Part shown: piece after piece, positions 1 through 64,000 of the stretch
How the letters are laid out: every line of letters starts with the position of its first letter
How positions within the stretch are numbered: the first letter of the stretch is position 1
NCBI GenBank assembly: GCA_043739785.1
Contig: JAYUDN010000001.1
Coordinates: 37,392-101,391, forward strand
Source of the DNA: Candidatus Altimarinota bacterium
GTDB taxonomy: Bacteria; Patescibacteriota; Gracilibacteria; BD1-5; UBA2023
DNA: 64,000 bases
Direction of reading: 5' to 3'
Notes under the pieces: model-generated
What the model saw: the letters and a program-made list of their open reading frames with translations, nothing else
Database searches by the model: none
What the model was told of the DNA's origin: nothing
Made by a program: the position numbers and the translations under genes

Positions 1-1
1 G

Positions 2-298
2 ACCAGCGACTTGCCGGTCGGCATCAGCGGCCCCGTGCTTCGGGAGCGCAGGAGCGGCCGCACGCGTGACTGCAGCCTGTCGGTGCTGATCCCGCGCTTC
101 GGCCAAAAGGCCCGTCGGCGTACCGTGTACATCGGTACCGAGAACACCTATACCCAAGCACGGCTTGATGCCGCTCTGGCCAAGGCCATTCGGATGCGTA
201 CCGACGCCGAAGAGGCCTACGAGGTGGCTACCACCCGTGCACGCCGTGCTGGTGCCCGTGAATACAAGGCGGCACTGAAGGCGGCGAAAGCCGCCTGA
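2..298 (+). CDS. 5'-truncated ORF of foreign, very GC-rich composition; Arg/Ala-rich product of unknown function
   Basis: Open from the window edge in the frame of track ORF 11..298. The first 60 nt are 45/60 G+C by direct count, while sequence after ~340 is AT-rich. It stops at TGA 296-298 under the standard code but would read on to TAG 380-382 under the code used by the rest of the window. Confidence 0.3.
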   Translation, partial: TSDLPVGISGPVLRERRSGRTRDCSLSVLIPRFGQKARRRTVYIGTENTYTQARLDAALAKAIRMRTDAEEAYEVATTRARRAGAREYKAALKAAKAA

Positions 299-424
299 GG
301 CAAGAAATGGCTTTCCCTCGGGAGAGGAAAGAGCCAATACGAATATAGATATAAAAATAAAAACTATAGAAATCATCCATAGATCCGTTCCTACAAGGAA
401 TGGTATCTGGGGAGACCCGATTTC

Positions 425-455
425 AGTCCGCCATACCGGCGGACTTTCGTTTTTT
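425..455 (+). terminator. Rho-independent terminator-like hairpin
   Basis: agtccgcc / ggcggact stem with a 5-nt loop, followed by a T-run (tttttt). Confidence 0.4.
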
Positions 456-568
456 AGCCACAAATTCTGTACCAGACTCATTGAAAAATACTATTGCATT
501 TTCCGAAATCGTATATATACTCCGCGAGAGTTCGGTATAATAGCATATCGAAGTACAATCAAACAAAG

Positions 569-626
569 GGTACACGACGAAATCTTCTAGATAGAACATA
601 CTTGCCCAGGTGGTGGAATTGGTAGA
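569..626 (+). repeat. 58-nt direct repeat, copy 1 (35-nt leader plus first 23 nt of tRNA-Leu)
   Basis: ggtacacgacgaaatcttctagatagaacatacttgcccaggtggtggaattggtaga is identical to 691..748. Confidence 0.9.
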
Positions 627-665
627 TGTGCGAAGACCTGGAGCGTAAGCGACTTGGTTAAAGCC
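604..665 (+). pseudogene. tRNA-Leu 5' fragment (acceptor 5' strand plus D-arm only)
   Basis: The first 23 nt match the intact tRNA-Leu at 726, then the sequence diverges. I could find no anticodon stem, T-arm or CCTGGGC 3' acceptor strand. Confidence 0.55.
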
Positions 666-690
666 ATACCCCCGAAGTGTAACGGAGAGG

Positions 691-748
691 GGTACACGAC
701 GAAATCTTCTAGATAGAACATACTTGCCCAGGTGGTGGAATTGGTAGA
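691..748 (+). repeat. 58-nt direct repeat, copy 2 (overlaps the 5' part of the intact tRNA-Leu)
   Basis: Identical to 569..626. Confidence 0.9.
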
Positions 749-810
749 CACGACGGTCTTAGAAGCCGTTGCCGTACGGTGTAAGAGTTCAAGTCTCTTC
801 CTGGGCACCA
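726..810 (+). tRNA. tRNA-Leu (anticodon TAG), type II, CCA encoded
   Basis: Cloverleaf read by eye: acceptor GCCCAGG/CCTGGGC, anticodon stem ACGGT/GCCGT with loop CTTAGAA, long variable arm, T-arm AAGAG-TTCAAGT-CTCTT, then ACCA. Confidence 0.85.
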
Positions 811-1019
811 CTAGAGTAATAAAGAATTGAAAATTAATAATGAATAATAAATAAGGAAAAGTTAATAATTGAAAATTATAAATTGAGAAAGTTTATAATC
901 TTGAGTTCTTAACACTCATGGTTTTCTTCTTCGCCACTAAAAAGCAGAAAGAGGCACTCGTACCCTTCTTCAATCCTGAAGATTGAGCGATTCGCACCTA
1001 CTCTTAACCCATTCTTTTT

Positions 1020-1238
1020 ATGAAGAAATCGATACACCCTGGTTTTAAAATGGTCAAAGTGACCTGCTCATGTGGAAACACTTTCGAAACCGGAAGCTCC
1101 GTCAAAGGAGAAGAAATACGTGTAGAAACCTGCTCTATGTGTCATCCGTACTATACCGGAAAAAAGACCCTTCTCAAAACGAGTTCCGTGGACAAGTTCT
1201 ACGCTCGCCAGAAAAAGACAGATTCCATCGGAAAATAA
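1020..1238 (+). CDS. rpmE: 50S ribosomal protein L31
   Basis: 72 aa with CSC...[11 protein letters not shown], the bL31 zinc-ribbon signature. Confidence 0.9.
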
Positions 1239-1241
1239 TCG

Positions 1242-1270
1242 AAAAATCCTCCAGAAATGGGGGATTTTTT
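1242..1270 (+). terminator. Rho-independent terminator after rpmE
   Basis: aaaatcctcc / ggggggatttt hairpin followed by a T-run. Confidence 0.6.
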
Positions 1271-1323
1271 ATAACTTTAGAAATTCTATCTTACAAAAGA
1301 TTGGAGTTCCTGCTTGAGGTGTA

Positions 1324-2319
1324 CTAATCTTTATTCGCGCTCTGTGCATTCATCACCTTATAAAAGAGCTGAGAAATCGGGTTGAGAACATTTCGAAGGT
1401 TTTCTCTGAGATCCAGGTAGTCACTCTGGATAAACTGGAGTAGGAGGTGGACCGAGTAGGTTCGCTCCATTTCGACGAAGGCCGTGATAGCGACGGGATA
1501 GGTACGTTTTGCGGAAGTGACTTCGCTCGCAATGTCTCGATTCATCTGGTCGAGCTGAAAGGCGACCTGAGCGGTATCCTTGGGACTCAGTGGCGCGGTG
1601 GAACTGATCGCTCGGAAGTCATTCATCTCTTTTTGCACCTTAGAAAAGTCGAGGTTTACATTTTTCTGGAGGTATTCGAGGTAGTATCGATAGTTGCAGT
1701 ACTGGTAAGAAGCCGTATCGAGGAGGCGAAGGCGCATCGGGATCGGGTTATTATTACTATCGACGACTTCGGTATTGCCATTGCAGGTCTGAAGCAGCTT
1801 ACGTTGATTCTCGAGCTTCGTGTTGAGTCCCTTGATTTTTGTAATAATCTCTGAATTTTTGTTTCCGAAGGTTTCATTGACCTGTACTACTTTCTCCGCT
1901 ATCCGTATCCTCGAAGAGAGCATCGCACAAGCAAAAACCGAGTTCATCTGAGAATTGTAGATCCCACGAGAAAGGCTCAATATATCGAGGGAGTAGTTAC
2001 TAGTTGGTGGTTGGTAGACTGGTTTTCCAGTTTTCTGGACATACTGTTCAAGGGCGATCTTCTTTTCTTCGACGGATGCAGAACTCATCTGGGGGTAGAC
2101 GACATTTGGACTATCGATGATCGCCGTCGAGAGCATCGAACCATTCGATATATTCCATGGAGCGAGTCCTTCTGGATCTTGCTTCATGCAGTAGTAATTC
2201 ACATTTTTCTGATAACAACCATAGGTGATATTCGCTTCATCAGTACAAGGCTCCGCGGCGAAAATACTCCTCGGGAGGAGTGCTACAATTATGAGGATGA
2301 AGGGGAGGAGGTACTTCAT
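1324..2319 (-). CDS. Secreted hypothetical protein, last gene of the T4SS-like block
   Basis: 331 aa with N-terminal signal peptide MKYLLPFILIIVALLPRSIFAAEP. Its start lies 2 nt downstream of the stop of the ATPase gene. Confidence 0.6.
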   Translation of the reverse strand: MKYLLPFILIIVALLPRSIFAAEPCTDEANITYGCYQKNVNYYCMKQDPEGLAPWNISNGSMLSTAIIDSPNVVYPQMSSASVEEKKIALEQYVQKTGKPVYQPPTSNYSLDILSLSRGIYNSQMNSVFACAMLSSRIRIAEKVVQVNETFGNKNSEIITKIKGLNTKLENQRKLLQTCNGNTEVVDSNNNPIPMRLRLLDTASYQYCNYRYYLEYLQKNVNLDFSKVQKEMNDFRAISSTAPLSPKDTAQVAFQLDQMNRDIASEVTSAKRTYPVAITAFVEMERTYSVHLLLQFIQSDYLDLRENLRNVLNPISQLFYKVMNAQSANKD

Positions 2320-2320
2320 A

Positions 2321-4744
2321 CTAGACGGCTCAGATACGGTAAATAATCTCTTTTTCTACAAATTCTCGTTCCCGACCATACTTCAGTCGAGAGAGTTCCT
2401 TGAGGGCGGCACCGATGGTTGGATCTCCTTTCTCGAGCCATGGACGAGGGACCGAGAGGCTAAATCCCTGGGATGGTTGTTCGTCGATAGAGAGGCGCAT
2501 CGCCGCATTGAACTTATCCATATTGAGAAAGTCCTGTTCAGAATAGAGAGGGGCAAACTGCTTCGCCATAAACTCGGCATCTTCTGGACCGATCTTGTAG
2601 CTCATCATCGTCCCGACGTTTCCGAAGATGGCATCCTTGAGGTTTAGCTGAGACTTCGTGAGGGCGTCAGATTTCTGAAGCTGACCGAGGTACTGGTGGG
2701 CTATGACGAGACCGAGTCGATACTTTCGAGCTTCTGAAAGGATAGACTCGATACTGTCGGTGACATAGTTCTGGAACTCATCGATATAGAGGAAAAAATC
2801 CTTTCGGAGCGTCTTGTCCATATTTTGTCGACGCATGGCGGCTATCTGTATCTTCGAGACGAGGACGAGTCCGAGCAGGGTCGAATTGAGGTCTCCGATA
2901 ATACCCTTCGAAAGCGAAACGAGGAGGATTTTTTCGTTATTCATGATATCTTCGATGTCGAAGGCACTTTTCGTCTGTCCGACAATATTTCGCATCATCG
3001 TGTTCGTGATGAACTGACCAAACTTCGCGGCAAAGTAGGGGATAATCTCCGCTTTTTCACGGTCTCCCATCTTCGCATAGGTATAATCCCACCAAGAACG
3101 AACAATCGGGTTTTTGAGAGTGGTGCGTCGTTCTCGCTGGAAGTTCTCATCAGTAAAGAGTCGTATGAGGTCAGTGATGGCTCATCCTTGAGGATAGTCG
3201 AGGAGGGTAAGGCATCCATTTCGGAAGTAGTCCTGGATTCGAGGACCGAATATCTCATTTCCGAAGAGTTTGATCATGATATTGGTAGCGTCGCCGACGA
3301 CCATCTGTTTCTCATCTTCACTTTTTGCCTCGAGGAGGTTGAGTCCCATAGGACGGCTCAGGTCTCCAGGATCGAAGTAGACGAGGTCCTCAGCTCGTTC
3401 GCGAGGGATGAAGTCGACAAGTCCTTTGGCGAAGTCACCATGGGGATCCATGACCGCGATACCTCGACCAGTGCGAATGTCTTGGCGAGCCATCACCGAG
3501 AGGATAGATGACTTTCCCGTACCGGTTTGTCCGATGACGTAGAAGTGTCGAAACCGATCTTCATTTTTCATATAGATCGCCTTTCGTTCGCCACGAAAGA
3601 TATTTTCTCCGAGGTAGAGACCTTCCTTCCCGACATTGATCGGCGCCTTGAGCACTTTGAACCGTTGCCAACGAATCTCAGGTTGCTTGTTGTACTTCGA
3701 GTGCGGAAAGTGAAAGAGGGTGGCGATTTCTTCACTATTGAGAACCGGAGATCCCTGCCACCAAGCGAATTGTCGGAAGATATAGTGTCTTATAAGGAGG
3801 GAAAGGGACTTTCGTTTGACGGGCTTGAACCGATTATAGGCCGGAGAGGCAAACTGAGAAAATGACGAAATAATATTGCCAAGCTGTCCATCGACATCGA
3901 CAGGATCATTGCCCGTGGTGACAATACGGATCACCATCGTGTATCCTGTTTTTTTTACTTTTTCTTTCATAAGGCCATCATCATCGATCGGTTCGGCTTC
4001 ATTTTCTTCTGGCTTGGATCCTCCTTTTTCCTCGTCTTGTGAACCAAATATCTCGATAAAACTCATAAGCCACTCGAGTGGATTCCATGAAATATACGAG
4101 TGGTGTCATTTCTCAGATTTTTTGATCTTTTTCTTAATACGCTCTTGCCAGTCATCATCGACGGGGCGCAAAAGGATCTGGATGGCACTGGATTCATCGC
4201 TTGAGAGCTTCGACAGCGCCGAAAGAATTCCATTCATACTATCCGTTTCGAGTTTCTGATAGGTACGTATCGGGAATGCGTAGGGTTTCTTGAGCTTCAT
4301 CATCTCTCCTCTGACGACGGATCGAGATTCGAAAATATTGACCTCTTCCGTCTCTTCGACGAACGCATCTGGATAGAACCCGACAATTTGTTTTTCTACG
4401 AGGTTCCGCGAGTGCTTCGGCACGACAATATAGAAGTAGATCTCACTCCCATGAGCGACATATTCGAGCGAAATATACTCTTGCCCGAGTATCCATCCCT
4501 TGATATTTCATGCATAGAGGTACTTCAGAGAGGCAAGGAGTTGTTCCATAATCGAGATCTGTTCACGAAAGTCCTTGATCGTTTCTTTTTTCTCATCAAG
4601 ATCACTATCCTTTCTGGCCATTGTGACACGGAGAAAGACCATATTGAGGGATCGCTTCAGATTCACCTTCCGACGTAAGTAGATAAATCAGAGGGTTAGC
4701 GCTATGACGGTCGAGATGATATAAAAAAGGAGTTCCGAGAGCAT
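2321..4744 (-). CDS. VirD4/TraD-like (T4SS coupling-protein-like) P-loop ATPase, membrane anchored, 807 aa
   Basis: Track ORFs 2330..3070, 3182..4066 and 4106..4423 share one frame and join through TGA codons at 2330, 3182, 4106, 4508 and 4688. N-terminal TM segment MLSELLFYIISTVIALTLGFIYL; Walker A GQTGTGKS; DPHGD; Walker B-like LYIDEFQN. True stop is TAG 2321-2323. Confidence 0.75.
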
Positions 4745-4777
4745 TCGAGACGAAGGTAATATAGGGGAGAAGGTACT

Positions 4778-5746
4778 TTAGCCCTTGAGGATAAAGAATC
4801 GAAAAATAGCATGACTTCCGACGAGGAGGATCAGACCGAGTGCGATATAGATAATCGTTCCCTTTGCTTTTTTGAGTTTTTCCTCATCTCCGGCAGATAT
4901 GAGGACGAGCCATCCTGCGTAGATAATAAGAATCACGGAAAGAAGCGCTAGAAACCCATTGAGGTAGTTCACAAAGTTTCCAAATATTCCGAGTGAGGCT
5001 TGCACATTGGGATCCTTGATCGCACAGTCACCAATAGTGACGAGGTTAAACGGTCCTACATTTTTACAGTCGGGCTGACCATAGACGAGTCGTATGAGCG
5101 TTTCTGGGATGCGTATGAGGATGAATCAGATGATACTGTAGATGAGGGTATTTTTTCATTTTTTGAATTTCTCCTCATCTCCACCACCGGTGACCATCGT
5201 GTAAAAAGCAAGAATCGACATCGCGATAAAGCCAAAGGCCGCGAGCATCTGGAGTACCTGTACAAATGGAGAAAAGATATTTCTCCAGAGTTTTCCCCCG
5301 AGTCCAGACCCGATGACTTCCGTAACGTCTCCGAGGATAAGCGTCGTCCATACCGTGTAGGCCACCTGCATCAACAGGATCCCGAGGGATACCCAGAGGA
5401 TATTTTGCCGCCATACCTTCACCTTCTCTTCGCTCGCATCGGAAAGGAGGAGCTTCATCACTCAGACGAGGAGAAATACCAGCGCGATAAAGATAAAGAA
5501 ATTCTTCACATTGTAGGCTATCACGACGACGAGGTCAGTGATCCCCTCGCCACCACCATTTCCAGGTCTGATAAAGGAAGCCAGGAGGGGACCGACAAAT
5601 TGTTCGAGGGTATCATTTCCCTTCCCGCTGTTGTTGACGACTCATCCACGAACATTGAGGGTGGCGTCATCGAGCGCCCAGACAGAGGGCGAAAAAATAG
5701 AAAAAAGTGAAACCAAGAATAACAATACGAGGAGAAGTTTTCGCAT
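4778..5746 (-). CDS. Triple tandem T4SS-pilin-like (TrbC/VirB2-type) fusion protein with signal peptide, 322 aa
   Basis: Track ORFs 4778..5005 and 5156..5461 are in frame and join through TGAs at 5126, 5156, 5462 and 5645. Signal peptide MRKLLLVLLFLVSLFSIFSPSVWA. Three repeats of TM - (S/G)(D/G)(A/D)(S/E)EEK.K(K/V) - TM. Confidence 0.7.
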
Positions 5747-5846
5747 AGAGGGAATTTACATAGATTCATTATATCTGAAGCCGGCGCGGAACGCAAATAT
5801 ACTGCAAAAAATTGTTGAACCTCAGGAGTTTTCCCGGCTGAATTTT

Positions 5847-8465
5847 CTATTTTTTTGTTGTAGGGATATTTTTCTTCTCATCTAATGGTTTTTTCTGAGA
5901 TCAAGAAGCACCGATTTCTCGCTCTTGGGCTCGTTTTTCTTTCATTTTTTCTTTGTACTCCATCTGCTCGGTATGGTAGCTTTTTTCTTCTTCAGAAATC
6001 TTGTGGGCGAAGTCGAAGATTTTTTTCTCGACAAATTTTCGATCTTTGGTGTATTTTTCCCGACTGACCCGCAGGAGGGTTTCTTTCGATTGTTCTTCCT
6101 TCACCTCGGTACGCTCATGCAGTGGACCAAACGTCGTCGCCGAGTAAACGGGAGAAGGCATCCCGTCGATCAGGAGCTTCGTATAGATATCGTACTTTCG
6201 AAGGTTGGTCAGGTCATGTGGGGTGATAATATCCTCTCCACCATACACTTCCGAAAGGGTCACCGCATCATGGTGTCAGACCTGAAAGGAGACCAGGGTT
6301 CCCACATTTCCAAATACCGCATCCTGAACCGTCTCCGGCATCTGAGCGATGTATTGGTTCGCCATCGTCAGAGAGAGCTTATACTTCCGAGCCTCTGAGA
6401 GGATGGTCGCAAAAGAATCGGTCGCAAAGTTCTGGAACTCATCGACATAGAGCCCGAAGTCACGTCGATCCTTCTCGGGAATATCCGCTCTGGTCATCGC
6501 TTCGATCTGGAATTTCGTGACCATCATCGCTCCGAGGAGAGCACTCGCATCTTCCCCAATTCGCCCTTTTGAGAGGTTCACGATAAATATCTTCCCATTG
6601 TCCATAATCCAGCGGAGGGAAAATGGATTTTTGGGCTGACCGAGGATATTGCGAAGGAGGGGCGAAGAAAGAAACTGTCAGACTTTGTTGAGAATCGGAT
6701 TGACGGCTTCACTCATCATGCTCGGACTCATAGCTGCAAATTCTCGTTCCCAGAATTGCACAAGGATAGGATCTGGAAGCTTTGCTACTATTTTTTTCCG
6801 GTACGATTCATGGGTGAGAATAAGTGGGATCGAGATAAGGGTCGTATCAGGGATGAATAGGAGCGTGAGGATCGTATTGCGGAGGATATACTCGAGTCGT
6901 GGTCCCCAGCTTTCCGCAAACATCTTCTTGAAGATAGACACGAGTCCACTCGCGACAATCGACCGAAGTTCGGGATCTGGATTATCGAGCATATTGAATC
7001 CAATCGGAAACTCTTTGTCAGATGGATCAAAGAGGACAATGTCATTGGTCCGAGATTTTGGAATATGCGCGAGGATGGTATCCGCGAGATCTCCATGGGG
7101 ATCGATAAGACCCACACCTCGACCCGAGAGGATATCGGAGTAGATCATATTTTCGAGGAGGGTTGACTTCCCCATACCGGTTTTTCCGATGATGTAGACA
7201 TGGCGGGCACGATCTATCGGCTTGATACCGAAGGGGATATCGGCCCCTCGAAAATTGGTATGACCCAGGGGGGTATGTGGGATCGAAGCATCGGGAAGGT
7301 TGTGAGGAGGCTCGAACCGACGGGTGAGGACCCAGTTAATCCCAGGAGTTTTCACATAGAGGGTCGGCATATGGACGAGACCCGCAAGCTCTACGGTATT
7401 GAGAATATGGGTTGGTCTTGGCTTCTGAGCTCGAAGGTGTTCATAACTCATCGAGGTCACTCATGATTTCATCGAAAAAGCATTTCCACCAGAATGGGAA
7501 AATATATTCATAGCTCCGGAGAGCTCCCTGAGGAGGAGACGGTCTTTGATTTCTTCCTTCTTTTCGATAGCGATAGCGACAGAGGTAGCGTATCCATACG
7601 TATCATTCTTTTTATCGATCGGTATTTTTTTATCACTGTGGTTGTTTGACTCCAAAGATTCCTCACTTTTGACTGTCAAAAACGAAAATATCCAACCGAT
7701 AACGAGGAGGGGAAAGAGGATGACTCTCAACCACCACCAGTTTCAGAGGATCCATTTCTTCACAAAGTCGGGGAAGATATGCGATGATCGAATACTGAGC
7801 ATGAGTGATTCTCTCCAAGAGTCTTTCACGGGGACAAAACCTATCTGAAGGAATGCAACCTCCTGTTTGGGAAGTTTGGTGAGTGCAGAAGTGATGCTCG
7901 AAAGGGGATCGATGGCGTCTTTTTCACTTCGATCCTTGAGTCCTCCATAGAGTTTGATCGTCGTGTTATCGGTATGTTCGAGGCGAACTGGCTGAACGAG
8001 GAGGATACTTTTGGTATCTATCAGGGGCTCGGTTCGAGAGATTTCAATATCTGGATAGTGGGCATAGAGCTGGCTTTCGAGAAATCCTGCAAATTCCGCA
8101 GGGGTATGCATAAGGAAACGAATGCGACCATCGCGGTGTATAATCTCGAACTGAAAGAGAGGAAACGGGCTTTTTTTCCAGAACTGCCACCACGGGTGTT
8201 TTAGAGAGGCTACATGATGGAGCGTCGAAAGCATCTGGGAAGCGACAAAGACTCACTTCTCATTCATACGATCAACCGCAATCTCGAGGGTAATGGGAGT
8301 TCCATCAGGTATGGTCGAAGCACCCAGTGTATGTTGTTTGAGATCTTCCCCGAGACTTCCCCCGCCAGAAGATTCCTCATGCCTCTGATACTTTCTCTGT
8401 GCCGAAAAATGATGTGGTTTCATGGAAATAACAAAAAAAGCAATATCTTCCGATGATACTATCAT
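5847..8465 (-). CDS. Second VirD4/TraD-like P-loop ATPase, 872 aa (paralog of 2321..4744)
   Basis: Six track ORFs (5901.., 6276.., 6678.., 7461.., 7743.., 8253..) share one frame and join through TGAs. Walker A GKTGMGKS; DPHGD; LYVDEFQN. N-terminal FQFEIIHRDGRIRFLMHTP...YAHYPD domain, then TM segment WWWLRVILFPLLVIGWIFSFL. Stop is TAG 5847-5849. Confidence 0.75.
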
Positions 8466-8616
8466 ATTTTAGAAAAAAATACAACGAATCTTGGTTGTCA
8501 TTTATCCCTTCATAGATATACTAGGATTCACAAACATTGATAAGAGTGAAGACCGAGTTATTTCCTGACAAAGAAAGCCAGAGCTGAGAGCACAAGACCT
8601 CCTATAAACATCAACC

Positions 8617-9285
8617 ATGAATCCTATACAAATCCCATCAGAGTGCGATACTATTACCCTTCAGTCTGCGGTTTATATCGATACCTCACCATCAGAATCT
8701 ATCGATATCACCATTGGCGACGGGATAGCATGCTCCTATTTTTTATATAATACTGGAGGCGCTAAGAAGCGGACCTTTTCGCTCGCTTCCGGATCTCGGA
8801 TCGAACTACGAGGCATTATTATATGAACAAATGTTGAATCACAATTGTCATTTATCATAGAATGAACAAATATTAAAGCCCATATGGATATCCTTGCTTT
8901 TGCCAAAAACGATGCAAAACTCGTGGTAAAAGGAAATGCCACTGTCCTCCCAGGATCTCGAGAGGTCGATGTCCGTGTAGATCAGACGAATATCCTAGTC
9001 GGGACGAATGCACAGGTTCGTGGTTTGCCCATCCTCGAAGTGGCTACTGATGACGTCATCGGGGGGCATAGCTGTAAGATGCATCGAATTTCATGAGAAG
9101 GACTTTTCTACCTCGAATCGCACGGGATCGATACGAAGCATGCGGAGATTATGCTCATACAGAGTGAAATCTGGAAACGACTCCAGATTCTCCAAGGCAC
9201 GGAAGAGGCAGCCCAGTTCTGTGCCGAGATTTTTGATCAGCTTCGAGAGGGAAGTAGTATTATGACACCAGTTTGAGGAGTATAG
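8617..9285 (+). CDS. Short SufB/SufD-family (FeS assembly) protein, 222 aa
   Basis: 8617..8826 and 8884..9096 join through TGAs. ILEVATDDV.GGHSCKMHRISGEGLFYLESHGID...AE.ML resembles the SufBD C-terminal motif. Confidence 0.55.
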
Positions 9286-9390
9286 TGAGCTTGCTTTTCC
9301 GGAGAAAATACGTATTTTTGTATCCAATCAAATACGACTCTAAACAATGATCGTTTCCCATTTGCCCCATTATCTAGCGTAATTTTGCCT

Positions 9391-9651
9391 ATGAAAGTCC
9401 AAGTCTGCCGAGGAAAATCCTGTACGGAACGACACTCCGCCTATATCACGACTCGGCTTCAGGCTGACCGAGGATTTTATAAATATCCCGAGTCTCTCGA
9501 AATCGAAGATTGTTTCTGCCAGGGACGCTGCAAGGAAGGATCGACCGTCGTGTTTGATGGAGATGTCCAGATCCATATGAATCCCATCAAGGCAAGTGAA
9601 ATGCTTCGAAAAAAGGTCGAAGAGTGGAAGCGACAAAATAAGTTTAAATAG
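9391..9651 (+). CDS. Thioredoxin-like [2Fe-2S] ferredoxin-like protein
   Basis: Cys pattern CRGKSC ... CFCQGRC followed by GSTVVFDG, resembling NuoE-type 2Fe-2S ferredoxins. Confidence 0.45.
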   Translation: MKVQVCRGKSCTERHSAYITTRLQADRGFYKYPESLEIEDCFCQGRCKEGSTVVFDGDVQIHMNPIKASEMLRKKVEEWKRQNKFK

Positions 9652-9652
9652 A

Positions 9653-9826
9653 ATGGAATCACCACATATTCCTATAGATTTGAATAGGGAACATCCTAAT
9701 CCGACAGCGGACTGGCTTATCCGTATCATTGAATCAATCCCTACTCCCAGAGGTTATCGGAGAGCTCGGGAGTTGCTTGAGTATATTTGACCGAAAATTT
9801 CGGAACTTCTTAAAAAAAATCACTAA
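9653..9826 (+). CDS. Small hypothetical protein (57 aa)
   Basis: ATG-initiated ORF with one in-frame TGA, packed tightly between the ferredoxin gene and era. Confidence 0.3.
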
Positions 9827-9830
9827 TACC

Positions 9831-10715
9831 ATGCCAAAAGTCTGATATGTCGCCATCGTCGGTCGACCCAATGCCGGAAAATCTACGCTTCTCAATGCCC
9901 TGATCGGTGAAAAGATTAGTGCGATTTCACACCGTCCCCAGACCACCCAGCGAAGTATCCCTGGGATTTATACGGACGCAGAAGAAACCCTGCAGATCAT
10001 ATTCCTCGATACTCCGGGAATCCATAACTACTCCGGAGAACAGTTCGGTAGCCCGAAGTCGCACGATATCAACGAACGTATCAATTCGCAGGCATTTGCC
10101 TCACTGAGAGAAGCGGATGTGATCCTGAGGCTCCTTGACCCCACTCGACCCTATGGTGAAGAAGATACCCGGATTGATGCGATGCTTGAGACGATATCGA
10201 AGCCAATTCTGAGAATCGAGACCAAACAAGACCTCGAGACGAAGAGCTATCCCCAGAAGGGAGTTGACCTCCGTATAGACTCGGTAGCGAAGCTCGGATT
10301 TCGGGAACTTCTTGAGCGCGTATCGTCCCTCCTTCCTGAGTGACCACTCCTCTACGGTTCGGACTATTATACGGATCAGGCGATGGATCTCCGGATCGCA
10401 GAAGTCATACGCGAACAGCTCTTTCTCGAACTCGGTGATGAAATCCCATATGCCTGTTATGTCGAAGTATCCCAGATCGAAAATGAACAATCAGACCTCC
10501 TCAAGATGCAAGTCTATATCAATGTGGAATCGGATTCACAAAAGATAATCGTCATCGGGAAGTGAGGGAAGAAGATACAAACCATCGGAACCAACGCCCG
10601 TCTTCTTCTCGAAGAAATTTTCGAAAAAAAGGTATTTCTCGCCCTTCGTGTCAAAGTTATGAAAAACTGGCGAAAGAATGAGAAGGTCCTAGATAAGGTA
10701 TTCCCGAAGCGATAA
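9831..10715 (+). CDS. era: GTPase Era
   Basis: MPKV(G)YVAIVGRPNAGKSTLLN, DTPG and a KH-domain C-terminus IGK(G)GKKIQTIG. Three in-frame TGAs, each at a Gly position of the family. Confidence 0.9.
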
Positions 10716-10720
10716 AAACT

Positions 10721-11119
10721 ATGAATAATATCTCTAATATAGGGTATCGATGGAGTTTCTGATGAGATAAAGACCTCGCAGAAATACTTCTTAGACTTGT
10801 CTTATGTGGTATGAAAACGGCTACCACATGACTCTATTTGGAAGATGAGCCCATATGAAAAATAGGGGAGTATGCAGTAGTATATGATGAATTCACGGGA
10901 AAAGATCTTTGCGTGATACAGTATACGAATGTCGAAGTACTGCCATTTCTCAGTGTCCCATATGAGTATATAAAAAAAGAATGAGAGTGAGATACAAGTG
11001 TAGAAAGTTGGAGAGTATCACATAGGGATTTCTATAAAAGAGAGTATTGAGATCAATTCGATGATACCTCACTGGTGTTATGCGAGGAATTCAGACTTGT
11101 AAAAAATTTAATAATTTAA
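10721..11119 (+). CDS. ASCH domain protein
   Basis: WSF(G)(G)D ... GMKTAT ... E(G)E(G)D motifs. Seven in-frame TGAs in 132 codons, including TGAs at 10982 and 10988 inside EGEGD. Confidence 0.8.
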
Positions 11120-11121
11120 CT

Positions 11122-11703
11122 ATGGAACGAGAACTCGTCTTTTCTATCCTGGCTTTTCTGATTACGCTATGGAGCACTATAGTAATGTGGAGGTGAATCT
11201 TTCGTGGGGAAATTATTCCGCACCCTTTTACTTTCTTCATCTGGGTTATCGTTCTATGAATCAGCTCAATGGAATTGATACAAAACCACGAAATTTTCTG
11301 ATCCCTCGGAATTCTACTTATGACAGTGAGTAATATATGAGCTTGCATATTTGGTGTATCTCAGTGGAAATCAATATCAATAAACTGGATGGATTGGTTT
11401 TTTCTTTTTTCTGGCATTTTCCTCATCACTTTCTGGAGACTAGAACCGAACTACGCTTATGTACTTGCAGTGATGCTCGCGATCGATGCCACTGCTTATG
11501 CCTCGAGTTTCAAGAAAACTTGGATACAACCCTTTACCGAGAAATCAGCTCCTTACTTTATCTCTGTCGGAAATAATATTTGTACGATTCTGGCAATCTT
11601 TGTCTGGAATTTCGAGAACCTCGGAATGTGGATATGGACGGCTTGTATCAACCTCATTTTCGCTTGTTTTATCCTCTGGAGGCAATATTATGTGAGGAAA
11701 TAA
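11122..11703 (+). CDS. Integral membrane protein, paralog A
   Basis: 193 aa, multi-TM, four in-frame TGAs. Shares R(G)..(I/L)PHPF(T/S)(F/Y)F(I/V)W and KK.W..P..E motifs with the next gene. Confidence 0.55.
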
Positions 11704-11705
11704 CT

Positions 11706-12305
11706 ATGGAAAAAGAACTTTTTTTTGCACTCATCAGTATATTTTTTTACATTATATGAACGGTTCCCTATTTCCGTGACGTTTTACGATGACGAACTCT
11801 TCCTCATCCATTCTCCTATTTTGTATGGTTTATCCTGACTGGATTTAATACTCTCGTACTTCTCTGGCAAAAGGAATATATCTCCCTCATTCCCGCGTTA
11901 CTCAATACACTATCAAATATTATTTTTACAATGTACGGCATAAAGAGCTTTCGAAAGATTCAGATAAACTATTTCGATTATATTTTTCTTGTCTGAGCAT
12001 TACTGCTCCTTCCTTTTTATTTTTACACACAAAATGTATTTTTGACGGTTATACTGAGTATAGGAATAGATTTTTTAGGTTTTTTATCTACCCTCAAGAA
12101 ATGATGGAATCAACCTTGGAGTGAGACACTTTTTACCTTCCTAGTTATTGGATTGTCTCAACTCCTTATATTATTTACGCAATGAACAGTAATTTTAGAA
12201 TCTTCAGCATTTTGGATATACGTCTTTTTTGTGAATATAATTTTTATTAGCATTGTCGGATTTCGTCGCTATTATCTCAAGGGATGGAAATCTATCTTCG
12301 AATAA
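11706..12305 (+). CDS. Integral membrane protein, paralog B
   Basis: 199 aa, multi-TM. Starts 2 nt after paralog A and has the same motif layout. Confidence 0.55.
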
Positions 12306-12351
12306 TTTTTACCCCATAAATTTTGAATTTGTTTCAGGAAGACACTTAATT

Positions 12352-13485
12352 ATGTCCTACGATCAGTTTGCTACCACATTCTCGAAGAGTCGGAAACACC
12401 ATCCTTGGCCAGAATTGGACGCTATTATTTCCGATATCCAATCCGAGGGATATATGAGGGTGCTTGATGTCGGGTGCGGTAACGGAAGGCTCCTCGAAGA
12501 GTGGTTCAAAAGAAGCGAAGCAAAACAAGGTTTGAATTGAGAACAAGAAAACCCCCCGTCGAAGGGGGGCAGGGGGATACGGGGTTGGTATGCTAACTCG
12601 AATCAAGCTATTCCGTATGATAGAAAACTCCTGGAAAAAGCGAAAGAAAATAGAAAATCTGGAAATCCAGTAGAAAATGCTTTTTGGTTTACTATTCTGA
12701 AATCTGAATCTCTTAAAAAATATAAGTTTACTCGACAGAAGCCACTTCTGACTTATGTAGTTGATTTTTATTGTTCCGAACTCTGATTGATTATCGAGCT
12801 CGATGGGGACTCTCATACTACTCAGATTTTATATGATCAAAAAAGAACCGAGGAACTAGAAAAGTACTGACTTTTTATCCTCAGATTTTCGAATCAAGAT
12901 GTGATGTTGCGGCCAGAGTGAGTATTAGAGAATCTACTTGAATGCATTCGACAGAGAGAAAGTTACCCCCCTCCCCCCCTTGGAAGGGGGGTATCACACC
13001 CATATACTTGAAATTGAAAAGAAGCTTTAGATATTACATATCTCTGAATCGATAATTCAGTCGGGATGATTAATGAAGCTAGAAAATGCCATCCTGGATA
13101 TGATTTCCGAGTTATTGAAATGGCTCAACTTGAAAACTTGAAAACTTGAAAACTTGAAAACTATGACGCTATAGTCTTGTTGGCATCTTTCCATCACCTC
13201 GAAACCGAAGCAGAGCGACTGACCGTATTGTCATCGCTTCGGAAAATGCTTTCACCACACGGACGAATCTATATGACGAACTGGAACCTGCTCGGGCAGC
13301 CTCGATATGAAAAAAGTCACCGAGGAAATGGCGACTTCGATATCAAGATCGGGGAATACATTCGATACTACCATAGTTTCCAGATCGAAGAGCTCCAGAC
13401 ACTTTTCGAAAAATCTGGATTCAGTATTCGAGAACATAGAATATTTGAAGGAGGAAAAAATATTTTCTCTATCGTAGGATTATAG
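12352..13485 (+). CDS. Class I SAM-dependent methyltransferase carrying an in-frame DUF559 endonuclease cassette
   Basis: Motif I VLDVGCGNGRLL lies upstream and LGIDNSVGMINEARK plus LLASFHHL downstream. One uninterrupted code-25 frame covers 377 codons. 12253..12540 and 13177..13485 are in the same frame (924 nt apart). Confidence 0.7.
12541..12995 (+). mobile_element. DUF559 (Vsr-like endonuclease fold) cassette with GC-rich hairpin ends, inserted in frame
   Basis: IPYDRKLLEKAKENRK...AFW..L......YKFTRQKPLLTYVVDFYCSEL(G)LIIELDGDSH...YDQKRTEELEKY(G)LFILRFSNQDV. Flanked by cccccc-gtcgaa-gggggg (12552..12569) and cccccc-ttggaa-gggggg (12974..12991). Confidence 0.7.
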
Positions 13486-14838
13486 ATCCAGAAGCTCACA
13501 CTCTACCTTTTCGATGACGGTATCATCGACCTCCATTACCCGAAGGACGAGTTTGATTTCCGCTCCAGCAAAGACGACTTCCGTTCCCACCATAGGGAAT
13601 TCTTCTTGTTCCGCCATGATGATATACGAAATAGGCTCTCCGATGTAGTCACTGGCGACATTTGCATCTTCGGCTGTGATATTGTACTCTTCGAGGATAT
13701 CGTCGATGAGCATATTCCCGACGGCTTCTATTTTTCCATTGGCGCGTTTTTTGATATAGATTTCTTCCTTATCCTTCTCATCTTTGATATCACCGAATAC
13801 TTCTTCAAGGATATCTTCCATCGTGACGACCCCTGCAGTTCCTCAGTGTTCGTCGAGGACAACGGCGATATGGCGGTGCGACTTCTGGAATTTCTCGAAG
13901 AGATCATCGAGGGGTTGGGTAACCGGCACCTTCATAATCTTCTCGAGATCAAGCGTACTGAGGAGAGATTTCCCATGTCCTTCTCGAGAGAGTTTGAACG
14001 CCTCTCGAAAGGTGATCACATTTTCGACGTCATCACTATTTTCCCCACAGACGGGAAGTCTCGAGTGAGAAGAACTCATGAGGAATTCGCAAGCCTCATC
14101 GATCGTCATATCGAGGTCGAGGAATTCGACATTGACCCGAGGCGTCATAACCGATTCGGCATCAATATCAGAAAGAGCGAGGAGGTTCTTGATCTGGCGT
14201 CGTTCATCCGCTTCGACGGCTCATCCCGTGTGGGACATATCGATAAAGGCATTAAATTCCTCACCACTCACTTTTTTCGAATGCATTTCGAGGGGTTTCC
14301 CTGATATGACGGAAACGAGCTTCATAAGGCCATCGACGAGGAGCGAAATTGGTCGAAAGAGAAAAAAGATACCTCGATAGAGCGGAGCGACGAGGAGAGC
14401 AATGTTCTCAGGAATCGTAATCCCGACGATTTTAGGCCCGATTTCCCCGAGAAAGAGAATTAATAAACTTGAAGCTATTTCCATAAGCGTAATCACCTGT
14501 TCGTGGTCATAGGCAGATTTTTCCGCAAAGTGAATCGCCAGGAAGGTCGCGATCGAAGAGGCTCAGATCGTCGTAAGGGTTGTACCGATGAGGTTGGTTA
14601 CGAGGAGGGCTTCCCCTTTTTTACGGAGGATGGAGAGTGACTTTGCCCCAAATCTTTTTTGTTTGAGAAAAGCCTGTATCTTATATTCACTCACCGAAAG
14701 GAGTGGAAACTCCGTACCTGCAAAAAAAGCAAGGAGACTCAGAAGCAGTAAAAATCAAAGCAGTAAGGGAATCGGATCCACAGGGTGCGAATTAAGGATT
14801 AGGAATGAAGATGGAAGAACTGCGATACGTTCAAGCAT
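13480..14838 (-). CDS. DUF21-CBS-CorC_HlyC family protein (CorC/TlyC-like transporter-associated)
   Basis: 13480.., 13843.. and 14221.. are in frame. VVLDEH(G)GTAGVVTMEDILEEVFGDI, a CBS pair and N-terminal TM helices. The start is ATG 14838, or possibly GTG 14781. Confidence 0.8.
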
Positions 14839-15195
14839 GCTTCATCCCGTAGTTTCAACATGGATTCATTTCTATAGGAGTGAAATGAATCTCTATCTGA
14901 GCCGGATTATATGAATATGTCACAAAAAATCAAAACTATGTCATTCTACTCCTGAGCTGAGGAACCATTCTAAAAAGAGAACAGATAAGCCGAGAAAGTC
15001 GAAAAATCTATCTTTGTTTTAGTCTATCAGATTCTAGGAAGGAAAGCAAGATAATTAGGAAGGATAGAGTAGAACAAGGCTTGATCCTTCCCATGAAACA
15101 AGTTTAGAGTCAGAATGTCAAAGCATTCATCTTATTCAGGTGGGTAGACTATATCGGTAAGTATTTTGGGATTTGGAATATGCGCAAGAAATCAC

Positions 15196-18100
15196 CTATT
15201 TCCCTATGGTGATCGATTTCCCTGCAGTGCGACCGAATACCTCTGGGTGGTAGAATTCTCCGATACGAGAAGGTCGAAGTTCGTAGGTTCAGACATGTGT
15301 GGGTCGGTAAATATACGTGAAGGTATAAATACCCGCATCGAGCCGTGCGACGGTACCGAAGTATCGATCATCCTGCCACTCCTCATGGTCGAAGAGAGGA
15401 TTCATCGTTTTACGAGAAGTGGGTGCACCATCAGAATACATACCATCGCTTGATGGAGTTGTATTTGCGGTCGAAGTATTCACTACATCTTGAGACTCCG
15501 TCTTGAGATTCGGATTCACGAGCTCAGCCCCAGCTGGGATAAATCCTTCAAACGCGACCTGATCACGAGGCTCTGCAGCGATCATACGGTTATACACGAT
15601 GACGAGTTTTCCAACCTTCGGGGAGGTGAGAGGAGTGAGGTAGGTGGTGATATCTTTCGGATATTTGAGTTCAGTAAAGAGGATATCTCCTTTGAGGTAT
15701 TGAGCCCATTCTGTAGCCTTAGCCTTCTCTATAGCCTGATACTCAGCATAGTCATAGGAGGTTGATTCGAGAAAGAATCCTTCATCTCGGGCAGGAATCC
15801 CGCTCGCCTTCAGCGCATAGGTCATGGAAATATCGTAGTAAATCCGACCCGTTCCTGTTTTCTGGAATTGGAACTGTGAGACATCCTGGAGATTCGAAAG
15901 TAAGAATCCAGTGGAGAAGGTTTCGAGTCGATTCGAACCATCGATAGTCTTTTTCTCGAGCAGGTTTCCGTCGAGAGAAAGTGTAGATTCAAGCTTCGTA
16001 TTCCGAATATCCCCAGTTGCTCGTTCCATCGTAGTTATCGATCGGATGACGTCCATCGTATCGAGGGTAGACCCAAAACTTCCGTCTTTTTTCTTCTGAC
16101 TCATAACCCACCGACTCATCTGGTCGAGTACGGTTCGATTTTCGGAGAGGGTATCACCACCCAAGAGGGTCACGAGCTCGACAAAGCTCAGGGTATTGGT
16201 CAGTCGAGAAGAACTATCAGATCGTCCGATAAAGGATCCTCGAGGATTGATAACAACTCCTTCGCTGCTGATTTTTTTGACCGTATCTTTTGCTTGATTG
16301 AGAAGCGATTTTTTATCCTTCTCAGCCACCGCATTGAGTGTGGTCAGCTTCACCAGGAGGTGGGCATGGGCGAGCGAGAAATCGACCCCCCGATCATAGA
16401 CCTCCTGAGTGTTCGTGAGGTACCATCCATTTGCCATATTTTTGGTATCGCTTACAAGGAGTTGGTACATCTTGTAGGCTTCATAGTCATCTGGTGTGGC
16501 ATCGAGGACTCAGGCAATCATCTCGAGCCGCTCAGGGACTGAGTAACCACAGTTGGTGATACAATACGGTCGATTATTCTCATAAAATGTATCCTTGATA
16601 TACTTCGCAGCCTTTGGTAAAACATCTGGTGGAAGCGTGAATCCAACTCGTTTGAGGTCCTGGAGCCGAGATACGACCGTAAGGGTGAGAGGGAGGGATG
16701 ATATTTCAGAGTCTGTCCAGTAACCGAATCCCCCGTCATATCGCTGGTAGGAAGTCACTCCTCCTATCACTTCTTGTATCACATCTTTGAGAGAAACCTC
16801 GGTGTATCAGTCTTCTTTTGAGTTATAGCGCTTCAGCATCTTCGTCGAGAGATCATAGGGGATCCCGATGCTGTCGTAGAGCTCCTTCATATAGACCTGT
16901 GGCATAATAGCGGCGAGTTTCTGCTCGATGCAACCATACGGATAGCTTGCAAGAAAATCCATCCCTGAGAGGAGTCCAGGAAGGAGGGTTCCAGCATAAG
17001 AAATAGCGAGGGATCATCCATTCTCACGGATGGCACGCTCGAGCTCTATGAGTTCAGCTGCTTTGGGGTCGGCTCGACCACTCGTCGCAACCGTTTCACT
17101 GGTTGTTGTCTCGATAATCGGGATTGTCATTTCTATAGTATCTTGATCGCCGGTCGTACGAGAAACGGCTTTGATCGTGATCTTCGAGGCCCAAGTCGAG
17201 AGATTTCGCACTTTTTCGATGGAGTCAACTACGAGTTCAAATGGCACCACGACTTGAGCTCAGGCCTTGATTTCGACTGATTTTTTTGGGCTCTGAATTG
17301 TGACATGGTTAGCCTCGACCGTGATATCAAAGGTGGCATCTTTTTCTGTCTTATTGAATACAACCGGAGCTATTACTACAGTGTCTGCGGTCCCGAGGAA
17401 TCTCGGAAGGTTATCATTGATAAGGACACTTTTCGAAGTCTGGATCTGAGTAGTACCAACACCGAACTGATTCTTTTTGGTATTGATCAAGGCTTCGATC
17501 ACCCACGTCGTGAGGTTATCTGGAAGGACGGGCGTCGTGATAGTGAAATTTCCACTCTGATCCGTCGTGAAGTCCGATTGCCAGAACGCTGTATCCTTGA
17601 ATACTCAACGTTTCTTTTTCGAGAGTCCTCATTTTTGTCCATCACCGGCTCCTCATTTTTCTCCGAGTGATGTATCCTTTACTTCGAGTTTTTCGACGAG
17701 GTTGAGGAGAGAAGTATAGGTGATGACTCCGAGGTACCGCTTCATGTCGTAGAAGTAGGCAAATGGATTCTTGAGTGGATTCCCAGCGAGCGCGAGGAGG
17801 CTCTCATCGACGATCGAGAGACTTCCATTGGCTCATGCGAGTACTTTCCCTGCCGCATCTTTCACATTCACGGTAATCTTCACGGGTTCTCCAGGAAGAT
17901 ATTTTGACTTCGAAGCACTTACGGTTACAGCGAGTTTTTTCGGATCCGGGAGTACTTTGACGACGGCGAGTGCCCGCTTGTAGATCGGGAGTTTTTCTCA
18001 TGGATTCTGCCCAAGAGCAAAGACTTTGACATAGACATTTGGGATATAGGTATCGAGTATCGGGAACTCGATGCGTACGGTCGTGCCGGTGATATCCTGG

Positions 18101-21100
18101 ATATAGGAGTTCAGGATTCCATCATCTTTTTCGATACTGACGAGCATTTTCCCCGACTGAATTGGAGTTTTGAGAGTAAACCCAGCTCGATCTCCGACGG
18201 AGAGGAGAGTGGCATCAGCGGTGAGATCAGCGATCGCATTGTTTCACTCATACCAATACGTCTCATCATTTCCAGAGACATAGATGTACGTACTCGAAGT
18301 GAAGCCGACATGATTTGATCCGGTGTAGGTGGCTTGTATCTCATACTCTCCCCCGGTAGCTGAGAGAAAGGTAGAGCTAAACTCCCCCCGAGCGTCCGAG
18401 GTAGCAGTATCGGTCGATATCACTGTTTCCTCGAGTGCTCATTCGTTGTAGAAGACCCCGTCGACCCCTTCCTTCTTCACATTTTTCCATTCCCGTTTTA
18501 TGAGCGTGAGTCATACAGTTTTTCCAGCGAGTCACTTCGCAGCAGGGTCGAGGACGACTCCACTGAGTTTCACGCCTTTTTTCCCACTGCTCCAGTACGG
18601 AGCCATAATCCCTACGTATCCATCGGTGGCGTGGACGATCTGACTCACGGAGGTATTGACCGTTTTCTTGGTGTCTGGATCGGTCACTTCGAGCGAGTAG
18701 GTATAGATACGCTCACCGGTCGTCGATCCTACATCGTACTCGTGGTGGATGATCGTATTTCCGAGCATATCGAGCGTTCCGGTTCCACTCGATTCCATCA
18801 CATCTTGGTAGTTGCACGAACCCCAATAGAGACAATCCGAATAGGCAGAGCCCTGAGAAAAGGTATAGTTGCTATAGCCCTGAGGATTGAAGTAATAATT
18901 CTGTGATAAAAGCGAATACTGATATTCCGCTCCACCGAGGGCACCACCGAAGTAGTATTCCGCGTGTCCTGGGATATCGACACTATCCCCCACAAAGACA
19001 TCAGACTTTGGCACCTCACTCGATACTTTGAAGACTGGTTTTTTGTAGGCATCGATGAAGAATTCCCCATTATTATAGACAGTGTAGGAGTTCCCATATT
19101 CATCAGGAATATCGAGTTCGAAGGTATATCGTCCGAGTGGGGCGGTCTTTGGGAGGATGAACTCGCCATGGAAGTTCGAATTGGCATCGATGGTGATATC
19201 CATATCGGCAATAGTTACCGGTCCCGATTCACTTCACTCTGCTCAGAGGATCTTGATCTTTCACTTTCGAACTGCTGATGGAGCGAATCCGTCAAAGTGA
19301 AAATTACGGAGGATCCCCTTGAAGTACACCGTGTCAGCGGGCTTATAGAGCGGTCGATCCGGATATATATAGAGGTAGTCACGGTCTGAGGCATCCTGAC
19401 CAGAAATATACTTGAAGTCATAGTTTGAGGTCTGATCTTGGTTTATGTTTAGGACTCCATAATAGGTAGCGTTTTTCGCGACGATAATATCGAGGAGCGC
19501 ACCCGTACTAGTTATTTTGTACACCCTTTTGCCGCTATCGTAGACTATCGGAGGCTTGGCCATGGTGTCATAACTATTTTTTTCAGAACTCCAGCGATAG
19601 GCCGTGAAGGTAAGATCTGATGGTATCGTCTTCCCATCATAACTCGACGCGAAGATGATGCGACTATTATTCCCATCCTCGAGCGTGAGGGAGAGATTCG
19701 ATCGGATAAACGTGTGGTAAAATGACTGTTGAATTTGTGGGTCGGCCCCATCGAGGTATCCATGGATATAGACATAGGGCTCGGTAAATGTTTCTCAGAG
19801 GACTTCTTTCTCGAGGTCTACCTGCGTCGGAGTCACGGTCCAGTATCGATTTTTGAGGGGTATTTTCTTGGATACCTCTTTGATACAACGTGGATTTGGC
19901 GGAGAATTATAAGAATTTGGTAGGTTTTTTTGTCTGAGAAGGTCAATATATCCCGCTTCATCCATCTCACAGACATCGATATTGGTCATATCGGTATTGA
20001 CCGAGAGGAGGCCGAGCACGATCGGTAGTGAAGAAGGGATAACCTCTGTTTGATGTCACTCGGCACTACCGTAGAGGTATCGATCATTCGGTGCAGTCGG
20101 TCCGGTCTTCACGGTAAATGAACCCTTTTTCGAAAGCTCTTGACCGTACTCGTCAGTCAGTGATGGGAGAAAATCTATCCGATAGGAGAGTGATGGATTC
20201 AGCCTTAGATCGACGATATACGCATTTTTTCCGCCTATCTGAGGACAGGTGTAGGTTTTGGTATAGTTTTGTCCAGCGGCATTCCATATGTCGTCACCTC
20301 GGTCATAACGAAGCGTCGGTGCTTTCGAGGCAGGAAGCGTCACTATACTTGACCCCGATCAAAGTCTGGTATCAGGCGTATAGCTATAGTCATAGTATTC
20401 GTCGCGGCCGAGGATCTTATTGTTCGTATAGACACATCCGAGTGTATTCGAGAGAAGGCTCAATCCAGAAACGACCAAAGCGGATGCCGTTCGGAATCCG
20501 TAGGTCTCATCTTGAATGAGGGCGGAATTTGCCTTTTTGGATATGATCACTTCGTAGGCTGTATCCTGTTTGAGCGGGTACTTCGGAGTGATCTTGAGTT
20601 GTTGTTTATTGTCCTCTTCTCAGGTAATATTCCCTTTCGCATCGTACGTACTCATCTTCGCATAGGCTATACTCGACTCGATCGGAGTATGATCTTTCTC
20701 CGTTCGCACCGTGAGAAGCGTGGGGTCAAGTGGGACGACTTGGTCGAAGGAAACGAGGAAAAAGAGCTGCTCACTCGGGAGGAGTCATGCAATCATATCG
20801 TAGCTTCTGGTATCAGTGAGCATCCCCGAACTATCTTTGATATTCTGATAGGCTCCAACAGTTGCATACGCTGAGGTATGCATTGATTTTTGCACCTCTT
20901 GACCGAGGGATTCGGTTCCATATTTGGGATGTAGAGTGGTATGAACGACGAGCGAATAGTCGGTACTATATATAAAAGGGTGGTCTTTCGGTGTGATCGT
21001 AAAATGGGTCTCGCTCGAGCTTCCATCTTCGTTTTTTACTGGAGTAACCATGATCCCTATACGACTGATGGTTCCACTAGCTCCACTATTCCCACCTGAT

Positions 21101-21969
21101 AATTCAATAGCTCCGGACAAGCTCTCAGCGGTTACTGGGAAATTGGTCGAGAGAGGTATCCCTGTATATGGAGAAAATGTATCCGGGATTCGAACCTGAA
21201 GTGCGGTCGTCATGATCTCACTCGTTAGTACCTGAGTCAGTCCATGAAGGAGGCCTGAAATATCTGCCACTTGCATCTGGTATCGTGTGGCTCACTGGAG
21301 CGGTGTCGTCGGGATGAATTCGAGGATACTCGTGTTGGTCCAGACACATCTTCCTTCGATATGAGGAGTGATGGTGAGCGGACAAGGAAGCGTATCTCGC
21401 TTATCGAGATTGGTGAGCGGTACCATCGGCGTATTGAAAACGACGGTGATATTTTGACTCAAGGTATCAAGTGATCCAGTCGGGAATATTTTCACGGCTT
21501 GAGCTCCTGGCGTTGCCACGAATGTCACGGTTTTATCCTTTCCGAGAGGAGTACCATCTGATTTCTGTACGGTCGAAGCGACGGTGAGATCGTAGGTTTC
21601 GCCCGTTTCGAGGGATTTCGAGAGCGTGTATGATATCGTCTTCGCATCAGCACCGACACTAACTTTCCCATCGACGTGAGGGGAAAGGGTGACGGTCTCG
21701 GGAGTGATCGATCCGGGAGTGACGCCCGAGTCGAGGGTCAGCGTCAGGACCTTCGTATTATACGGGATCTTCCCAGTATCCTCAGAAATCTCCTGACTCG
21801 CTCATGTCGGACCTTCCTTCCCTATGCCTCCGAGCGAGGGAAGTGATGGGGCATACATCCACCCTACGACTCCGACCATCCCGAGGAGAACGAGGAGTGA
21901 AATGATTTTCCAGTGGGCTCAGATACTTTCTAGAAATGATTTTTTCGGAGAGGGGGTTGCTTCTGTCAT
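15196..21969 (-). CDS. Alpha-2-macroglobulin family protein, membrane anchored, 2257 aa
   Basis: At least 11 track ORFs (15289.. to 21292..) all share one frame and join through TGAs. N-terminal TM segment WKIISLLVLLGMVGVVGW. Thioester-type motif YPYGCIEQ (CIEQ codons at 16921..16932). FKDTAFW and YQRYDGGFGYW. The C-terminus reads through TGA 15289 to TAG 15196. Confidence 0.8.
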
Positions 21970-22116
21970 AGAAAATAGAGTAAGAGAATAATCCTATTAT
22001 AGAGGTTTCTAAGAAATAGCAAAGGTTCTTACTCGCTATAAACGTGGAATTCTACAGAACGGGAATTGACTTTTTACCAAGATAAATTATTATCCTAATA
22101 ATATATACTTCCTAAA

Positions 22117-22716
22117 ATGAGAAACGAACTTAACAACCTTGTTGCTACACTCAGAGAAACAGCTTCTCATATTGAAGATCGTCTTAAGGCCACAGATCCA
22201 AATATCAACTTAGATATTTCTACTCCTACTCCTGAAACACTTGCAAGTGAAATTCGAGGTCAAGTTTTCAAGGTATTTCGCTTGACTGCAAACCTTCTCG
22301 GAAGATCTTGAGATGCAGCAGTACTCGCAGATACTAAGGCCAAAGTACAACAACTCTTTTTATGAGGTATTGTTAGTTACAAACCAGAACCCGGACGAAA
22401 AAAAGAAAAAACAGGCAATCCAGTGACCTGGGTGGAAGGAGTCCTTACAGAATATTTAGATCCTGATATGACTATCCCAGCTCAGGATGGAATAGTTCCA
22501 GCTTTGAATCCTGTTGTCTATCAGAATCCTTGAACGATTATAATATTGAAGAGATTCTATGAGTCACTACTCTACTGGTACCGTCATCGCTTACTTTTAG
22601 CTAAAATCTGACAAGAAGACATCGTTATACAAAGCACAAACCTGAGTGTAGAAGTACCTGCATACTTGGGGGTCAATCCATACGATACCTTAAATACTAT
22701 TAAAGTTACCTTTTAG
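22117..22716 (+). CDS. Hypothetical protein (199 aa)
   Basis: ATG ORF with four in-frame TGAs; no motif recognised. Confidence 0.4.
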
Positions 22717-22727
22717 GATAATTATTT

Positions 22728-24770
22728 CTACTCCTTCACCCTGAAGCTACTCTTTTCTCTTCCGACTTCTTTTCCTTTATTTGTGAGGATGATTTTGACG
22801 GTATGAGATCATGGGGTGAGTGAGAGGAGTGATTCCTTTACTGCGGTTCCATCCACTATCCACTCCACACTATCATATGGCACATTAGTTGAATATTTGA
22901 GTGCGATTTTCTGGATTTTTTCGGAAGTGACCGAGTCCTTCTGGTAGAGCGATCCATCGAGTGGACTCTCGATTTCGAGAAAAGGTTTCGAGGATTTATC
23001 GGTGCTCTGAACCAAAGGGGTACTCTCCTCTTTTTCGAGGGCGTAGACGATATGGGCGAATATTTCCCCGGCTCATGTCGCTCCACTTACTCCCTTCATA
23101 TTTTCCCCATTTTTGTTCCCGGTCCAGACTCCGATCATGTAGTGCTTGGTAAATCCGACGGTCCAGTTGTCTCGGAAGTTGCGAGAAGTTCCGGTCTTGA
23201 GAGCGACCCATCGGTCCGGAAAATCAAGGGAAGAACCGAGTGGGAATTCCGGAAGCTTCACATACCGGTCCGAGAGGATGGAGGTGATCTTGTCAGTATA
23301 TTTTTTGTCGACCTTTTGTACACAGGGTGGATGAGAATTCTCCAGGTAGGATATCGGACAGTAGAGACCATCATAGGCGAATATCGAGTAGGCTTGGAGG
23401 AGTTCAAAGAGGGTGACTTCTCCATCTCCAAGCGTGAGTGCGAGTCCATAGTGATCACTGGATTCCTGGAGCGAAGTAATCCCCACACTTCGTAGGAAGG
23501 AGAGGAGCCGATCCACACCGAGGAGTTCGAGGACTTTGATGGCCGGGATATTGATACTCTGAGAAAGGGCTTCTCGAAGGGTGACTTCACCCTGGTAGTC
23601 CTGGGAATAGTTCTTCGGCTCATAAGAGTATCCTTCCGCCGTTTCGTAGTGGACGGGAAGATCTGTGATAGTACTCTCTGGAGTGAGTCCGAGTTCTGAA
23701 AAGGCGAGGAGGTACGTAAAGGGCTTGATAGTGGAACCCGGCTGCCGTGGAGATATGGTCGTATTGACCTGTCCTTCCTCTGACTCGAGGTAGTTCTTCC
23801 CGCCGATCATGACTCGAAGTACGGGCCCTCCTGGAGTTCGTTCGGCGATGAGGATTCCATAGTCGGAGACATTTCTCCACGAGAGGGCGTCGAGGATAGA
23901 CTGAGCAATCGTATCGATACGAGACGTGAGTCCTATATCGATCGTCGTTTCTAGGGTTCCCGAGAGGGCTGAAGTATGACTTTTACTATCCTGCTTGATA
24001 TAGTCGGTAACGAAAGGAAGACTTGCTTTATGGTCATCTCTGAAAGTCAGTTTTTCGGAAGCTATGACCTTTGCTTCTTCCGGATCGATGATCCCCCCTC
24101 ATTCTAATGTCTTGAGAATCTGCTGATACCGTTCATTAAACGCTTTGGGATGGGTATATGGATTGTAGGTATTCGGGTTTTTCGGGATGACGAGGAGTCC
24201 GATTTGTTCGGCGGGAGTGAGGTTTTTCGGTTCTTTGGCGAAATAGTAAAGTGAGGCTGACCGCAGTCCGAAGTTCAGATATCCGAATCCGATACGATTG
24301 ACGTAGGTAGTAAGTATTTCCTCCTTACTCATTATATGGTTGAGCCGTATCGCGTAGAGCGACTCCAGGATTTTGTGGGTGAGATCTCGCCGTTCATTGA
24401 TCCAGAATATATTCCTGATGAGCTGAGCAGAGAGGGTCGATGCTCCCTCTACGATCCTCCCTGCCTGTATATTATGAAGGGTACTTCTCATGATTCACTT
24501 TATACTCAGTCCATTATTACTCCAGAAGTCTCGATCTTCGAGCCACACTATCCCACTGAGATACAGGATCGGGATATCTCTATACGCTATATCCCTGTGT
24601 CGGATACGGTCATCCGCCACGATTTCCCCGATTTCTTCTTGATGGACGTCTTCGATCACGGTAGACGAGGAAAGCCCAGGGATATCAATCGGAAGAAGTT
24701 CTACAACATAAAGAGAAGCACCGAAAAGAACGATACAAATCAGAAAGATGGAAGCACGAAGTTTTCACAT
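22728..24770 (-). CDS. pbpC: Bifunctional class A penicillin-binding protein of PBP1C type
   Basis: GT51 motifs EDRDFW and GASTLSAQLIRN; transpeptidase motifs QPGSTIKPF and KTGTS. The C-terminal W.VDG...L.L.P(G)SHTVKI segment resembles the PBP1C C-terminal domain. 22809.., 23073.. and 24099.. are in frame. Confidence 0.75.
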
Positions 24771-24837
24771 AGAGGGGAGTTCTTTGTTCTAATGGTATTG
24801 ATTTTTATCGAAGGCGAAAGAAATTCTATTTTTTGTA

Positions 24838-24868
24838 CGAAAAAAGAGCTAAAAGTAAAGCTCTTTGG
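24838..24868 (-). terminator. Rho-independent terminator downstream of tRNA-Arg
   Basis: Minus-strand stem aagagct/agctctt followed by a T-run. Confidence 0.5.
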
Positions 24869-24892
24869 TGGTTGATGAGTGTGTTTTCTTGG

Positions 24893-24966
24893 ATGGTGAC
24901 CCCGACAAGAATCGAACTTGTGTCTAAGCCTTAGGAGTGCCTTGTTCTTCCACTAAACTACGGGAT
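24893..24966 (-). tRNA. tRNA-Arg (anticodon CCT), CCA encoded
   Basis: Acceptor GATCCCG/CGGGGTC, D-arm GTT-AGTGGAAG-AAC, anticodon loop CTCCTAA, T-arm ACAAG-TTCGATT-CTTGT. One A.G mismatch closes the anticodon stem. Confidence 0.7.
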
Positions 24967-25081
24967 CGGAGTCTCCTCTATCAGCCTCGAGAGGGTGCGA
25001 ACAGGATATGAAAAAAGCGTATTTATGCAAACTTTGTTATGATGGCTTTGATTTTCCTCGTGATTTCTCTATACTTTCCTC

Positions 25082-25492
25082 ATGCCAAGAACCCCGAAAC
25101 TTCCTCCTTCAGATGAAGGGAAAATCATTTCTGAAAAAGATGTCGAGCACCTCGAGCACCTCGTGAATGCCATCCAAGCGCTTGGACTCGAAGAATTTAT
25201 CGAGTATATCCAGTCACCTTGGAAGCTCCTCTGGCCAAATTTTATCGCTGGGGTCGCTCGATGATTCGGAGCCCTTGTCGGTGCGGCGATCGTCATCTGA
25301 GTGATATGATGGGTTCTCTCGAGCCTGATCGACCTTCCCCTGATCGGGAAACGTCTTGAACCCTATGTCCAAAATGTCCAGTCGGAACTCAAGCAGTATA
25401 CCGAAGCGACCAACTATCGACCCTACTTCGAAAGTATGAATCAGACACTCCGAAAGATAGAAACTAATACCCAACCATGACTACTAAAGTAG
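25082..25492 (+). CDS. Small membrane protein (DUF5665-like)
   Basis: 136 aa. The PNFIAGVAR(G)FGALVGAAIVI(G)VI(G)WVL hydrophobic core contains TGA-Gly codons. Overlaps the fmt start. Confidence 0.45.
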
Positions 25493-26427
25493 GTTTTTTT
25501 GGAACTCCTTCTTTATCTGCCTCAGTCCTGGCAGATCTTTTCGAGGCCTCAGATATAGAGGTGACCTTTGTGGTGACCAATCCAGATAAGGCGGTCGGAC
25601 GATCCGAAGTCCTCGTGCCAACTCCGGTGAAAGAGCTCGCTCTCCTTCACAAGATTCCCGTATTTACCCCGACCAGAATCCGAGATAATACCGACCTCTT
25701 CGACACGCTTCGATCATTTGATGTGGAGTACTTCATCGTTGTCGCCTATGGCCGCATCCTCCCCCAGGAAGTCCTCGATATTCCGAAGAAACTCTGCATC
25801 AATATCCATGGCTCTATCCTTCCGAAATACCGAGGGGCTTCCCCGATTCAATCAGCTCTCCTTCATGGAGAGACCGAGACGGGCGTAACGATTATGAAAA
25901 TGAGCCTCGGGATGGATGAGGGTGATATTTTGAAAATTCGTACGATTCCTATCGCGGCCCATGAAACCAGTGAAACTCTGTTTGAGAAGTTTGCGGAGGT
26001 ATCGGGACCGACCCTCATCGCGACTCTTCATGAACTCGAGATGGGAGGGATTACATCACTTCCACAGAACTATATCGAGGCGACGTACTGTACAAAAATA
26101 GAAAAAGAAGATGGACTCGTGGATTGGAATCTTCCGGCGCGTGAAATCTATCATCGATGGCAGGCCTATACGCCTTGGCCTGGGATCTACACGATGTATG
26201 AGGGGAAACGCCTCCTTCTGGAGGGCGTTTCCAGTTGAAAGTTAAATGTTGAAAGTTGAAAGTTCGGAGAAACGTGACAAGTGATCAAACTGGAAGATGG
26301 TTCAATCTGAGTTCAATGTGGAGAATGAATCTTGACACTTGAGCAAGTAAAGCTAGAATGAAAAAAAACTCAATCCATACGGGATTTTGTAAATGGGAAT
26401 CGGAAGTTTTTAGAGTATAGGTTTTAG
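25477..26427 (+). CDS. fmt: Methionyl-tRNA formyltransferase
   Basis: FFGTP.....L..L, NIHGSILPKYRGASPIQ and a C-terminal domain read through five TGAs (VQCGEGILTLEQVKLEGKK). Confidence 0.9.
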
Positions 26428-26444
26428 CACTTATTTTTTAGGGT

Positions 26445-26660
26445 ATGAGTATAACAAGGAATACAGATTCAAGAGATACTACTCCTCTTCGTGAAAACGT
26501 GGCCGTTCTATTCGTATTTGGGATTTTTGCGGCGCATGATCAGGTTAAAAAAGTAAAGGCAAAAGCAGCTGAAATACAAAGAGATACATGATATATGAGA
26601 TTCTTATGACAAAAAGTGAAGTCATCAGTATCCCGATTTCTCCCTAAGAATGGTAAATAA
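26445..26660 (+). CDS. Small hypothetical protein (71 aa)
   Basis: ATG ORF with two in-frame TGAs; weak support. Confidence 0.25.
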
Positions 26661-26692
26661 CATGGATTTTTTAGCCTTTTATCATTAGAAAT

Positions 26693-26887
26693 ATGAATCA
26701 ACCTTCAGAATCTCTTCCTGAAAGTGAGCAACCTGCTTTTAGCCCGTTCCAACAATTCTCAGATTTTTCTAATGATCTTGAAGGAGCTATGAGATGATTA
26801 GGTGATTGAGTAGCATGACTTACAAACTATATTTTAATGCGTTTTCGAAAACTGTGTCAAACCTGAAAGTGAGAAAAACTTCAATAG
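26693..26887 (+). CDS. Small hypothetical protein (64 aa)
   Basis: ATG ORF with in-frame TGAs; weak support. Confidence 0.25.
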
Positions 26888-26965
26888 AATTATTTGTAAA
26901 CTTCCTAGCAATCGTTCAAATTTATTATTATATTCTCATATTATTTTCTAAGAATTAACCTTAAC

Positions 26966-27319
26966 ATGCCACTCCTATCTTCACCCACACCCATGATCGA
27001 TGAAGGGAATTCAATACACTATGATGGGCTTCCTTTAGAACAAATTCCACATAACGTTGGAACAGTTTATGAACTTATTCGTTTTGAAAGAATGGTTTCG
27101 GGATGAATCCCAACCACGAGTGTTTATCGTAGTGACTTGCATAAGAACTGAATGGAAACAATCGTTGCTATTTTCGGGCAGAGAGCTCAAAAGTTACTTT
27201 CACCAAAAATTGTACAAAACGTAGTGAGTAGTGTTTCTAAGCAAATGGAAACACTCTTTGCTTTTGCTAGTGAATACTTATCTAAAGGTCAAAACCCCCC
27301 AATCTCCTCTCTAAAATAG
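26966..27319 (+). CDS. Hypothetical protein (117 aa)
   Basis: ATG ORF with two in-frame TGAs; ends 4 nt before the HIT gene. Confidence 0.35.
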
Positions 27320-27323
27320 AAAT

Positions 27324-27722
27324 ATGCCTACTATTTTTTCCTTTCTCATCTCGTGAGAAATCCCTTCGTTCAAGATCTATGAAGATGACTATGTTTTCGC
27401 ATTTCTCGATATCAGGCCACATACACCGGGTCATACGCTCATTGTTCCGAAGATCGAAGTAGATCACTTCTTCGAAGTTCCAGAACCGTACTACTCAGCG
27501 GTATTTCAGGCAGCACGTATGATCGCTCCTGCCCTCAAGAAAGCGATGAATGTGCCGAGAATCGGATCCCTCATCATGGGATTCGAAATCCCGCACTTTC
27601 ATCTCCACCTTATCCCCATGTCGGATCCGAAACATCTCGATCCGAATTCTGCTAAACCCGCTGATTTCGGAGAGCTCAAGGTCATCCAGGAAAGTATTAT
27701 CAAATGCTTGCAGGAAGGATAA
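27324..27722 (+). CDS. HIT (histidine triad) family protein
   Basis: IS(G)EIPSFKIYEDDYVFAFLDIRPHTPGHTLIVPK and the histidine triad HFHLHLIP. Confidence 0.85.
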
Positions 27723-27734
27723 AAAGTATATAAT

Positions 27735-28187
27735 GTATTAGTTTATTAGTTTATTAGTTTATTAGAGCATGAGAGCACTGGTGAACGGATGTACCGGACA
27801 AGAACTTTTTTACAGTTTTCGAAACTTCAAGAGTAGATTCTCGTTTTCTCGGGAATGACAGTAGTAAAATTCCCCTTTCAACCTGCTAACTCCCAGAATC
27901 TACTTTTCTCCGTCTCCGTCGCTTCCACCCCTCCTTTTTTACCCCCTAGTCCCCCTTGGAAGGGGGATTCGGAATCCCCTTATTCGTCGTCCAAAGCCTT
28001 TCCACTTTCCGACTTTCTAACCAGCCAATCAGCTTACCGACTCCTTTCCCCATCCCAGCTTACCTGCACCTAGCTATCTCCTCTTCCTCGTCTATTTCGT
28101 CTCTATAGTTTCTACCCTTCACTCCTTCCACCAACCAGCATACCAGCTAATCAGCCAATCTACCTCACTTCTAATCCCCCCTTTATT
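27735..28187. repeat. Intergenic mosaic repeat array A
   Basis: gtttatta x3 (27741..27764); GC hairpin accccctagtcccccttggaagggggattcggaatcccc (27941..27979); reverse-orientation word tracts (ccagccaatcagcttacc, tctaccc). Confidence 0.8.
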
Positions 28188-28952
28188 ATGTGGAATATCG
28201 CCCTCAATACCTTCCGTGAGATCATACGCAATAAGTTTTTCTCCTTGATTGTCTTCTTCGGAGTTGTATTTCTCCTGATTTCTCTCCTCCTGAGAACCCT
28301 GGCCCTTGGGGAAATCGAGCGAATGCTCTATGACTTCGGGCTTTCCTTCATCGAACTCACCGGGCTCTTCGTCGTCCTGTTTCTTGGAGGCGGGATGCTC
28401 TACCGAGAGATCGAAGGACGCACGATCTATCTCCTCCTTTCGAAACCGATTCGTCGGTCGTCGATCCTCATCGGGAAATTTTTCGGGTTTGCGATGATTC
28501 TCGGGCTCATCACCCTCTTTCTCTTCGCTATATTCTACGGACTCATCGTCGGGAACGGATTCACCTTCGACTCGATGGCATATATGGCGGTACTCGGGAT
28601 CTACCTGAAGCTTCTCTCGCTCCTCGCCGTGATTCTCTTTTTCTCGACGGTGGCGTCTCCGATCCTCTCGATGTTTTGTACGATAGCCACCTACTTTATC
28701 GGACACAATGCATACGCGATTCTTGACTTCTCCGCTCGAAAGGGGAGTGTATTTTTCGAATGGATGGGTCGTATTACGATCACCCTCTTTCCGAATCTCG
28801 AAGCCCTCAACCTGAAGAACTATGTTGCGACGGGGATACCATTTGATATAAGGTATTGGTCTCTCGGATATGCAACCGCAGTCCTCTATATCATCGTGAT
28901 CCTCTACCTCGGAGTGCTTCTCTTCAATAAGAAATCATTCGATACGGTGTAG
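28188..28952 (+). CDS. ABC-2 type transporter permease-like membrane protein
   Basis: 254 aa with six predicted TM helices and a NosY/ABC-2-like N-terminus MWNIALNTFREIIRNKFF. No cognate ATPase lies nearby. Confidence 0.55.
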   Translation: MWNIALNTFREIIRNKFFSLIVFFGVVFLLISLLLRTLALGEIERMLYDFGLSFIELTGLFVVLFLGGGMLYREIEGRTIYLLLSKPIRRSSILIGKFFGFAMILGLITLFLFAIFYGLIVGNGFTFDSMAYMAVLGIYLKLLSLLAVILFFSTVASPILSMFCTIATYFIGHNAYAILDFSARKGSVFFEWMGRITITLFPNLEALNLKNYVATGIPFDIRYWSLGYATAVLYIIVILYLGVLLFNKKSFDTV

Positions 28953-29074
28953 TTTGCGAGTTTAGTAAGAATAGGAAGAACAGAAAGGGCATTGGGAAAG
29001 CCACCTAATGGATTTTTTTGACCACGATTTCCACATGACCGAATAATTATTAAGCTATCAGGTACCACTTCATT

Positions 29075-29755
29075 ATGCATTCCACAGATCCTCATTATCC
29101 CATCGAATACACGCTCTGAGAGGTCGAGTTTTTTGGACGGAAATTCCGAGTGACGCCTGATGTATTGATTCCTCGTCTCGAGACCGAGTGACTCGTTCGA
29201 CGAGCTCGCACCCTCCTCCAAAAATCCAATAATCTAAGCACTCAAAAAACCACCATTATTGATATTGGCACCGGTTCATGAATCATCGGGGTGAGTCTTG
29301 CTGATCTCGCGGAGGAAGTGATATTTCTCGATATTTCCGAAAAGGCCCTTGAAGTAGCTCGAAAAAACTTTCGTACTCATTTTCCGAATAAAAAAGCAAA
29401 GTTTCTCCTATCAGACCTCCTTTCCAATATACCAATATACCAATATACCAATATTCTCCTTGTCGCCAACCTCCCCTATATCAAAGCCGATGACTGGGAA
29501 CATATGAGCGAAGACACTCGATATGAACCGGAACTCGCCCTCTTCGGCGGAGAACACACCGGATTCGAACTCTACGAGAGGCTCTTCGAGCAACTTTCAA
29601 CTTTCAACTTGCAACCTGTAACGGTTATGATCGAATTCGGGTTTGATCAACGAGTCATAGCAGAAGAAACCCTAAAGAAATATGGTTGGAAGTATGCATT
29701 TTTTACTGACTATGCAGGCATAGAACGATTCGCGGAAATTAATATTGACTTATAA
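29075..29755 (+). CDS. prmC: Release-factor glutamine methyltransferase (HemK/PrmC-like), short form
   Basis: FRVTPDVLIPRLETE(G)LV, GTGS(G)IIG and VANLPYI (NLPY in place of NPPY), with a TGA at 29279 inside the GxGxG SAM motif. The N-terminal helical domain is absent. Confidence 0.75.
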
Positions 29756-29795
29756 GTATTTTTACCTAATATAAATTATATTATTTTTTAAGAAA

Positions 29796-30314
29796 ATGGC
29801 TACCGAGTTTCAAAACGTTTATACAGATATATCACTTGATCTTTGTAGGAGTTATAGTGAATCAATGATACGAGATATTAATAGTCTTATAGAGGAAGTT
29901 TCAGTGATTGAAACATTTGTTAAATTTTCGAAACAAGAACCTTTACAATGGCTAACTGTACAGAGAGTATTTGAGATTCTCAATACCTCTAGATTTCAAA
30001 GTTTATTCAGTCTTTTGTCTCGGTGAACTGAATCTGAAATATACCAATTTCTCCCGAGTCTCGCAACAAGTATACAAGCAAGTAATGAAACCCTAGATGA
30101 GGATGTAAATAGAGGTTACCTTTTGAGAGAGATAGGTTATTTTCTTAAAGTACTAAATACCGCCACACTTATTTCCCTTAGAGAAAAGGTCGAGCAATGA
30201 AGCATTTCAGATGAAGACATGCGGATCTACCTCGAGTGATCTCGCCAAAGAACAGCAAGATTAAGAAAACAAGTGACATGGAAAGTAGATAAATATAGTT
30301 TTAAATTGAGTTAA
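29796..30314 (+). CDS. Hypothetical protein (172 aa)
   Basis: ATG ORF with three in-frame TGAs, followed by a strong terminator. Confidence 0.4.
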
Positions 30315-30347
30315 AAAAATCCCTTCCAAACTGGAAGGGATTTTTTT
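30314..30347. terminator. Bidirectional rho-independent terminator
   Basis: aaaaaatcccttcc-aaact-ggaagggatttttt. Confidence 0.7.
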
Positions 30348-30350
30348 GAA

Positions 30351-30455
30351 ATCCACTTGAATACTACTCTCACGACCTTCGACGGATCAACTGCAGTTCC
30401 TTCGATGGTCGTGAGAGAGATGTGGTAGCCAAGGAGGTTTTTGTTTGTGACTCAC
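30351..30455 (-). pseudogene. Diverged duplicate of the nusA 3' end
   Basis: The minus strand reads ..LLGYHISLTTIEGTAVDPSK.., compared with the nusA C-terminus ..LLGYRISLTTIEGTEVDPTK.. at 33207..33290. Roughly 80 percent nt identity by eye. Confidence 0.65.
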
Positions 30456-30574
30456 ATCAATCAAGGACAGAACGAAGAATTCCCGGTTATGAAACAACAG
30501 TCTATGAGGAGCGTGAGTTTGTGCGGATTCAGTACTACACAATGGCTACCAGAAATCCACCTGATTCAGAGAGA

Positions 30575-32908
30575 CTACCGATATTGGGAAGCAAGTTCTT
30601 CAAGGGCTTCTAGTTTTAGAAGAACATATGTTTTTTTATTCATTGTCGCTCGTTTCGTGTTTTCTTGTAGCCAAGCTTTTGAGCTATTTTTTAAAGTGGT
30701 TCTTTTGAGAACTTCGTATTTAAGTGGAGCATATTTTGACTCGATTAAGGCTCGGTATTCTTCACCAATAGCCTGGTAAGGTATCCCGGATATTGTTATA
30801 ATACCATTTTCGTTTATTTCCTCATCGATTAGAGAAACTTTTGTATTGATTTCAGCAAGTAACTCTCCAATCTTGCTTACACGTATGGCTCTTCATTTTA
30901 TTCCAGTTTGGGTGTTAAAAAATGGAATACTAAGTTTATCTTTCAGACCCGCTCTCATTGAATGATTCAGATATTGATTATTCTTTCCGTACGTATTTTC
31001 AATATAGTGAATATACCTATTGTCTAATACGTAATACCGTTCTCCTTTAAACGCAAATAATCCGTTTTCATCGATTGCATCAGCATGTACTAAAGACTTT
31101 ACACTCATTTTATCTATTAGAACACTTATAGAGCAAAACTGATACCTTTCTCATTCTTGGGACTGTCATACTTTTAGGTGGTCTTGAGATGCCTTTAGGT
31201 GGTTTTGTAGTCTTTGGAGTCACTCCAACTCAATACTAGCATATCATCTTCAGAGAAGTTCTATCAGTTCTCTGTCGAAGTCCGGATGAATTGCCTGAAA
31301 AGGTACTCATCATATAGTGCCAACACCATTTTTATTTATTTCTACAGATACAATATCTTCCATTACCTCATAACCAGAGAGTGTAAGATTATTAAGCATA
31401 ACCTCTCCTAGCTCATGCATCATCTCAAATGCATTCATTATACCACCTACTCGCTTACTACCATCTCAAGATACTTTAGTATTCGTAGAACCACTATTGG
31501 GGCTGGTTCATCTACTCTGTGCATCTGGTGGAGGAGTCAGTACATCCCATGACCGAGGAGCCATATAGAGTGTATTACTTGTATTTTTTGGAGGATATTT
31601 TTTTAGGTCTTGGGCACTCAAGGAACGCATAATTCGTCACATCAGCTGTATACTCTTGGCCGGAGACATAATCGCACATCACTGCAAATAACATCGAAGG
31701 GTCCTGACATCCCATCACTCTGCGACTTGTTGTACCGTTATAACCAGATCAATACTTCTATCCTGTATTCCTTTTTTTGCTTCGCGTGCGTCCATACCTT
31801 TTTTATACTTTCCATTTCCACTTGTCACGCGTACGGCTTTTACTCACTTTGATAGAGCAAGCTGAGTCACACTCTCAGCGTGTTCTATACTTCTACAAGC
31901 GTATATGCCAAGAAGATAATTATCTTGAGCCTTTTTCTCCTCAACGTACTCATCTATAAGCACTTCATCGAAAACCTTACCATCTTCATCAAAGTATCGA
32001 TATTTTTCATAGTCTTTTGTCGTGTCGTCATCATTGGGGCGGGTAGCATACGCATGACCGAGCAGCCGAGCCGTCGGAAGTATCAGAGTTCCATCATTGA
32101 CCGCGTCTTGAATTTTTCCCATATAAAATGGACGGGCGTATTCGAGTACATTTTTATTGGTAAGTCCAGGAGTAGCCGTAAAGTAAAGGTGAAGTTTTTT
32201 CTTGGCAATTTCTGAGATAATGGCTTCAGCTTTATCAATCTCAGATCCATCTTCAGACTCGGTGTCTTCCTCGGAAAGTGAAGTAAAGTGAGATTGAGTT
32301 TTTTCTCATAAACTCTTATGTCACTCATCAGATATGATACAATTTACCTGAGCAAAGATACTTTTAAGTACACCAAAATGAGACTTCGCAAGCTGATTGA
32401 ATCCATGGTAGGTAAGTATGATTACACCATTTGTATTCGATTGCATAAAATGGGGTATTCACTGAATCTGTTCTCATAGACTCCCATCACTTTCAGATGA
32501 TAGGCAAAATACCTCTCATTCGCTATACCCGACACCTGACTTCTCTTCGTTTCCTACGAGTTCATCTCGAGTATTACTTATAAGAGGAATATTGGGAACG
32601 AGAATGACATTGTTTCATCCGAGGGCTCTAAGTATTTTTCAGAAGAGATAGGTTTTTCCTACTCAGATGGCCAACTTCGCCAGTCCTGTACGATATCAAG
32701 ATTGTACTCAATCTATGATTCCACCAAGAGCATCATTTTGCTGTCCACGAAAAGAAATATCCTCATCACTCAGTTTCTGTAACTTCGCCACTTCTGATGG
32801 TATATCAGGCTGGGAAAGAATATCTGTAACTTTTCCACTATTGTCATTTGTGGGTAATCATAGGGCGGGGGGTGCATCAGGGCTGACCGATGGTTCTTCA
32901 GTATGCAT
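30575..32908 (-). CDS. SF2 (DEAD/DEAH-box, type III restriction res-like) helicase, 777 aa
   Basis: Motif I LAI(G)VGKTY, motif II IISDE(G)H, motif III TATPG, motif VI QLM(G)RIMR. More than 30 in-frame TGAs, so only 2 fragments (30893.., 31844..) appear in the standard-code track. Confidence 0.7.
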
Positions 32909-33156
32909 GGAAATAATTAAGTTACCTATATATAATAATATTATTATAACATATATATGTAAATATACAAATACTTCTAGTCACATCTAATTTCTACTTC
33001 TGCAGTTAGTCTACATTTTTGAAGTATCAAAAGGTTCTGTACTCATCTAAAGCCGGAGAATAATATCTTGTGACAAGCACAGAATAGGAGTCTATTAACT
33101 CTAAACAACATGAGTAAAATCAGTTTTCCTTGCCTTCAGTGATGAGTGTACATTAT

Positions 33157-33190
33157 AAAATCTCCTTCCAGATTAGAAGGGGATTTTTTT
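33157..33190 (-). terminator. Terminator downstream of nusA
   Basis: aaaatctccttc / gaaggggatttt hairpin with flanking A/T runs; homologous to the hairpin at 30314..30347. Confidence 0.55.
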
Positions 33191-33206
33191 GAAATCTATT
33201 TGTTTA

Positions 33207-34289
33207 CTACTCTCCTTCTTTCGTCGGATCCACTTCAGTTCCTTCGATGGTGGTGAGGGAGATGCGGTACCCGAGGAGGTCACCCGCGATGTTAATATTG
33301 GTCCCGCCTCGTCCAAGGACTTTCGCCTTTTCTTCATCCTTCACCGTTGCGCGGATGATATTATTCTCTTCATCGATTTCGATCTTTTCGACCGTTCCTG
33401 GGATGAGGGCTCGGCGAACCATTTCTTCTTGATTCGTCGTATAGTTGATGATATCGATCTTTTCCCCGAAGAGTTCATCGACGATATTGCGTACGCGCAT
33501 CCCCTTCGGTCCGATGAGACATCCAGCTGGGTCGACATCTTCCTCATCACTCGCGACGATGATCTTCGTCTTCACTCCCGGCATGCGGGCGATCGAGACA
33601 ATCTCGACGGTCCCTTCCTCGAGTTCTGGGGTATTCATCTCGAAGAGCTTCACGACGAGTTCCTTGTCTTTGCGAGAGAGGATGACGCGAGGTCCATTGA
33701 TTGGATCATTCTCTACCTTGCGTACATAGAGGTGCATACGCTGTCCAGGAGCGTATTTGTCTTTCGAGATCTGCTCACTCTTCGGGAGGATGACCTGGTT
33801 GCCATTGTATTCGAATACGACACGATTCTTCTCGACAAGCTCGACTCGGAGTGAGATAATCGTATCTTCCTTATCCTTGAAGAGGTGGTAGATTTTCTCT
33901 TTTTCAGTTTCTTGGATTTTCTGGACGATCACCTGTTTCGCGGCCTGCGCGGCGATACGACCGAATCCTTCCGAAGCGAGGACTTCGTCAGAGACGTCGA
34001 TTTCGACGGTATCTCCGATACTAAATCCGCTATCTTCACCGATATCTTCGAGGGATATTTCGACATCTGGATTTTCGACGGTTTCGACTACGGTTTTTTC
34101 GACCGATATTTCGAAGGTCCCAGCAGCAATATCCATATGGACACTGACATTGGCTTCTTTACTCGCGTAGTCTTTCTTATATGCGGTTTCGATCGCACGC
34201 TCGATGATGTCGAGGAGGCGTTCTTTCGGGATTTTCTTTTCAGCCGATATTTGGTTGATCGCGGCTTCGATCTTCTGGAGGTCAAACAT
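33207..34289 (-). CDS. nusA: Transcription termination/antitermination factor NusA
   Basis: N-terminal domain MFDLQKIEAAINQISAEKKIPKE, then S1 and two KH domains. The start is placed at Met59 of track ORF 33207..34463 because the upstream part is a translated repeat array. Confidence 0.85.
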   Translation of the reverse strand: MFDLQKIEAAINQISAEKKIPKERLLDIIERAIETAYKKDYASKEANVSVHMDIAAGTFEISVEKTVVETVENPDVEISLEDIGEDSGFSIGDTVEIDVSDEVLASEGFGRIAAQAAKQVIVQKIQETEKEKIYHLFKDKEDTIISLRVELVEKNRVVFEYNGNQVILPKSEQISKDKYAPGQRMHLYVRKVENDPINGPRVILSRKDKELVVKLFEMNTPELEEGTVEIVSIARMPGVKTKIIVASDEEDVDPAGCLIGPKGMRVRNIVDELFGEKIDIINYTTNQEEMVRRALIPGTVEKIEIDEENNIIRATVKDEEKAKVLGRGGTNINIAGDLLGYRISLTTIEGTEVDPTKEGE

Positions 34290-34560
34290 AGAGGGGGAGG
34301 GGTTAAGAATTAGCTGGTTAGCAGGTTTGTTGGGAGGTTGGGATGGGAGAAGGGTAGAGACGGTAGAAACGATCGAACGGTAGAGACGGGGGGCTGGTTT
34401 GCTGATTAGCTGGGAAGGAGAGAAGCTGGTTGGTGGGGAGAGGAGTTTCCATCCCCCTTCCAAGGGGGGCAGGGGGTAAAAAAAGAAGAGTAGAAAAGTA
34501 AAGAGAGAAACCTTATAGTACGGTCATTCCCGTGAAAACGGGAATCTAAATGAAACTTCA
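34290..34560. repeat. Intergenic mosaic repeat array B
   Basis: gctggt/ggtagag words, GC hairpin tccatcccccttccaaggggggcagggggt (34447..34480) and gtcattcccgtgaaaacgggaatc (34523..34546). Confidence 0.8.
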
Positions 34561-34657
34561 CGACGTTTCTGTTTTAAAAAAAGATTCGCCCGAGGGCCAA
34601 TCTTTTTACTATTCCTCCTGAGTATATCGATAGTTTATGAATTGTAAAATTTATTTT

Positions 34658-34685
34658 TTGACATTCATCATATTTTCTATAGAAT
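34658..34685 (+). promoter_or_regulatory. Sigma70-like promoter for rpmH-rnpA-yidC
   Basis: TTGACA (34658..34663), 16-nt spacer, TAGAAT (34680..34685), 25 nt upstream of the rpmH ATG. Confidence 0.5.
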
Positions 34686-34709
34686 TCGCGTACTTTTTAT
34701 GTACAACTT

Positions 34710-34952
34710 ATGATAGGAAAACTCAAGAAAAGAAAGCGACTCCGTGTTCATGGCTTTCTGAAGCGTATATCTACGGTGGATGGACAAAAGGTTCTCCGAT
34801 CTCGCCGCCGAAAGGGACGACATGTTCTCGCGGTCAGCTACCCAAACCGAGTGAAAAACATTCGAGGAAAGAGCCGACACCATATCGTAGCCGGAGGAAC
34901 AGCGCGGATTGTAACCTTCCCAGGTCTTACTGAGCGTTTTCGAGCTCGCTAG
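34710..34952 (+). CDS. rpmH: 50S ribosomal protein L34 with a C-terminal extension
   Basis: [37 protein letters not shown] core, followed by ~37 extra residues before TAG. Confidence 0.75.
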
Positions 34953-35032
34953 GCGTTGTATTCTGGACGTTTCATTAGTATCTATCTCGGCCTAGCAAGT
35001 CCATCCGATTTCCTAGGCCTTTTCTTTTCTCT

Positions 35033-35380
35033 ATGATCGCCTCACGATACCGACTATCCGAAAATGAAGTCAAAAAAGTACTCAAACAAAAGAAGCCATT
35101 TTTTTCACATACCTTCGTGGCCAATGTGATGAGAAATAACCTCGCAGTTTCGCGATTCGCTATCCTCCTCTCGGGGAAGCACGCGCCAGGAAGTGTGAAT
35201 CGAAACTACTGGAGGCGTCTCTACTATACTCGGTCAGAGCCCTATGTGGAGAGCCCAGGAGTCGATATCGTCCTCATTCCGAAGAAGTGAAAAATTTTTG
35301 ATAAAAATGACCAAACACATACAATAGAGGCCGTTCGAGATATCGATTACCTCCTCAGACAAATATTTCCAAGAAGATAG
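35033..35380 (+). CDS. rnpA: Ribonuclease P protein component
   Basis: Lies between rpmH and yidC. Basic 115-aa protein containing RLSENEVKKVLKQKKPFFS...FAILLSGK, with one in-frame TGA at 35288. Confidence 0.75.
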
Positions 35381-35485
35381 TATCCGATTTTGAAAGCAAA
35401 ATAGAGGAAGATACGTATTCCTTGTTTCCCGCATTATATTCCAAAGATACCTCAATACGCCAACCTCACCCTAAACCCCCTCCCC

Positions 35486-36685
35486 ATGGACTGGAATAAA
35501 TTTCTCAACATTCTCCTCTTTACGATCGCTTTTACCATCATCTTTCAGTGGGTCATGGGACCGAAAGCCAAGACCGATCTGGCGACGACCAATACGGTCT
35601 ACCTTCAGGTCAAGAAAAGTAGTACCGTCATCCCGAATATCCCGATTGTCGACATCGTCAATACGACGATGACCGGTACCATCATCGAAACCTGTCGAGA
35701 CGTGAAGATTTTCATCGACTCGAACCCACTCACGAACCTCGAGACCGAAGCACCAAAATTTTGTACTTCACTCACCGTGCCATCCGGTGGGCAGTCCCTT
35801 CTCCCGCTCGGTGCCCTGGCAAAAGCCTTCGCTGAGAGACCAGGAACCTATATCATCAGGCTTACGGTCGGAACTGAAGAAAAAATAGTGACGATCACTC
35901 ATTCATCTCCGAGTACGATACGATCACTCCTTTCCACGATCGTCTTCGAGCCGATCTACAATTTCTTCATCGCCCTCATCTCCTTCCTTCCGAGCCATAA
36001 CCTCGGGTGGGCGATTATCATTATCACCCTCATCATCCGCCTGATCCTTCTCTACCCACAGAACAAGATGCTCGTGAGTCAAAAGAAACTCCAAGTCATC
36101 CAGCCAAAGATCAAAGCGCTTCAAGAAAAACACAAGGGAGACCAGACCACCCTCGGGATGGAAATGATGGCGCTCTATAAGAAAGAGGGAGTGAATCCTA
36201 TGGGTTCTTGCCTTCCCCTTCTTATCCAGATGCCGATCCTGATCGGACTCTATTGGGTCGTCTCCGGGGTCAATGATCCAGCGAATTTCTACCACCTCTA
36301 CTCGTATTTCAAAGACTTCGATATTTCTACTGTCAATTCGCATTTCTACGGACTCAATCTAACTACAGTAGGTGGCTTGGTCGGGGGAATATTTGCCATA
36401 ATACTTGGTCTCATTCAATGGGTGCAGGCGAAACTATCGTTTACCTACAATCCTCCTGCGAAAAAAGAAAGCGCAAAGGTCATCGAAAAGACTGAAGATG
36501 GAGCCTACCAGGCCCCAGATCTCGCTATGGATCCCGCTATGATGCAGAAGATGATGCTTTATATGCTTCCCGTCATGATTGCGACTTCTTCCTTCTTTTT
36601 CCCACTCGGGGTCGGACTCTACTGGTTTATCGGGACACTTTTCGTCATCGCCCAACAGGCGTATGTGAACCATAAGGGGAAGTAG
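35486..36685 (+). CDS. yidC: Membrane protein insertase YidC
   Basis: 399 aa with LYPQNKMLVSQKKLQVIQPKIKALQEKHKGD...MALYKKEGVNPMGSCLPLLIQMPI. Confidence 0.9.
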   Translation: MDWNKFLNILLFTIAFTIIFQWVMGPKAKTDLATTNTVYLQVKKSSTVIPNIPIVDIVNTTMTGTIIETCRDVKIFIDSNPLTNLETEAPKFCTSLTVPSGGQSLLPLGALAKAFAERPGTYIIRLTVGTEEKIVTITHSSPSTIRSLLSTIVFEPIYNFFIALISFLPSHNLGWAIIIITLIIRLILLYPQNKMLVSQKKLQVIQPKIKALQEKHKGDQTTLGMEMMALYKKEGVNPMGSCLPLLIQMPILIGLYWVVSGVNDPANFYHLYSYFKDFDISTVNSHFYGLNLTTVGGLVGGIFAIILGLIQWVQAKLSFTYNPPAKKESAKVIEKTEDGAYQAPDLAMDPAMMQKMMLYMLPVMIATSSFFFPLGVGLYWFIGTLFVIAQQAYVNHKGK

Positions 36686-37480
36686 AAAGTTAGAATAGGA
36701 GGTAGCTGGTAAGCTGGGATGGGAGAAAAAGGGAGAAGAGTGGAAAAGGAGAAAGCTGATTCGCTGGTAAGAAAGTTGGAAAGGAAAAATAGTAGGATAA
36801 CTCGAGAGGAGGAATGGGTAAGATGATGCAAGGGTAAAAGAAAAAAAACGAGTTTTTGTCATTCCGACCGAAACGACCATAGGAAGTGAAGTGGAGGAAT
36901 CCCTTTTCACATTAAGAAGATAAAATCATACTGAAACCAAGGGATCCCTCGATTCCGGCTATCTCCTCCACTCGGGATGACAACGGTGAGAGAAGAGTAG
37001 AAGAGCGTAAAAGTAGAAGAGTAGAAGAGCGAATGGGGGTCTCTATCCCCCTTCCAAGGGGGACAAGGGGGTAGGGTATAAGGAAGTTTGGTGTCATTCC
37101 GACCGAAGTGACAGAGGGGAAAGCGCCACGAGAATTCCATTGTTACTTTGTCATTCCCGTGAAAACGGGAATCCAGCAAATAAGAAACTGGATCCCCGCA
37201 TGCGCGAGGATGACAACCAAAAGAAGTAGAAAAGAGGAAAGGGAGAGAACTTAGAAACGATGGGAAGGTGGATGAGAGTTTTTTGAATCCCCCTTCCAAG
37301 AGGGACTAAGGGGAGTAGGGTATAAGGAAGTAAAAAAGGAGAAGAGTAGAAAAGTAGAATTGGATAAAGTAAGAACAGCAAGAGCCAAACACGGGAAAAC
37401 CCGAGCACTCCAACTCTCGGAGAGATGATCACATTGAAAAGAGAGAAGAAAGTCATATAATACGCCACTCATACACATCT
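36686..37480. repeat. Intergenic mosaic repeat array C (about 0.8 kb, largest in the window)
   Basis: Modules: M3 36858..36903, M5 36941..36982, GC hairpins 37031..37086 and 37280..37330, M3 37093..37138, M1-M2 composite 37150..37215, plus gtagaag and gctggt word tracts. Confidence 0.85.
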
Positions 37481-37730
37481 ATACCCCTCGCTTCCCCTAC
37501 GAAATATCCACTCCCAGATTATAAAACAACCCAATACTTAACCGTCAATACCTCTTTATTTGCTATCGTGTTTTGATATATGGTATACTGACCGTGTATC
37601 TTCAATATCAAAACATATGTTCTCGTCCTCACTCGGTTTCAATAAAAGTTCTCTCCTTGTCGTCAGTACTCGTGAAGAACTCAATATTATTTTTACCGGA
37701 GCCCGCATCAAGTATAACTCCATTCGACAA

Positions 37731-38792
37731 ATGAAACGTTGGCACGCTCGCGCATCAATCCTGACATTCTTCGTTACCTTCTTCGGTTTTCTCCCTTCGA
37801 GCTCCTATGCTCTGACCGAGGAAGATCATACATTCGTAGTCACCGCGTACTATTCGCCTTTACCGAATCAATCTTTCTACCTGAAGGGAAGCTACGAAGC
37901 TGAAGTCAAACTCAATGGTAATGGAACCAATGGCGCCAGTGGGAAGGGCGTATTCGCTGGGATGCTTGCCGCTCCGAAGTCTTATAGCTTCGGGACGAAG
38001 ATCTACCTCGATGGGGTGGGGCTCGGATCCGTCGAAGATCGAGGAGGCGCGATCGTCGCAGCTGGAGAAAAATGACAACCCATGGATCGAATAGATATCT
38101 GGATGGGAGAAGGTGAAGCTGGCCTCAAGCGTGCCCTCCTCTGGGGACGTCGACAGGTTCAAGGGAAAATCCTGACGGATACCTCAGGATATGAGGGTAT
38201 CGACCTCGCCAAGTTCGATCGTGGAGAGATTGATTTCTCGAAGTTGCCCTCCGTTCGAAGCTCGAAGAGTATGGTCACTGAGGAACTCACTGATCTCGGC
38301 TATGATGAATACGGACCAAGCCTCGAGGATATGATCTTTGCCTTCCAGAAAGACTACCAGATCGTCAGTTCGAGAAGTGAAGCCGGAGCGGGAACCTATG
38401 GTCCGAAAACCCAAGCCAAACTCGCCGAAGTCTACACCACCTATCAGAATATACGAACCAAGGAAGCCGCCCTGATCGAAGCCTCTCGCAATGAACTCCT
38501 CTCCGCTCGAGAAGCCTGGAAGGTCGAGCAAAAGAGCGCTCAGACCTATATCGATACCTTCGGAACGCCGAAGCTCGGTGATCGTGGAGATCATGTACGT
38601 GGACTTCAGGTATTTCTGATCTCGCTCGGATACTTCAAAGGAAAAGATACTGGGGTTATGGGAGCCAATACTATCGCCGCTCTCAAGAAGTATCAGAAAG
38701 ATCGTGGCCTCGCGCTCAGTGGTCGTCTCGATATGGTGACGAAACTCGCCCTCGCAAGTGATATGATATTTATATCGGAGAAACGGGCATAA
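37731..38792 (+). CDS. Secreted 3D-domain (MltA/RlpA-like barrel) protein with peptidoglycan-binding repeats
   Basis: Signal/TM segment ILTFFVTFFGFLPSSSYA; VTAYYSP...G.GTNGASG...FGTKIYLDGVG.G.VEDRGGAI...(G)...DIWMG; two PG_binding_1-like repeats (GTYGPKTQAKL, GANTIAALKKYQ). 37560.. and 38082.. are in frame via TGA 38073. Confidence 0.65.
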
Positions 38793-38847
38793 ATATATTG
38801 ACTTATACAATGAATTTATATAATAGCAAGTAATCACCTTTCTTATT

Positions 38848-39201
38848 ATGAATAAATTGTTATCGAATTTTTTGCTTGCTTCGGTAGTAGGGGTTGCTGG
38901 TTGTCAGCCGAGAAATGAAAGTGTCGGAATTTCAGTACAAACAAAAGTAGATCTTACTATCCAGTGATTTCCTGAGGTGTATCCAGGTGTATTTTTTCGA
39001 TCATGAACTTCAGCATCTTCTTATCTCAAGAAAAATACTGAGCATTCCATAAATCCAGACTACGGTGACGGATATGTAAGAGCAAAATATTATAAGAATC
39101 TCACCATAGTTCAGGAAGGGAGTAGAATAACAATTACAAATGAAGAAGGGAATGTAATATTTACTTATACTATAGAAAAACCTCCATCTACTAAAATATA
39201 G
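38848..39201 (+). CDS. Lipoprotein (117 aa)
   Basis: Lipobox LLASVVGVAGC; two in-frame TGAs. Confidence 0.5.
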
Positions 39202-39249
39202 CCATATATTGCTTTTCGAAACCTGATTGTCCAATTCTGATACTCCATC

Positions 39250-40578
39250 ATGCCATCTCTTACTCTTTCTCACAATCCACATCATGACCTAGTATGACAT
39301 ATAGAACTATATGGCGGAAAGCTGGGTTCTCTCGAGTTTATAAAAAAACTGTATTTGGATCATCCTGAAGAGTTCGATGAAACTGGTATTAAAGTCTGAC
39401 CACAATATACTCCCACTATCATACCAGGCGGATGAAGTATGACGGAGGATGACTTTGCAGCTTTCATGAATAAACATCATCTTGCTGAATGGTCTGAGAT
39501 TATGGTTCGCGTAAGTGTTCCTGGAGACTATAGGAGTCTTGTAGACACAATGCCGACCAAATCACTCAATATCTCCCCGATAGAGTACTGGAAAGATTTG
39601 CCTGACGGTTCTCGTGATTTACTCTTCGAGCCAGAGTGAGCCACACGCATAGTGACTCCTTGCGACAAAGTCAATGAAGTGTGCCGGCAAATAAGAGGTC
39701 GTGTGGAGGAAATAAAATGAGATATTCTGCAGTATGCGAATCTTGCCGGAGTACCATTTAGTATGGATACACTTACGTATGGGGTAGTCCCTCGATTCTC
39801 AAAAGGTCATATCACTGTCACCGAACATCCGAATCTCGATCAAACCTATATCGAGGAACATTTTCAAGAACACTGATATAGGCCTAGTTGAGTGAGGATA
39901 TGAAAACCTGAGGACTATTTCAAGAGTCCACTAGCAAAAGTACAGAAATTCCTCCAGTTTCTCAGAAAAAAATGAGTTCTAGATAAAGAAATTGCATATA
40001 GTTTTGAATTATGAAAAAACGATTCAGATGAACTTATTTTGTTTCAGATTCGTGAACTCTGTCGAAAAGTCCCCACACCATCCCCGGCACTTACTCTCAG
40101 AGGATACAATAATGATTATATAGGAACGATTCTTACGACCATCCCATCTGGAGGATCAAAAATTTTTGAACTTTGCTCCAAATCCAATGATTCTATACAA
40201 ACACCTGTATGAGTCCCACTCTTTGGAGAATTTCGAGGAGGTAGTCTTTCAAGTTTGGATAGCATAACTCTTGATCCGAACAAGTCCGGAATTCTTACTG
40301 AAAGTAATCGAAATCCTACTATTGGTGGTCATGATGTCATGCGACAGGCTCAATATGCACTTCAGAGTCCTGGATGAGGCATTGTAGTACTCTGAGAATT
40401 CTCAGACTGATGCGGCTCATATATCTCTGACATCGAGCGTGATTGTAAGCCAACCCCATCATACGATGAAAATTTATCTCGCGATTACCAAGAATGAAGT
40501 GCAAAACTGGAAGTGATGCACTTTTCGGATTGATATATTGAAATCAAAAAACTGTCCTCATTTAATGGGGAGGACTAG
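39250..40578 (+). CDS. Hypothetical protein (442 aa)
   Basis: A continuous code-25 frame with about 20 in-frame TGAs. Only a 66-aa piece (39439..39639) is visible in the standard-code track. Confidence 0.4.
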
Positions 40579-40644
40579 CAGAGTAATTTTCAAGAACTAT
40601 TCATCTTGTGAGCCCGAAGTTTTATATTTGTACCGTTATTCCCT

Positions 40645-41493
40645 TTATAACCCCACTCGTCTCACCTCATCCTGGTCTCCTCTTTTTTTCCACTCGTGTT
40701 CGATCACCCCGATGAAGAGGGAATCCATATGGTGGAAGATGCGACCGATATATCCGGGTATACTTTCCTTCGCACTGTGGTAGAGCGCGAGGTACCCATA
40801 GACCTCTTCGTCATCCTGTATCGGGAAGATGAAGGTGCATCCAGCTCGTCCATCGAACTCACGGACGCACGTTCCCTCCTTTCCCTGGAATGGCTTCATA
40901 TTGATGAGTTCATTGATCGGGAGGTTGTTTTCTGAGCTGTACCTGATGGCGAAGACATTTTCGAGGATTTCATGACGCTCGATCCAGTAGACGGCTTCCA
41001 TCGAGAAGAGTTCCTTCATGCTCTGGAGGAGCGGGATGATGTTTTTCTGATCATGGTTCTCGATATACTCATCCATCGTGTAGAGGAGCATACGTTCGAT
41101 ATTGGCTTCCCCGATACGCTTATTCGATGAGAAGAGACAGATAGTCGTGAGATCTTTATAAAATGAGGCATTTTTTTTGGATGCGGCTTCTACATCTTCT
41201 CGTGTGAGTCTATAGGCAATCCCACCATCGATCGACTCGATGCGTACGGCCTTGTGGTCATGACCGATGAGGATACCCTCACCGATGATATCCGGAGCAG
41301 CAATATTTCCGATCTCATAGTTGTCTCCCTGGAGGAGGTGGGCCTTCACTGAATAGTTCCCACTCTCGAAGATATAGAGGTAGGGGTTGGTTTCGTAGTC
41401 GATGACGATATCCCCAGGAAAATACTGCACCGGTGGGAGGTGCTTCTGGCAGTAGGTTAGGATCTGATGGAGGGATTTTTCAGTATGGAACAT
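40645..41493 (-). CDS. Cyclic-nucleotide-binding domain protein with a C-terminal GAF-like domain
   Basis: 282 aa with no TGA. CAP_ED-like segment GDNYEIGNIAAPDIIGEGILIGHDHKAVRIESIDGGIAYRL. Confidence 0.5.
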   Translation of the reverse strand: MFHTEKSLHQILTYCQKHLPPVQYFPGDIVIDYETNPYLYIFESGNYSVKAHLLQGDNYEIGNIAAPDIIGEGILIGHDHKAVRIESIDGGIAYRLTREDVEAASKKNASFYKDLTTICLFSSNKRIGEANIERMLLYTMDEYIENHDQKNIIPLLQSMKELFSMEAVYWIERHEILENVFAIRYSSENNLPINELINMKPFQGKEGTCVREFDGRAGCTFIFPIQDDEEVYGYLALYHSAKESIPGYIGRIFHHMDSLFIGVIEHEWKKRGDQDEVRRVGL

Positions 41494-41501
41494 AGGTTGT
41501 C

Positions 41502-42557
41502 TTAGAGGTCGAGAAGTTCAGTACGATCTTTGTCTCGCATATAGCGGAGGGCATCAGATTTTTCGACGATTCATCGTCGGTAGATGTCGATGATCGCGTC
41601 ATCCATGAGCATCATCCCATCCTTTTTCGAGATTTCGATCATCGAGTACATATGCTGGGTTTCTCCGCGGATGATGAGATTGCGTATGGAGTCGTTATTG
41701 ATGAGTACTTCTCTCGCGGCAATCTGCCCCGTCCCATCCCGCTTCGGGAGGAGGGCCTGAGAAATAACGCCGATCATCGAGAGGCCAAGCTGGATGCGAA
41801 TCTGTCCTTTGGATTGCTCGGGAAATGACTGGATGATACGATCGATCGACTGTACGGTATCATTTGTATGGAGGGTCGAGAGGACGAGATGCCCTGTTTC
41901 TGCGAGGGTGATGGCGGCTTCCATGGTCTGGATATCTCGCATTTCTCCGACGACGATCACATCTGGATCTTCTCGGAGGATACTCCTGATCCCGCCGAGG
42001 AAAGTATCGAAGTGCTTCCCATACTCTCGCTGATGGATGAGACACTCCTTATTCTCATAGGTGAACTCGATCGGGTCTTCGAGCGTGATGATGTGTCGAG
42101 GACTATTCTGGTTGATGTACTCGATCATCGCGGCCATTGTGGTGGACTTTCCACTTCCAGTCGGTCCCGTGATGAGGATGATTCATTTCTCCTTATTCGT
42201 GAGGTCGAGGAGGTGTTGAGAGAGGCCGATGGACTCCGGACTCGGGATCGTACTCGGAACCATACGAAGGGAGATACACCATCCCCGAAGGACTCGAGAA
42301 ATATTGACTCGAAACCTCGCATCTTCGAAAGCATAAGCGGTATCCACTGATTTCACATCGGAGGGTATTTCTTTCGGGTAGATAAATCGGATAATATCCT
42401 CGATATCCTCGAGAGTTAGTTTCCCGAAAGCAGCAATCGGTTTCAGTTTCCCATCATGAATCCGGATATACGGGAATCCGGTCGTCGTGATGTGGAGGTC
42501 TGAAATATTTTTTTTGATGAGTTCTCCTACGAGGGATTCAAACTTTCCGAGTTCCAT
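41502..42557 (-). CDS. pilT: Type IV pilus retraction ATPase PilT-like
   Basis: (G)IILITGPTGSGKSTT, ITLEDPIEF, VGEMRD and STLHTN. 41571.. and 42183.. are in frame. The start is placed at MELGKFESLV. Confidence 0.8.
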
Positions 42558-42645
42558 AGATAAAAAAATTACTCTTTCAGGATACCATATATCTCCAGGG
42601 AATGCAAAAAATTGACTTTCCGAATCTGCGCAATACACTTTTTCC

Positions 42646-43275
42646 ATGAAATGTATCATCTGACTCGGAAATCCAGGGAAAAACTATCAACATACTCGAC
42701 ACAATGTCGGGTTTATGATGATAGACCAGATTGCTGAAAGGTATGGCGATGGAGTATGGAAGGATTCGAAGTTCCAGGGAGTGGTTTCGAGTTGAGAGTT
42801 TCCTGTTTTCAGTTGAAAAAAACTTTTATTGGATTCTACAGGTGAATGAATGGAAAGAGCTGTGAATGGACAACCAACAGCTCAAAACTCAAAACCCAAA
42901 ACCGAAAACTGTCTCCTCCTGAAGCCTCTTACCTTTATGAACCTCTCAGGGCAGTCGGTCGCGAGCCTGGTACACTTCTACAAACTGGATCCGAAGACCG
43001 ATATTCTCGTCATCGCTGATGATATCGATATGGCATTCGGAAAGGTTCGATACCGGGCAAAGGGGAGTTCCGGAGGGCAAAATGGACTCAAGTCCATCAT
43101 CGAACATCTCGGGACGGACGAATTCGCTCGGATCAAAGTCGGGATTGGTCGGGATGATCGCTTCGCCGTGAGTGACTGGGTTCTCTCGAAGTTCACGAGT
43201 GAAGAAATGAAAATACTCAAAGAAGTCGTATTTCTGGAGGTTCAGTCAAAAATAGATGAATGGATGGAGGGGTAA
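42646..43275 (+). CDS. pth: Peptidyl-tRNA hydrolase with an internal insertion of about 32 codons
   Basis: MKCII(G)[39 protein letters not shown] and VGIGR. The N-terminal part is only recovered by reading TGAs at 42661, 42793, 42814 and 42847. Confidence 0.85.
42784..42910 (+). repeat. Heptad-array-bounded segment inside pth
   Basis: Left: gtttcga|gttgaga|gtttcct|gttttca|gttgaaa (42784..42818). Right: ctcaaaa|ctcaaaa|cccaaaa|ccgaaaa (42881..42908). The two arrays are in inverted sense. Confidence 0.7.
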
Positions 43276-43838
43276 TGAAAAGTGAAGAATGAATAACGAA
43301 GAATAGAGGGGAAATTACGAAATACGAATGAAGAATTAGTAGCAAAAAATGAAGAATATGAGCCCTTCGTCATTCTGAGGTCGCCCCTTTGCGAAGCATT
43401 GGAAGTACCCTTGGGGTACGAAGAATCCAGATTCCGAAAGACCGAACTTCTTCAGGACTATCCTGATCGGTGTACGGGAGTGAAAAATTGTTGTCATTCC
43501 CGTGAAAACGGGAATCCACTTCTCTTTACCCCCTTAGTCCCCCTTGGAAGGGGGATTCAAAATCCTCATTCGCTTTTCTTTTGTTGTCATCTCGAGTGGA
43601 GGCGATAGCCGGAATCGAGAGATCCCTTTGCTTCAGTATGATTTCAATCCCTTGAAGTGGAATAAGGGATTCCTCCGCTTCACTTCCAGCGGTCGTTTCG
43701 GTCGGAATGACAAAAAAATCAGTTCTACTCGTCTACCATCTTCTACCACACTCTACCATCTTCTACCACACTCTACCATCGTCTACCCAACCAGCACACT
43801 AGCAAACCAGCCAACCAGTTATTTCCTAACCTTCCCCT
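43276..43838. repeat. Intergenic mosaic repeat array D
   Basis: M6 43367..43429, M1 43493..43517, GC hairpin 43527..43565, M5 (reverse) 43586..43625, M3 (reverse) 43666..43711, and CTACC phased every 10 nt at 43733..43783. Confidence 0.85.
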
Positions 43839-44681
43839 ATGCGTCTTGATCTCGCCGTATCCTCGAAACTCAGTATTTCTCGCAACCGTGCCCAGCGTCT
43901 TATCGATGAGGGACTCGTTTCTGTCGACGGGAAAGTCTGTCGAAAACCGTCCCATGAAGTGGAAGGGGAGATTATCGAAGTATCCGAGGGTTCCAGTAAT
44001 CACTGGGTTGCTCGGTCAGCAGGGAAACTGGATGGTTTCTTGGATGAGTTGCAGGTTGAAGGTTGCAGGTTACAGGATGAAAAATGAGAAAATGTATGAG
44101 AGAAAAACTCCATTCTTGATCAATCCAGCTCGTTTTTATGAACCAAGATAGATGAAGTTCTAGTTTCAAAACCTTCAACTTGCAACTTGCAACTTGCAAC
44201 TGCCACCTGCCTCGACATCGGCTCTTCTACCGGAGGATTTACTCAGATCCTCCTCGAGCGGGGAGCGAGGCGAGTGGTTGCGGTCGATGTCGGGACGGAT
44301 CAGCTTCACCTTAGTCTGCGAGGCGATCCGCATATCGAGCTCTATGAAAATACGGATATTCGCACCTTTTCGAAAATAGAAAAATTCGACATTATCACCA
44401 TCGATGTTTCCTTTATCTCCCTTCGGGAAATCGTTCCCGAGCTACAGAGATTCATGAAAGAGGATACCGATATATTCCTTCTTTTTAAGCCTCAGTTTGA
44501 AGTCGGACGAGCGAACCTCCGTAAGACGGGAGTCCCGAAAAGTGAGGGAATCATAGATTTATCCCTTCATGATTTCCAGATATTTCTCGAACATGCCGGA
44601 TTCACCATAATGAAAGTATCGAAAGCTCAGGTCGTCGGGGAAGCTGGTAATCAGGAGTATATGATGTGGGTGAGGCGGTAG
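43839..44681 (+). CDS. tlyA: TlyA-family rRNA 2'-O-methyltransferase (S4 plus FtsJ domains) with an internal insertion
   Basis: The S4 domain is MRLDLAVSSKLSISRNRAQRLIDEGLVSVDGK. The SAM motif is CLDIGSSTGGFTQILLERGA..V.AVDVG. 43839..44087 and 44187..44681 are in frame. Confidence 0.8.
44048..44204 (+). repeat. Heptad-array-bounded segment inside tlyA
   Basis: Left: gttgcag|gttgaag|gttgcag|gttacag (44048..44075). Right: cttcaac|ttgcaac|ttgcaac|ttgcaac (44173..44200). The arrays are in inverted sense and bracket a ~95-nt core. Confidence 0.7.
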
Positions 44682-45030
44682 GGAGGTAGAAACGAGGGAA
44701 AGATAGAGACGGAAAAAGGCCGGTAAGCTGGTTTGCTGGTTAGAGGGTTGGAAAATTGGAAAGTGGATGAGTGGAAAAGGTAGAATAAATGAGCTTTTGT
44801 CATCCCGACCGAAATGGAACAAGTTGGAGTGTAATAGAGAAACCCCATTTCTATTTTGTCATTCCCGTGAAAACGGGAATCCAGCAAACAAGAATCTGGA
44901 TCCCCGCATACGCGAGGATGACAAACAAAGGAAGTGGCAGAAGTCTAGAAAGATAGAAAAAATTAGAATATATAACAAGAAAAAACTGAAAAATTTGCCA
45001 AATAAAAATAAATAGAGTATGATTAGTAGG
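44682..45030. repeat. Intergenic mosaic repeat array E
   Basis: ggtagaa/gctggt words, an M3 variant at 44799..44845 and the M1-M2 composite at 44858..44923. Confidence 0.8.
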
Positions 45031-45049
45031 TAATTCACCTTTGTTAGAT

Positions 45050-45865
45050 ATGAAAATAAAAATCTTCTTATTTTTTCTTGCTTTGTTCAGTATGTCCACT
45101 CTATTTGGCGCTACTCCGAATTGTGGGAGTAACTACTGTAATAGAATCGACAATCTTCCTAAAAACCTTACCCCTCTTACTCCAGCTGGAGAGGCTTATA
45201 TTAGAAGTCTAAAAGACGTAGTAAAACCAGATTGATCGATAGATGCCCAGGCATTACAAATTGCCCTACAAGCAAATGATAAAAGTATTATCGTCGACAA
45301 TAAATTCTGAGACAATACGATTACTGCTGCAAATGAAGCTGGAAAAACCTGAATTATAAACGGTACACTTAAGCCCCTTCCTAGCTGAGATACGAGTCCT
45401 CTTCCGTCCTCATGAGGGCCAATTACATTAGATCCAATTACCTGATCACCAGTTTCAGGATGAGGAGGAAATACTCCCAAAAAAGACTCGATGGTTATTG
45501 TTACAGAAATAATACCTGGAGCTGACTGTAGATGTGATGTAGATTGAGATCCAAATTATGCTCAAAAGTGAGCTTGTACTTCAAAAACTCCTGTACCTGA
45601 AAGAAAGTATCGTTGTTATATCCCACCTGGCTTTTCTAGCTTTCAGATGATTCTTGCCGAAATTATTCGCTATGTAGTATACACATCGATGCTTCTTGGA
45701 GTCCTCGCTCTTACGGTGATGGGAATCCTCTGGTCGATCGCTGGAGCTGATGAGCCGAAAGTGAAGGCTATGAAGGGATGGTTTATCAATATCATCATCG
45801 GACTCACGATACTCTTTTTCTTCCGAATCATCCTCTCCTTCCTCGCACCTTGGATATTCCAGTAG
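45050..45865 (+). CDS. Secreted Cys-containing protein with a C-terminal T4SS-pilin-like domain
   Basis: Signal peptide MKIKIFLFFLALFSMSTLFG. About ten in-frame TGAs. The C-terminus TM-AGADEPKVKAMKG-TM (track ORF 45647..45865) has the same motif layout as the triple pilin at 4778..5746. Confidence 0.6.
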
Positions 45866-46290
45866 GAGAAAGCTGGTTAGCTGGTTCGCTGGTAGGAGAG
45901 GAAGCCGGTAAGCTGGTTTGCAGATTAGCAGGTTGGTCGGTCGGGTAGAAAGGATAGAGATACTTCATATGGATAATTATAGAAGACAAAAAGAGTGAAA
46001 TTCCCCCTTGATAAAGGGGGTGAGGGGGATTTTGTTTCCCCTTTCTTACTTCCTAATCTGTCTATCTTGTCTATGCATTTCTCTTTCACCTTCACCTGCC
46101 TATATTGTGCTGTGTTCATACTCTCTCTACTCACCCCTCCCTCCTACCGACTTCCACCCTTCAACTTTCTAAAGAGCAAACCAGCCCTCCCCGTTTCTAC
46201 CATTTCTACCGACTCTATAGATACAGAGTCCCGAGTATTTGCCTTTTCACCCGATTTCACTATATTTCTCCTGACTAAGAACTAACTTTC
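45866..46290. repeat. Intergenic mosaic repeat array F
   Basis: 8-nt periodic words agctggtt|agctggtt|cgctggta ... gccggtaa|gctggttt|gcagatta|gcaggttg|gtcggtcg|ggtagaaa (45871..45959), and a GC hairpin at 45998..46034. Confidence 0.8.
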
Positions 46291-46296
46291 CAACTT

Positions 46297-47067
46297 ATGT
46301 GACGATGACCGACGGTTCAAGCCCAGAAAGAAGCCTCTGCTAAAATCAAATCCAAAGTGAACGCTATCCACGCCAAGCTCATCTCCCTCGCGGCCGAACG
46401 GGGAGCGGATCCGAAGGAAAATAATGCCCTTGCGGAAGTCATCACCAATGCGAAAAAGGCAGGAGTGACCATCGATGTCATCGACCGAGCCATCCGACGT
46501 GTGGCGGGGATTGATACTGGAGAGAAGAAAGTGGAAGAGATATTTTACGAAGGGTACCTTCCGGGAGGTGTCGCTATTATCGTACGAACTCTCACCGATA
46601 ACCGTAATCGCACCGCTCCGAGCATGCGTCATATCTTCTCGGCGTATGGTGGCAATCTCGGCGAGTCAGGATCCGTCTCGAACTACCTCTATGACTACAA
46701 AGGGCAGCTCACCCTCACGACGCCTCCTGATTTCGAAGCCTTCGAACTCGCGCTTCTCGAGACCGAAGCTGAGAACTATGAGAATATGGGCGAGACGACC
46801 AGCATCTGGACCGACCGGACCCACCTTGCGAGCGTGAAGAAGCCCCTCGAATGAGCCTGATACACCTTCGAATCAACCGGATTTACCTACATACCGAAGA
46901 ACTATAGCGAAGTGACTGATTTTGATACAGCCCTCCAGGTCTACTCCTTCCTCGAAGCCTGTGGAGAGGATGAAGACATCGAATCCGTCTGGAACAATGC
47001 GGATATCTCCGATACCCTCTGGCAGCAGGTGCGAGAAAAGGTTGAAGCGAGTCGGTTTCGGACGTAG
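46297..47067 (+). CDS. yebC: YebC/PmpR family DNA-binding transcriptional regulator
   Basis: M(G)R(G)PTVQAQKEASAKIKSK...DPKENNAL...AKKAGVTIDVIDRAI. The C-terminal part joins through TGAs at 46852 and 46858. Confidence 0.8.
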
Positions 47068-47096
47068 TATACTTTACTAAAATAAGATGAATAATC

Positions 47097-47123
47097 GTCA
47101 TTCTGAGGCACGAAGAATCCAGT
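47097..47123. repeat. Solo GTCATTC...GAATCC hairpin module (M6)
   Basis: cgtcattctgaggcacgaagaatccag, the same ends as 43367..43429. Confidence 0.7.
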
Positions 47124-47233
47124 TTTTTTACTCTAGATCCTATCTTCGTCAGAGGCTATCAATAGTGTCGCGTGGAGTGATAAGAACAAAAAACAAACTT
47201 ATTGAAGGGAACTTACTATAACGTTATGATTTA

Positions 47234-47806
47234 ATGACCACATATATTTTCCACGGTGGAAATACGTTTGCAGTTTCTTCAGAAAATACCTGATTTTTTG
47301 AGAAGATACTTCAGGCAGTTCCAAAAGCCAATATTCATATTCTCTTTATTCCCTTTGCTCGAGAGAAAGAGCGTTGGTCCGCGGGAGCAAAAAAAATTGA
47401 AGAACGATTTACTGAAGTCCGCTCAGAGAGAACCCTTATATTCGATATCGCCGACGAAGGTATCGATGCTCTGAGGATCCAGATACAAATTTCTGATATT
47501 GTTTTTATATGAGGTGGCGATACTCAGAAGCTCCAGAAGAATCTCGAAGAAATACCAGATCTCGAAACCCTTTTCGAAGGGAAGGTTGTCGCTGGAACCT
47601 CTGCTGGAGCCTTGGTGCTCACGAAATACTACTATGAAAATGACACGGATTCTTTCCACCCATGACTCGCTATCCTCCCTATCAAATGTATCTGTCATTG
47701 GAAGAACGAGAAATGAGGATTATTGGACGTACTGAAAACCCATGGAAATCCTGACGATGAGATATTGACACTTGCAGAATGAGAGTATGAAATAATGAAA
47801 AAATAA
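47234..47806 (+). CDS. Peptidase S51 / type 1 glutamine amidotransferase-like protein
   Basis: IFHGGN ... DIVFI(G)GGDTQKL ... VVAGTSAGALV; five in-frame TGAs. Confidence 0.6.
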
Positions 47807-47862
47807 AATTTCTTGAAAATCTTACTATTGTTCTTATACTCTATCATAATTAATTTTTCTCT

Positions 47863-48354
47863 ATGTCAGATCCTCAAACTGATGGAACGACTGGAACGAA
47901 TCCTGCTGATACTGGTATGATTCCCCCTGCTGATGGATGAGTCCCGATGCCTCCTCCGCCTCCTCCGCCTCCACCACGACCGAAGACGGCGAATACGATG
48001 ATCATGGAGCTCGCGCGAGTGCATCCACTCACGACGTTCGATGAGACCTATTTTATAGAACTCCTCGAACACTCCCTCTCACTCTCGACCTTCGAGAAGA
48101 AGCGTGTGATTGATGCCATCCCGACCCTTTCTCAGTTCCAGATCGATGAACTCGTGAAGGTCTTCGAAGACGAGCGAATCGAGTTCCGCAAACTGATGCC
48201 AACCGAAGGAGAGGTGATCAAGTGACTCCTCGTGAAAGCCCAAAACGAATGGGAACAACTCAAAGATATCTACGCCGAAGAGAAAAAGGCGCAGTCTGCC
48301 GCCAATGCGGATGCAGAGAAGGCAGATGCGCTCAAGAAGTCGCTCGGACTGTAG
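47863..48354 (+). CDS. Proline-rich hypothetical protein (163 aa)
   Basis: ATG ORF containing a PMPPPPPPPPPRP tract and two in-frame TGAs, followed by a terminator. Confidence 0.45.
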
Positions 48355-48382
48355 TATTATTCACATCAAGAATCTTCAACAT

Positions 48383-48408
48383 AAAATCCCGAGCGAATCG
48401 GGATTTTT
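48383..48408 (+). terminator. Rho-independent terminator
   Basis: aaaatcccga-gcgaa-tcgggatttt. Confidence 0.65.
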
Positions 48409-48481
48409 CGTGGAAGTATTTCTTTTTTCTATGAATCTTTGCGGCCTTTAGAATTCTAGCGTAGGAGTTGATTTTCGAATA

Positions 48482-49261
48482 TTAACACACTACAACTTTT
48501 TCCTTCTCTTTTTCATAGGCTCACTGTGGTTCAGACTCTAAAAAAATAAGAGGGGCAAATACCTCAATTCCAAGTGACATGATTGTATTATTACAATAAC
48601 TTGTCGACCAGACTTGTTTTCCATCGCTTCCTCTCTGTACTGGATAAATACTAAGTGTTCCGTGTCCATCTTCTACTGGAATTTTCCATGTTCCCGCTTT
48701 GGTCAGAAGCATTCAAGAAGTCGAGAATCACACTTCTGCAGGTCATAGATTTTTTTCTCCTACGTAGGTAACTTCCTGATGAATCGAAGGGGCGTAATAT
48801 TCAGCCAGTTGTATTATCGCACGTGGACTATAGAAAAATCTTCGAACTCCATGTTCATCAGTAAATTCGATACAGAATCATTCATCTCTCGTAATTTTTT
48901 CAAACCATCCGTTAGTATTTATAGCTCAACTGAATTGCAAAGCGTCATCAATAGTTACTTCAGAAACTGGCGTTAGATTTTTATCACGTCCTCAGGACGT
49001 ATAAATATATTTTGCAAACACGGCTCATCATTTATTTAGATCTTTAAGTTCCGGTGGTAGGGGTTGCCGAGAGAGCCAATCCGGAGAGATACACTTTCTT
49101 CACAGAAATGAAGTAAGTGCTTCCGGAGGAATTACTAATCATTCTCAGAGTCAAAGAACTTTATTAGATCATTTAGTAGTCGTTCAAATAACAGAACCTA
49201 AGCCAGATCAAGAATAGATTTTGCCTGCTTCATTTCTTGTTCATCGTAAACGATTATCCAT
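48482..49261 (-). CDS. Hypothetical protein (259 aa), very UGA-Gly rich
   Basis: A continuous code-25 frame with about 20 in-frame TGAs. Only 48521..48712 is visible in the standard track. Confidence 0.4.
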
Positions 49262-49300
49262 AATCAATAAGTTATAAATTAGTTGGACTATTTTATATTG

Positions 49301-50194
49301 TTACTCTCTAGATGTACCCAATTTTCCTACTTGTACTTGCACACTTCCAGTAACCTCTACCACATTTCTTTGGTTCGGGATTCAGAAAAGCTCGGCGATA
49401 TCGTCAGGCAAGTGTGGGGTTGTTTCGAAAGAACAGACGAGGGTGTTTTCCAAATGTACCTCGATATGTTGATCTCAGGAAACGATGTAAAATGTCGGTT
49501 TTACTTCTGGAACTGCAGGCGTGGTTTCTCTCGGGGCGTCTCCTTCTCTATGACCGGAATGATATCTGAAATCAAAAATAGTTTTTGAGGTTTCAGATAG
49601 ATCTTCGCCAGATTGTGCTATACTCCCATTTTCCAGAAACAACCAGTGGATATAGGTCGTAAATCATCATTCATCCTGCCCGTCTTTGAATACCTCTCCA
49701 GTAAGATTCAGTTGCAAATGTGAGTTAATTCATCGTTGTTTTACAAAAGAAAGGATTTTCACTTTCCCATCATGTCAAAACTCAGTAAAAGTTTCCGGTT
49801 TTATACGGAAAGAATTTCTTCATACATACTCATCTACTCAGTTATCAAATGTGACATTTTTTGATTTTTGTTTCATTTTAAATTCTGTCACTCCTCCATC
49901 TTCAATGTGGGCTACTATTTCAGTGGTTATAACCCCATCACGCTTTCTAAAAATTAGACTCTCTAGCTCTGCTCTCATAAATTTACTAACTACCTCCCAT
50001 TCTCAGTGTTTAAAATAAGAATAGGAAAAACCTTTTTCGATTCATGTCTCTGGCTCTCCAGCACTATCAATTCTATCTACTAGCTCTGCAGGGAATGGAG
50101 TGCTCGGGAGCCTTTCAAATGTACCAAATGGACTTTCAGCCACTCAAGTCAAAGGAGTGACCGAGGTAAAAGCAGGAACCAGAAAATTATCCAT
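49301..50194 (-). CDS. Hypothetical protein (297 aa)
   Basis: ATG at 50194 and TAA at 49301, with 11 in-frame TGAs. It is in the same frame as the downstream gene and is entirely absent from the standard-code track. Confidence 0.45.
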
Positions 50195-50306
50195 AAAATA
50201 AAGTAAATATATCTAGCATTATTTTGAATAAATATTATTTGTCAAATACTATTATCATTTTTCCAAATTCTTTGTCGTTTCTTACCATTTTCCATATATT
50301 GGTGCC

Positions 50307-51284
50307 ATGTATATCCTTGCAATTCCGACATCTCATACTATCGATACGGAGCCACTGATTTATTTCTGTCCCGAGAACTTCGAGTCGCAGATAGGACTCG
50401 GTTCGCTAGTCGAAATCCCCGTTCGTACGTCGATGACCTATGCGGTCATTTCGGATATTGATGTGGAAATACCAGTCGGGCTTGAGATTACTGATATCCG
50501 CTCGATCGTCCGAGTGGTCTGTACGACGCCACTATTGGGCGAGGATACCCTTCGCGTGATTCCAGAAATTGCTGAACTCTCTCTCGTCCCGATTCATAAG
50601 GTCCTCTCCCTCTTCCTTCCGAAGTCGACATTGACAGCTCTCGAGAAGAAGAATTTTGAGGTGTTGGATAGTTTGCCGGTAAGCTGGGATGCTGGTTTGC
50701 AGGTTGGGGAATTGGAAGTCAAATCTGAGAAAAGAAAACTTGAGAACTCAAAACTCAAAACTCAAAACTCAAAACTCGAACGTTCCATCGAATTCTTTCA
50801 TTCGACTCGAGTGACCCCGGCTGTCATCGAGACCTATATAACCCCCGATACGCTCGTTATCCTGCCTGACGATATCCTCCTTCGTTCGTGTGAACAGTAT
50901 TTTACGAGTCAGTCTTCCTTGAGGGAAGAGCATTCTCACGGAAAACAAGCATTATTTACCTATGGAGATACGACGATCACTCGAAAGATCCGGAGCTGGG
51001 TCGATGTGAGAAATCATAAATTTTCGATTTGTTTTTGAACTCGACGACTTCTTTACTATAATCTCTCGAAGTATCGACAGATCCTCTATATAGAAGATGG
51101 ATTCGCTCGTGAGTACTTCCAGCACCCGCTCCGATACAAGCATATCGATATTCTCAGAGCCCTTTCGAAGCACTCTTCTCTCGATATCCGTATCCTGACG
51201 AGCATCCCAGCGCTCGAAACCCTCTCAAAACTCCGAAACTTTTCCATCCACAATATCACATGAAAATCGACCCTCAACGAATAA
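50307..51284 (+). CDS. Degenerate, truncated PriA-like (primosomal protein N') protein
   Basis: The N-terminal 3'-DNA-binding-like domain is LIYFCPENF...GSLVEIPVRT. STRVTPAV occupies the Walker A position and IEDGF the DEEH position. The protein ends after 325 aa. Confidence 0.5.
50675..50781 (+). repeat. Word/heptad repeat block inside the PriA-like gene
   Basis: gccggtaagctgggatgctggtttgcaggttggggaattggaag (the same words as the intergenic arrays), then ctcaaaa x4 plus ctcgaac (50747..50781). Confidence 0.7.
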
Positions 51285-53584
51285 TCTATATCCTGCACCG
51301 ATACTTTACTCGACTCGACCGTATCGGTATTTTCTGGTACATGATCCTCGCATATACGCTGGTCGTAGTTTCGACGATTTTCGGATATACCGTCATCGAT
51401 CATAAATACTACAAAACACAGGCAGATAAACAACAGACGATGGAACTTCGGGATGCGAACTCACGCGGGACGATTTTTTCTCGTTCGACGGAGACGAGTC
51501 CGAAAGGAGTATTTGCCGTATCAACCAATCTCGGAACCCTCTCCATCGATCCAACCCAAACGGGATCGAAAGATAAACTCGTCTCCTTCCTCGCGGATAT
51601 CGTCTTCGATGAGTTCTGTCAGGATACGGGAAATGCCTGTATCACCTCCATGAGTTCGTATCTAAAACAACCCCTCTTTGATGAGAAAAATCTCACTGAT
51701 ACCAAGCTCAAAGAAAAAATAAAAACCTACCTCACGGATCGTATGTCGAGTCCGATAGATGCCGTCCAGGTCGCAGAAAAAATGACCGAAAGTCAGATGC
51801 AGACAATCGAGTCCTGGCAAGAGCCTTCACTCTATCAAGTCGTCGATAACCTCTACGTGAACCCGACCCTGATCGCAGATCCAGAGCTCCTCTCGAAGCG
51901 ACTCTCTGAAGTGCTCGGAGTACCATCGATGGTGATAATGCCGAGACTGACTATCAGAGAGCGACGACACCTCGAGATTATCAAGCGTATGAGCCTATCG
52001 ACCCGGGATACCGTCAACAAACGCATCCAAACTGAAAAAGAAGCAGTCAAACAAAAACTTCTTCTTCCTGCCGATGCTATCTATCCATTTATCAAGATCG
52101 AGGACAACTTCGTGCGGTTTTATCCGGAGCAATCGGTCGGAGGACAGATCGTCGGATTCGTCGACAATGATGGCCGTGGTGAGTACGGTATAGAGGGGTA
52201 TTTCAACTCAGATTTAGCTGGAAAGTCTCCCGTCCAGATCGTCAAAAAAGATAGTATCGGACGTCCGATCGGAGGATACATCCCAGACTCAGACGAGTCG
52301 AACAAAAATGGAGTCGACCTCACCCTCACGATCGATCGCAATATCCAGAAGGAGATCGCGACCAAGCTCGATAAAGCGGTCAAGGATTTCCGCGCGAACA
52401 AGGGAAGTGTCATCGTCATGGATCCGAAGACGGGGGCGATTATCGCGACGGTCAATACTCCAGACTTTGACCCCAATGCCTTTTCGAGTGTCTACGAAAT
52501 CGAGAAGGTGAACTATGGGAAGTATCCGAATCCTTCTTTTGACCTCCTTGGGATCCCGGTGTTTGTCGAGGATACGCTTTCGGGAACACTCACCCTCAAG
52601 TACGAAGGGAAACGAGTGACCGTGAGACGAGCCACTGATAATGAAGTCGGGAATGGCGCCATCCCGAAGTACAAATACCTCAATAACTTTGGCCCCGGAG
52701 TCTATGTCAACGATGTCGTATGATCCCTCTATGAACCAGGGTCCGTCTTCAAGGCGGTCACCGTCGCTATCGGTCTTGATTCCGGAGAAATCAATCCCAA
52801 CGATACCTACTATGATAAGGGATATGTCGAGATCGACTATGGGGGCGGAGTGAAACAAAAAATCTCGAATGTCTCAAAGAGTTGTATCGGACTCCATAGC
52901 TATATCCATGGACTCGACTGGTCGTGTAATGTGGCGATGATAGACGTCGTCCAGAAGATCGGAAAGAGCCTCTTCTACAAATACCTTCGTGACTTTGGAT
53001 TTTCGAGTAAAACCGATATCACGCTCGATGGCGAAGTCTATGCGACCATCAATCCGTATGAAAAATGGTCACGAACCCAGCTCTTTACTATGTCATTCGG
53101 TCAAGGAATCAATGTGAGCCTCCTTCAGATGGCGGCAGCCTACTCCGTCCTCGCGAATGGGGGCGTCTATATGAAGCCATATATCGTCGATACGGTCACT
53201 TATCCGGATGGTCGAAGTGTGAAAACTATACCCACTCCGCTTCGTCGAGTGATCAAGGAGGAGACTTCAGAGAAGATTACTGCCATGCTCGTCGATAGTG
53301 TACGCAATGGGTTTGCTGCGAAGTGAGGAGTCGCCGGATATACGATCGCGGGGAAAACGGGAACCTCACAGATCGCGAGTCGGGGCGGATACGAAGTCGG
53401 AGAGGCGGGTCATACGATCACTTCCTATGGTGGATTCGCTCCAGCCAATAATCCCAAATTTGTCCTGATCGTCCGTATCGATCGTCCAAGATCAGCCATC
53501 TTCTCGGAAACCACTTCATCCGCCCTCTTTTCGGAGATTGCGGGCTACCTCCTCGAGTACTATAAGGTACCGAAAAACAACTAG
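51260..53584 (+). CDS. Class B penicillin-binding protein (PBP2/FtsI-type transpeptidase)
   Basis: N-terminal TM segment, dimerisation domain, and motifs SVFK (YEPGSVFK), SCN and KTGTS. 51260.. and 52850.. are in frame via TGAs at 52721 and 53324. Confidence 0.8.
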
Positions 53585-53609
53585 AATCATCAGTTATAGT
53601 CTATACATC

Positions 53610-53638
53610 AAAACGAGCAACCGTCATGCTCGTTTTTT
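53610..53638 (+). terminator. Rho-independent terminator
   Basis: acgagca-accgtca-tgctcgt followed by tttttt. Confidence 0.6.
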
Positions 53639-53688
53639 GATTTTCAGCGAGAGATATGATAGCATAGAAGAAACCAATATACATATCT

Positions 53689-54603
53689 ATGAAATTCTTC
53701 CGAACCACATCTCGAATCTATGATCCTCTTGCTGAACTCGAACAAATCCAAAAGCCTCGTTCCAAGCGAAAGCATCCCCTCGTTTTCCTCGTTCACTACC
53801 TCCTCCTGTCGTCGACCGTGTTTGCAGTTCTCTTCTTTTCGACCAATTTTTCTGCTTACTCGGCTCGAATCAGCTACTGGATGGATCAGGACGGATACTC
53901 GGCTGAAGAAGCTTCTCTCAACTCTATGGTCCTCTCGAGTGTGACCGAGGTACAGGCTTCGACTCCGGATACGACACGCGATGAATCTCTCGAAACGATC
54001 AAGGGAAAAATTTCAGAAAAGATGCCCAATCTCCTCTATGAAAATACTACGGACCCCTCTCGACTCCTCACACATATCGATAACTCGACCGAGAAAGTAT
54101 CATTCCGTATTGCACCCTATGAGAACCGTATTATTATCCCGAAAATCGGGAAAAATATCCCTCTCGTAAACGTTGAACTTGGTGGAAATTTCGACTTCGA
54201 CCATATGGAAAATATCTTTATGGATGAGCTCCAGAAAGGTGTAGTTCGATACCCTGGGACCGCCCTTCCAGGTCAAGTAGGGAATGCATTTATCTTCGGT
54301 CACTCTTCGAACTACCCGTGGATCGAGGGAAAATACAATGATGTCTTTGCCCTCCTGGATAATCTCACCTATGGAGATGATATCATCGTCTACTACAACC
54401 AGATGAAGTACACTTATCGAGTAGAGGAGAAGACGATCGTGAAACCTGGAGATGTGAAGGCTCTCCAGTGACGAGATCCTGAGAAGAAAGAGCTCTCCCT
54501 CATGACCTGCTGGCCAATCGGAACGGATCTCAAACGCATGATCGTATTTACTCAGCTGGTCGAAAGTACTCCTGATACTGAGTCCATAGCTGCTAACCTT
54601 TAG
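53689..54603 (+). CDS. Sortase family transpeptidase
   Basis: N-terminal TM segment, AFIFGHSS, and LSLMTCWP (TLxTC-type catalytic Cys) reached by reading TGA 54469. Confidence 0.75.
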
Positions 54604-54607
54604 AAAC

Positions 54608-54892
54608 ATGAATATCTCCACAGAATTTCTCTACACGATCAGTAATCTCTACCTCTATCACGTCGGAAGTGTTGGAGTGGCTATTGCTATTATTATCGTA
54701 TGTATTCTTTTTGTGGTGGTATGTCATTTTGCATTTGTCTTTACTTATGGGGATCTCCTCCTTCGAAAAGAGGCACAACTCCTCGAACATAAGAAATCCG
54801 TCCTGCAAGAACTGATCCTGATGAAGGATATCCAGACCGAGATCGAAAAAGAGATCGAAAAAGCCATGCTGAATCAGACGTTTAGTGGGTAG
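54608..54892 (+). CDS. Small membrane protein (94 aa)
   Basis: A TM helix VGVAIAIIIVCILFVVVCHFAFVF followed by a charged coiled-coil-like tail. Confidence 0.45.
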   Translation: MNISTEFLYTISNLYLYHVGSVGVAIAIIIVCILFVVVCHFAFVFTYGDLLLRKEAQLLEHKKSVLQELILMKDIQTEIEKEIEKAMLNQTFSG

Positions 54893-55520
54893 GAAGCAGG
54901 TAGATCTTGGTAGATAACAGGTAGAAACGGCAGTAGGTAGAAAGCGAGGAAAATAAGATGAGAAAAGGCTGGTATGCCGTTAGGCTGGTAAGCTGGTATG
55001 GGAGAAACGAATGGAAAAAGGAATAGTAGAGAGATGATAGCAGATAGAATATGGGAAAATGGTAGAAACGGTAGAAGAGGAGAAAAGTAGAAAAGGGAGG
55101 AACGATAGGATTGGTAAAAAATGGATGGGATTTTTTGAATCCCCCTTTCAAGGGCGACTAAGAGGGTAACGGTTCGGAAAGACGATGGGGAGGTAGAAAT
55201 GATGGAATGGTAGAAAAGGTAGAAGCGAAAGAAGTATTTTTTGCGTTATTCCGACCTTAGTGGAATAAAGTAAAATCAAGAGAAGGAATCGTATCCTCAT
55301 TTCGTCATTCCCGTGAAAACGGGAATCCAGCAAATAAGGAACTGGATCCCCGCATACGCGAGGATGACAAAGAGACGAAGGAATGCCTCTCCCGAGTCCT
55401 ATGGATCGGCATGACACAGTATTGTCATTCCGACCGAAACGACCAGAGGAAGTGAAGTGGAGAAATCCCTTTTATTCTCATCCGTCTTGTTCGATAGTTT
55501 TTATCGATTTTCCTTCTATT
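54893..55520. repeat. Intergenic mosaic repeat array G
   Basis: GGTAG at 54888, 54899, 54909, 54920 and 54936; GC hairpin 55141..55182; M1-M2 composite 55304..55369; M3 55424..55468. Confidence 0.85.
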
Positions 55521-55522
55521 GT

Positions 55523-56020
55523 TACCTCTCATTTTATTCCTTCCCATCATGAACCTTCTTTGACGAACGAAAGCCCTTTGGCGAGGAGATACGGAGCTAT
55601 GCTCTCTTCGGTATGTATCTTTCGGATAGCCTTTTCGAGAAGTAACGTATTCATAGCATGCACCCCGAGTATTTGGATCAGTCCATGGTTGTAGGCGGAT
55701 CTCAGGGCATGTGACACCTCAGTACTGACGAGATTCATCCCGATGAGGTCACGGTCGTTGCGATCCTGTCGACAAAAGGCGATATCGAAGAGCGAACAGG
55801 CAGTCATATCCACTCATTTTGTTACCGAGAAGGCATTTTTCTCAGCATCGTAGTATTCAAGCGTTTCATAGTGAGTACGCAGGCACGCCAATTCTTCTTT
55901 GGTGTTTGCCGAGGACTGGAGTACTTCTCACTCGAACACTCGGTAACATTTCCCACGACTTGATTCCTGGAAGACTGGATAGCAAAATCCATCTACTCAT
56001 ACCTCGTAAAATATCCCACG
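55523..56020 (-). CDS. Hypothetical protein (165 aa, GTG start)
   Basis: Track ORF 55547..55813 extended in both directions through TGAs at 55529, 55547, 55814, 55928 and 55997. It directly follows the FtsB-like gene. Confidence 0.35.
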
Positions 56021-56021
56021 A

Positions 56022-56447
56022 TTAGTTATCTGATGCATCGGTAGTAGTGCGTATTTTAAAGAGGAGGTACATCCATTTTTCTCGGTTTGACATCCCCTTC
56101 ATCGGAGAGGATTCTTGTTTTTCGGCTTTACTGATACGGTCATTCACATTGAGCGCTTCGTTGCTCGCGACGTCCTCTTCAGTGACGATATTGATTACTT
56201 TTTCTCCCGGGAGTTTCTTATTGAGACTCGATTTCGCTATACGCGACATATAGGCTTCGGTATTGATGTAGGTTAGGTAGGTCTTCTTGGCTTCGATACT
56301 GTTTTCGGACTTGATATTGTTCGCTTCGACATTTCGCATATGGGTGCTGATCTGGAGATCCTGATACTTATAAAATCCGATGAGGTAGAGCTCATAGATA
56401 ATCAAGGACACAAGTCCGATCAGGATGTAGCGAAATCGAGGATTCAT
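56022..56447 (-). CDS. Septum formation initiator (FtsB/DivIC-like) protein
   Basis: N-terminal TM segment, coiled coil, and YMSRIAKSSLNKKLPGEKVINI resembling the family C-terminal motif. Confidence 0.55.
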   Translation of the reverse strand: MNPRFRYILIGLVSLIIYELYLIGFYKYQDLQISTHMRNVEANNIKSENSIEAKKTYLTYINTEAYMSRIAKSSLNKKLPGEKVINIVTEEDVASNEALNVNDRISKAEKQESSPMKGMSNREKWMYLLFKIRTTTDASDN

Positions 56448-56700
56448 AGGGGACGAGAGTTCGAGAGTATAAGAGTTTTACAGTTTAAGAGGAGAAGGGC
56501 GCGGAAGCTTGGAAGCTAGTTAGCCGGTAAGCTGGGACGGTAGAAATGATGGGATGGAGGCGGTAGAAACGGCAGAAACGATTTCTGTGTCATTCCGACC
56601 GAAGCGGAGGAATCTCTTTTCTCGTTTTGTCATTCCCTTGAAAACGGGAAGCCAGAAAACGATGGGATGGTAGAGGAGCTAGACATGGGAAAATGTAGGC
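56448..56700. repeat. Intergenic mosaic repeat array H
   Basis: gctggt/ggtagaa words, M3 at 56589..56614 and an M1 variant at 56629..56655. Confidence 0.8.
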
Positions 56701-56762
56701 ATTCTACCGAAAGAGCATGGTTATTTGCTTTTTCATAGGCTTTTGTGATACAATAATGATAA

Positions 56763-57968
56763 ATGATTTTTTTCCCAATCTTTATGTACAAAAAACCCAT
56801 CTTTCTTCTGAGCGTGGCGATTATAGGACTCTTTTTTGCGATGATCGGTTGGAGCGTGTACCGGTACTATGCGCTTCTCTCGACCGACAACGCCCAGAGT
56901 CCGACCGTGATGGTTTCTTCGGGAACCCTGACGGTGGTACGATGAGAAGTGGCGTATGATATGAAGAGCGGAGAATCTTTCGAAATCCAAGCCCTCGACC
57001 GTATCATTTCCGGATCAGATTCGCTGGCTAGCATCACTTGGCCAGATGGAAGCCTTTCTCGTATCGGAGGCGTGACGGAACTCAGTATCCGAGAACTCTC
57101 CGTCAAGCGAGATCTCTCAACCTCTCGTATCGTGGTCGACCTCGAAAAATGAAAGATCTGGACGAATATCGTCCGAGCGTTCTTCGGAGACTCCTACTTC
57201 GATACTCGCATCCCTGGGCAGAGCGTGACAGCCGCGGTCCGAGGGACAATCTTTGAGATCAACCTGGATCAAGACTATATCCACAGTGTGAATCATGCGG
57301 TCAATCTGACGGATAAAGACGGGAAATCAGTCGATCTCCTTCCTGGAGAAGTCGTCAAGATTACCAATATCTTCGACCGACTTACTCAGGCAGTGCTCGA
57401 CTCGGCATGGAATGCTCTCAATCAAGTAGCGGACACTGAGTTTATTGCAGCTCGAACCAAGGAAATCCAAGCACAGATAACTTCACTCTCGGGGACCGAT
57501 TCCATTTGGGATCGATTTATCCGATGGATCCTCTCCTATGTGCCATCGTTTGACCGGATCAAGGTCGCGAAAATGCTCGATATGGGAACGGAGAATTTCG
57601 ATGCCATTACGTCCCATGTCTCGACGGTATCGCTCGTCCGCTGGTACCAGGATATTGCCAATACTGACTTCTCTGCTGACCTTCGCCAGACGCTGCGTGA
57701 GAAAATCCTCTCGACCGCGACCCCCGATGAGAAGAAGACCCTAGAACCCACCCTCGTTTATGGAGCGATCTGGGATCGATTCTCCGCGACGAGCAGTGGC
57801 CTCTCGACGTCTCTCGATACTTTCATCTCAAAGATGGGGGCGACTGCGACTCCCGAGATTCGCAAGCTCTATGATGGCCTCAATAAGCAGTTCAAAGTCG
57901 AAGACACCATACAGCAAGGCATCGATACCCTCAAAAACTCGATACAAGATATAGTGAAGCCAAACTAA
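56763..57968 (+). CDS. FecR-domain membrane protein
   Basis: N-terminal TM segment, then VRGTIFEINLD. 56763.., 56949.. and 57225.. are in frame via TGAs at 56943 and 57150. Confidence 0.6.
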
Positions 57969-58245
57969 GAGAGAGACGGTAGAAATGGTAGGAGCAGGTA
58001 GATTCTAGCAAATAGAAGATAGAAAGGGCAGAGAGGTTAGAAACGGTAGAAACTAAGTATAATTGGTAATTCCATCCCCCTTCTAAGGGGGATTGGGGGG
58101 TAAGGTATGAGAGAGCGAAATGGTAGAAGGGTAGAAAAGTAGAAAAGGGAGAAGTTGAATAGGATGAGTAGTTCAATTACAGTATAGCTTCTATTCAGCT
58201 CTTTTTTGGTTTGGAGAATGAGGTTTTTTTCCATAAAATCCCACT
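57969..58245. repeat. Intergenic mosaic repeat array I
   Basis: GGTAG at 57978, 57987 and 57997; GC hairpin 58070..58109; gtagaaaag words. Confidence 0.8.
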
Positions 58246-61200
58246 ATGTACCACATCCAGAACTATCTTTCGAAAATCCAATCTTCTCTTGCTTCTGGTC
58301 ATGCGACAGAGCATACCTATCGACCCGCGCTGAAAGAATTATTTGAGTGTATCACCACTTTTACGGTCCACAATGAACCGAAACGCAGTGAACATGGCGC
58401 TCCTGACTTTATTTTTCTCGATGGGATGATCCCGATGATGTATGCCGAAGCCAAAGATATCCATATCTCCCTCGATAAGATAGAAAAGTCAGAACAGCTC
58501 GATCGGTACTTCGGGTACCCGAAACTTATCCTGACCAATGGTATCGAGTTTCGATTTTACAACAACGGTATCCGCTATAGAGAACCGATCGTCATCGCGA
58601 AAAAGTCGTGAAATATGCTCGACAGTTTCCCAGAAAAATTCGAAGTTCTCGGAAAGGAGATGCAGGCATTTATATCTGACTATATAGATACGATTCGCTC
58701 TGCCCGACACCTTGCTAAGATCATGTGAGGAAAGGCACAGCGAATTCGTGATAACCTCCGAGATATGATGTGGAACACCGAACGTTTCCCTGATATCTGG
58801 AAGCTCTATCACACCTTCAAATCAGAGATCCTTCATGACCTGTCACATGACGACTTCGCGGATCTCTATGCTCAGACGCTTGTCTATGGTCTTTTTGTCG
58901 CCCGCTATCACGACCAGACTCCTGAGGACTTTACTCGTTCTGAGGCTCGCGATCTGGTCCCGAAGTCGAATCCGCTTCTTCGAAGATTTTTCGACCATAT
59001 CGCCGGTGAAGGATATGAGAAACGCCTCGAGTATATCGTCGATGAGCTCTGTCGGGTTTTTGTACACGCGGATGTGCACTCGCTGATGCATGGGATGTAC
59101 CAGAAAGAAACGCATGACCCCGTCATCCACTTCTATGAAGACTTCCTCGGCGAGTATGATAGTAAGCTCCGTATGCAACGTGGAGTCTTCTACACGCCTG
59201 CTCCCGTCGTGAAGTTTATTATACGAGCGGTGGATGATGTGCTGAAAACCCACTTCCACCTCCCGAAGTGACTCGCGGATACGAGCAAGATCAAGATCGA
59301 ACGAGAGATCCAGAAATATGATAAGAAATGAGAGCGGAAGACGGAAATCATCGAAACACATCGGGTCCAGATCCTCGACCCTGCGACGGGTACGGGGACA
59401 TTTCTCGACGAGATCGTGCGACATATTCACGAGAAGATGAAAGGACAAGCGGGGATGTGGCCAAGCTATGTGAATGCTGACCTCCTCCCACGACTGCATG
59501 GATTCGAACTGATGATGGCGAGCTACACGATCGCTCACTTGAAACTCGGGCTCACGCTCGCAGAGACAGGAGTGACCGATATCGAAAAACGCCTCCAGAT
59601 CTACCTGACGAACTCCCTCGAAGAAGCCAAGTGAATGAAGGAAGACCAGTGAACCCTTTTCGGACTCCTCGAATCGATCACCGATGAGGCTCGACAGGCG
59701 GATGAGGTGAAGCGAGATAAACCTGTGATGATCGTCGTCGGGAATCCTCCGTATAGTGTGAGTAGTACGAACAAGGGGAAATGGATTCAAGACTTACTCA
59801 TTGATTATAAGAAGTGATTGTGAGAGAAGAAAATCAATCTCGACGATGACTATATCAAGTTTATCCGGTTCGGAGAGTCACTTATCGAGAAAAATGATGA
59901 ATGAATCCTCGCCTATATCTCGAATAATTCCTTTATCGATGGCATTACTCACCGACAGATGCGTAAGCACCTGATGGAATCCTTTGATGAGATTTATATC
60001 CTCGACCTCCATGGAAGCGCGAAGAAAAAAGAAATGTCACCAGATGGATGAACAGATGAAAATGTCTTCGATATTATGCAAGGCGTGAGTATCAATATTT
60101 TCATAAAGAAAAATAGAAATTCATCGAGCAAATTACTTGCAAAAGTTTATCACCGTGATCTCTTTGGAAAACGAGAGCTGAAATATGAGTGGCTCGAAAG
60201 TAATGGTCTGGAAAATTCCCCTCATTGAGGGGTGTCCGAAGGACGGGGTGGAGGTTTTCATGAACTTCAACCAGTTGAGCCATATTATTTTTTTGTTCCG
60301 AAGGATTTTTCTGAAGTAGCAGATTATGATATTTGATTTAAGCTGAATGATATCTTTGTAAACTCTAGTTGTTGAATTAAATCACATAGGGATGATTTTG
60401 TTATTGCTTTTAGGAAAGATGAAAATCACGCCAAAGTTTATGATTTGATAGATGAAAAATTGGCAGATTCAATGTTACTTAATAAATATTGATTAAAGGA
60501 GTCTGTAACATGGAATATATCTACTGCTAGAGTAAAGATTAAGGAAGAATCAAAAGTAAGTCTTTTATTAAGACAGATTGCTTATCGACCATTCGATACT
60601 CGTTCTATAATTTATACTAAGAGTTTAGTTGAGAGAGATAGGAGTGAAATCATGTGTAACTATTTTCAAGAAAATATTGGTATAGTCTGCACAAAGCAAG
60701 TAATGATTGAGAATTTTTCACATATACTAGTTTCAAAAGCACTAACAGATATTTGCTTTACTTCCGCAAATTCAAAAGAATCAGGATATAACTTTCCCCT
60801 CTACCTCTATCCTGACTGAAACAGTGCCACCCCGTCGCTACGCGCCACCCCTCAATGAGGGGAATTTCCGAATCGGGTTCCGAATCTCGATGCGACTATT
60901 TGGCAGAAGATTAATGAAAGTGTCGGTCGCGAGACAACTCCTGAAGAAGTCCTCGACTATATCTATGCCGTGCTTCACTCACCGAGTTATAGAGAGAAAT
61001 ATAAGGAATTTCTCAAGATAGATTTCCCACGAGTGCCGTATCCAGATTCATTGGTACCGTCCACCCCGAGCCCCTCAAGAGGGGAAGTGCGAGAGGTATT
61101 CGATAAGCTTGTCGCACTCGGATGAGAACTTCGAGGTTTACATTTGCTCGAGTCGCCGAAAGTCGAAGAGTATATCACGACTTTTCCTATTGCAGGAAGT

Positions 61201-61494
61201 GGGGAAGTTGAGAAAGTCCGTTATGAGAGAATTCCCGTCATTGCGAGGGACGAAGCAATCCAGACTTCTGAAATCGGAACTGTCTGGATTAATGAAACAC
61301 AATATTTCGGTGATGTACCAGAAATTGCTTGGAATTTCCATATCGGTGGTTATCAGCCAGCACAGAAGTGGCTCAAGGATAGGAAATGACGCATGCTCAC
61401 TTGGGAAGATATCGCCCACTATCAGTCGATGATCGTGGCACTGACTGAGACTGCGAGGGTGATGGGTGAGGTGGATAAGGTTATGGAAGTTTAA
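58246..61494 (+). CDS. Single-chain restriction-modification enzyme (type IIG/IIL or type ISP-related), 1082 aa
   Basis: An N-terminal PD-(D/E)xK-like nuclease domain (GAPDF...YAEAKD) is followed by a gamma-class N6-adenine MTase (motif I ILDPATGTGTFL, motif IV VVGNPPYS at 59743). The C-terminal target-recognition region contains FPRVPYP and WNFHIGGYQPAQKWLKDRK(G)R. About 20 in-frame TGAs. Confidence 0.75.
60212..60251 (-). repeat. GC-hairpin element copy a (reverse orientation), in frame inside the R-M gene
   Basis: The reverse complement, ccaccccgtccttcggacacccctcaatgaggggaatttt, matches copy b. Confidence 0.8.
60827..60869 (+). repeat. GC-hairpin element copy b, in frame inside the R-M gene
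   Basis: ccaccccgtcgctacgcgccacccctcaatgaggggaatttcc; the palindrome cccctcaatgagggg is at 60847..60861. Confidence 0.8.
61061..61088 (+). repeat. GC-hairpin element copy c (short variant), in frame inside the R-M gene
   Basis: ccaccccgagcccctcaagaggggaagt. Confidence 0.65.
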
Positions 61495-61520
61495 AAAATC
61501 CCGCGTGAGCGGGATTTTTC
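61494..61520 (+). terminator. Rho-independent terminator after the R-M gene
   Basis: aaaaatcccgc-gtga-gcgggattttt. Confidence 0.7.
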
Positions 61521-61694
61521 TTATACTCTTCGTACCCCTTTAAAAGGAGCATCATCCGATGTTTTGACATCGATGATTCGATGAATGTTTGTATCGTATT
61601 TTACCCAGTGATCAATCTTTGGATTGAAAAACTGTATACGATCTGAGACGGCACCATTTCGGTGACCATCCCCAATTGGCGGATTTGTTGCCAT
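61521..61694 (-). CDS. Small conserved-looking hypothetical protein (57 aa)
   Basis: MATNPPIGDGHRNGAVSDRIQFFNPKIDHWVKYDTNIHRIIDVKTSDDAPFKGVRRV, with no TGA. Confidence 0.4.
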   Translation of the reverse strand: MATNPPIGDGHRNGAVSDRIQFFNPKIDHWVKYDTNIHRIIDVKTSDDAPFKGVRRV

Positions 61695-61930
61695 ACTAAC
61701 AGTTGGTTAAGAAGTAAACTTGATTTCTTAACCACTTTGAATAGCATGCCTTCGTCCGCAAAGACCGAATATTTGTATTCGTAAATGACCTAAGAAATAC
61801 TTGGGTCATTTTTGTTGATTGACCCATTAAAGCGAGTATATTGAAGAGCTAAGAAAATTCAAATGAATTTTTACATTGAATAATAAAATGTTTAAAAATG
61901 AACATTTATATATTAAATGTGTTTTTTTGT

Positions 61931-61979
61931 ATGCAAATGATAACATTTTATTTGCATTACTTAAGATTAAGTATATAAT
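61931..61979 (+). promoter_or_regulatory. Candidate operator palindrome plus -10 box upstream of the toxin-antitoxin operon
   Basis: Inverted repeat atgcaaat (61931..61938) / atttgcat (61950..61957), and TATAAT at 61974..61979. Confidence 0.35.
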
Positions 61980-62069
61980 TCCTTAGCAAAAATCACTCAT
62001 TACTTAACATTCGCATCTTTTTTCTTTTTCTCATTTTTTTCAAACCTTTTTCTACTATTTATTGTGATT

Positions 62070-62762
62070 ATGCTTATAAATCTTCGCTCTCTTCGTGAAT
62101 CCAGATGATTCACACAAGATCAGATGGCTATATCTCTTGGCATCTCACGTCCTACCTATGTTCGTATCGAAGCAGGTCGTACTGATCTCACCCTCAACCA
62201 AGCTCAGAAAGTCGCCGAAAAATTCCAAGTATCACTTGATGATCTTGCGAGCGATACCTTTATAGAAGGTCAGACTATCGATAAAGAGAAATACAAACAA
62301 ATTTTAACTACTTGTATTCACTATGGGGCGAGTGATGATGGTAAAATACCTAAAACAAAACTTGCTAAGCTTGTATATCTTGTGGATTTTGGTTGGTACT
62401 ATGATCACCTTGAATCTATGACGCAAGGTATTAAATATCGGCGTATTGCTCAGTGACCTGTTCCCGACGTATTTTTTAGCGTAGTTGATGAACTCCAGGA
62501 TGAGTCAGTCATTCATCTTGAATTGAAGTGAACTGCTCAACTTCTTGAAAATATTGAATGACCCTCTACAAGTAAACTTAGTAAAGAAGAAGTCGATTTT
62601 ATACAAAAAGTCTGTATCTCATGGAAATGAAAAAATACAAAAGAAATTGTTGATTTTACTCATGAACAACTTCCTTGGAAGATATGCTATCCCGATGAAG
62701 AAATACCATTTGTACTCATAACTCAAGAAGATCCTGACAATGTCTATCAACCAAAAATATAA
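62070..62762 (+). CDS. HTH (XRE-family) plus DUF4065/Panacea-domain antitoxin
   Basis: LRSLRESR(G)FTQDQMAISLGISRPTYVRIEAG, then KTKLAKLVYLVDFGWYYD...YRRIAQ(G)PVP. Overlaps the next ORF by 23 nt. Confidence 0.65.
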
Positions 62763-63150
62763 AGTATACATCCGAGATTACACCGATAGACACTATATAA
62801 AAGTCTTCGACAAAAAATATGGACGCCACTGGGATCTTACACTTGAGGCAATTATAGCATCACTTGAGCACGTGGATACTTTTCTTGGAACATCAAAAGC
62901 AGAGAAAATAATATCATGTCACGAAGAAAATAAACACTTAATCAAGTGTGAATTTCGAGTGGTTTGAACTACTGATTCAGCCCATGCATCCGGGAATCGC
63001 TATATCGTTTACCTCGATGAAGTTACACGCGAATGTCATATTCTCCTCGTATACTCGAAATGAGACTACAGCGGACAAGAGACAACTTGGTGGAAGCTAC
63101 AGATAAAAGAAAACTATCCTGAATTGAAAGATATATTTTCGAGTTTATAA
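62740..63150 (+). CDS. Putative toxin partner (RelE/ParE-like C-terminal layout)
   Basis: 136 aa. The KCEFRVV(G)...GNRYIVYLDEVTRECHILLVYSK(G) pattern resembles RelE-superfamily toxins. Translationally coupled to the antitoxin. Confidence 0.4.
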
Positions 63151-63159
63151 TTACGCTCT

Positions 63160-63978
63160 ATGACCTCCTCTCTCTTCAAATCCATCAAACATACCATTGA
63201 CTGAGTTGAAGTATGGTATGCCCGTGAACTCTATCCGATACTCGGATATACAAACTGGAACAAATTCCAGGATCTGATCTCGCGTGCTCGGGAGTCTATC
63301 CTGGTGAGCGGATCGAATCCAGATGACCATTTTTACCCTGAGGTAAAAATGGTTTCTACTGGAAGTGGAGCCAAAAGGTCAATAGAAGACATAAGACTGA
63401 CTCGCCGTGCTTGCTATCAGATTGCCATGAATGGAAATCCTCAGAAGGAGCCGATAGCCCTAGCTCAAATGTACTTCGCGACCCAGACTCGCAAACAAGA
63501 GCTCATGCAAGAATACCTTGCCGATAAGAGCCGTCTCGAAGAGCGAGAGAAGTATAGTGAGACTGATAAAAATCTCTCGAGTGCACTTTATAATAAATGA
63601 CTTTCTTCCCCAGAGATCGCGACCATGAAATCAAAAGGACAGAGAGTATTCTATGCGACTCCTCCAGAAGATATGCGCAAGAAATATGATATCTCAGCGA
63701 AAAAACCTATAGTTGATAGAGCTCATGACATCCTCATCACCGCTCAGTCTCTCGCGAATCAGATGACCGCGATGAATGTCAATAAGAATAAAGGCCTCAA
63801 AGACGAGTTCGGTATCTCTCGTGAACATATGACGAATAATAAATCTGTGCGAAGTACCCTGATCGAGAGGGGTATCGTCCCGGAAGAACTCCCACCGGCA
63901 GAAGATACGAAGAAACTCCCGAAGAAAATCCAAAAATTCGAAGAAGGACTCAGCCCAAGTGACCTTTTATCGAAATAA
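63160..63978 (+). CDS. dinD: DNA damage-inducible protein D (DinD, BRO-N-like N-terminus)
   Basis: VEVWYARELYPILGYTNWNKFQDLISRARES...GSGAKRSIEDIRLTRRACYQIAMNGNPQKEPIALAQMYFATQTRKQE. 63304.. and 63625.. are in frame. Confidence 0.7.
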
Positions 63979-64000
63979 ATATTTTCTTCTCAAAATCTTT

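Follow-up and report, generated by a model that had tools for sequence, protein, structure and literature searches.

Does the block of four genes at positions 1324-8465 of a 64,000-nucleotide stretch of contig JAYUDN010000001.1 from a Candidatus Altimarinota bacterium (hereafter the window) encode a self-contained minimal apparatus, or is it one piece of a larger T4SS? A previous sequence-only reading had recognized T4SS-related genes here, namely VirD4/T4CP-like ATPases and a VirB2-like pilin on the chromosome of a CPR lineage, which our analysis bears out, and had proposed that they form a reduced machine. The question matters because the T4SS belongs to the few machines without which a cultivated Patescibacterium has been shown not to live as an epibiont. 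As developed below, we consider it probable that the block is one locus of a dispersed, chromosomal, non-conjugative T4SS/pilus of the Patescibacteria, in which the two ATPases, A and B, are motors working with VirB4.

The frames of the block exist only when TGA is read as a sense codon, a change that raises the total long-ORF length from 12.9k to 47.6k aa. Given this need for a sense TGA, the presence on contig C38 of a tRNA(UCA) whose acceptor stem is Gly-like, and the fact that TGA codons fall in Gly-rich alignment columns, we translated with code 25 (TGA = Gly); translation with table 11 was rejected, as the block genes then come out fragmented. Under code 25 the (-) strand of the block carries the genes for ATPase B (5847-8465, 872 aa, with a true start that may lie further downstream), a three-domain pilin (4778-5746, 322 aa), ATPase A (2321-4744, 807 aa), and a secreted protein, SEC (1324-2319, 331 aa). 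A scan for promoters and terminators in the block gave no more sites than shuffled sequence. The block is flanked by housekeeping genes and its context is chromosomal. A complete T4SS just beyond the window was considered and rejected, since both the 20 kb to the left and the right side hold housekeeping genes.

The two ATPases had been described as VirD4/TraD-like paralogs, and their sequences agree with this (31% identity over 770 aa, E=1e-112). ATPase A begins with a TM anchor (residues 5-23; 4676-4732, (-) strand), which is its only TM helix, followed by a folded domain of about 310 aa with a predicted VirB4-NTD-like fold (residues 35-345; 3710-4642, (-)) and then, with no TM helix before Walker A, by a T4CP-like motor (residues 376-770; 2435-3619, (-)). 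The motor contains Walker A (GQTGTGKS, 3509-3532, (-)), a DPHGD motif (3434-3448, (-)), an all-alpha insert (residues 476-602; 2939-3319, (-)) seen as helices in the AF2 model, and Walker B (LYIDEFQN, 2768-2791, (-)). ATPase B lacks an N-terminal TM helix and has instead a hydrophobic hairpin (residues 239-267; 7665-7751, (-)) where A is disordered; its Walker A (GKTGMGKS), DPHGD, and Walker B (LYVDEFQN) motifs lie at 7164-7187, 7089-7103, and 6429-6452, respectively, all on the (-) strand. Walker A, DPHGD, and LY(I/V)DEFQN are invariant among 55 family members of four paralog classes. The layout previously proposed as common to A and B thus holds for these motifs and fails for an N-domain that ends in YP(D) and is followed by a TM helix: the YPD motif sits in the middle of the domain (residues 124-126 in A and 137-139 in B), and the two TM helices directly before the NBD that make up the canonical T4CP N-terminus are absent from both proteins.

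Pfam searches placed both proteins above the gathering cut-offs of T4CP families, A for T4SS-DNA_transf (34.2 vs 20.1) and TrwB_AAD_bind (24.3 vs 20.5) and B for TraG-D_C (29 vs 22), and both also passed the DUF87/HerA cut-off. With the NCBIfam models for TraD, VirD4, and CD1115, by contrast, the ATPases remained far below cut-off (at most 62 bits vs 250). Among proteins of solved structure, TrwB is the closest in sequence, and TrwB and IcmO are the top PDB sequence matches. These relationships extend to the predicted structure of A (AF2, pLDDT 84.8), the motor of which matched TrwB in Foldseek (E=2e-11, TMt 0.62-0.65, rmsd 5-6 A), with HerA also among the structural matches to the model.

For the full-length model of A, the best Foldseek matches were to TrwK, in alignments spanning some 900 columns (E=2e-15). 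When the N-domain was modelled alone (pLDDT 83, pTM 0.81), all 14 matches with E<=5e-4 were TrwK/VirB4 chains, the best with E=3.5e-6 and probability 1.0, at a moderate TM of about 0.4-0.45 (TMq 0.38-0.45) between a predicted structure and TrwK. At the sequence level no such relationship was found: PF03135 was absent from all 55 N-domains in Pfam searches at E<=10, the VirB4 model TIGR00929 gave the ATPases 13.7 bits vs a cut-off of 643, and an hhalign comparison of the N-domain with the VirB4 of this lineage was negative (probability 0.2), the full comparison matching the P-loop only. The N-domain is therefore VirB4-NTD-like by predicted structure and not by sequence, and on these models A and B turn out to join a VirB4-like front domain to a VirD4-type motor. 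A VirB4-NTD-like fold predicted for an N-domain of about 310 aa in T4CP-like ATPases was not found described in the literature consulted on the Patescibacteria T4SS.

Between the two ATPase genes, the 322-aa pilin had been taken for a fusion, and so it is, consisting of a signal peptide and three tandem VirB2-like T4SS_pilin domains according to our own HMM, where Pfam detects two stretches. The domains cover residues 74-136 (5339-5527), 157-220 (5087-5278), and 254-318 (4793-4987), all on the (-) strand, and each is built as a TM helix, a charged GDEEK loop, and a second TM helix. The protein scored 47 bits against the Mbov_0395 family (cut-off 40). The whole genome holds 16 pilin domains in 12 ORFs, and of 31 genomes searched for VirB2-like pilins (PF18895), 30 had 9-16 each. 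Within the window, a further VirB2-like pilin-domain protein (45050-45865, (+) strand, 271 aa), unlinked to the block, carries a C-terminal pilin domain after a region of about 200 aa; it is weak in Pfam (E=1.2e-5) and clearer with our HMM (E=2e-10), so that the earlier assignment of this gene was correct. The PilT gene noted in the window is likewise a true PilT (TIGR01420, 376 bits vs 319), with an ORF that under code 25 extends over 41502-42659 and does not end at 42557 as given before. A hidden VirB11 at this locus was rejected, as the protein scores higher than the PilT/PilU cut-off requires and reaches only 48 bits vs about 250 with VirB11 models.

The start codon of SEC lies 1 nt past the stop of A, and the protein, which is rich in Cys and Tyr, has the signal-peptide-like N-terminus (residues 1-22) expected from its earlier description as secreted. 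No relatives were detected in Pfam, NCBIfam, or the PDB even with a 10-sequence profile, and a k-mer search yielded only three homologues. The SEC family is confined to the order of the source genome, and the A-SEC gene pair is kept in family f1. SEC probably has an accessory role outside the cytoplasm, for example in adhesion or in association with the pilus.

Whether these genes work by themselves depends on the remainder of the genome. VirB4, VirB6, and VirB8-B10 were found neither in the block and the flanking window genes nor in the 20 kb that adjoin the window on its left. The reported absence of these components thus holds for the block and its surroundings and does not extend to the genome, as a FATA-type VirB4 is encoded on contig C3 (C3:9113-11044; NF045971, 362 bits vs a cut-off of 325; P-loop_TraG, 3e-24). 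A third ATPase paralog, C, adjoins this VirB4 gene, and a fourth, D, is on contig C34, so that the genome has four paralogs, of which A, B, and D are encoded at loci apart from that of VirB4. No VirB6, VirB3, or VirB8 was identified, and no neighbour gave a match to VirB3/PrgI, TrsD, or VirB6 with the Pfam and NCBIfam models run.

Comparison of gene order among relatives linked the block to this second locus. Orthologs are present in 31/31 relatives, and the synteny with sufD is common to different genera. An ortholog of the window pilin lies immediately downstream of the C-type ATPase at 20 of 29 C-type loci and immediately upstream of A at 5 of 15 A loci, and in family f3 a pilin gene stands upstream at 5 of 6 short type-2 loci; the nominal probability of this adjacency between pilin and ATPase genes is about 1e-34, a value that ignores shared ancestry. 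In genome G015 the order C-pilin-radA-SpoIIE-VirB4 forms a single cluster. The position of the pilin ortholog beside the C-type ATPase and VirB4 in relatives thus identifies the block as a relocated piece of a VirB4-linked system. The pilin gene has moved beside A only in the clade of the window, and A and B are neighbours in the window, G005, and G014 alone, a recent arrangement. Pilin genes directly beside these ATPases, as occurs in this order, were not found described in the literature consulted on the Patescibacteria T4SS.

Across the phylum the ATPase family was present in 201/201 sampled genomes, contrary to the idea of an apparatus specific to these lineages, and VirB4 was found in 191 genomes of the same sample. 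For the greater part of the phylum, the ATPase genes are remote from virB4 and have no pilin gene next to them. The gap between paired ATPases in other CPR classes contains a sigma-70-region-4-like gene and a small ORF, and no pilin was detected there with our HMM, which may be insensitive outside the order. A quick IQ-TREE phylogeny of the paralogs grouped A with C in a type-1 "short" clade and B with D in a type-2 "long" clade, with a support of only 81-83 for the joining of B and D to the latter. From these sequences there are two ancient paralog types, with A of type 1 and B of type 2, a phylum-wide two-clade structure of T4CP-like ATPases that was not found described in the literature consulted on the Patescibacteria T4SS.

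These data bear directly on the proposal that the ATPases, the pilin, and SEC constitute a stand-alone reduced machine that takes up DNA or makes contact with other cells and operates without VirB4. In its favor, VirB4, B6, and B8-B10 are missing from some 20 kb of sequence to the left and right, the ATPases are encoded far from virB4 across the phylum (PMC12102498), and the VirB4-like N-domain might stand in for VirB4 functions; moreover, the T4SS of Southlakia is essential whereas its t4cp homologue is not, suggesting separable functions. However, the ancestral position of the pilin is in a cluster with an ATPase paralog and VirB4, VirB4 shows much stronger conservation (75-97% identity) than the paralogs and co-occurs with them in those 191 of 201 genomes, the block has no polytopic VirB6-like protein or other channel component, and the A-B adjacency is limited to three genera. 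We thus regard such a machine as unlikely, and the self-contained apparatus proposed earlier finds no support in a genome that has VirB4 beside paralog C, a fourth paralog, and 16 pilin domains.

On the preferred reading of a dispersed T4SS/pilus, A and B would be membrane-anchored motors that act with VirB4 in pilus biogenesis, substrate transfer, or both. They would be membrane-associated ATPases, predicted to form hexamers, that partner with the FATA-type VirB4 of contig C3, and the VirB4-like N-domain might serve to dock them at the membrane platform. Powered by ATP hydrolysis, they would then pull VirB2-like pilin out of the membrane and polymerize it, the starting material being the three-domain precursor encoded between A and B. 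The same motors could also feed substrates into a channel at the site of contact with the host cell, and SEC would be a co-transcribed extracytoplasmic accessory.

A different function would follow if A and B were DNA pumps of the FtsK/HerA/TrwB type, exporting DNA as in conjugation or importing it from the host, with the pilus serving for contact only. The matches to TrwB_AAD_bind (a "DNA-binding domain"), T4SS-DNA_transf, and TraD families, a weak match to the DNA-translocating ATPase CedD, and the structural match to HerA are in line with such a role, as is the established knowledge that CPR bacteria do not make nucleotides and need to import them (PMC10633639). Yet every family match is far below the equivalog cut-offs, and no relaxase or oriT-type gene was found among the neighbours of the ATPase loci scanned with Pfam, relaxases being rare in Patescibacteria (PMC12102498). 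In addition, competence in Southlakia requires ComEC and T4P, and its T4SS has no recognizable coupling and relaxase proteins. DNA translocation as the function of A and B therefore appears rather improbable. That the block is a decaying integrated conjugative element without a cellular role is strongly disfavored, because the tRNA-Leu gene about 500 bp away and the origin of the closest named families in ICEs and conjugative transposons (CD1110/CD1115 of CTn2; Mycoplasma Mbov_0395) are set against four intact genes with invariant catalytic motifs, the presence of orthologs in all relatives and of the ATPase family throughout the phylum, a sufD synteny common to genera, a GC content that does not deviate, and the lack of an integrase or relaxase nearby (flanking window genes and 20 kb to the left).

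Within the dispersed T4SS/pilus, we tentatively raise a more specific possibility, namely that the type-1 and type-2 ATPases form an unrecognized class of T4SS ATPases between VirB4 and VirD4, built into the membrane platform and powering the extraction and assembly of VirB2-like pilins and not coupling. Such a class would explain both the pilin genes wired directly to these ATPases in the order and the lack of a recognized classical coupling protein in the Saccharibacteria T4SS cluster. If the N-domain docks as in VirB4 and the coupling to pilins holds, the result would be a testable model of how monoderms build a VirB2-type pilus and, if true, a possible evolutionary bridge between the VirB4 and VirD4 lineages of ATPases. 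The block itself is not a new minimal secretion system but a part of a known, scattered one that has changed its place.

Among characterized systems, the T4SS (rvh) of Rickettsiales also comprises scattered chromosomal islands with duplicated components (PMC2653234, as cited in PMC12102498), and it offers an analogy only, being a diderm P-type system with VirB6/8/9/10 in which different components are duplicated. Conjugation systems of the MPF-FATA type from monoderms (CTn2 CD1110/CD1115; Mycoplasma ICE Mbov_0395/0397) are the source of the best named families, CD1110 for VirB4 (above cut-off), CD1115 for the paralogs (weak), and Mbov_0395 for the pilin. Unlike them, the system described here is not part of a mobile element, has no relaxase among the neighbours scanned, is divided among several chromosomal loci, and contains multiplied ATPases and pilins. 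With VirD4/TrwB T4CPs (R388 TrwB, 1e9r; Cag-beta, 8dol; DotL/IcmO, 6sz9), A and B share a RecA-like NBD with an all-alpha insert, Walker A and B, and the DP(H/N)GD motif, but they differ in the extra VirB4-NTD-like domain of about 310 aa between membrane anchor and motor, in having one TM helix (A) or an internal hairpin (B) in place of a two-helix N-terminal domain, and in the absence of a relaxase partner among the neighbours scanned. The arrangement of an N-domain and a C-terminal ATPase is that of VirB4/TrwK (R388 cryo-EM structures 7o41-7o43 and 8rtd), although the paralogs carry no sequence-level VirB4 signal and a separate, genuine VirB4 is encoded in the genome.

The closest system is the T4SS of the Patescibacteria themselves, represented by Southlakia epibionticum (SEML1_0006-0019; Wang et al. 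2023) and surveyed by Quinonero-Coronel et al. (2025). This system has multiple pilins and dispersed parts, the dispersal being reported as especially marked in Gracilibacteria, in which VirB6 is undetectable (PMC12102498); it combines arrays of VirB2-like pilins with T4CP genes at a distance from virB4, lacks a relaxase, and cannot be dispensed with in Southlakia (PMC12102498, PMC10633639, PMC12857230), where the other T4SS genes are required and the t4cp homologue is dispensable (PMC12102498). The latter phenotype fits either an exapted, VirB4-independent function or redundancy among paralogs. The genome analyzed here shares with that system a VirB4 of the FATA type, several VirB2-like pilins in a monoderm cell, a chromosomal location, VirD4-like T4CP homologues mostly away from virB4, and, among the neighbours scanned, no relaxase. 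It departs from it in having four ATPase paralogs per genome vs about two T4CP homologues in the survey, in joining three pilin domains in one polypeptide instead of an array of separate genes, and in placing pilin genes directly beside the T4CP-like paralogs.

Translation with table 11 breaks the region up into a mosaic of short ORFs, and the summed long-ORF length rises from 12.9k to 47.6k aa once TGA is read as sense. The genome (1.38 Mb, 50 contigs, 93.7% complete; the window lies at C1:37392-101391, C numbers denoting contigs) carries a tRNA that has a UCA anticodon and an acceptor stem that is tRNA-Gly-like and not tRNA-Trp-like, and the TGA codons of the two ATPases discussed below sit in Gly-rich alignment columns, so code 25 was used for translation. 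In-frame TGA numbers in orthologous genes differ widely among genera (genome G013 vs G018, G029 and G011): G013, of the same family as the window genome, has none in every matched gene, and the ATPase A ortholog alone contains 25-42 in G002, G011, G018 and G029. TGA-Gly usage is therefore strongly divergent inside the family.

The block comprises four minus-strand genes encoding ATPase B (5847-8465, 872 aa), a pilin (4778-5746, 322 aa), ATPase A (2321-4744, 807 aa) and a secreted protein, SEC (1324-2319, 331 aa), separated by 100, 33 and 1 nt. Because these gaps are so short, the pilin, A and SEC genes probably form a single transcription unit; a promoter and terminator scan of the block returned sites no more numerous than in shuffled sequence. 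The pilin fusion is real, with three T4SS_pilin domains, just two of them resolved by Pfam, and SEC has a signal-peptide-like N-terminus and no known domain in Pfam or NCBIfam. Elsewhere in the window, the PilT gene encodes a true PilT/PilU, and a pilin domain is present in the protein at 45050-45865. Housekeeping genes flank the block (tRNA-Leu, a SufBD-family, SufD-like gene, and Era), and the 20 kb left of the window hold RlmH, SufB, SufC and BipA instead of a complete T4SS.

Other features of this region were recorded. SufC and SufB (C1:31544-33697) lie ~12 kb from the short SufD-like gene (8617-9285, 222 aa), with several genes, tRNA-Leu and the T4SS block in between; sufD-B adjacency also occurs in G005 and G014. 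A 2257-aa alpha-2-macroglobulin-like protein (15196-21969, minus strand; Big_5, MG2, A2M bait region, TED and bMG10 domains) is a big outlay for a 1.4-Mb genome. At 12352-13485 (plus strand), a class I SAM methyltransferase carries a DUF559 (Vsr-like endonuclease) domain, embedded or fused, between MetW-like N-terminal residues 32-64 and methyltransferase core residues 227-314.

The ATPases are paralogs, as the sequence-only reading held (31% identity across 770 aa, E=1e-112), and their Walker A, DPHGD and LY(I/V)DEFQN motifs are unchanged in 55 family members. Both exceed the Pfam gathering scores of the T4CP families T4SS-DNA_transf, TrwB_AAD_bind and TraG-D_C and of DUF87; their closest PDB relatives by sequence are TrwB and IcmO/DotL, and both fall far under every NCBIfam equivalog cut-off. 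The layout described earlier, YPD followed by a TM helix and Walker A, was inaccurate: YPD is mid-domain, and A has a single TM helix, at its N-terminus. Where A is disordered, B has a hydrophobic hairpin.

An AF2 model of A built with the 55-sequence alignment (pLDDT 84.8) places the N-terminal TM helix before an alpha/beta N-domain (residues 35-345, disordered loop 213-252) and a RecA-like motor whose residues 476-602 form an all-alpha insert. In Foldseek searches against the PDB, full-length A matched TrwK/VirB4 best (E=2e-15 over ~900 columns, with low global TM), whereas TrwB and Cag-beta aligned to its motor only (TMt 0.62-0.65). Folded by itself (pLDDT 83.2, pTM 0.81), the N-domain gave 14 matches with E<=4.7e-4, all 14 of them TrwK chains (best 3.5e-6; TMq 0.38-0.45), and the next match was unrelated; its likeness to VirB4 lies in predicted structure, sequence-level similarity being absent. 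With moderate confidence, the model thus describes a VirB4-NTD-like fold joined to a T4CP-like motor. The literature searched makes no mention of a VirB4-like N-domain in T4CP-like ATPases, and this predicted hybrid architecture may be new.

The block had been read as a minimal apparatus, a view that does not survive inspection of the same genome. By tblastn we found two further paralogs, at C3:4892-7864 (C, 990 aa) and C34:12733-14943 (D, 736 aa), and 16 pilin domains are spread over 12 ORFs. On C3, a 510-aa ORF comes before C, which is followed by a SpoIIE phosphatase, then by a 643-aa ATPase and finally by a 137-aa ORF; the 643-aa ATPase scores 362 bits against the curated cut-off of 325 for NF045971 ("VirB4-like conjugal transfer ATPase, CD1110 family"). 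The reported lack of VirB4 consequently holds for the block and its housekeeping flanks but not for the genome.

The SpoIIE/PP2C phosphatase (C3:7871-9085), with two N-terminal TM helices, lies between the C-type ATPase and VirB4 in seven genera (G000/G001, G003, G005, G008, G009, G010 and G014), with at least C-SpoIIE in G006, and may be a T4SS regulatory component. D-type ATPases are bracketed by arrays of paralogous 540-650-aa proteins (C34:9775-11739, C34:15005-16633 and C3:46988-51456, and loci L060, L062, L063 and L067 of relatives), with up to five copies in G016. The array proteins have no signal peptide, TM helix, or Pfam or NCBIfam family, and could be substrates or effectors of a T4CP-like ATPase. 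A second triple-pilin gene lies at C9:10860-11768, and a ~1812-aa protein (C23:12908-18346) with an N-terminal VirB2-like pilin domain (residues ~108-170) could be a giant surface protein anchored via pilin.

Within the order, all 31 relatives carry 3-6 ATPase paralogs and 30 of them 9-16 pilin domains. Among 60 neighbourhoods annotated with our own HMMs, a same-strand adjacent pilin was found immediately downstream at 20/29 C-type loci, immediately upstream at 5/15 A-type loci (in the window genome, G000, and in G005, G014, G003 and G010), upstream as a single pilin at 5/6 short type-2 loci of family f3, and at 0/9 D-type loci. The enrichment is nominally ~1e-34, and since the loci share ancestry it represents conserved synteny and not independent events. 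At C-type loci the adjacent pilin is a triple one, and its best counterpart in our genome is the window pilin; the nine C-type loci lacking it show C-SpoIIE(-VirB4) instead, and G015 has the order C-pilin-radA-SpoIIE-VirB4. The simplest history suggested by these arrangements has the pilin gene leaving the VirB4-linked cluster for the A locus in the window's clade. For the remaining C-type loci that lack a pilin, the short flanks retrieved from G006, G008 and G009 gave no pilin match beside A, and G001 yielded no A ortholog. B adjoins the pilin and A in the window, G005 and G014 only, the A-SEC pair is kept within family f1, and SEC is found in the order only. The coupling of multi-domain pilin genes to these ATPases, a trait of this order, may be new. 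In family f2 (L040, L051, L057, L058 and L073), the C-ATPase is followed by two triple pilins and a single pilin, a pilin array composed of fused pilins.

Nor is the ATPase family specific to this lineage. An N-domain profile retrieved 5,192 representative clusters, in which most proteins are 800-1100 aa long and have the domain at ~residues 40-400, and in a sample spread evenly across the phylum the domain occurred in 201/201 genomes and 169/169 genera, usually in 2-3 copies. A quick ML tree placed A and C in a short (type-1) clade and B and D in a long (type-2) clade, the latter with support of just 81-83. In other classes, short (~840 aa) and long (~1000 aa) paralogs lie in tandem, in some genomes with a sigma-70-region-4-like gene between them. 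A ~340-aa protein of this kind (motif LSRERIRQIE), which may be a dedicated regulator, occupies that position in G175, G193, G086 and G110, and all but G086 also have a ~170-aa protein ahead of it. CD1110-type VirB4 was present in 191 of these 201 genomes, nearly always apart from the ATPases. Public sources label family proteins "hypothetical" or by Pfam T4CP name, and the family's universality and its two ancient types may be new.

A published survey reports 5,713 VirD4-like T4CPs in 2,918 Patescibacteria genomes, just 148 of them near virB4, together with VirB2-like pilins whose arrays comprise 2-11 genes; relaxases are rare, and Gracilibacteria have dispersed T4SS parts with VirB6 not detectable (PMC12102498). 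The Southlakia t4cp homologue is non-essential, which leaves room for exaptation (PMC12102498); in Saccharibacteria the T4SS and its pilins are essential, and the cluster has no recognisable coupling or relaxase protein (PMC10633639, PMC12857230). We infer that the ATPases would dock with VirB4 as motors and, once docked, would power pilin extraction and/or substrate transfer. The block is part of the already known, dispersed Patescibacteria T4SS, a genuine but ordinary piece of it.

What the first reader, a model, noticed from the sequence alone, without database searches (positions are those of the whole stretch)
4778..5746. Three T4SS-type pilin domains fused in one polypeptide
VirB2/TrbC-type pilins are normally single domains of about 100 aa (TM, short charged loop, TM). 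Here one signal-peptide-bearing ORF contains three such units with loops SDASEEKVKV, GGGDEEKFKK and SAGDEEKLKK. It sits between two coupling-protein-like ATPase genes. It could be a polyprotein processed into three pilins or a novel multi-pass filament subunit.
Basis: partly seen in the sequence, partly recalled or inferred. Interest (0 to 1): 0.65.

Follow-up and report, generated by a model that had tools for sequence, protein, structure and literature searches.

The report
Three pilin-like hairpins fused in one protein
A Gracilibacteria (candidate phyla radiation) genome encodes one exported membrane protein made of three different copies of the small two-helix unit that other bacteria use as a conjugation-type pilin; the fusion is conserved and always sits next to a secretion-type ATPase, and I found no description of it in the literature.

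Summary
The 969-nt frame (4778-5746, minus strand) is open only if TGA is read as a sense codon. The whole window is TGA-recoded, and in 49 orthologues TGA aligns with Gly, which indicates genetic code 25.

The 322-aa product has a Sec signal peptide and three helical hairpins. Pfam T4SS_pilin (PF18895) matches three stretches, and the three units are demonstrably homologous to each other.

This is not an assembly accident. More than 100 protein clusters and about 48 species-level Gracilibacteria genomes keep the same u1-u2-u3 order in one ORF. Each unit is orthologous across genomes, which points to an old fusion.

In 44 of 48 loci the gene directly abuts a VirD4/TraD-like ATPase; in the window it has one on each side. 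Other Patescibacteria carry the published arrays of separate single-unit pilin genes. Fused proteins of 2 to 8 units also exist and are annotated only as hypothetical.

Direct sequence homology to Agrobacterium-type VirB2 was not detected. No virB4 lies in the window.

I could not determine whether the protein is cleaved or works as a single chain. I favour an uncleaved protein that supplies three hairpins in a fixed 1:1:1 ratio. I rate it a new variant of a known kind, of moderate to high interest.

The parts
4778..5746 (-). Gene for the 322-aa triple pilin-like protein (code 25). TGA=Gly codons at 5642-5644, 5462-5464, 5156-5158 and 5126-5128; stop TAA at 4778-4780.
   Evidence: Pfam PF18895 matches three stretches. 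A version identical except for Trp at the four TGA positions (TGA read under code 4) is in the protein database as P0001.
5675..5746 (-). Sec-type signal peptide, residues 1-24 (MRK, hydrophobic core, VWA|LDD).
   Evidence: Hydropathy peak at residues 4-22. The family consensus ends in A-F-A. The cleavage site is read from the sequence and not predicted by a dedicated tool.
5564..5674 (-). N-terminal extracytoplasmic segment, residues 25-61, with the conserved NVR and F..P...FF motifs.
   Evidence: Conservation profile of 101 homologues. Low pLDDT in the model.
5321..5563 (-). Unit 1, residues 62-142: helix 67-101, loop SDASEEKVKV, helix 106-136. This is the most divergent unit.
   Evidence: AF2 helices. 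PF18895 scores 17.9 bits when the unit is scanned alone, below the cutoff. Homology to u2 and u3 by hhalign at 97% probability.
5075..5320 (-). Unit 2, residues 143-224: helix 147-186, loop GGGDEEKFKK, helix 191-222. The u1-u2 linker is only about 10 residues.
   Evidence: PF18895 scores 38.6 bits alone. AF2. The linker has no gaps across 101 homologues but low sequence conservation.
5015..5074 (-). Linker 2, residues 225-244, with the conserved Cys227 and Cys241 pair (probable extracytoplasmic disulfide loop).
   Evidence: Both Cys are at least 90% conserved in 98 sequences. Several single-unit relatives also carry a Cys pair just before their first helix.
4781..5014 (-). Unit 3, residues 245-322: helix 248-283, loop SAGDEEKLKK, helix 288-318. 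It is the best conserved unit, and the protein ends right after helix 2, as single-unit pilins do.
   Evidence: PF18895 26.9 bits and TrbC/VirB2 PF04956 20.8 bits (below its cutoff) when scanned alone. Conservation.
2321..4744 (-). Downstream ATPase g3, 807 aa, VirD4/TraD-like: N-terminal TM helix, Walker A GQTGTGKS, Walker B FLYIDE. It starts 33 nt after the pilin gene stop.
   Evidence: Pfam DUF87, T4SS-DNA_transf and TrwB_AAD_bind above their cutoffs. All NCBIfam matches are far below cutoff. Motifs. Its orthologue is adjacent to the pilin gene in 44 of 48 loci.
5847..8465 (-). Upstream ATPase g5, 872 aa, a paralogue of g3 (31% identity over about 770 aa).
   Evidence: (DUF8128, DUF87, TrwB_AAD_bind, TraG-D_C). 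An ATPase lies on both sides in 7 of 48 loci.
1324..2319 (-). Third gene of the conserved module, g2: 331 aa, signal peptide, Cys-rich N-terminal part, predicted long helices, no family match.
   Evidence: A g2-like ORF follows the ATPase in 19 loci. No Pfam, NCBIfam or PHROG family. The AF2 model is unusable at pLDDT 41.9.

Best explanation
Shown by the evidence:
- This is one real, conserved gene of a TGA=Gly (code 25) Gracilibacteria genome.
- Its product has a cleavable-looking Sec signal peptide followed by three non-identical two-helix hairpins of the Patescibacterial 'T4SS_pilin' family.
- Each hairpin has a short K/E-rich loop, and both its ends are predicted to lie outside the cell.
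- The fusion is old. Each unit is orthologous across genomes, while the units are only 18-27% identical to one another.
- The gene is tightly linked to one or two VirD4/TraD-like ATPase genes and, in the window's clade, to a secreted 315-330-aa protein.

Inferred:
- This is the Gracilibacteria counterpart of the arrays of separate, divergent VirB2-like pilin genes found in other Patescibacteria.
- After removal of the N-terminal signal peptide the protein most likely stays in one piece.
- It inserts as a six-helix membrane protein with the three KK-rich loops in the cytoplasm.
- It then supplies three different hairpins in a fixed 1:1:1 ratio and fixed order to a pilus- or conduit-like envelope structure.
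- Assembly or use of that structure depends on the neighbouring membrane-anchored ATPase(s).
- The nearest analogy is the proteolipid hairpins of rotary ATPase rings, which occur either as single or as covalently fused subunits.
For: Gene reality and genetic code.

Three pilin-family units: PF18895 with three stretches at 58.8 bits; per-unit scores of 17.9, 38.6 and 26.9 bits; NF045849 with three stretches; hhalign unit-to-unit E 1e-10 to 1e-17.

Topology and structure: a signal peptide plus six hydrophobic helices. K/R density is 12 in 45 loop residues against 8 in 115 residues of the other segments, which fits the positive-inside rule. AF2 gives pLDDT 78.5 and pTM 0.60, with six helices of 31-40 residues forming three hairpins.

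Conservation: 147 database clusters, most about 320 aa and full length. u1-u2-u3 lies in one ORF in 48 genome loci. For all 147 units the nearest neighbour is the same unit class; the same unit is 47-56% identical across proteins and different units 18-27%.

Linkage: an ATPase is directly adjacent on the same strand in 44 of 48 loci. The surrounding genes are core chromosomal ones such as L31, SufBD, Era, fmt and EF-P.

Link to arrays: standard-code Patescibacteria loci hold 3-15 tandem single-unit genes, each with its own signal peptide. Published work describes arrays of 2-11 genes averaging 25% identity, essential in Southlakia (PMC12102498, PMC10633639, PMC12857230).

For a single chain: linker 1 is about 10 residues, constant in length and poorly conserved in sequence, so no conserved cleavage motif is visible. 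Linker 2 keeps a conserved Cys pair, also seen at the mature N-terminus of single-unit relatives. No protease gene belongs to the conserved module. Fused forms with 2-8 units and short linkers recur in other lineages.
Against: - No experiment or proteomic datum bears on processing. Conjugative pilins are commonly processed in known systems, so cleavage cannot be excluded.
- No pilus has been seen in any Patescibacterium.
- Sequence homology to bona fide VirB2/TrbC is below threshold (PF04956 20.8 bits against a cutoff of 27.9). It is absent in hhalign against a small 7-sequence VirB2 profile (probability below 1%).
- The PDB profile search and Foldseek found no pilin.
- No virB4 or other mating-pair genes lie in the 64-kb window. 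A coupling-protein-type ATPase is not the known partner of VirB2 pilins.
- AF2 inter-unit packing could not be inspected, because only summary values are returned.
Confidence: 0.45

Rival explanations
1. It is a polyprotein. The chain is inserted by Sec/YidC and then cut in both linkers, by signal peptidase I or another envelope protease, into three separate pilins that assemble as free subunits. These would be equivalent to the products of a three-gene pilin array.
For: Each second helix is preceded by a KK-rich segment and runs from inside to outside, as a signal peptide does. Known conjugative pilins are proteolytically matured (my own knowledge of TraA, TrbC and VirB2). Linker 2 plus unit 3 resembles a complete mature single-unit pilin, including the Cys pair. 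A PrsW-family membrane protease sits next to a single-unit pilin gene in another Gracilibacteria genome.
Against: No conserved small-x-small cleavage motif follows either second helix. In the window protein the junctions read TLILGD and LIRLVYG. Linker 1 is only about 10 residues and variable in sequence. No protease gene is part of the conserved module. If the products act separately, there is little reason for a fusion to be kept in fixed order across about 48 species.
Confidence: 0.2
2. It is not a filament subunit. It is a resident six-helix membrane component, a channel or platform, that partners the VirD4-like ATPase(s). It may replace the VirB6-type polytopic protein that has not been found in Gracilibacteria.
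For: The gene is strictly adjacent to T4CP-like ATPases rather than to virB3 or virB4. VirB6 homologues are reported absent in Gracilibacteria, and most Patescibacterial T4CP genes lie away from virB4 (PMC12102498). The product has six hydrophobic helices and a compact predicted fold with pTM 0.60.
Against: There is no profile similarity to the VirB6/TrbL or PrgH families. The units belong to the same family as the small secreted single-hairpin proteins. The helices are 31-40 residues long, longer than a bilayer needs. Unit numbers of 2 to 8 in relatives fit a repetitive polymer better than a fixed channel.
Confidence: 0.25
3. The family serves an envelope function unrelated to type IV secretion, for example one tied to type IV pili or to cell-surface maintenance. 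On this view 'T4SS pilin' is a misleading family name.
For: Homology to VirB2/TrbC is sub-threshold. In another Gracilibacteria genome a single-unit member lies inside a type IV pilus gene cluster with PilC and N-methyl pseudopilins. No relaxase or virB4 lies nearby.
Against: NCBIfam ties the family to a Mycoplasma ICE conjugation protein. A single-unit Gracilibacteria member reaches 27.5 bits on TrbC/VirB2 against a cutoff of 27.9. In Southlakia the single-unit genes lie inside the essential T4SS cluster. The neighbours here are T4SS-type ATPases.
Confidence: 0.1
4. It is an artefact: three or more small genes, or a pseudogene, separated by real TGA stops.
For: Under table 11 the frame is broken into fragments of 75-101 aa.
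Against: TGA is sense across the whole window and aligns with Gly. The four TGAs lie inside units and not between them. The fragments would lack start codons, signal peptides or a first helix. Full-length orthologues occur in about 48 genomes.
Confidence: 0.01

Closest known systems
Arrays of VirB2-like pilin genes of Patescibacteria (PF18895): Southlakia epibionticum SEML1 T4SS cluster, Nanosynbacter TM7x 'Sec-secreted array'. Sources: PMC10633639, PMC12102498, PMC12857230.
   Same: Same Pfam family. Same unit plan: an outside segment, often with a Cys pair, then helix, GDEEK-type loop and helix, with the protein ending right after helix 2. Divergence between units is about 25%, the same as between array members. 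The locus is chromosomal and has no relaxase.
   Different: Here three units are covalently joined in one ORF with a single signal peptide and a fixed order, conserved across Gracilibacteria. The published arrays are separate genes, each with its own signal peptide. Here the neighbours are VirD4-like ATPases, not virB4, virB3 or trsD.
Conjugative pilins VirB2/TrbC/TraA of diderm T4SS (Pfam PF04956)
   Same: A hairpin of two hydrophobic helices of about 70-85 residues with a short charged loop. Sec-dependent export with the N-terminal leader removed. A weak profile match of unit 3 (E 4.7e-4).
   Different: Those are single-unit proteins of about 100-120 aa encoded beside virB3 and virB4, whereas this one has three units. 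The match to PF04956 is below the gathering score, and profile-profile comparison with Agrobacterium-type VirB2 was negative. The host is a monoderm.
Mbov_0395 family pilin-like conjugal transfer protein of Mycoplasma ICEs (NCBIfam NF045849)
   Same: The best NCBIfam match (47.3 bits, three stretches). Also from wall-less or monoderm bacteria with a recoded TGA.
   Different: That family's profile is only 80 positions long, about one unit, and its members are encoded on a mobile element. Here the score passes the cutoff only as the sum of three units, and the locus lies among core chromosomal genes rather than on an ICE.
Fused proteolipid (c/K) subunits of V- and A-type ATPases, i.e. duplicated or triplicated hairpins in one chain. 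This is an analogy from my own knowledge and was not tested here.
   Same: A two-helix membrane hairpin that normally oligomerises as a single unit is found as a covalent tandem of 2, 3 or more hairpins. This fixes stoichiometry and allows the copies to diverge.
   Different: The protein family and the machine are unrelated. This is an analogy of principle only.

Membership tests
Pfam PF18895 T4SS_pilin (Patescibacterial VirB2-like pilins) | Profile match at or above the gathering score (26.6 bits) | tested here: met
   The whole protein scores 58.8 bits over three stretches. Scanned alone, u2 scores 38.6 and u3 26.9, both above the cutoff; u1 scores 17.9, below it. u1 is tied to u2 and u3 by hhalign at 97% probability.
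Pfam PF18895 T4SS_pilin (Patescibacterial VirB2-like pilins) | Two long hydrophobic helices joined by a short charged loop, with the protein ending just after helix 2 | tested here: met
   Hydropathy and the AF2 helices show this three times over. The C-terminus lies 4 residues after helix 6.
Pfam PF18895 T4SS_pilin (Patescibacterial VirB2-like pilins) | Small single-unit protein (about 105-200 aa) with its own Sec signal peptide, usually in a tandem gene array | tested here: not met
   The protein is 322 aa with three units and one signal peptide. The array form is seen in other Patescibacteria loci, L052-L078.
Pfam PF18895 T4SS_pilin (Patescibacterial VirB2-like pilins) | Encoded near virB4 and other T4SS genes (true of 1135 of 1948 assemblies in PMC12102498) | tested here: not met
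   None of the proteins of 399 aa or more that were scanned in the window is VirB4-like. The neighbours are VirD4-like ATPases. Only 4.7 kb lies to one side of the gene in the window, but flanks of up to 10 kb each side in L001 and L002 show no virB4 either.
TrbC/VirB2 conjugative pilins (Pfam PF04956) | Profile match at or above the gathering score (27.9 bits) | tested here: not met
   The best match is unit 3 at 20.8 bits, E 4.7e-4. The whole protein gives 16 bits. hhalign of the unit profiles against a 7-sequence VirB2 alignment gives probability below 1%.
TrbC/VirB2 conjugative pilins (Pfam PF04956) | Structural match to solved conjugative pilins (TraA, VirB2, TrbC) | tested here: inconclusive
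   Foldseek of the full model against the PDB found no hit with E below 0.6 and no pilin among the top 50. The PDB sequence-profile search found 0 hits. Short helical hairpins carry little signal in such searches.
TrbC/VirB2 conjugative pilins (Pfam PF04956) | Polymerises into an extracellular pilus; matured by leader cleavage, with or without cyclisation | not testable with these tools
   This needs biochemistry or cryo-EM.
NCBIfam NF045849 Mbov_0395 pilin-like conjugal transfer protein | Score above the curated cutoff (40 bits) and location in an ICE | tested here: inconclusive
   47.3 bits, but summed over three stretches. The locus is flanked by core chromosomal genes rather than ICE genes, and there is no match in the plasmid or phage collections.
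Type IV coupling proteins (VirD4/TraD/TrwB), for the two flanking ATPases | P-loop NTPase with Walker A and B motifs, a membrane anchor, and matches to the T4SS-DNA_transf and TrwB_AAD_bind profiles | tested here: met
   g3: PF02534 at 34.2 bits (cutoff 20.1) and PF10412 at 24.3 bits (cutoff 20.5). g5: PF10412 at 26.2 bits and PF12696 at 29 bits. Walker motifs and TM helices.
Type IV coupling proteins (VirD4/TraD/TrwB), for the two flanking ATPases | Membership of a curated T4CP equivalog or subfamily, with an associated relaxase and virB4 | tested here: not met
   All NCBIfam matches (CedD, TraD, CD1115) are far below their cutoffs, for example 38 bits against 600. Only a P-loop match was found in the PDB. 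No relaxase or virB4 was found in the window.

The most novel reading that the evidence does not exclude
The protein is a naturally concatenated conjugation-type pilin. After signal-peptide removal, a single chain carrying three diverged VirB2-like hairpins polymerises as a pseudo-heterotrimeric building block of a pilus or conduit, driven by VirD4-like rather than VirB4-like ATPases. By the gene-fusion ('Rosetta stone') argument, this would mean that the divergent pilin paralogues in Patescibacterial gene arrays co-assemble into one heteropolymeric structure. They would not then be alternative, host-range or antigenic variants, as has been proposed. The 2- to 8-unit relatives would form a wider class of 'poly-pilins'.
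Probability: 0.3. Interest if true: 0.8.

Novelty: new variant of a known kind. Interest (0 to 1): 0.55.

Why it matters
Patescibacterial T4SS-like systems are essential for the epibiotic lifestyle in the one organism tested. They are unusual among monoderm systems in encoding VirB2-like pilins, often as arrays of divergent genes whose purpose is unknown (PMC10633639, PMC12857230, PMC12102498).

A fusion of three such units, in fixed order and conserved across a whole class, is genetic evidence that different pilin paralogues act together in fixed stoichiometry. That turns 'variants or co-assembling subunits?' into a testable question.

The finding also identifies a compact, conserved three-gene module: the triple pilin, a VirD4-like ATPase and a secreted protein. 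This module is separate from virB4 and gives a possible role to the many 'orphan' T4CP genes reported in these genomes.

More practically, these genes are fragmented under table 11 and mistranslated (Trp for Gly) under table 4, and the full-length forms are annotated only as hypothetical proteins or by the Pfam name.

Tried and rejected
- Table-11 reading: rejected, because all the in-frame stops are TGA and the genome is recoded.
- TGA=Trp (code 4, as used for the database copy P0001): rejected in favour of Gly.
- PDB sequence-profile search with the family alignment: 0 hits at E up to 10.
- Foldseek of the AF2 model against the PDB: only generic helical proteins, nothing below E 0.6.
- hhalign of the unit profiles against a VirB2 alignment: no significant similarity. 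The alignment held six sequences fetched from plasmid records plus the Ti-plasmid VirB2 sequence I recalled from memory, which matched database copies at 99%. That VirB2 profile was narrow (alphaproteobacteria only), so the negative result is weak.
- PHROGs scan of the pilin and of g2: no hits.
- tblastn against the plasmid and phage collections: no match.
- Promoter and terminator scan of 1000-9000: counts at the level of shuffled sequence, so uninformative.
- tRNA scan for a UGA-reading tRNA-Gly: none in the window.
- Identity of the downstream protein g2: only 4 word-indexed homologues, and the AF2 model on that shallow alignment was unusable at pLDDT 41.9, so no fold search was run.
The model was therefore built on P0001, which carries Trp at the four TGA positions.
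- Search for conserved signal-peptidase-type motifs at the two unit junctions, by eye on the conservation profile: none found. This is not decisive.
- Literature searches for fused, tandem or multi-domain conjugative pilins found nothing.
Full report
1. THE OBSERVATION

On the minus strand, 5746 to 4778 is a 323-codon frame running from ATG to TAA. With the standard bacterial table it is interrupted four times, and the ORF listing reports only fragments of 75-101 aa.

All four interruptions are TGA, at residues 35, 95, 197 and 207. None lies between repeat units.

The window as a whole uses TGA as a sense codon:
- ORFs of at least 100 codons sum to 71 kb under table 11 and 199 kb when TGA is read through.
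- The longest ORF grows from 537 to 2266 codons.

In an alignment of 49 orthologous genes taken as DNA, the columns that contain TGA are 43% Gly against a 7% background. Trp is not among the eight commonest residues. The code is therefore 25 (UGA = Gly), the code of Gracilibacteria and Absconditabacteria. Database relatives are indeed named Candidatus Gracilibacteria.

Read this way, the gene encodes 322 aa.

2. ANATOMY

The N-terminus is MRK, then a hydrophobic core, then VWA|LDD. This is a typical Sec signal peptide with small residues at -3 and -1 (read from the sequence; hydropathy).

Six further hydrophobic segments follow. AlphaFold2 on a 98-sequence alignment gives mean pLDDT 78.5 and pTM 0.60. 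It predicts six helices of 31-40 residues arranged as three hairpins: 67-101/106-136, 147-186/191-222 and 248-283/288-318. Confidence is low only in the N-terminal segment and the two linkers.

The three intra-hairpin loops are rich in Lys and Arg: 12 K/R in 45 residues, against 8 in 115 residues for the other non-helical segments. By the positive-inside rule, the loops are cytoplasmic and the N-terminal segment, both linkers and the C-terminus are outside. That is the topology of membrane-stored VirB2-type pilins, three times over.

Family matches:
- Pfam T4SS_pilin (PF18895) matches three stretches (58.8 bits, E 5.6e-16, cutoff 26.6).
- Scanned separately, the units score 17.9, 38.6 and 26.9 bits.
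- NCBIfam NF045849, the Mycoplasma ICE 'Mbov_0395 pilin-like conjugal transfer protein', also matches three stretches.
- Profile-profile comparison of the units, each built from 101 homologues, gives 96.9-98.9% probability with E 1.4e-10, 9e-11 and 1.2e-17.

The repeat is real, and unit 1 is simply the most diverged copy.

3. CONSERVATION AND AGE OF THE FUSION

The word-indexed protein search returned 147 clusters. Most are 315-340 aa, cover the full length at 40-57% identity, and all carry PF18895.

A scan of one genome per species found about 48 loci with a full-length orthologue, all in TGA-recoded genomes. In every one, u1, u2 and u3 lie in that order in a single ORF.

Unit-by-unit comparison:
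- The same unit in different proteins is 47-56% identical.
- Different units are 18-27% identical, whether taken from the same protein or from different ones.
- For all 147 units, the nearest neighbour is a unit of the same class.

The fusion therefore predates the radiation of these lineages. The copies have not been homogenised, and each has its own invariant residues: K81, W112 and Q127 in u1; P160, F173, P214 and Y222 in u2; Y276 and the AGWL stretch in u3.

Linker 1 has constant length but little sequence conservation. Linker 2 has a conserved Y-G-x-P-x-C...C pattern, with both Cys at least 90% conserved.

4. CONTEXT

In the window the order on the minus strand is:
- g5, ATPase, 872 aa
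- then 100 nt of spacer
- the triple pilin
- then 33 nt of spacer
- g3, ATPase, 807 aa
- g2, a signal-peptide protein of 331 aa, immediately after

.

Both ATPases have Walker A and B motifs and a TM helix, and they are paralogues at 31% identity over about 770 aa. They match DUF87, T4SS-DNA_transf, TrwB_AAD_bind and TraG-D_C, and precomputed annotation adds DUF8128. In NCBIfam their best matches, all far below cutoff, are CedD, TraD and VirD4-like families. 'Coupling-protein-like' is a fair description, but they belong to no curated T4CP family.

In 44 of 48 orthologous loci such an ATPase is directly adjacent on the same strand: both sides in 7, upstream only in 21, downstream only in 16. 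Two of the four exceptions are genes at contig ends.

Two arrangements exist:
- The window's clade has pilin, then an ATPase of about 810 aa, then a g2-like protein. A g2-like ORF is present in 19 loci.
- The other clade has an ATPase of about 920-990 aa, then the pilin. In 10 of those loci a second three-unit paralogue of about 300 aa follows, and in 6 a single-unit gene of about 130-160 aa follows that.

The surrounding genes are ordinary chromosomal ones: L31, SufBD, Era, fmt, HIT, EF-P and sortase. No VirB4-like protein is among the large proteins of the window. No plasmid or phage record holds a similar gene.

5. RELATIVES ELSEWHERE

An exhaustive phmmer search with unit 3 alone found 5180 representative clusters (E up to 1e-3). 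Among the 144 best, my unit profiles count the following:
- one unit: 6 clusters
- two units: 21
- three units: 89
- four units: 15
- five units: 5
- six units: 4
- seven units: 3
- eight units: 1

This ranking favours multi-unit proteins, so the figures are not frequencies.

Examples are P0122 (501 aa, six units), P0123 (583 aa, seven units, two of them identical over about 75 residues, implying recent internal duplication) and P0127 (820 aa, eight units). Their named cluster members are 'hypothetical' or 'uncharacterized' proteins of Andersenbacteria and Peregrinibacteria.

Standard-code Patescibacteria loci (Magasanikbacteria, Kerfeldbacteria, Paceibacteria and others) show the published pattern instead. 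They have 3-15 tandem genes, mostly of about 105-200 aa, each with its own signal peptide, an outside segment that often contains a Cys pair, and one hairpin. Occasional two-unit ORFs occur.

6. WHAT IS KNOWN

- Quinonero-Coronel et al. 2025 (PMC12102498) searched 3,035 Patescibacteria genomes with PF18895 and PF04956. They report VirB2-like pilins in 1,948 assemblies and 441 arrays of 2-11 pilin genes averaging 25% identity. They suggest the variants may help adaptation to different hosts.
- The same paper notes that VirB6 is not detectable in Gracilibacteria, and that of 5,713 T4CP homologues only 148 lie near virB4.
- Wang et al. 2023 (PMC10633639) found the pilin series within the Southlakia T4SS cluster to be essential. 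A 2025 review highlights this as the first possible pilus of a monoderm T4SS (PMC12857230).
- None of these papers, nor six full-text searches, mentions pilin units fused in one polypeptide.

7. MECHANISM

Shown: a Sec-targeted protein of three diverged pilin-family hairpins, ancient and conserved, genetically coupled to VirD4-like ATPases.

Inferred: it is the fused equivalent of a three-gene pilin array. Linker 2 plus unit 3 looks like a complete mature single-unit pilin, Cys pair included. The signal peptides of units 2 and 3 must have been lost, because the preceding helix already exports the linker.

I favour the view that the chain is not cut after signal-peptide removal, for four reasons:
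- Linker 1 is only about 10 residues and shows no conserved motif.
- The junctions lack small-x-small sites.
- No protease belongs to the module.
- Fusions with other unit numbers and short linkers recur independently.

A fixed order kept over such divergence implies that the three hairpins act together in 1:1:1 stoichiometry. That would be either as a pseudo-heterotrimeric protomer of a pilus-like tube or as part of a membrane conduit, with the adjacent ATPase(s) as the energising or docking partner. The principle matches the fused proteolipid hairpins of some rotary ATPases (an analogy from my own knowledge).

Confidence is about 0.45 for the whole statement. It is much higher, above 0.9, for the parts that are shown.

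Rivals:
- Proteolytic processing into three pilins (0.2).
- A resident channel or platform protein that substitutes for VirB6 (0.25).
- A function unrelated to T4SS (0.1). In one other Gracilibacteria genome a single-unit member lies within a type IV pilus cluster next to a PrsW protease.
- An artefact of stop codons (0.01).

8. MEMBERSHIP

The protein is a member of PF18895 by score and by unit architecture. It departs from the family's usual single-unit, array and virB4-linked pattern.

It cannot be filed under TrbC/VirB2 proper. The PF04956 match is below threshold, the profile comparison with a small VirB2 alignment was negative, and the PDB sequence and fold searches found no pilin. A single-unit Gracilibacteria relative does come within 0.4 bits of the PF04956 cutoff, so remote homology remains plausible.

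9. VERDICT

The finding is a new variant of a known kind: a conserved, covalently triplicated pilin-family protein, one instance of a wider, undescribed set of 2- to 8-unit forms, linked to T4CP-like ATPases. Interest is 0.55.

Noticed in passing
window 1-64000: The whole window is TGA-recoded (UGA=Gly, code 25). Most genes carry 1-8 in-frame TGA codons, so table-11 gene calls fragment nearly every gene. The database copy of the pilin (P0001) had been translated with Trp at these positions.
   Followed up: yes
window 45050-45865 (+): A second pilin-family gene: 271 aa, with a signal peptide, a Cys-containing outside domain of about 190 aa, and one C-terminal hairpin (PF18895 25.7 bits, just under the cutoff). 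A PilT-like ATPase (T2SSE) lies nearby at 41502-42659 (-).
   Followed up: partly
L033, L034, L038-L040, L042-L044, L047, L048 (e.g. L039 8976-9872 and 9832-10320): In one Gracilibacteria clade the triple pilin is followed by a second three-unit paralogue of about 300 aa (all ten loci). A single-unit gene of about 130-160 aa then follows in six of them (L033, L038, L039, L043, L044, L047). The ATPase lies upstream rather than downstream.
   Followed up: partly
P0122, P0123, P0127, P0129, P0137, P0142; L056 646-1596: Pilin-family proteins with 4-8 tandem units occur in other candidate phyla (Andersenbacteria, Peregrinibacteria). P0123 contains two identical consecutive units, which indicates recent internal duplication. 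All are annotated only as hypothetical.
   Followed up: partly
L055 5743-10912 (similar gene sizes and order in L051): In another Gracilibacteria genome a single-unit pilin-family gene (142 aa; TrbC/VirB2 27.5 bits) sits between a PrsW-family intramembrane protease and type IV pilus genes (PilC/T2SSF, an N-methyl pseudopilin). This hints at a link with type IV pili or with a membrane protease.
   Followed up: partly
L050 7815-13079; L056 1653-6209; L079 6630-8246; P0199: Very large proteins (1754, 1518, 538 and 603 aa) carry one to three pilin-type hairpins next to long non-membrane regions. These may be surface domains anchored by, or displayed on, a pilin unit.
   Followed up: no
window 1324-2319 (-): A conserved secreted 331-aa protein follows the ATPase. 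It has no family match, evolves fast (only 4 word-indexed homologues), and has invariant Cys, Tyr and Asn positions. It could be a tip, adhesin or assembly factor of the module.
   Followed up: partly
window 15196-21969 (-): A 2257-aa alpha-2-macroglobulin-like protein (MG2, A2M, bait region, TED and bMG10 domains) with 25 TGA codons.
   Followed up: partly
window 58246-61494 (+) and 30575-32986 (-): A type ISP restriction-modification enzyme of 1082 aa, and a ResIII-type helicase ORF with an unusually high TGA count (26 in 803 codons). Several other long read-through ORFs with many TGAs (42651-43802, 48482-49261) have odd composition and may be spurious.
   Followed up: no

What the first reader, a model, noticed from the sequence alone, without database searches (positions are those of the whole stretch)
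12541..12995. Complete DUF559 (Vsr-like) endonuclease cassette embedded in frame inside a SAM methyltransferase gene
The methyltransferase frame runs uninterrupted from motif I (VLDVGCGNG, about 12455) through roughly 150 foreign codons and back into the methyltransferase (LGIDNSVGMINEARK, LLASFHHL). The foreign segment is a full DUF559 domain. It is bounded by GC-rich hairpins: cccccc-gtcgaa-gggggg on the left and cccccc-ttggaa-gggggg on the right. It sits in the loop between beta-1/helix A and beta-2 of the Rossmann fold, which can tolerate an inserted domain. This resembles a homing-endonuclease-like element that preserves the host frame without an intein or intron. I saw no Cys/Ser...HN splice junctions and no group I/II intron features.
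Basis: partly seen in the sequence, partly recalled or inferred. Interest (0 to 1): 0.85.

Follow-up and report, generated by a model that had tools for sequence, protein, structure and literature searches.

The report
In-frame Vsr-like nuclease cassette in methyltransferase
A small selfish DNA cassette encoding a Vsr-like (DUF559) nuclease sits in frame inside a methyltransferase gene without breaking it, and the same hairpin-bounded cassette turns up inside dozens of other essential genes across bacteria, which suggests a little-known way for homing-type nucleases to live inside proteins without an intron or intein.

Summary
The window uses TGA as a sense codon (Gly, code 25). With that code, 12352-13485 is one open 377-aa frame: a class I SAM methyltransferase with a complete DUF559 domain in the helix A/beta-2 loop. 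The insert is bounded by a 29-nt terminal inverted repeat, each arm holding a C6-loop-G6 hairpin. Listed orthologues are contiguous (~205 aa; 14-aa loop in 75 of 100).

One other contig (L001) has the same cassette in the same loop. Its methyltransferase lies far from the window's in the host tree, yet the two nucleases are each other's best match. That points to independent, site-specific acquisition.

The cassette type is general. Hairpin-bounded DUF559 units are embedded in frame in LeuRS, AlaRS, RecG, RecJ, UvrD, MiaA, MiaB, QueA, PrmC, TsaC, RNase HII, iPGM and RM enzymes, including cultured Flavobacteriaceae. Embedded copies are under purifying selection. The fold is closest to homing endonuclease I-Bth0305I.

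No intein, intron or target-site duplication was found. The best reading is a homing-type nuclease cassette translated as an internal domain, with hairpin ends encoding Pro/Gly linkers. Nuclease activity, homing and fusion-protein expression are untested. I found no prior description of this arrangement.

The parts
12352..13485 (+). Fusion ORF (377 aa plus TAG stop) under genetic code 25: class I SAM methyltransferase with an internal DUF559 cassette. It contains 8 in-frame TGA (Gly) codons.
12352..12534 (+). N-terminal methyltransferase part (aa 1-61), including SAM-binding motif I VLDVGCGNG at 12460-12486 and helix A.
12535..13020 (+). Approximate extent of the inserted segment relative to empty-site orthologues (~159 codons). 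The edges are uncertain by a few codons. A weak 9-bp direct repeat, AATTGAGAA (12535-12543) / AATTGAAAA (13012-13020), lies in the same codon phase but is not statistically secure.
12551..12579 (+). Left terminal inverted repeat: hairpin CCCCCC-GTCGAA-GGGGGG (12552-12569) followed by CA-GGGGG. It is read as NPPSKGGRGI.
12628..12948 (+). DUF559 (PF04480) nuclease domain, aa 93-199. It keeps the family-invariant residues (W, F-R-Q-K-P, VDFYC, IELDGDSH, YD..R). There is no in-frame start-type codon before aa 146.
12964..12992 (+). Right terminal inverted repeat: TA-CCCCCC-T followed by hairpin CCCCCC(C)-TTGGAA-GGGGGG (12973-12991). It is read as YPPPPLGRG.
13039..13482 (+). C-terminal methyltransferase part from YLGIDNS (beta-2, motif II) to the end. 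All family-invariant residues are kept.
27940..27968 (+). Solo copy of the TIR unit (TACCCCCTAGTCCCCCTTGGAAGGGGGAT), intergenic.
34451..34478 (-). Solo copy of the TIR unit (TACCCCCTGCCCCCCTTGGAAGGGGGAT), intergenic. It matches the cassette's right end at 23 of 24 bases.
37045..37073 (-). Solo copy of the TIR unit, intergenic.
37287..37316 (-). Degenerate solo copy of the TIR unit, intergenic.
43527..43556 (+). Solo copy of the TIR unit in the long non-coding stretch 42660-43838.
58074..58103 (-). Solo copy of the TIR unit (loop variant TTAGAA), intergenic.

Best explanation
The segment is a selfish, mobile DUF559 (Vsr/EDxHD-type PD-(D/E)XK) nuclease cassette. It has entered the methyltransferase gene in the sense orientation and in frame.

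Proposed mechanism:
- The cassette has no start or stop codon of its own. It is transcribed and translated as part of the host protein, and the nuclease is displayed as an independently folding domain in a surface loop remote from the SAM site.
- The two GC-rich hairpin ends encode stop-free Pro/Gly-rich peptides (PPSKGGRG / PPPPLGRG). These act as flexible linkers, so the methyltransferase still works and no intron or intein is needed.
- The nuclease domain spreads by cutting cassette-free alleles at or near the same conserved site. Recombinational repair then copies the cassette in, which is homing.
- Solo copies of the hairpin unit elsewhere in the genome are footprints or non-autonomous partners of the same system.

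Shown here: the anatomy, the empty sites, the patchy and incongruent distribution, recurrence in many host genes, purifying selection on the nuclease, and the fold relationship to a real homing endonuclease.

Inferred only: translation as one protein, retained methyltransferase function, nuclease activity, cleavage of empty alleles, and the role of the hairpins.
For: Empty site:
- The listed orthologues (best 120 of 653 hits) are ~205 aa and contiguous.
- The loop is 14 aa in 75 of 100 orthologues, against 171 aa here.

Second filled allele:
- L001 has the cassette in the same loop, in frame, with the same TIR type.
- Its host methyltransferase is 75% identical to empty alleles but only 56% to the window's. 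The smallest NJ clade holding both filled alleles has 71 of 102 leaves, and they are sisters in 0 of 100 bootstraps.
- The nucleases are 70% identical without gaps, and L001's nuclease (P0121) is the window cassette's best database hit.

Selection:
- Four-fold sites between the window and L001 are near saturation (host 12/33, cassette 10/24, chance 0.26), while nuclease dN (0.22) is below host dN (0.37).
- LeuRS-embedded copies have dN like the essential host, with omega about 0.1-0.25.

Frame:
- All 5 TGA-recoded loci examined at the DNA level (window, L001, L003 in PrmC, L004 in MiaB, L005 in an FNR-like gene) are sense and in frame with the downstream host part.
- No in-frame start-type codon precedes aa 146.

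Generality:
- The cassette is embedded in LeuRS of Zunongwangia and Joostella and of marine metagenome contigs, and in UvrD of Flavobacterium weaverense.
- It is also in TsaC, DNA methylases and PrmC.
- Of the 150 best representatives, 57 carry at least 60 extra residues on one or both sides. Hosts include aaRS, RecG, RecJ, MiaA, MiaB, QueA, RNase HII, iPGM, a Mur ligase, RibF and RM enzymes.
- Insertion points sit next to highly conserved motifs, as for inteins and homing endonucleases.

TIRs:
- Inverted repeats exceeded every one of 40 shuffles in 15 of 23 loci from many phyla.
- They are stop-free Pro/Gly in all six frames.
- Boundary peptides are conserved across phyla: PPxKGGxG and PPxPPLxxG.

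Fold:
- A model of a 57%-identical relative (pLDDT 86) matches 3hrl (TM 0.89) and then homing endonuclease I-Bth0305I, 3r3p (TM 0.74, probability 1.00), ahead of Vsr (TM 0.41).

Literature:
- Vsr, DUF559 and I-Bth0305I form one clade (PMC3424549).
- Vsr-like homing endonucleases invade conserved genes (PMC2677866, PMC3239194).
Against: - There is no experimental or expression evidence: no proteome, transcriptome or cleavage data.
- The structure of the fusion could not be predicted.
- Classical homing endonuclease genes do not need terminal inverted repeats, and the TIRs and solo units are not explained by homing alone.
- Both filled alleles carry ~23-26 extra codons outside the TIRs that are not homologous to each other.
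- In LeuRS, cassette and host identities track each other. That fits long vertical persistence, and possibly domestication, as well as ongoing homing.
- The one low-dS signal (L010 against L029) lies in a generally mosaic gene and is not a clean co-conversion tract.
- The N-terminal NUMOD DNA-binding modules typical of EDxHD enzymes are absent.
- Synonymous sites between the window and L001 are saturated, so no recent transfer is visible.
Confidence: 0.6

Rival explanations
1. TIR-dependent transposition, in the manner of REP/RAYT. The DUF559 nuclease acts on the hairpin units themselves. It mobilises the cassette, and in trans the solo units, to new places rather than homing into one allele. 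In-frame copies are simply the survivors of selection.
For: - There are true terminal inverted repeats with an asymmetric third C/G run.
- Six solo units in 64 kb match the cassette ends.
- In other genomes the local solo units match the local cassette's TIR: L009 has 5 near-exact copies (0-1 mismatch), L007 has 2 exact, and L017 and L008 have near-exact copies.
- One cassette lineage (GYMTGGN.SHLL.EKAKENRKNPT) occurs in two different host genes, LeuRS and UvrD, in Flavobacteriaceae.
Against: - No target-site duplication was found next to the TIRs in 12 cassettes.
- The same loop is occupied in two distant orthologues, and the same sites recur in PrmC, MiaB and LeuRS. That argues for site-specific targeting.
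- A PD-(D/E)XK nuclease alone is not a known transposase.
- In L009 the solo units were spread by tandem gene duplication.
Confidence: 0.2
2. Domesticated or adaptive domain fusion. The DUF559 domain has been kept because it gives the host enzymes a useful nucleic-acid binding or cutting module, and it is no longer mobile.
For: - Purifying selection on embedded domains is as strong as on LeuRS.
- Many hosts act on nucleic acids: aaRS, tRNA modification enzymes, helicases and RM enzymes.
- Cassette and host identities co-vary in LeuRS.
- A TrmJ-DUF559 fusion has been noted before (PMC1829167).
Against: - Hosts also include iPGM, a Mur ligase, RibF and an FNR-like oxidoreductase, which have no shared function.
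- Within this methyltransferase family only 2 filled alleles were found, and they are not related by descent.
- The cassette carries TIRs and is also found free-standing between genes.
Confidence: 0.1
3. The insert is removed after transcription or translation by an undescribed route. One example would be processing at the ~27-bp stem formed by the two TIRs in the RNA followed by ligation. Another would be a non-Hint protein excision.
For: The RNA minimum-free-energy fold pairs the two TIRs into a long stem that encloses the whole nuclease ORF and brings the flanks together (-128 kcal/mol, z=-2.2).
Against: - The frame is kept through both junctions in every embedded copy. This would be unnecessary if the insert were removed from the RNA.
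- TIR-to-TIR lengths are not multiples of 3.
- No intron or ribozyme family was found.
- There is no Hint domain or splice-junction residues.
- The stem prediction is thermodynamic only.
Confidence: 0.05
4. Artefact or dead gene. The locus is an assembly chimera, or a methyltransferase pseudogene disrupted by an insertion, and the open frame is an accident of having only two stop codons.
For: With TGA recoded, open frames are longer by chance. The window comes from a metagenome-type assembly.
Against: - Only 13 of 20,000 shuffles keep the frame open.
- All methyltransferase-invariant residues and all DUF559-invariant residues are kept.
- The same architecture is found in an independent assembly (L001), and in cultured standard-code bacteria for other hosts.
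Confidence: 0.02

Closest known systems
EDxHD / Vsr-like homing endonucleases (I-Bth0305I; 'fractured genes' of Dassa et al. 2009, PMC2677866; Taylor et al. 2011, PMC3239194)
   Same: - They share the PD-(D/E)XK clade that holds Vsr, DUF559 and I-Bth0305I (PMC3424549).
- The best functional fold match of the DUF559 model is I-Bth0305I (TM 0.74).
- They invade conserved sites of housekeeping and DNA/RNA-metabolism genes.
- Their distribution among orthologues is patchy.
   Different: - Known members lie in group I introns, between split-intein halves, or as free-standing ORFs that break the gene into two ORFs. Here the nuclease is read through in frame and stays in the host protein.
- There are no NUMOD DNA-binding repeats.
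- The cassette has hairpin terminal inverted repeats.
- A sequence profile does not reach 3r3p or Vsr.
ShiLan domain: frame-preserving homing insertion in a mycobacteriophage DNA methylase (Arsenault, Gosselin & Gogarten 2025, PMC11855218)
   Same: - The insertion keeps the host methylase frame open.
- It has no intein or intron features.
- Its distribution is homing-like.
- It is proposed to stay in the protein as a loop.
   Different: - In ShiLan the nuclease is an HNH enzyme hidden in a different reading frame with its own GTG start and TAA stop, and the in-frame product is not a nuclease.
- Here the nuclease (DUF559) is itself the in-frame product, the ends are hairpin TIRs, and the hosts are cellular genes in many phyla.
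Inteins
   Same: - They insert in frame at conserved sites of essential proteins.
- They often carry a homing endonuclease.
- They are expressed from the host's start codon.
   Different: - There is no Hint domain and no splice-junction residues, so the insert is not expected to be removed.
Rickettsia palindromic elements and other MITEs found in frame in coding genes
   Same: - They are palindromic, GC-rich repeats tolerated in frame within surface loops of proteins.
- Other orthologues of this methyltransferase carry small palindromic inserts in the same loop.
   Different: - RPEs and MITEs are short and encode no enzyme.
- This cassette carries a complete nuclease domain and shows no target-site duplication.
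REP elements and their RAYT transposases
   Same: - A gene is flanked by two hairpin repeats in inverted orientation.
- The same repeat is dispersed as solo copies in the same genome, and the repeat sequence is genome-specific.
   Different: - RAYTs are HUH/Y1 transposases and DUF559 is a PD-(D/E)XK nuclease.
- RAYT genes are not embedded in frame in other genes.

Membership tests
DUF559 (Pfam PF04480) | Match to the family profile above the curated cutoff | tested here: met
   96.5 bits against a cutoff of 20.6, E=1e-27, profile positions 3-108 of 109. 3hrl is matched at E=2e-16.
DUF559 (Pfam PF04480) | Family-invariant residues present (W, F-R-Q-K-P, D-F-Y-C, I-E-x-D-G-x-x-H, Y-D..R) | tested here: met
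   All invariant columns of alignments A2 and A3 are kept in the window copy (sequence).
EDxHD / Vsr-like homing endonucleases | Vsr-like catalytic fold | tested here: met
   Tested indirectly. The AF2 model of P0122 (57% identical to the window domain, pLDDT 86.4) matches 3r3p_B at TM 0.74, rmsd 3.2 A and probability 1.00, and Vsr 1cw0 at TM 0.41.
EDxHD / Vsr-like homing endonucleases | Composite catalytic motif E..D..x..H..D | tested here: inconclusive
   Conserved D (VDFYC), E-x-D (IELDG), H (DSH) and D (YD) are present. They were not aligned residue by residue to I-Bth0305I, and the sequence profile does not reach 3r3p or Vsr.
EDxHD / Vsr-like homing endonucleases | N-terminal NUMOD-type DNA-binding modules | tested here: not met
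   Pfam finds no such domain. The model shows only two short helices before the nuclease core.
EDxHD / Vsr-like homing endonucleases | Site-specific double-strand cleavage of the insert-free allele | not testable with these tools
   This needs biochemistry.
Inteins | Hint splicing domain, an N-terminal Cys/Ser/Thr, and a C-terminal His-Asn followed by Cys/Ser/Thr | tested here: not met
   Pfam finds no Hint or intein family. The junctions read ...GLNGEQEN/PPSKGG... and ...PLGRGVSHPYTGNG..., with no HN+C/S/T.
Group I / group II introns | Match to an intron covariance model or a ribozyme core | tested here: not met
   Rfam gives only sub-threshold chance hits in 12000-14000, and only 2 tRNAs in the whole window.
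MITE / Rickettsia palindromic element type in-frame repeats | Short non-coding palindromic unit without an enzyme, usually with target-site duplication | tested here: not met
   The unit is ~440-480 nt and encodes a complete nuclease domain. No TSD was found in 12 cassettes. Tolerance of in-frame insertion is shared.
REP / RAYT systems | Gene flanked by inverted hairpin repeats that also occur dispersed in the genome | tested here: met
   The window has a TIR pair plus 6 solo units. Other genomes show the same, with the caveat from L009.
REP / RAYT systems | The protein is an HUH (Y1) transposase of the IS200/IS605 type | tested here: not met
   The protein is DUF559, with a PD-(D/E)XK fold.
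ShiLan-type frame-preserving homing inserts | Host frame kept open, with the nuclease encoded in an alternative frame with its own start and stop | tested here: not met
   The host frame is open, but the nuclease is in the host frame itself. The other frames carry 3-9 stops.
Class I SAM-dependent methyltransferase (host gene) | Rossmann-type methyltransferase profile with motif I GxGxG and an acidic residue after beta-2 | tested here: met
   Methyltransf_12/25/11/31/23 pass their cutoffs once the insert is removed. There are 653 orthologues, with names such as class I SAM-dependent methyltransferase and Trm9-like. No NCBIfam equivalog passes its cutoff, so the substrate is unknown.

The most novel reading that the evidence does not exclude
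Hairpin-bounded DUF559 cassettes may be a fourth lifestyle of homing endonucleases, alongside introns, inteins and free-standing genes. In this lifestyle a read-through element rides as a permanent internal domain of essential proteins and is expressed from the host's own start codon. Its GC-hairpin inverted repeats encode stop-free Pro/Gly linkers in every frame, and they also occur as a genome-specific dispersed repeat family in a REP/RAYT-like partnership. The system would operate across bacterial phyla, from TGA-recoded Gracilibacteria to cultured Flavobacteriaceae.
Probability: 0.5. Interest if true: 0.9.

Novelty: new variant of a known kind. Interest (0 to 1): 0.8.

Why it matters
Homing endonucleases are thought to survive inside genes only if an intron or intein removes them, or if they sit between genes. 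If this finding holds, a nuclease can simply stay in the protein as an extra domain.

That would have several consequences:
- It would add a new strategy to the biology of selfish elements.
- It would explain many odd 'DUF559 fusion' architectures in databases, and many split gene calls in recoded genomes.
- It would point to natural, permissive domain-insertion sites and natural Pro/Gly linker designs in enzymes such as LeuRS, RecG and MiaB.
- It would offer a family of possibly site-specific nucleases for study.

The cassette also occurs in cultured strains: Zunongwangia pacifica, Joostella sp. CR20 and Flavobacterium weaverense DSM 19727. The idea can therefore be tested directly at the bench.

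For annotation, it shows that code-25 genomes called with code 11 hide such fusions as fragments.

Tried and rejected
- **Structure of the fusion.** Structure prediction refuses the recoded ORF because of its 8 'stops'. The proxy P0192 (PrmC with DUF559) folded without an alignment gave pLDDT 33.7 and is useless. Both AF2 jobs are spent, so 'two separate domains fold' was not tested.
- **Tool restrictions.** The look-up of encoding contigs and the search of protein representatives also refuse code-25 translations. I worked around this with a TGA-free window stretch plus returned proteins.
- **Reference-genome scan.** It returned only distant relatives (32-46% identity) and not the source genome or close Gracilibacteria. 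The metagenome scan likewise gave mostly distant loci.
- **Fusion search.** A search with the whole 377-aa fusion found no database protein with both parts.
- **Target-site duplications.** None were found next to the TIRs. A 9-bp direct repeat further out (12535-12543 / 13012-13020, 8 of 9 matches) is within chance expectation.
- **Recent-transfer signal.** Four-fold sites between the window and L001 are saturated in both cassette and host. The low cassette dS in L010 against L029 sits in a generally mosaic gene.
- **Sequence link to Vsr or I-Bth0305I.** The profile reaches only 3hrl. The link was obtained only by fold.
- **Defence or phage origin.** PADLOC and PHROGs give only weak partial hits. 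Phages hold 2 distant copies, and plasmids hold 33 distant, free-standing copies.
- **tRNA reading UGA.** None is present in the window.
- **Solo units as clean evidence of trans-mobilisation.** This is weakened by L009, where the units are part of a tandemly duplicated gene family.
- **Literature.** 25 papers mention DUF559 and none describes this arrangement. Subscription-only literature was not searchable.
Full report
**1. The observation**

The window (44.5% G+C) does not use TGA as a stop. Removing TGA from the stop set raises the number of codons in long open frames from about 12,900 to 47,600, while removing TAA or TAG has little effect. Under table 11 the region is a series of fragments. 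With TGA read as an amino acid, 12352-13485 is one 377-codon frame ending in TAG.

Four of its eight in-frame TGA codons fall on glycines conserved in homologues: SEL[G]LIIELDG, EKY[G]L, PE[G]V and YL[G]ID. The nearest orthologues are named Candidatus Gracilibacteria.

Pfam finds a complete DUF559 domain at aa 93-199 (E=1e-27), flanked by the two halves of a class I SAM methyltransferase. Deleting the insert in silico restores one contiguous methyltransferase match.

The host frame is the only one of six without TAA/TAG across the 157 cassette codons, and only 13 of 20,000 shuffles give an open frame.

**2. Anatomy of the cassette**

- **Terminal inverted repeat.** The hairpins are parts of a 29-nt TIR, ACCCCCCGTCGAAGGGGGGCAGGGGGATA (12551-12579) and TACCCCCCTCCCCCCCTTGGAAGGGGGGT (12964-12992), 86% complementary. 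Each arm is a C-run/loop/G-run hairpin plus a third run. That makes the arrangement truly inverted rather than two copies of a palindrome.
- **Linker-like coding.** Both arms translate to stop-free Pro/Gly-rich peptides in all six frames. In the frame used they read NPPSKGGRGI and YPPPPLGRG.
- **No independent start.** There is no in-frame ATG, GTG or TTG between the left arm and aa 146, in the middle of the nuclease domain. A full-length nuclease can therefore only be made from the methyltransferase start codon.
- **RNA folding.** As RNA, the minimum-free-energy fold pairs the two arms into a ~27-bp stem that encloses the nuclease-coding part. Whether this matters is unknown.
- **No intron or intein.** Rfam finds no intron or ribozyme. 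Pfam finds no Hint domain, and there are no intein junction residues.
- **Neighbours.** Upstream lie Era and two paralogous membrane proteins. Downstream, on the other strand, lies a CorC/HlyC-type protein. Era is also next to the methyltransferase in orthologue L050.

**3. Empty site, and a second filled allele acquired independently**

A search with the insert-deleted methyltransferase returns 653 orthologues. The 120 listed are ~205 aa and contiguous. They run from GCGNGRFLEE through a 14-aa loop (75 of 100) into YLGID, whereas the window has 171 aa there. The window protein keeps all 57 columns that are invariant in the 20-sequence alignment, so it is not a decayed gene. A search with the whole fusion finds no database protein with both parts.

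The closest relative of the nuclease (P0121, 68% identity) lies on a 1.3-kb contig, L001. Read with code 25, that contig is the orthologous methyltransferase with a DUF559 cassette in the same loop. It is in frame and bounded by the same kind of inverted repeat.

The two host proteins are not close:
- L001's methyltransferase is 75% identical to empty-site orthologues and 56% to the window's.
- The smallest neighbour-joining clade containing both filled alleles holds 71 of 102 leaves.
- In 0 of 100 bootstraps are they sisters.

The nuclease domains are nevertheless 70% identical without gaps, against 52-57% for the host parts. Either the cassette entered the same loop twice, or it was lost precisely dozens of times. 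The first is far more economical, and it is the pattern expected of a site-specific homing element.

Four-fold degenerate sites are near saturation in both parts (cassette 10/24, host 12/33, chance 0.26). The high amino-acid identity of the nuclease therefore reflects purifying selection and not recent transfer.

**4. A widespread cassette type**

*TGA-recoded contigs.* Other close relatives of the nuclease, read with code 25, are also embedded in frame in unrelated genes:
- a PrmC/HemK-type methyltransferase (L003);
- a MiaB/RimO-type radical-SAM enzyme (L004);
- an FNR-like oxidoreductase (L005).

All five recoded loci examined at the DNA level are sense and in frame with the downstream host part.

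*Standard-code genomes.* A scan of reference genomes gave 20 distant loci. Most are small free-standing ORFs. In Zunongwangia pacifica and Joostella sp. CR20, however, the cassette is in frame inside leucyl-tRNA synthetase, just before the editing domain. In Flavobacterium weaverense DSM 19727 it is inside a UvrD-family helicase. Marine metagenome contigs show the same LeuRS insertion.

*Further hosts.* These include Sua5/YrdC, a type III-like DNA methylase family (one member on a 5-Mb contig), and PrmC at the same site as L003.

*Exhaustive profile search.* It gives 31,755 hits. Of the best 150 representatives, 22 have at least 60 residues on both sides of the domain, and 35 more have at least 60 on one side. 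Pfam identifies these hosts:
- class I aminoacyl-tRNA synthetases, LeuRS and AlaRS;
- RecG, RecJ and RNase HII;
- MiaA, MiaB, QueA, a TrmA-like methyltransferase and PrmC;
- iPGM, a Mur ligase, RibF and an Elp3-like radical-SAM enzyme;
- many type ISP, type IIG and type I restriction-modification subunits.

*Insertion points* often lie beside highly conserved motifs. Examples are before motif I of PrmC, after LLGQNVNSYG of MiaB, before TTRPDT of LeuRS and before NYANPDMVGHTG of iPGM.

*The ends are conserved in kind.* In 15 of 23 loci from many phyla, the best inverted match between the left and right flanks exceeds every one of 40 shuffles. An Acidimicrobiales genome has a 41-nt TIR. At the protein level the boundaries read PPxKGGxG on the left and PPxPPLxxG on the right, from Gracilibacteria to Gammaproteobacteria. 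The ends are therefore read in a fixed frame with the nuclease.

**5. Selection and fold**

In the LeuRS set, the embedded domain has dN of 0.14-0.30 against 0.17-0.24 for the essential host, with dS at or near saturation (omega about 0.1-0.25). The domain is therefore kept as a protein.

One pair (L010 against L029) has cassette dS of 0.04 against host dS of 0.31. Divergence along that gene is mosaic, so this is only suggestive of gene conversion.

By sequence, only the structural-genomics DUF559 entry 3hrl is reached. An AlphaFold model of P0122, a free-standing relative 57% identical to the window domain, has pLDDT 86.4. It matches 3hrl (TM 0.89), then the catalytic domain of the characterised homing endonuclease I-Bth0305I (3r3p, TM 0.74, probability 1.00), and Vsr only weakly (TM 0.41).

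The literature places Vsr, DUF559 and I-Bth0305I in one PD-(D/E)XK clade (PMC3424549). It also describes Vsr-like (EDxHD) homing endonucleases in group I introns, between split-intein halves, and as gene-fracturing free-standing ORFs (PMC2677866, PMC3239194).

**6. Solo hairpin units**

The TIR unit (TACCCCC-n(1-5)-CCCCCTTGGAAGGGGGAT) occurs six more times in the window, in both orientations. All copies lie in long non-coding stretches.

In other genomes the local cassette's unit also recurs nearby: five near-exact copies (0-1 mismatch) in L009, two exact in L007, and near-exact copies in L017 and L008. This resembles the relation between REP repeats and their RAYT gene. In L009, however, the units belong to a tandemly duplicated small-gene family, so the evidence is supportive and not clean.

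No target-site duplications flank the TIRs in 12 cassettes. That argues against cut-and-paste transposition.

**7. Most likely mechanism**

The best-supported reading is a selfish DUF559 nuclease cassette that is translated as an internal domain of its host.
- Expression comes from the host's promoter and start codon.
- The hairpin ends provide stop-free Pro/Gly linkers.
- Insertion into surface loops next to conserved motifs keeps the host enzyme working.
- The nuclease propagates the cassette by cutting insert-free alleles, with repair from a filled copy.

*Shown:* the anatomy, the empty sites, incongruence between cassette and host trees, recurrence at the same sites and in many hosts, frame preservation, purifying selection, and the fold relationship.

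*Inferred:* one fusion protein, retained methyltransferase activity, nuclease activity and specificity, and the role of the TIRs and solo units.

*Rivals:*
- TIR-dependent, REP/RAYT-like mobilisation (0.2);
- domesticated functional fusion (0.1);
- an unknown excision process using the TIR stem (0.05);
- artefact or pseudogene (0.02).

*Unexplained:*
- Both filled methyltransferase alleles carry 23-26 extra, mutually non-homologous codons outside the TIRs.
- The function of the TIRs in a homing model is unclear.

**8. Comparison with what is known, and novelty**

- **EDxHD / Vsr-like homing endonucleases.** The element works like these, but it fails membership on the NUMOD modules, and known members are never read through in frame.
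- **Inteins.** It shares the in-frame strategy but has no splicing domain.
- **Rickettsia palindromic elements.** It shares tolerance of palindromic inserts in coding loops but carries an enzyme.
- **ShiLan domain.** This is the nearest published concept, a frame-preserving homing insert in a phage methylase (PMC11855218). There the HNH nuclease is hidden in another frame.

None of 25 papers mentioning DUF559, nor the targeted searches, describes hairpin-bounded DUF559 cassettes embedded in frame in housekeeping genes. An older paper notes a TrmJ-DUF559 C-terminal fusion as a curiosity (PMC1829167). Subscription-only literature could not be searched.

I rate this as a new variant of a known kind (homing-endonuclease elements) with high interest. 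It is a general phenomenon, it is directly testable in cultured Flavobacteriaceae, and it bears on how selfish nucleases persist in genes.

**9. What could not be done**

The structure of the 377-aa fusion could not be predicted, because the tools reject the recoded ORF and the proxy folded without an alignment failed. No expression or biochemical data exist. The source genome was not found in the reference collection.

Noticed in passing
window 13127-13166: An 8-bp tandem repeat (CTTGAAAA, about 4 copies) lies inside the methyltransferase ORF. It encodes QLENLKTGKLENYD in a length-variable loop. Gain or loss of one unit would shift the frame, so it may be a slipped-strand on/off switch.
   Followed up: partly
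window 34528, 37155, 43498, 44863, 55309 (16-nt cores; variants at 41737, 48387, 54137, 61499): A second dispersed hairpin family, TCCCGTGAAAACGGGA (often GATTCCCG...CGGGAATGAC), lies in intergenic stretches, often near the TIR-like units. The same family is read in frame inside the methyltransferase loop of orthologue L051 as HRFPTKVLGNDED.
   Followed up: partly
window 34290-35470, 36686-37616, 42660-43838: These non-coding stretches (0.9-1.2 kb) are unusually long for a small genome and are packed with both hairpin repeat families. ORFs called there under code 25 look spurious (low-complexity, R/G/S-rich).
   Followed up: partly
L050, L051, L052 (orthologous methyltransferases P0031, P0040, P0043): The same helix A/beta-2 loop carries other, non-DUF559 inserts of 42-103 aa made of small palindromic sequences. 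The loop is a general permissive site for in-frame palindromic insertions in this lineage, in the manner of RPEs.
   Followed up: partly
L003 1570-1800 approx.: The PrmC-embedded cassette is followed by three tandem copies of a 23-aa hairpin-encoded unit (LEGGLSNIPESTETEVLxLRSSH), still in frame with the host.
   Followed up: no
P0287 (1334 aa), P0270 (1061 aa): iPGM proteins carry, between their two halves, DUF559 together with GNAT, methyltransferase, NUDIX or DUF218 domains. This is either several nested in-frame inserts or read-through gene calls in recoded genomes.
   Followed up: no
L009 (Dysgonomonas massiliensis) 1880-5854: The cassette's 24-nt TIR unit sits exactly 59 nt upstream of each of five tandem paralogues of a small membrane protein (MKTDLYTKIVLT...). 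The DUF559 cassette lies between two of them.
   Followed up: partly
P0193 (377 aa), P0202, P0333, P0319: These proteins have two or three DUF559 domains in tandem or repeated within one ORF.
   Followed up: no
window 11080-11703 and 11634-12305: Two paralogous multi-pass membrane proteins with overlapping reading frames lie directly upstream of the methyltransferase. Their function is unknown.
   Followed up: no
Foldseek results for model m432296585c4e: The DUF559 model also matches several apicomplexan and ciliate mitoribosomal proteins (9i05, 9g6k, 6z1p) and the nuclease domains of PvuRts1I/AbaSI.
   Followed up: no

Follow-up and report, generated by a model that had tools for sequence, protein, structure and literature searches.

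How can a single, apparently foreign code-25 gene be added beside the essential nusA without a recombinase encoded by the incoming element? The question matters for bacteria of the candidate phyla radiation, such as the Gracilibacteria, whose genomes are tiny and hold few recognisable mobile elements, whose altered code is expected to limit exchange, and in which gene acquisition is poorly documented. We describe here a clean, phylogeny-polarised example, in which the scar of the event is still readable. The locus lies in a 64,000-nucleotide stretch of gracilibacterial DNA (the window) that had been marked, in a sequence-only reading, for a helicase gene set between two copies of the nusA 3' end, a pattern taken to reflect insertion of a 2.8-kb island with target duplication.

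The nusA tail is duplicated on either side of a helicase gene

Formal local alignment of the two flanks gave a pair of direct repeats, 30316-30438 and 33157-33280, that are identical at 104 of 122 positions (85%) with three 1-nt gaps. Its score of 139 compares with a mean of 18.5 (sd 2.1) and a maximum of 26 in 300 shuffles, and a separate repeat search recovered the identical pair. The duplication, 123-124 bp long, is thus as real as the sequence-only reading had supposed; the identity is above its estimate of roughly 80%, and the copies end at 30438 and 33280, not at 30455 and 33300. Nor is the likeness limited to the terminator hairpin, an objection which that reading had raised against itself: a 61-nt coding block is 87% identical between the copies. 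Homology stops sharply at 30438/30439 and at 33156/33157. The longest perfect runs shared by the copies measure 17 nt (GGGATTTTTTTGAAATC) and 16 nt, lengths that are compatible with a crossover core and equally with chance conservation in copies that are 85% identical. Two further assemblies from different sequencing runs (L062 and L063) show the identical arrangement, which is therefore not an assembly artefact.

Each copy comprises a hairpin, GAAATC and a nusA tail, as had been described, the tail being 23 codons long rather than about 30. The right copy serves nusA as its functional end: the last 23 codons read LLGYRISLTTIEGTEVDPTKEGE and then stop, and a 17-nt spacer containing GAAATC lies between them and the hairpin. 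Changes specific to this copy are synonymous throughout its coding part. The left copy, with a hairpin of its own, the same spacer and a tail in decay, LLGYHISLTTIEGTAVDPSKVV..., is the dead fragment that it had been taken for: it has no start, a 1-nt indel shifts the frame and removes the stop, and three changes are missense. By their pattern, the changes specific to the left copy look like neutral decay. Coordinates are collected in Table 1.

Table 1. Features around the duplicated nusA tail, in window coordinates
Feature	Position	Strand	Remarks
PrmC-like methyltransferase	29075..29755	+	Pfam MTS 5.4e-10; conserved right-hand border of the slot across the clade
ORF172	29796..30314	+	Convergent with nusA; GC3 0.25; pre-existing slot gene, outside the insert
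Ancestral bidirectional terminator (predicted)	30313..30347	.	Perfect 16-bp stem; -24.3 and -26.7 kcal/mol on the two strands
Left copy (H)	30316..30438	-	Displaced dead nusA tail, spacer and hairpin
Insert 3' spacer	30439..30574	-	Between helicase stop and displaced nusA tail
SF2 helicase gene	30575..32908	-	777 codons; 25 TGA read as Gly; GC3 0.30
Insert 5' region, AT-rich	32909..33156	-	Without ORF; candidate promoter upstream of helicase start
Terminator hairpin, nusA/helicase interval	33157..33190	-	-15.9 kcal/mol; one stem mismatch; interrupted U-tract
Right copy (H)	33157..33280	-	Last 23 nusA codons, stop, spacer and hairpin
nusA	33207..34289	-	360 codons plus stop; intact; no in-frame TGA; GC3 0.59

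The gene that ends in the right copy is nusA (Pfam NusA_N, 9e-33; KH_5, 1.9e-19), and its protein is 98-99% identical to that of the sister species L001 (DNA 89.5%; dN 0.005, dS 0.67). The hairpin that now follows it has diverged from the form common to the left copy and L001 and, judged by its predicted fold, appears to be a weakened terminator. The left hairpin has kept a stem that matches L001, TCCCTTCC...GGAAGGGA, and is predicted now to end both the helicase transcript and that of the convergent ORF172. We rejected the idea that the hairpin is a genome-wide repeat, since the motif AAATCCCYTC...GARGGGATTT occurs once only in the window.

Empty sites polarise the event

The empty site for which the sequence-only reading had proposed a search is present in L001, where nusA is followed by a single terminator, an ORF172 homologue, prmC, ABC2 and HIT, with neither the helicase nor a second nusA tail. 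The helicase and a second tail are likewise absent from about 12 other relatives that show the nusA...prmC arrangement. The left copy aligns to the nusA tail and terminator of L001 (L001 11010-11137), and the DNA beyond it is homologous to DNA downstream of nusA in L001 (score on the ORF172 side 135, shuffle maximum 90); the DNA beyond the right copy is not. Indeed, the region past the right hairpin shows no homology to ORF172 or to the downstream DNA of L001, and the spacer 3' of the helicase shows none to upstream nusA (score 16, shuffle mean 19.6). An insertion of about 2.8 kb at the end of nusA, accompanied by duplication of the target, is thus borne out by the empty site in L001 and by the relatives without the helicase; its measured size is 2,718 bp. 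The spacer common to the two copies is absent in L001, implying that the copies are each other's closest relatives and that the event is lineage-specific; on these comparisons, the insertion appears to postdate the split from the sister species.

The opposite polarity, in which an old helicase and tail duplication were removed from L001 and the other relatives by recombination between the repeats, has some attraction, because direct repeats can mediate a precise deletion that restores a clean 'empty' site and because the divergence of about 15% between the copies implies that the event is not recent. We nevertheless consider it highly improbable. All of the species with the nusA...prmC arrangement just described, L001 included, are without helicase or second tail; the spacer places the duplication after the split; a GC3 of 0.30, and a nearest relative that comes from an organism of 28% GC, mark the helicase as probably foreign; and its family is extremely sparse. 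A metagenome scan for closer relatives or an empty allele of the same species returned nothing above 84% NusA identity.

The interval from nusA to prmC appears, from its gene content across the clade, to be a hypervariable slot that turns over low-GC genes, and it can be identified as a hotspot of gene turnover. Its border gene prmC is a conserved housekeeping gene, syntenic in L001, L004, L006-L010, L013, L015, L016, L020 and L023, and present also in relatives without the helicase. ORF172 has a homologue of 28% amino acid identity at the equivalent position in L001 and no family match in Pfam, PADLOC, NCBIfam and PHROG searches. The low-GC block extends to the left of the left repeat because ORF172 belongs to the pre-existing slot and not to the insert. 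We therefore rejected the whole low-GC block as an island, given this positional homologue and a low-GC3 slot ORF in nearly every relative.

The insert holds one gene and no recombinase

Insert X (30439-33156) consists of 248 nt, the helicase ORF and 136 nt. The helicase is its single intact gene and, as had been noted, the only gene between the repeat copies. There is no space for another gene or a decayed recombinase and there are no ORF remnants: Pfam searches of the insert gave only ResIII/Helicase_C, and six-frame translations of its non-coding parts were empty. The earlier statement that no integrase or transposase is present therefore holds. The 5' region contains a candidate sigma-70-like promoter (32963..32935, TTTACA-17-TATTAT, a match to consensus only), and the 3' spacer has no significant fold (z +0.97). 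Terminal inverted repeats were not detected (score 15, shuffle mean 14.5), and a short target-site duplication of the IS or transposon type (2-15 bp) is absent, the duplication here being 123-124 bp. No tRNA, tmRNA or structured RNA lies at the site, and the only two tRNAs of the window are both distant from it. Elsewhere, the window includes two genes for VirD4/TraD-like ATPases, which are not evidence of competence.

The cargo is a sparse, probably foreign helicase

The helicase motifs occur in the expected order (GVGKT at residue 82, DEGH at 194, TATP at 244 and QLMGRIMR at 421), and the protein matches Pfam ResIII (PF04851; E 2.8e-12) and the DNA helicase family phrog_16 (E 4.5e-22). On these grounds it is predicted to be a superfamily 2 helicase of the ResIII/DExH type; it had been called DEAH-type, and its motif II reads DEGH. 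In common with the ResIII SF2 helicases (PF04851; PHROG 16), its N-terminal domain is ResIII/DEAD-like; a Helicase_C-like RecA2 domain is present as well, as are motifs I, II, III and VI. Unlike in type III systems, no Mod methyltransferase gene adjoins it, its neighbours being nusA on one side and the dead nusA tail and ORF172 on the other; a nuclease domain is not recognisable in its sequence. Neither the helicase nor ORF172 matched a PADLOC-DB 2.0 model at E up to 0.01, and the suggestion that the protein might be classed as defence-associated or type III res-like led to no assignment to type III restriction or to a known defence system.

Searches of NCBIfam and of PDB sequences gave no match for the helicase, and residues from about 440 to 777 had no family match in Pfam, NCBIfam, PHROG or PDB sequence searches. 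The AlphaFold2 model is poor, with a mean pLDDT of 50 that falls below 30 in the C-terminal third. The family is small as well as sparse: of the 1.84 billion representatives, just one other protein shares the C-terminal region of about 300 residues, and the only full-length relative, in L061, has 47% identity. In most public gene calls the gene is broken at its 25 or more TGA codons. This homologue lies on a 27.6%-GC code-25 contig, contains 42 in-frame TGA codons, has a different upstream gene and does not adjoin nusA. TGA codes conserved glycines in Walker A, motif II and motif VI of the helicase, which, together with the L061 relative, agrees with the proposed origin in a code-25 gene pool. 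The TGA codons had been put at over 30; we counted 25, or 3.2 per 100 codons. This density is high, as claimed, but not exceptional, since a low-GC gene of the window (39250-40578) reaches 3.6 per 100, and we rejected TGA density as a marker of foreignness because it follows GC3 within the window. The low GC3 and the nearest relative in a 28%-GC organism instead support a foreign, low-GC, code-25 origin of the cargo. The gene has been kept intact since insertion and is therefore probably functional.

A second, independent event at nusA

A further species, L019, has a 121-nt duplication of the nusA tail flanking 3.6 kb of unrelated cargo, with empty sites in L011 and L014. This event is independent of the one in the window. 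The displaced copy retains the canonical tail and the hairpin canonical for the clade; in the intact nusA, 11 novel codons form the end and the hairpin is foreign. Both states are those that a duplicated segment (H) internal to the gene would be expected to leave. The cargo contains no recombinase gene. The two inserts have no mutual similarity, no arm or end motifs in common and no terminal inverted repeats; the H segments, of 121 nt and 123-124 nt, are offset by about 85 nt and overlap only partly. A homologue of the L019 cargo occupies the nusA slot of L008, inverted with respect to nusA. A scan of about 1 Mb gave these two scars as the only ones of their kind, and both are at nusA. Repeats in L031, L071 and L073 and in L050 were rejected as scars; they are REP/MITE-like motifs in intergenic positions on either side of conserved housekeeping genes that are collinear.

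Probable recombination anchored in the nusA tail

The facts to be explained are the duplication, the polarity of the insertion, the empty sites, a further case in a second species, and the lack of both recombinase genes and element ends. We think it probable, if far from assured, that insert X was added at the nusA 3' end by recombination over about 125 bp of homology in the nusA tail, either as a Campbell-type integration or by homology-facilitated illegitimate recombination (HFIR). The enzyme system, we infer, would be the homologous recombination machinery of the host and not a site-specific recombinase. By the first route, a circle bearing H would be integrated additively through one reciprocal crossover; by the second, linear DNA taken up from a relative would be joined by one-sided HFIR. 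Both routes would yield the order A-H-X-H-B. nusA would thereby keep a working tail with a now weaker terminator, followed by the helicase in the same direction, and the other copy of H would be stranded downstream as a decaying pseudo-tail that holds the ancestral strong terminator before ORF172.

The displacement of an anchor-gene fragment to a position downstream of the new DNA, with intact nusA upstream, speaks for this model, as do the abrupt non-homologous junctions. Several observations sit less comfortably with it. A donor with the helicase natively beside nusA was not found. No breakpoint is visible inside nusA: sliding identity shows no step in the window gene compared with L001, nor in the L019 gene compared with L011 and L014. 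The inverted cargo homologue in L008 would not result from a simple nusA-anchored transfer. Perfect runs of 16-17 nt are short for a RecA-dependent crossover, unless most of the divergence postdates the insertion. Finally, near-equal duplication lengths at different offsets are not predicted by homology-driven models, and the location of both scars at nusA hints at a site preference.

The nearest natural parallels are consistent with tail-anchored recombination. HFIR (de Vries and Wackernagel, 2002; Prudhomme et al., 2002; both as cited in PMC5361080) has been proposed to account for displaced 3' ends in the T6SS effector-immunity arrays of Vibrio cholerae and in Rhs/CDI orphan tips (PMC5361080). 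As in those systems, a conserved upstream anchor is followed by new DNA, the former 3' end persists as an orphan fragment downstream, there is no recombinase gene, and the process recurs at one locus with different cargo. They differ from the present locus in that their anchor is a polymorphic toxin, where here it is nusA, a housekeeping gene for a transcription factor. Both tails here, the retained one and the displaced one, code for one and the same peptide, whereas the toxin systems carry alternative tips. The cargo, moreover, has no relation to nusA, and the donor arrangement was not found. In Campbell-type insertion-duplication, which in the laboratory is used as insertion-duplication mutagenesis, a circle carrying a chromosomal fragment enters by a single crossover. 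The topology A-H-X-H-B is exactly that of such an insertion, and with H internal to the gene, the L019 gene gains an end derived from the insert, the native end being retained in the displaced copy; unlike the laboratory case, the event here would be natural, and the present identity of the copies (85%) is low.

A different origin for the same arrangement would be site-specific integration, by an element with an attP resembling the nusA 3' end and a tyrosine-type integrase that acts at a short core; the native nusA tail would be displaced, and the integrase would have been lost cleanly or would act in trans on a non-autonomous cassette. Prophage e14 and phage 21 integrate in this way into the 3' end of E. 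coli icd, and islands target gene 3' ends by means of an attP that brings a replacement end. The order of gene, replacement 3' end, cargo and displaced native 3' end is exactly the architecture of such islands. As at icd, duplication of some 100-170 bp of the 3' end keeps the gene intact, with a pseudo-3'-end beyond the insert, imperfect direct repeats and an empty site in relatives. The mosaic of the copies would also fit a core crossover: the right copy combines a native-like coding part with a diverged hairpin, the left copy is the reverse, and the 17-nt identity lies between the diverged coding part and the diverged hairpin. Moreover, the same gene tail was used twice independently, and a relative of the helicase core (P0004) adjoins a large serine recombinase and a DNA methyltransferase, implying that the helicase family does travel on mobile elements.

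We regard this origin as possible but unlikely. In contrast to e14 and phage 21, there is no integrase, excisionase, phage or island backbone here, the insert is a one-gene segment of 2.7 kb, and the second nusA event uses a shifted segment. Neither insert has an integrase, a remnant of one or spare space, and arm motifs are not shared by segments that overlap only in part. None of the viral contigs scanned for the conserved nusA-tail sequence carries an attP-like mimic, and the helicase was not found in IMG/VR. The changes in the left coding part look like decay of the lineage's own tail and not like a foreign functional mimic, and serine integrases, the type found beside P0004, do not to our knowledge make long duplications.

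The lengths of the duplications raise another prospect, that of a trans-acting process that makes cuts in the two strands at a distance of about 122 nt, ligates foreign DNA to the ends and fills the gaps, leaving flanking copies that were identical at first and diverged later. Such a process would account for the near-equal lengths of the two independent duplications, which are offset by about 85 nt, and some IS elements, those of the IS1634/IS1549 group, make long direct repeats. The lineage-specific states shared by the copies and the combination of a decayed displaced copy with a retained copy that has changed only synonymously also fit copies that began identical. With only two cases, the equal length may be coincidence, however, and there are no transposase, terminal inverted repeats or common end sequences. 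No other such scars were present in the approximately 1 Mb scanned, and the right hairpin has diverged beyond the neutral decay of the left coding part, though not significantly. We therefore judge a fixed-length duplication to be improbable. 'Target duplication' is correct as a description of the locus; homology-driven recombination is more likely to lie behind it than a transposase-style staggered cut.

The nusA locus supports the view that conserved core genes serve as homology anchors for additive gene gain in Gracilibacteria. The near-equal duplications with unrelated cargo and the location of both scars at nusA also suggest a more specific, and in our estimation similarly improbable, variant, in which the nusA 3' end would be a dedicated gracilibacterial landing site for recombinase-less cassettes and trans-acting machinery would duplicate a fixed length of about 122 nt and so supply genes to the clade-wide hypervariable slot beside this essential and highly conserved gene. 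If the equal lengths do reflect a dedicated mechanism, the nusA scars would point to an undescribed insertion system; otherwise, they are a well-documented and unsurprising case of a known process.

Structure of the Helicase Locus

The window comes from a genome that uses code 25 (UGA = Gly): ORFs of at least 100 aa sum to 51,223 aa if TGA counts as a sense codon and to 15,956 aa under code 11. Contigs related to it are annotated as Candidatus Gracilibacteria metagenome-assembled genomes.

Features of the window, with the repeat copies delimited by local alignment
Feature	Coordinates	Strand	Remark
59-nt direct repeat, first copy	568-626
59-nt direct repeat, second copy	690-748
tRNA-Leu(tag)	726-810
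807-aa paralogue	2321-4744	-
872-aa paralogue	5847-8465	-
Class I methyltransferase	12253-13485	+
ABC-2 permease	28188-28952	+
PrmC-like methyltransferase	29075-29755	+
ORF172	29796-30314	+
Left repeat copy	30316-30438		between ORF172 and helicase
Insert X	30439-33156		2,718 bp
Helicase	32908-30575	-
Right repeat copy	33157-33280		overlaps end of nusA
nusA	34289-33207	-
8-nt-periodic runs	34293-34433		upstream of nusA
YidC	35486-36685	+
91-nt repeat family	37137-37227, 44845-44935, 55291-55381
Low-GC3 gene	39250-40578	+
1,082-aa protein	58246-61494	+

Alignment of the sequences flanking the helicase gene confirmed the direct repeat described in the sequence-only reading: the copies match at 104 of 122 aligned positions (85%) and need three 1-nt gaps; the score is 139, and shuffled sequences averaged 18.5 and never exceeded 26. 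The copies are shorter than had been proposed, stopping before 30455 and 33300. The right copy comprises the last 23 codons of nusA (not about 30), reading LLGYRISLTTIEGTEVDPTKEGE and the stop, then a spacer and a hairpin. In the left copy, which reads LLGYHISLTTIEGTAVDPSKVV..., there are three missense changes, and a 1-nt indel abolishes the stop; the same spacer and a perfect 16-bp hairpin follow. Homology stops abruptly on both sides. The 136-nt spacer 3' of the helicase has no similarity to upstream nusA, nor do the 248 nt beyond the right hairpin resemble ORF172 or the related species L001. The layout is thus A-H-X-H-B, where H is the repeated segment of ~124 bp. The region is 100% identical in L062 and L063, two independent assemblies derived from other sequencing runs, which rules out an assembly artefact. 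Examined codon by codon, the right copy has only synonymous changes of its own, and the changes peculiar to the left copy are mostly missense, together with a frameshift, which indicates that the left copy is decaying.

Empty Sites Point to an Insertion

A NusA scan of species-representative genomes returned 54 Gracilibacteria loci. The sister species is L001: its nusA DNA is 89.5% identical to that of the window, and every other locus is 81% or less; at the protein level the two NusA sequences are 98-99% identical (dS 0.67, dN 0.005). Its site, which reads nusA, one terminator, a 172-aa ORF (28% identical to ORF172), prmC, ABC2 and HIT, has neither a helicase nor a second nusA tail. The helicase is likewise missing from about a dozen more species that have the nusA...prmC arrangement. 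The left copy of the window aligns with the L001 nusA tail and on through the L001 terminator, and the ORF172 DNA beyond it still shows significant homology to L001 downstream DNA (score 135, shuffle maximum 90), which places the left copy in the ancestral context. In a three-way comparison, the stop-to-hairpin spacer is common to both window copies and missing in L001; the left copy has its hairpin, and the right copy its coding sequence, in common with L001. These comparisons lead us to conclude that the arrangement arose by insertion, and the interpretation in the sequence-only reading was essentially right. Given the empty sites, we regard ancestral presence followed by multiple losses as very improbable. 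If the H copies began identical, their JC-corrected divergence of ~0.165 would put the event, as a rough estimate, about a third of the way back to the L001 split.

ORF172 itself lies in a clade-wide hypervariable slot. Across L001, L004, L006-L010, L013, L015, L016, L020, L023 and the window, nearly every species has one ORF between nusA and prmC, of 113-438 aa, with GC3 0.24-0.34 and convergent with nusA; L004 and L015 hold nothing there, and homology between species is mostly undetectable. Because low GC3 is typical of the slot, the value of 0.25 for ORF172 is no sign that it belongs to the helicase insert, and we rejected that assignment.

A Second Displaced nusA Tail

A further case was found in L019, a relative whose NusA is 82% identical. 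Here 121 nt at 10955-11075 recur at 14641-14761 (about 84%), and the 3,565 bp between the copies hold two co-directional genes, encoding proteins of 431 aa and of 620 aa, the latter with thrombospondin-type repeats; no recombinase gene is among them. The empty sites for this event are in L011 and L014, which are collinear with L019 to either side and have the next conserved gene beginning about 50 nt past nusA. In L019, H is internal to nusA: the intact gene reads into the insert, acquiring a novel 11-codon end and an unrelated hairpin, and the displaced copy retains the canonical C-terminus, and its hairpin, AAAATCCCCTC...GAGGGGATTTT, is the clade-canonical one. The L019 case is a second, independent event. 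The 431-aa cargo (11231-12526) is 38% identical to the gene resident in the L008 slot (11179-12486), which has the opposite orientation relative to nusA, so related genes circulate through the neighborhood. L019 also has a 127-aa ORF (14888-15271, minus strand, GC3 0.26) that lies past the displaced nusA tail and before the next conserved gene. The absence of this ORF from L011 and L014 marks it as a separate, earlier acquisition in that slot.

Scanning 76 loci at the protein level, and about 1.0 Mb against itself with a generic nucleotide comparison, gave no further displaced-gene-tail scars. Intergenic repeats of 90-124 nt in L031 (11072-11161 and 12850-12940) and L050 (6993-7116, 9184-9307 and 11939-12050) have conserved housekeeping genes near nusA between them; these, and those of L071 and L073, are REP/MITE-like motifs of superficial likeness only.

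Mechanism of Insertion

Apart from the helicase gene, X has only an AT-rich upstream region of 248 nt and a 136-nt tail; other ORFs or remnants and terminal inverted repeats are absent. X shares neither end motifs nor nucleotide similarity with the L019 insert. No tRNA, tmRNA or Rfam RNA was found near the site, no viral contig searched carried the nusA tail, and the helicase is absent from IMG/VR.

A single crossover within H would produce A-H-X-H-B, with the ancestral flank joined to the displaced copy; one-sided homology-facilitated illegitimate recombination, with the illegitimate junction inside the anchor gene, would give the same topology equally. Because the two inserts, unrelated in cargo and ends, have neither a recombinase nor room for a decayed one, we lean toward a homology-driven event independent of an element-encoded recombinase. 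The L019 case behaves like textbook Campbell integration via an internal gene fragment. The main rival, less probable in our judgment but deserving weight, is site-specific integration by an element whose attP mimicked the nusA tail, with the integrase lost or supplied in trans; e14 and phage 21 integrate in this way at icd. It would fit the way the copies form a mosaic about a 17-nt identical core and the fact that both scars lie at nusA, and P0004, a core relative of the helicase, adjoins a large serine recombinase; to our knowledge, however, recombinases of that class do not create long duplications. The duplicated lengths are nearly equal (121 nt in L019, 123-124 nt in the window), the sole hint of a fixed-length target duplication of about 122 nt by an unrecognized process, which we think improbable. 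The two H segments lie about 85 nt out of register, and only the LLGYRISLTTIEG..VDP stretch is common to both.

The locus is a clear, phylogenetically polarized scar of gene gain, left at a hotspot beside an essential gene in a recoded bacterium with a reduced genome. Events of this kind are already known, and L019 adds a second independent instance; given the equal-length duplications and the seeming preference for nusA, there is a small chance of mechanistic novelty.

The Helicase Cargo

By sequence, the cargo is assigned to the SF2 DExH-type helicases, and no match predicts a specific role. Its N-terminal domain is of the ResIII type (E 2.8e-12), Helicase_C matched weakly, and there is a hit to phrog_16 'DNA helicase' (4.5e-22); PADLOC, NCBIfam and PDB sequences gave zero hits. 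Motif II is DEGH, so the DEAH label in the sequence-only reading does not hold, and in-frame TGA codons number 25, not over 30. Among the glycines specified by TGA are the first one in Walker A (GVGKT) and those of motifs II and VI (QLMGRIMR), and 15 of the 25 codons line up with Gly in the sole full-length homologue. Of the two classifications suggested earlier, a type III Res subunit is not demonstrable, since there is no Mod partner, and the protein is not a recognized defense component.

An exhaustive HMMER search of 1.84 billion representatives returned 131 relatives at E <=1e-3, all but one matching the core alone (about residues 65-500). The C-terminal region of roughly 300 aa is common to P0002 only, a protein with 42 in-frame TGA codons from a 27.6%-GC code-25 contig, where the gene upstream is not nusA; the two proteins are 59% identical over the core and 33% over the C-terminal part. 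Near relatives share the core and differ in their C-termini, which have no family assignment; none has a nuclease or methylase domain. The rarity of the family is partly artefactual, because code-11 gene callers break up such genes. An AlphaFold2 model was of insufficient quality to compare folds. At L085 3973-8901 and L086 2029-6957, the gene for P0004 (1,043 aa) is directly downstream of that for the 537-aa serine recombinase, with an N6/N4 DNA methyltransferase nearby, which suggests a mobile-element context for part of the family.

The helicase gene is intact and therefore probably under selection, as an unselected 2.3-kb ORF would be expected to gain stops over the time since the event. 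The hairpin that now separates nusA from the helicase has a mismatch in its stem and an interrupted U-tract and, at -15.9 kcal/mol, is weaker than the ancestral bidirectional terminator that was displaced, for which the two strands give -24.3 and -26.7 kcal/mol, so the helicase could be expressed by read-through from nusA, and also from a candidate promoter (a consensus match only) in the 248-nt upstream region. Its transcript would end at the old nusA/ORF172 terminator.

Other Features of the Window

The nusA leader contains 8-nt-periodic GCTGGTTA-like runs, which recur in many intergenic regions (also at 36735, 44707, 45892, 50663, 54956 and 56495). The members of the 91-nt intergenic family, 85-91% identical and with internal hairpins (GTCATTCCCGTGAAAACGGGAATCC...GGATCCCCGCATGCGCGAGGATGAC), look like a REP/MITE-type element. 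The low-GC3 gene (0.32; 3.6 TGA per 100 codons, a high density), with no match in a Pfam search, may be another acquired gene. The 1,082-aa protein combines N6 DNA methylase, Eco57I/MmeI-type methyltransferase and Type ISP C-terminal specificity domains (E 3e-80) and looks like a single-polypeptide type IIG/IIL-like restriction-modification enzyme; its gene lies 27 kb away from that of the helicase, and nothing evident connects the two. The class I methyltransferase has a DUF559 endonuclease-like domain (residues 126-232, E 1.3e-27) N-terminal to its methyltransferase fold. Of the two paralogues, the 872-aa protein matches VirD4/TraD/TrwB-type coupling-protein and HerA-like ATPase domains, and the 807-aa protein has, by eye, the same P-loop motifs; their genes have a 111-nt stretch in common (73% identity). 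Finally, the second copy of the perfect 59-nt repeat (spacing 122 nt) includes the first 23 nt of tRNA-Leu, so that a partial 5' tRNA-Leu copy with its upstream sequence lies directly upstream of the real gene.
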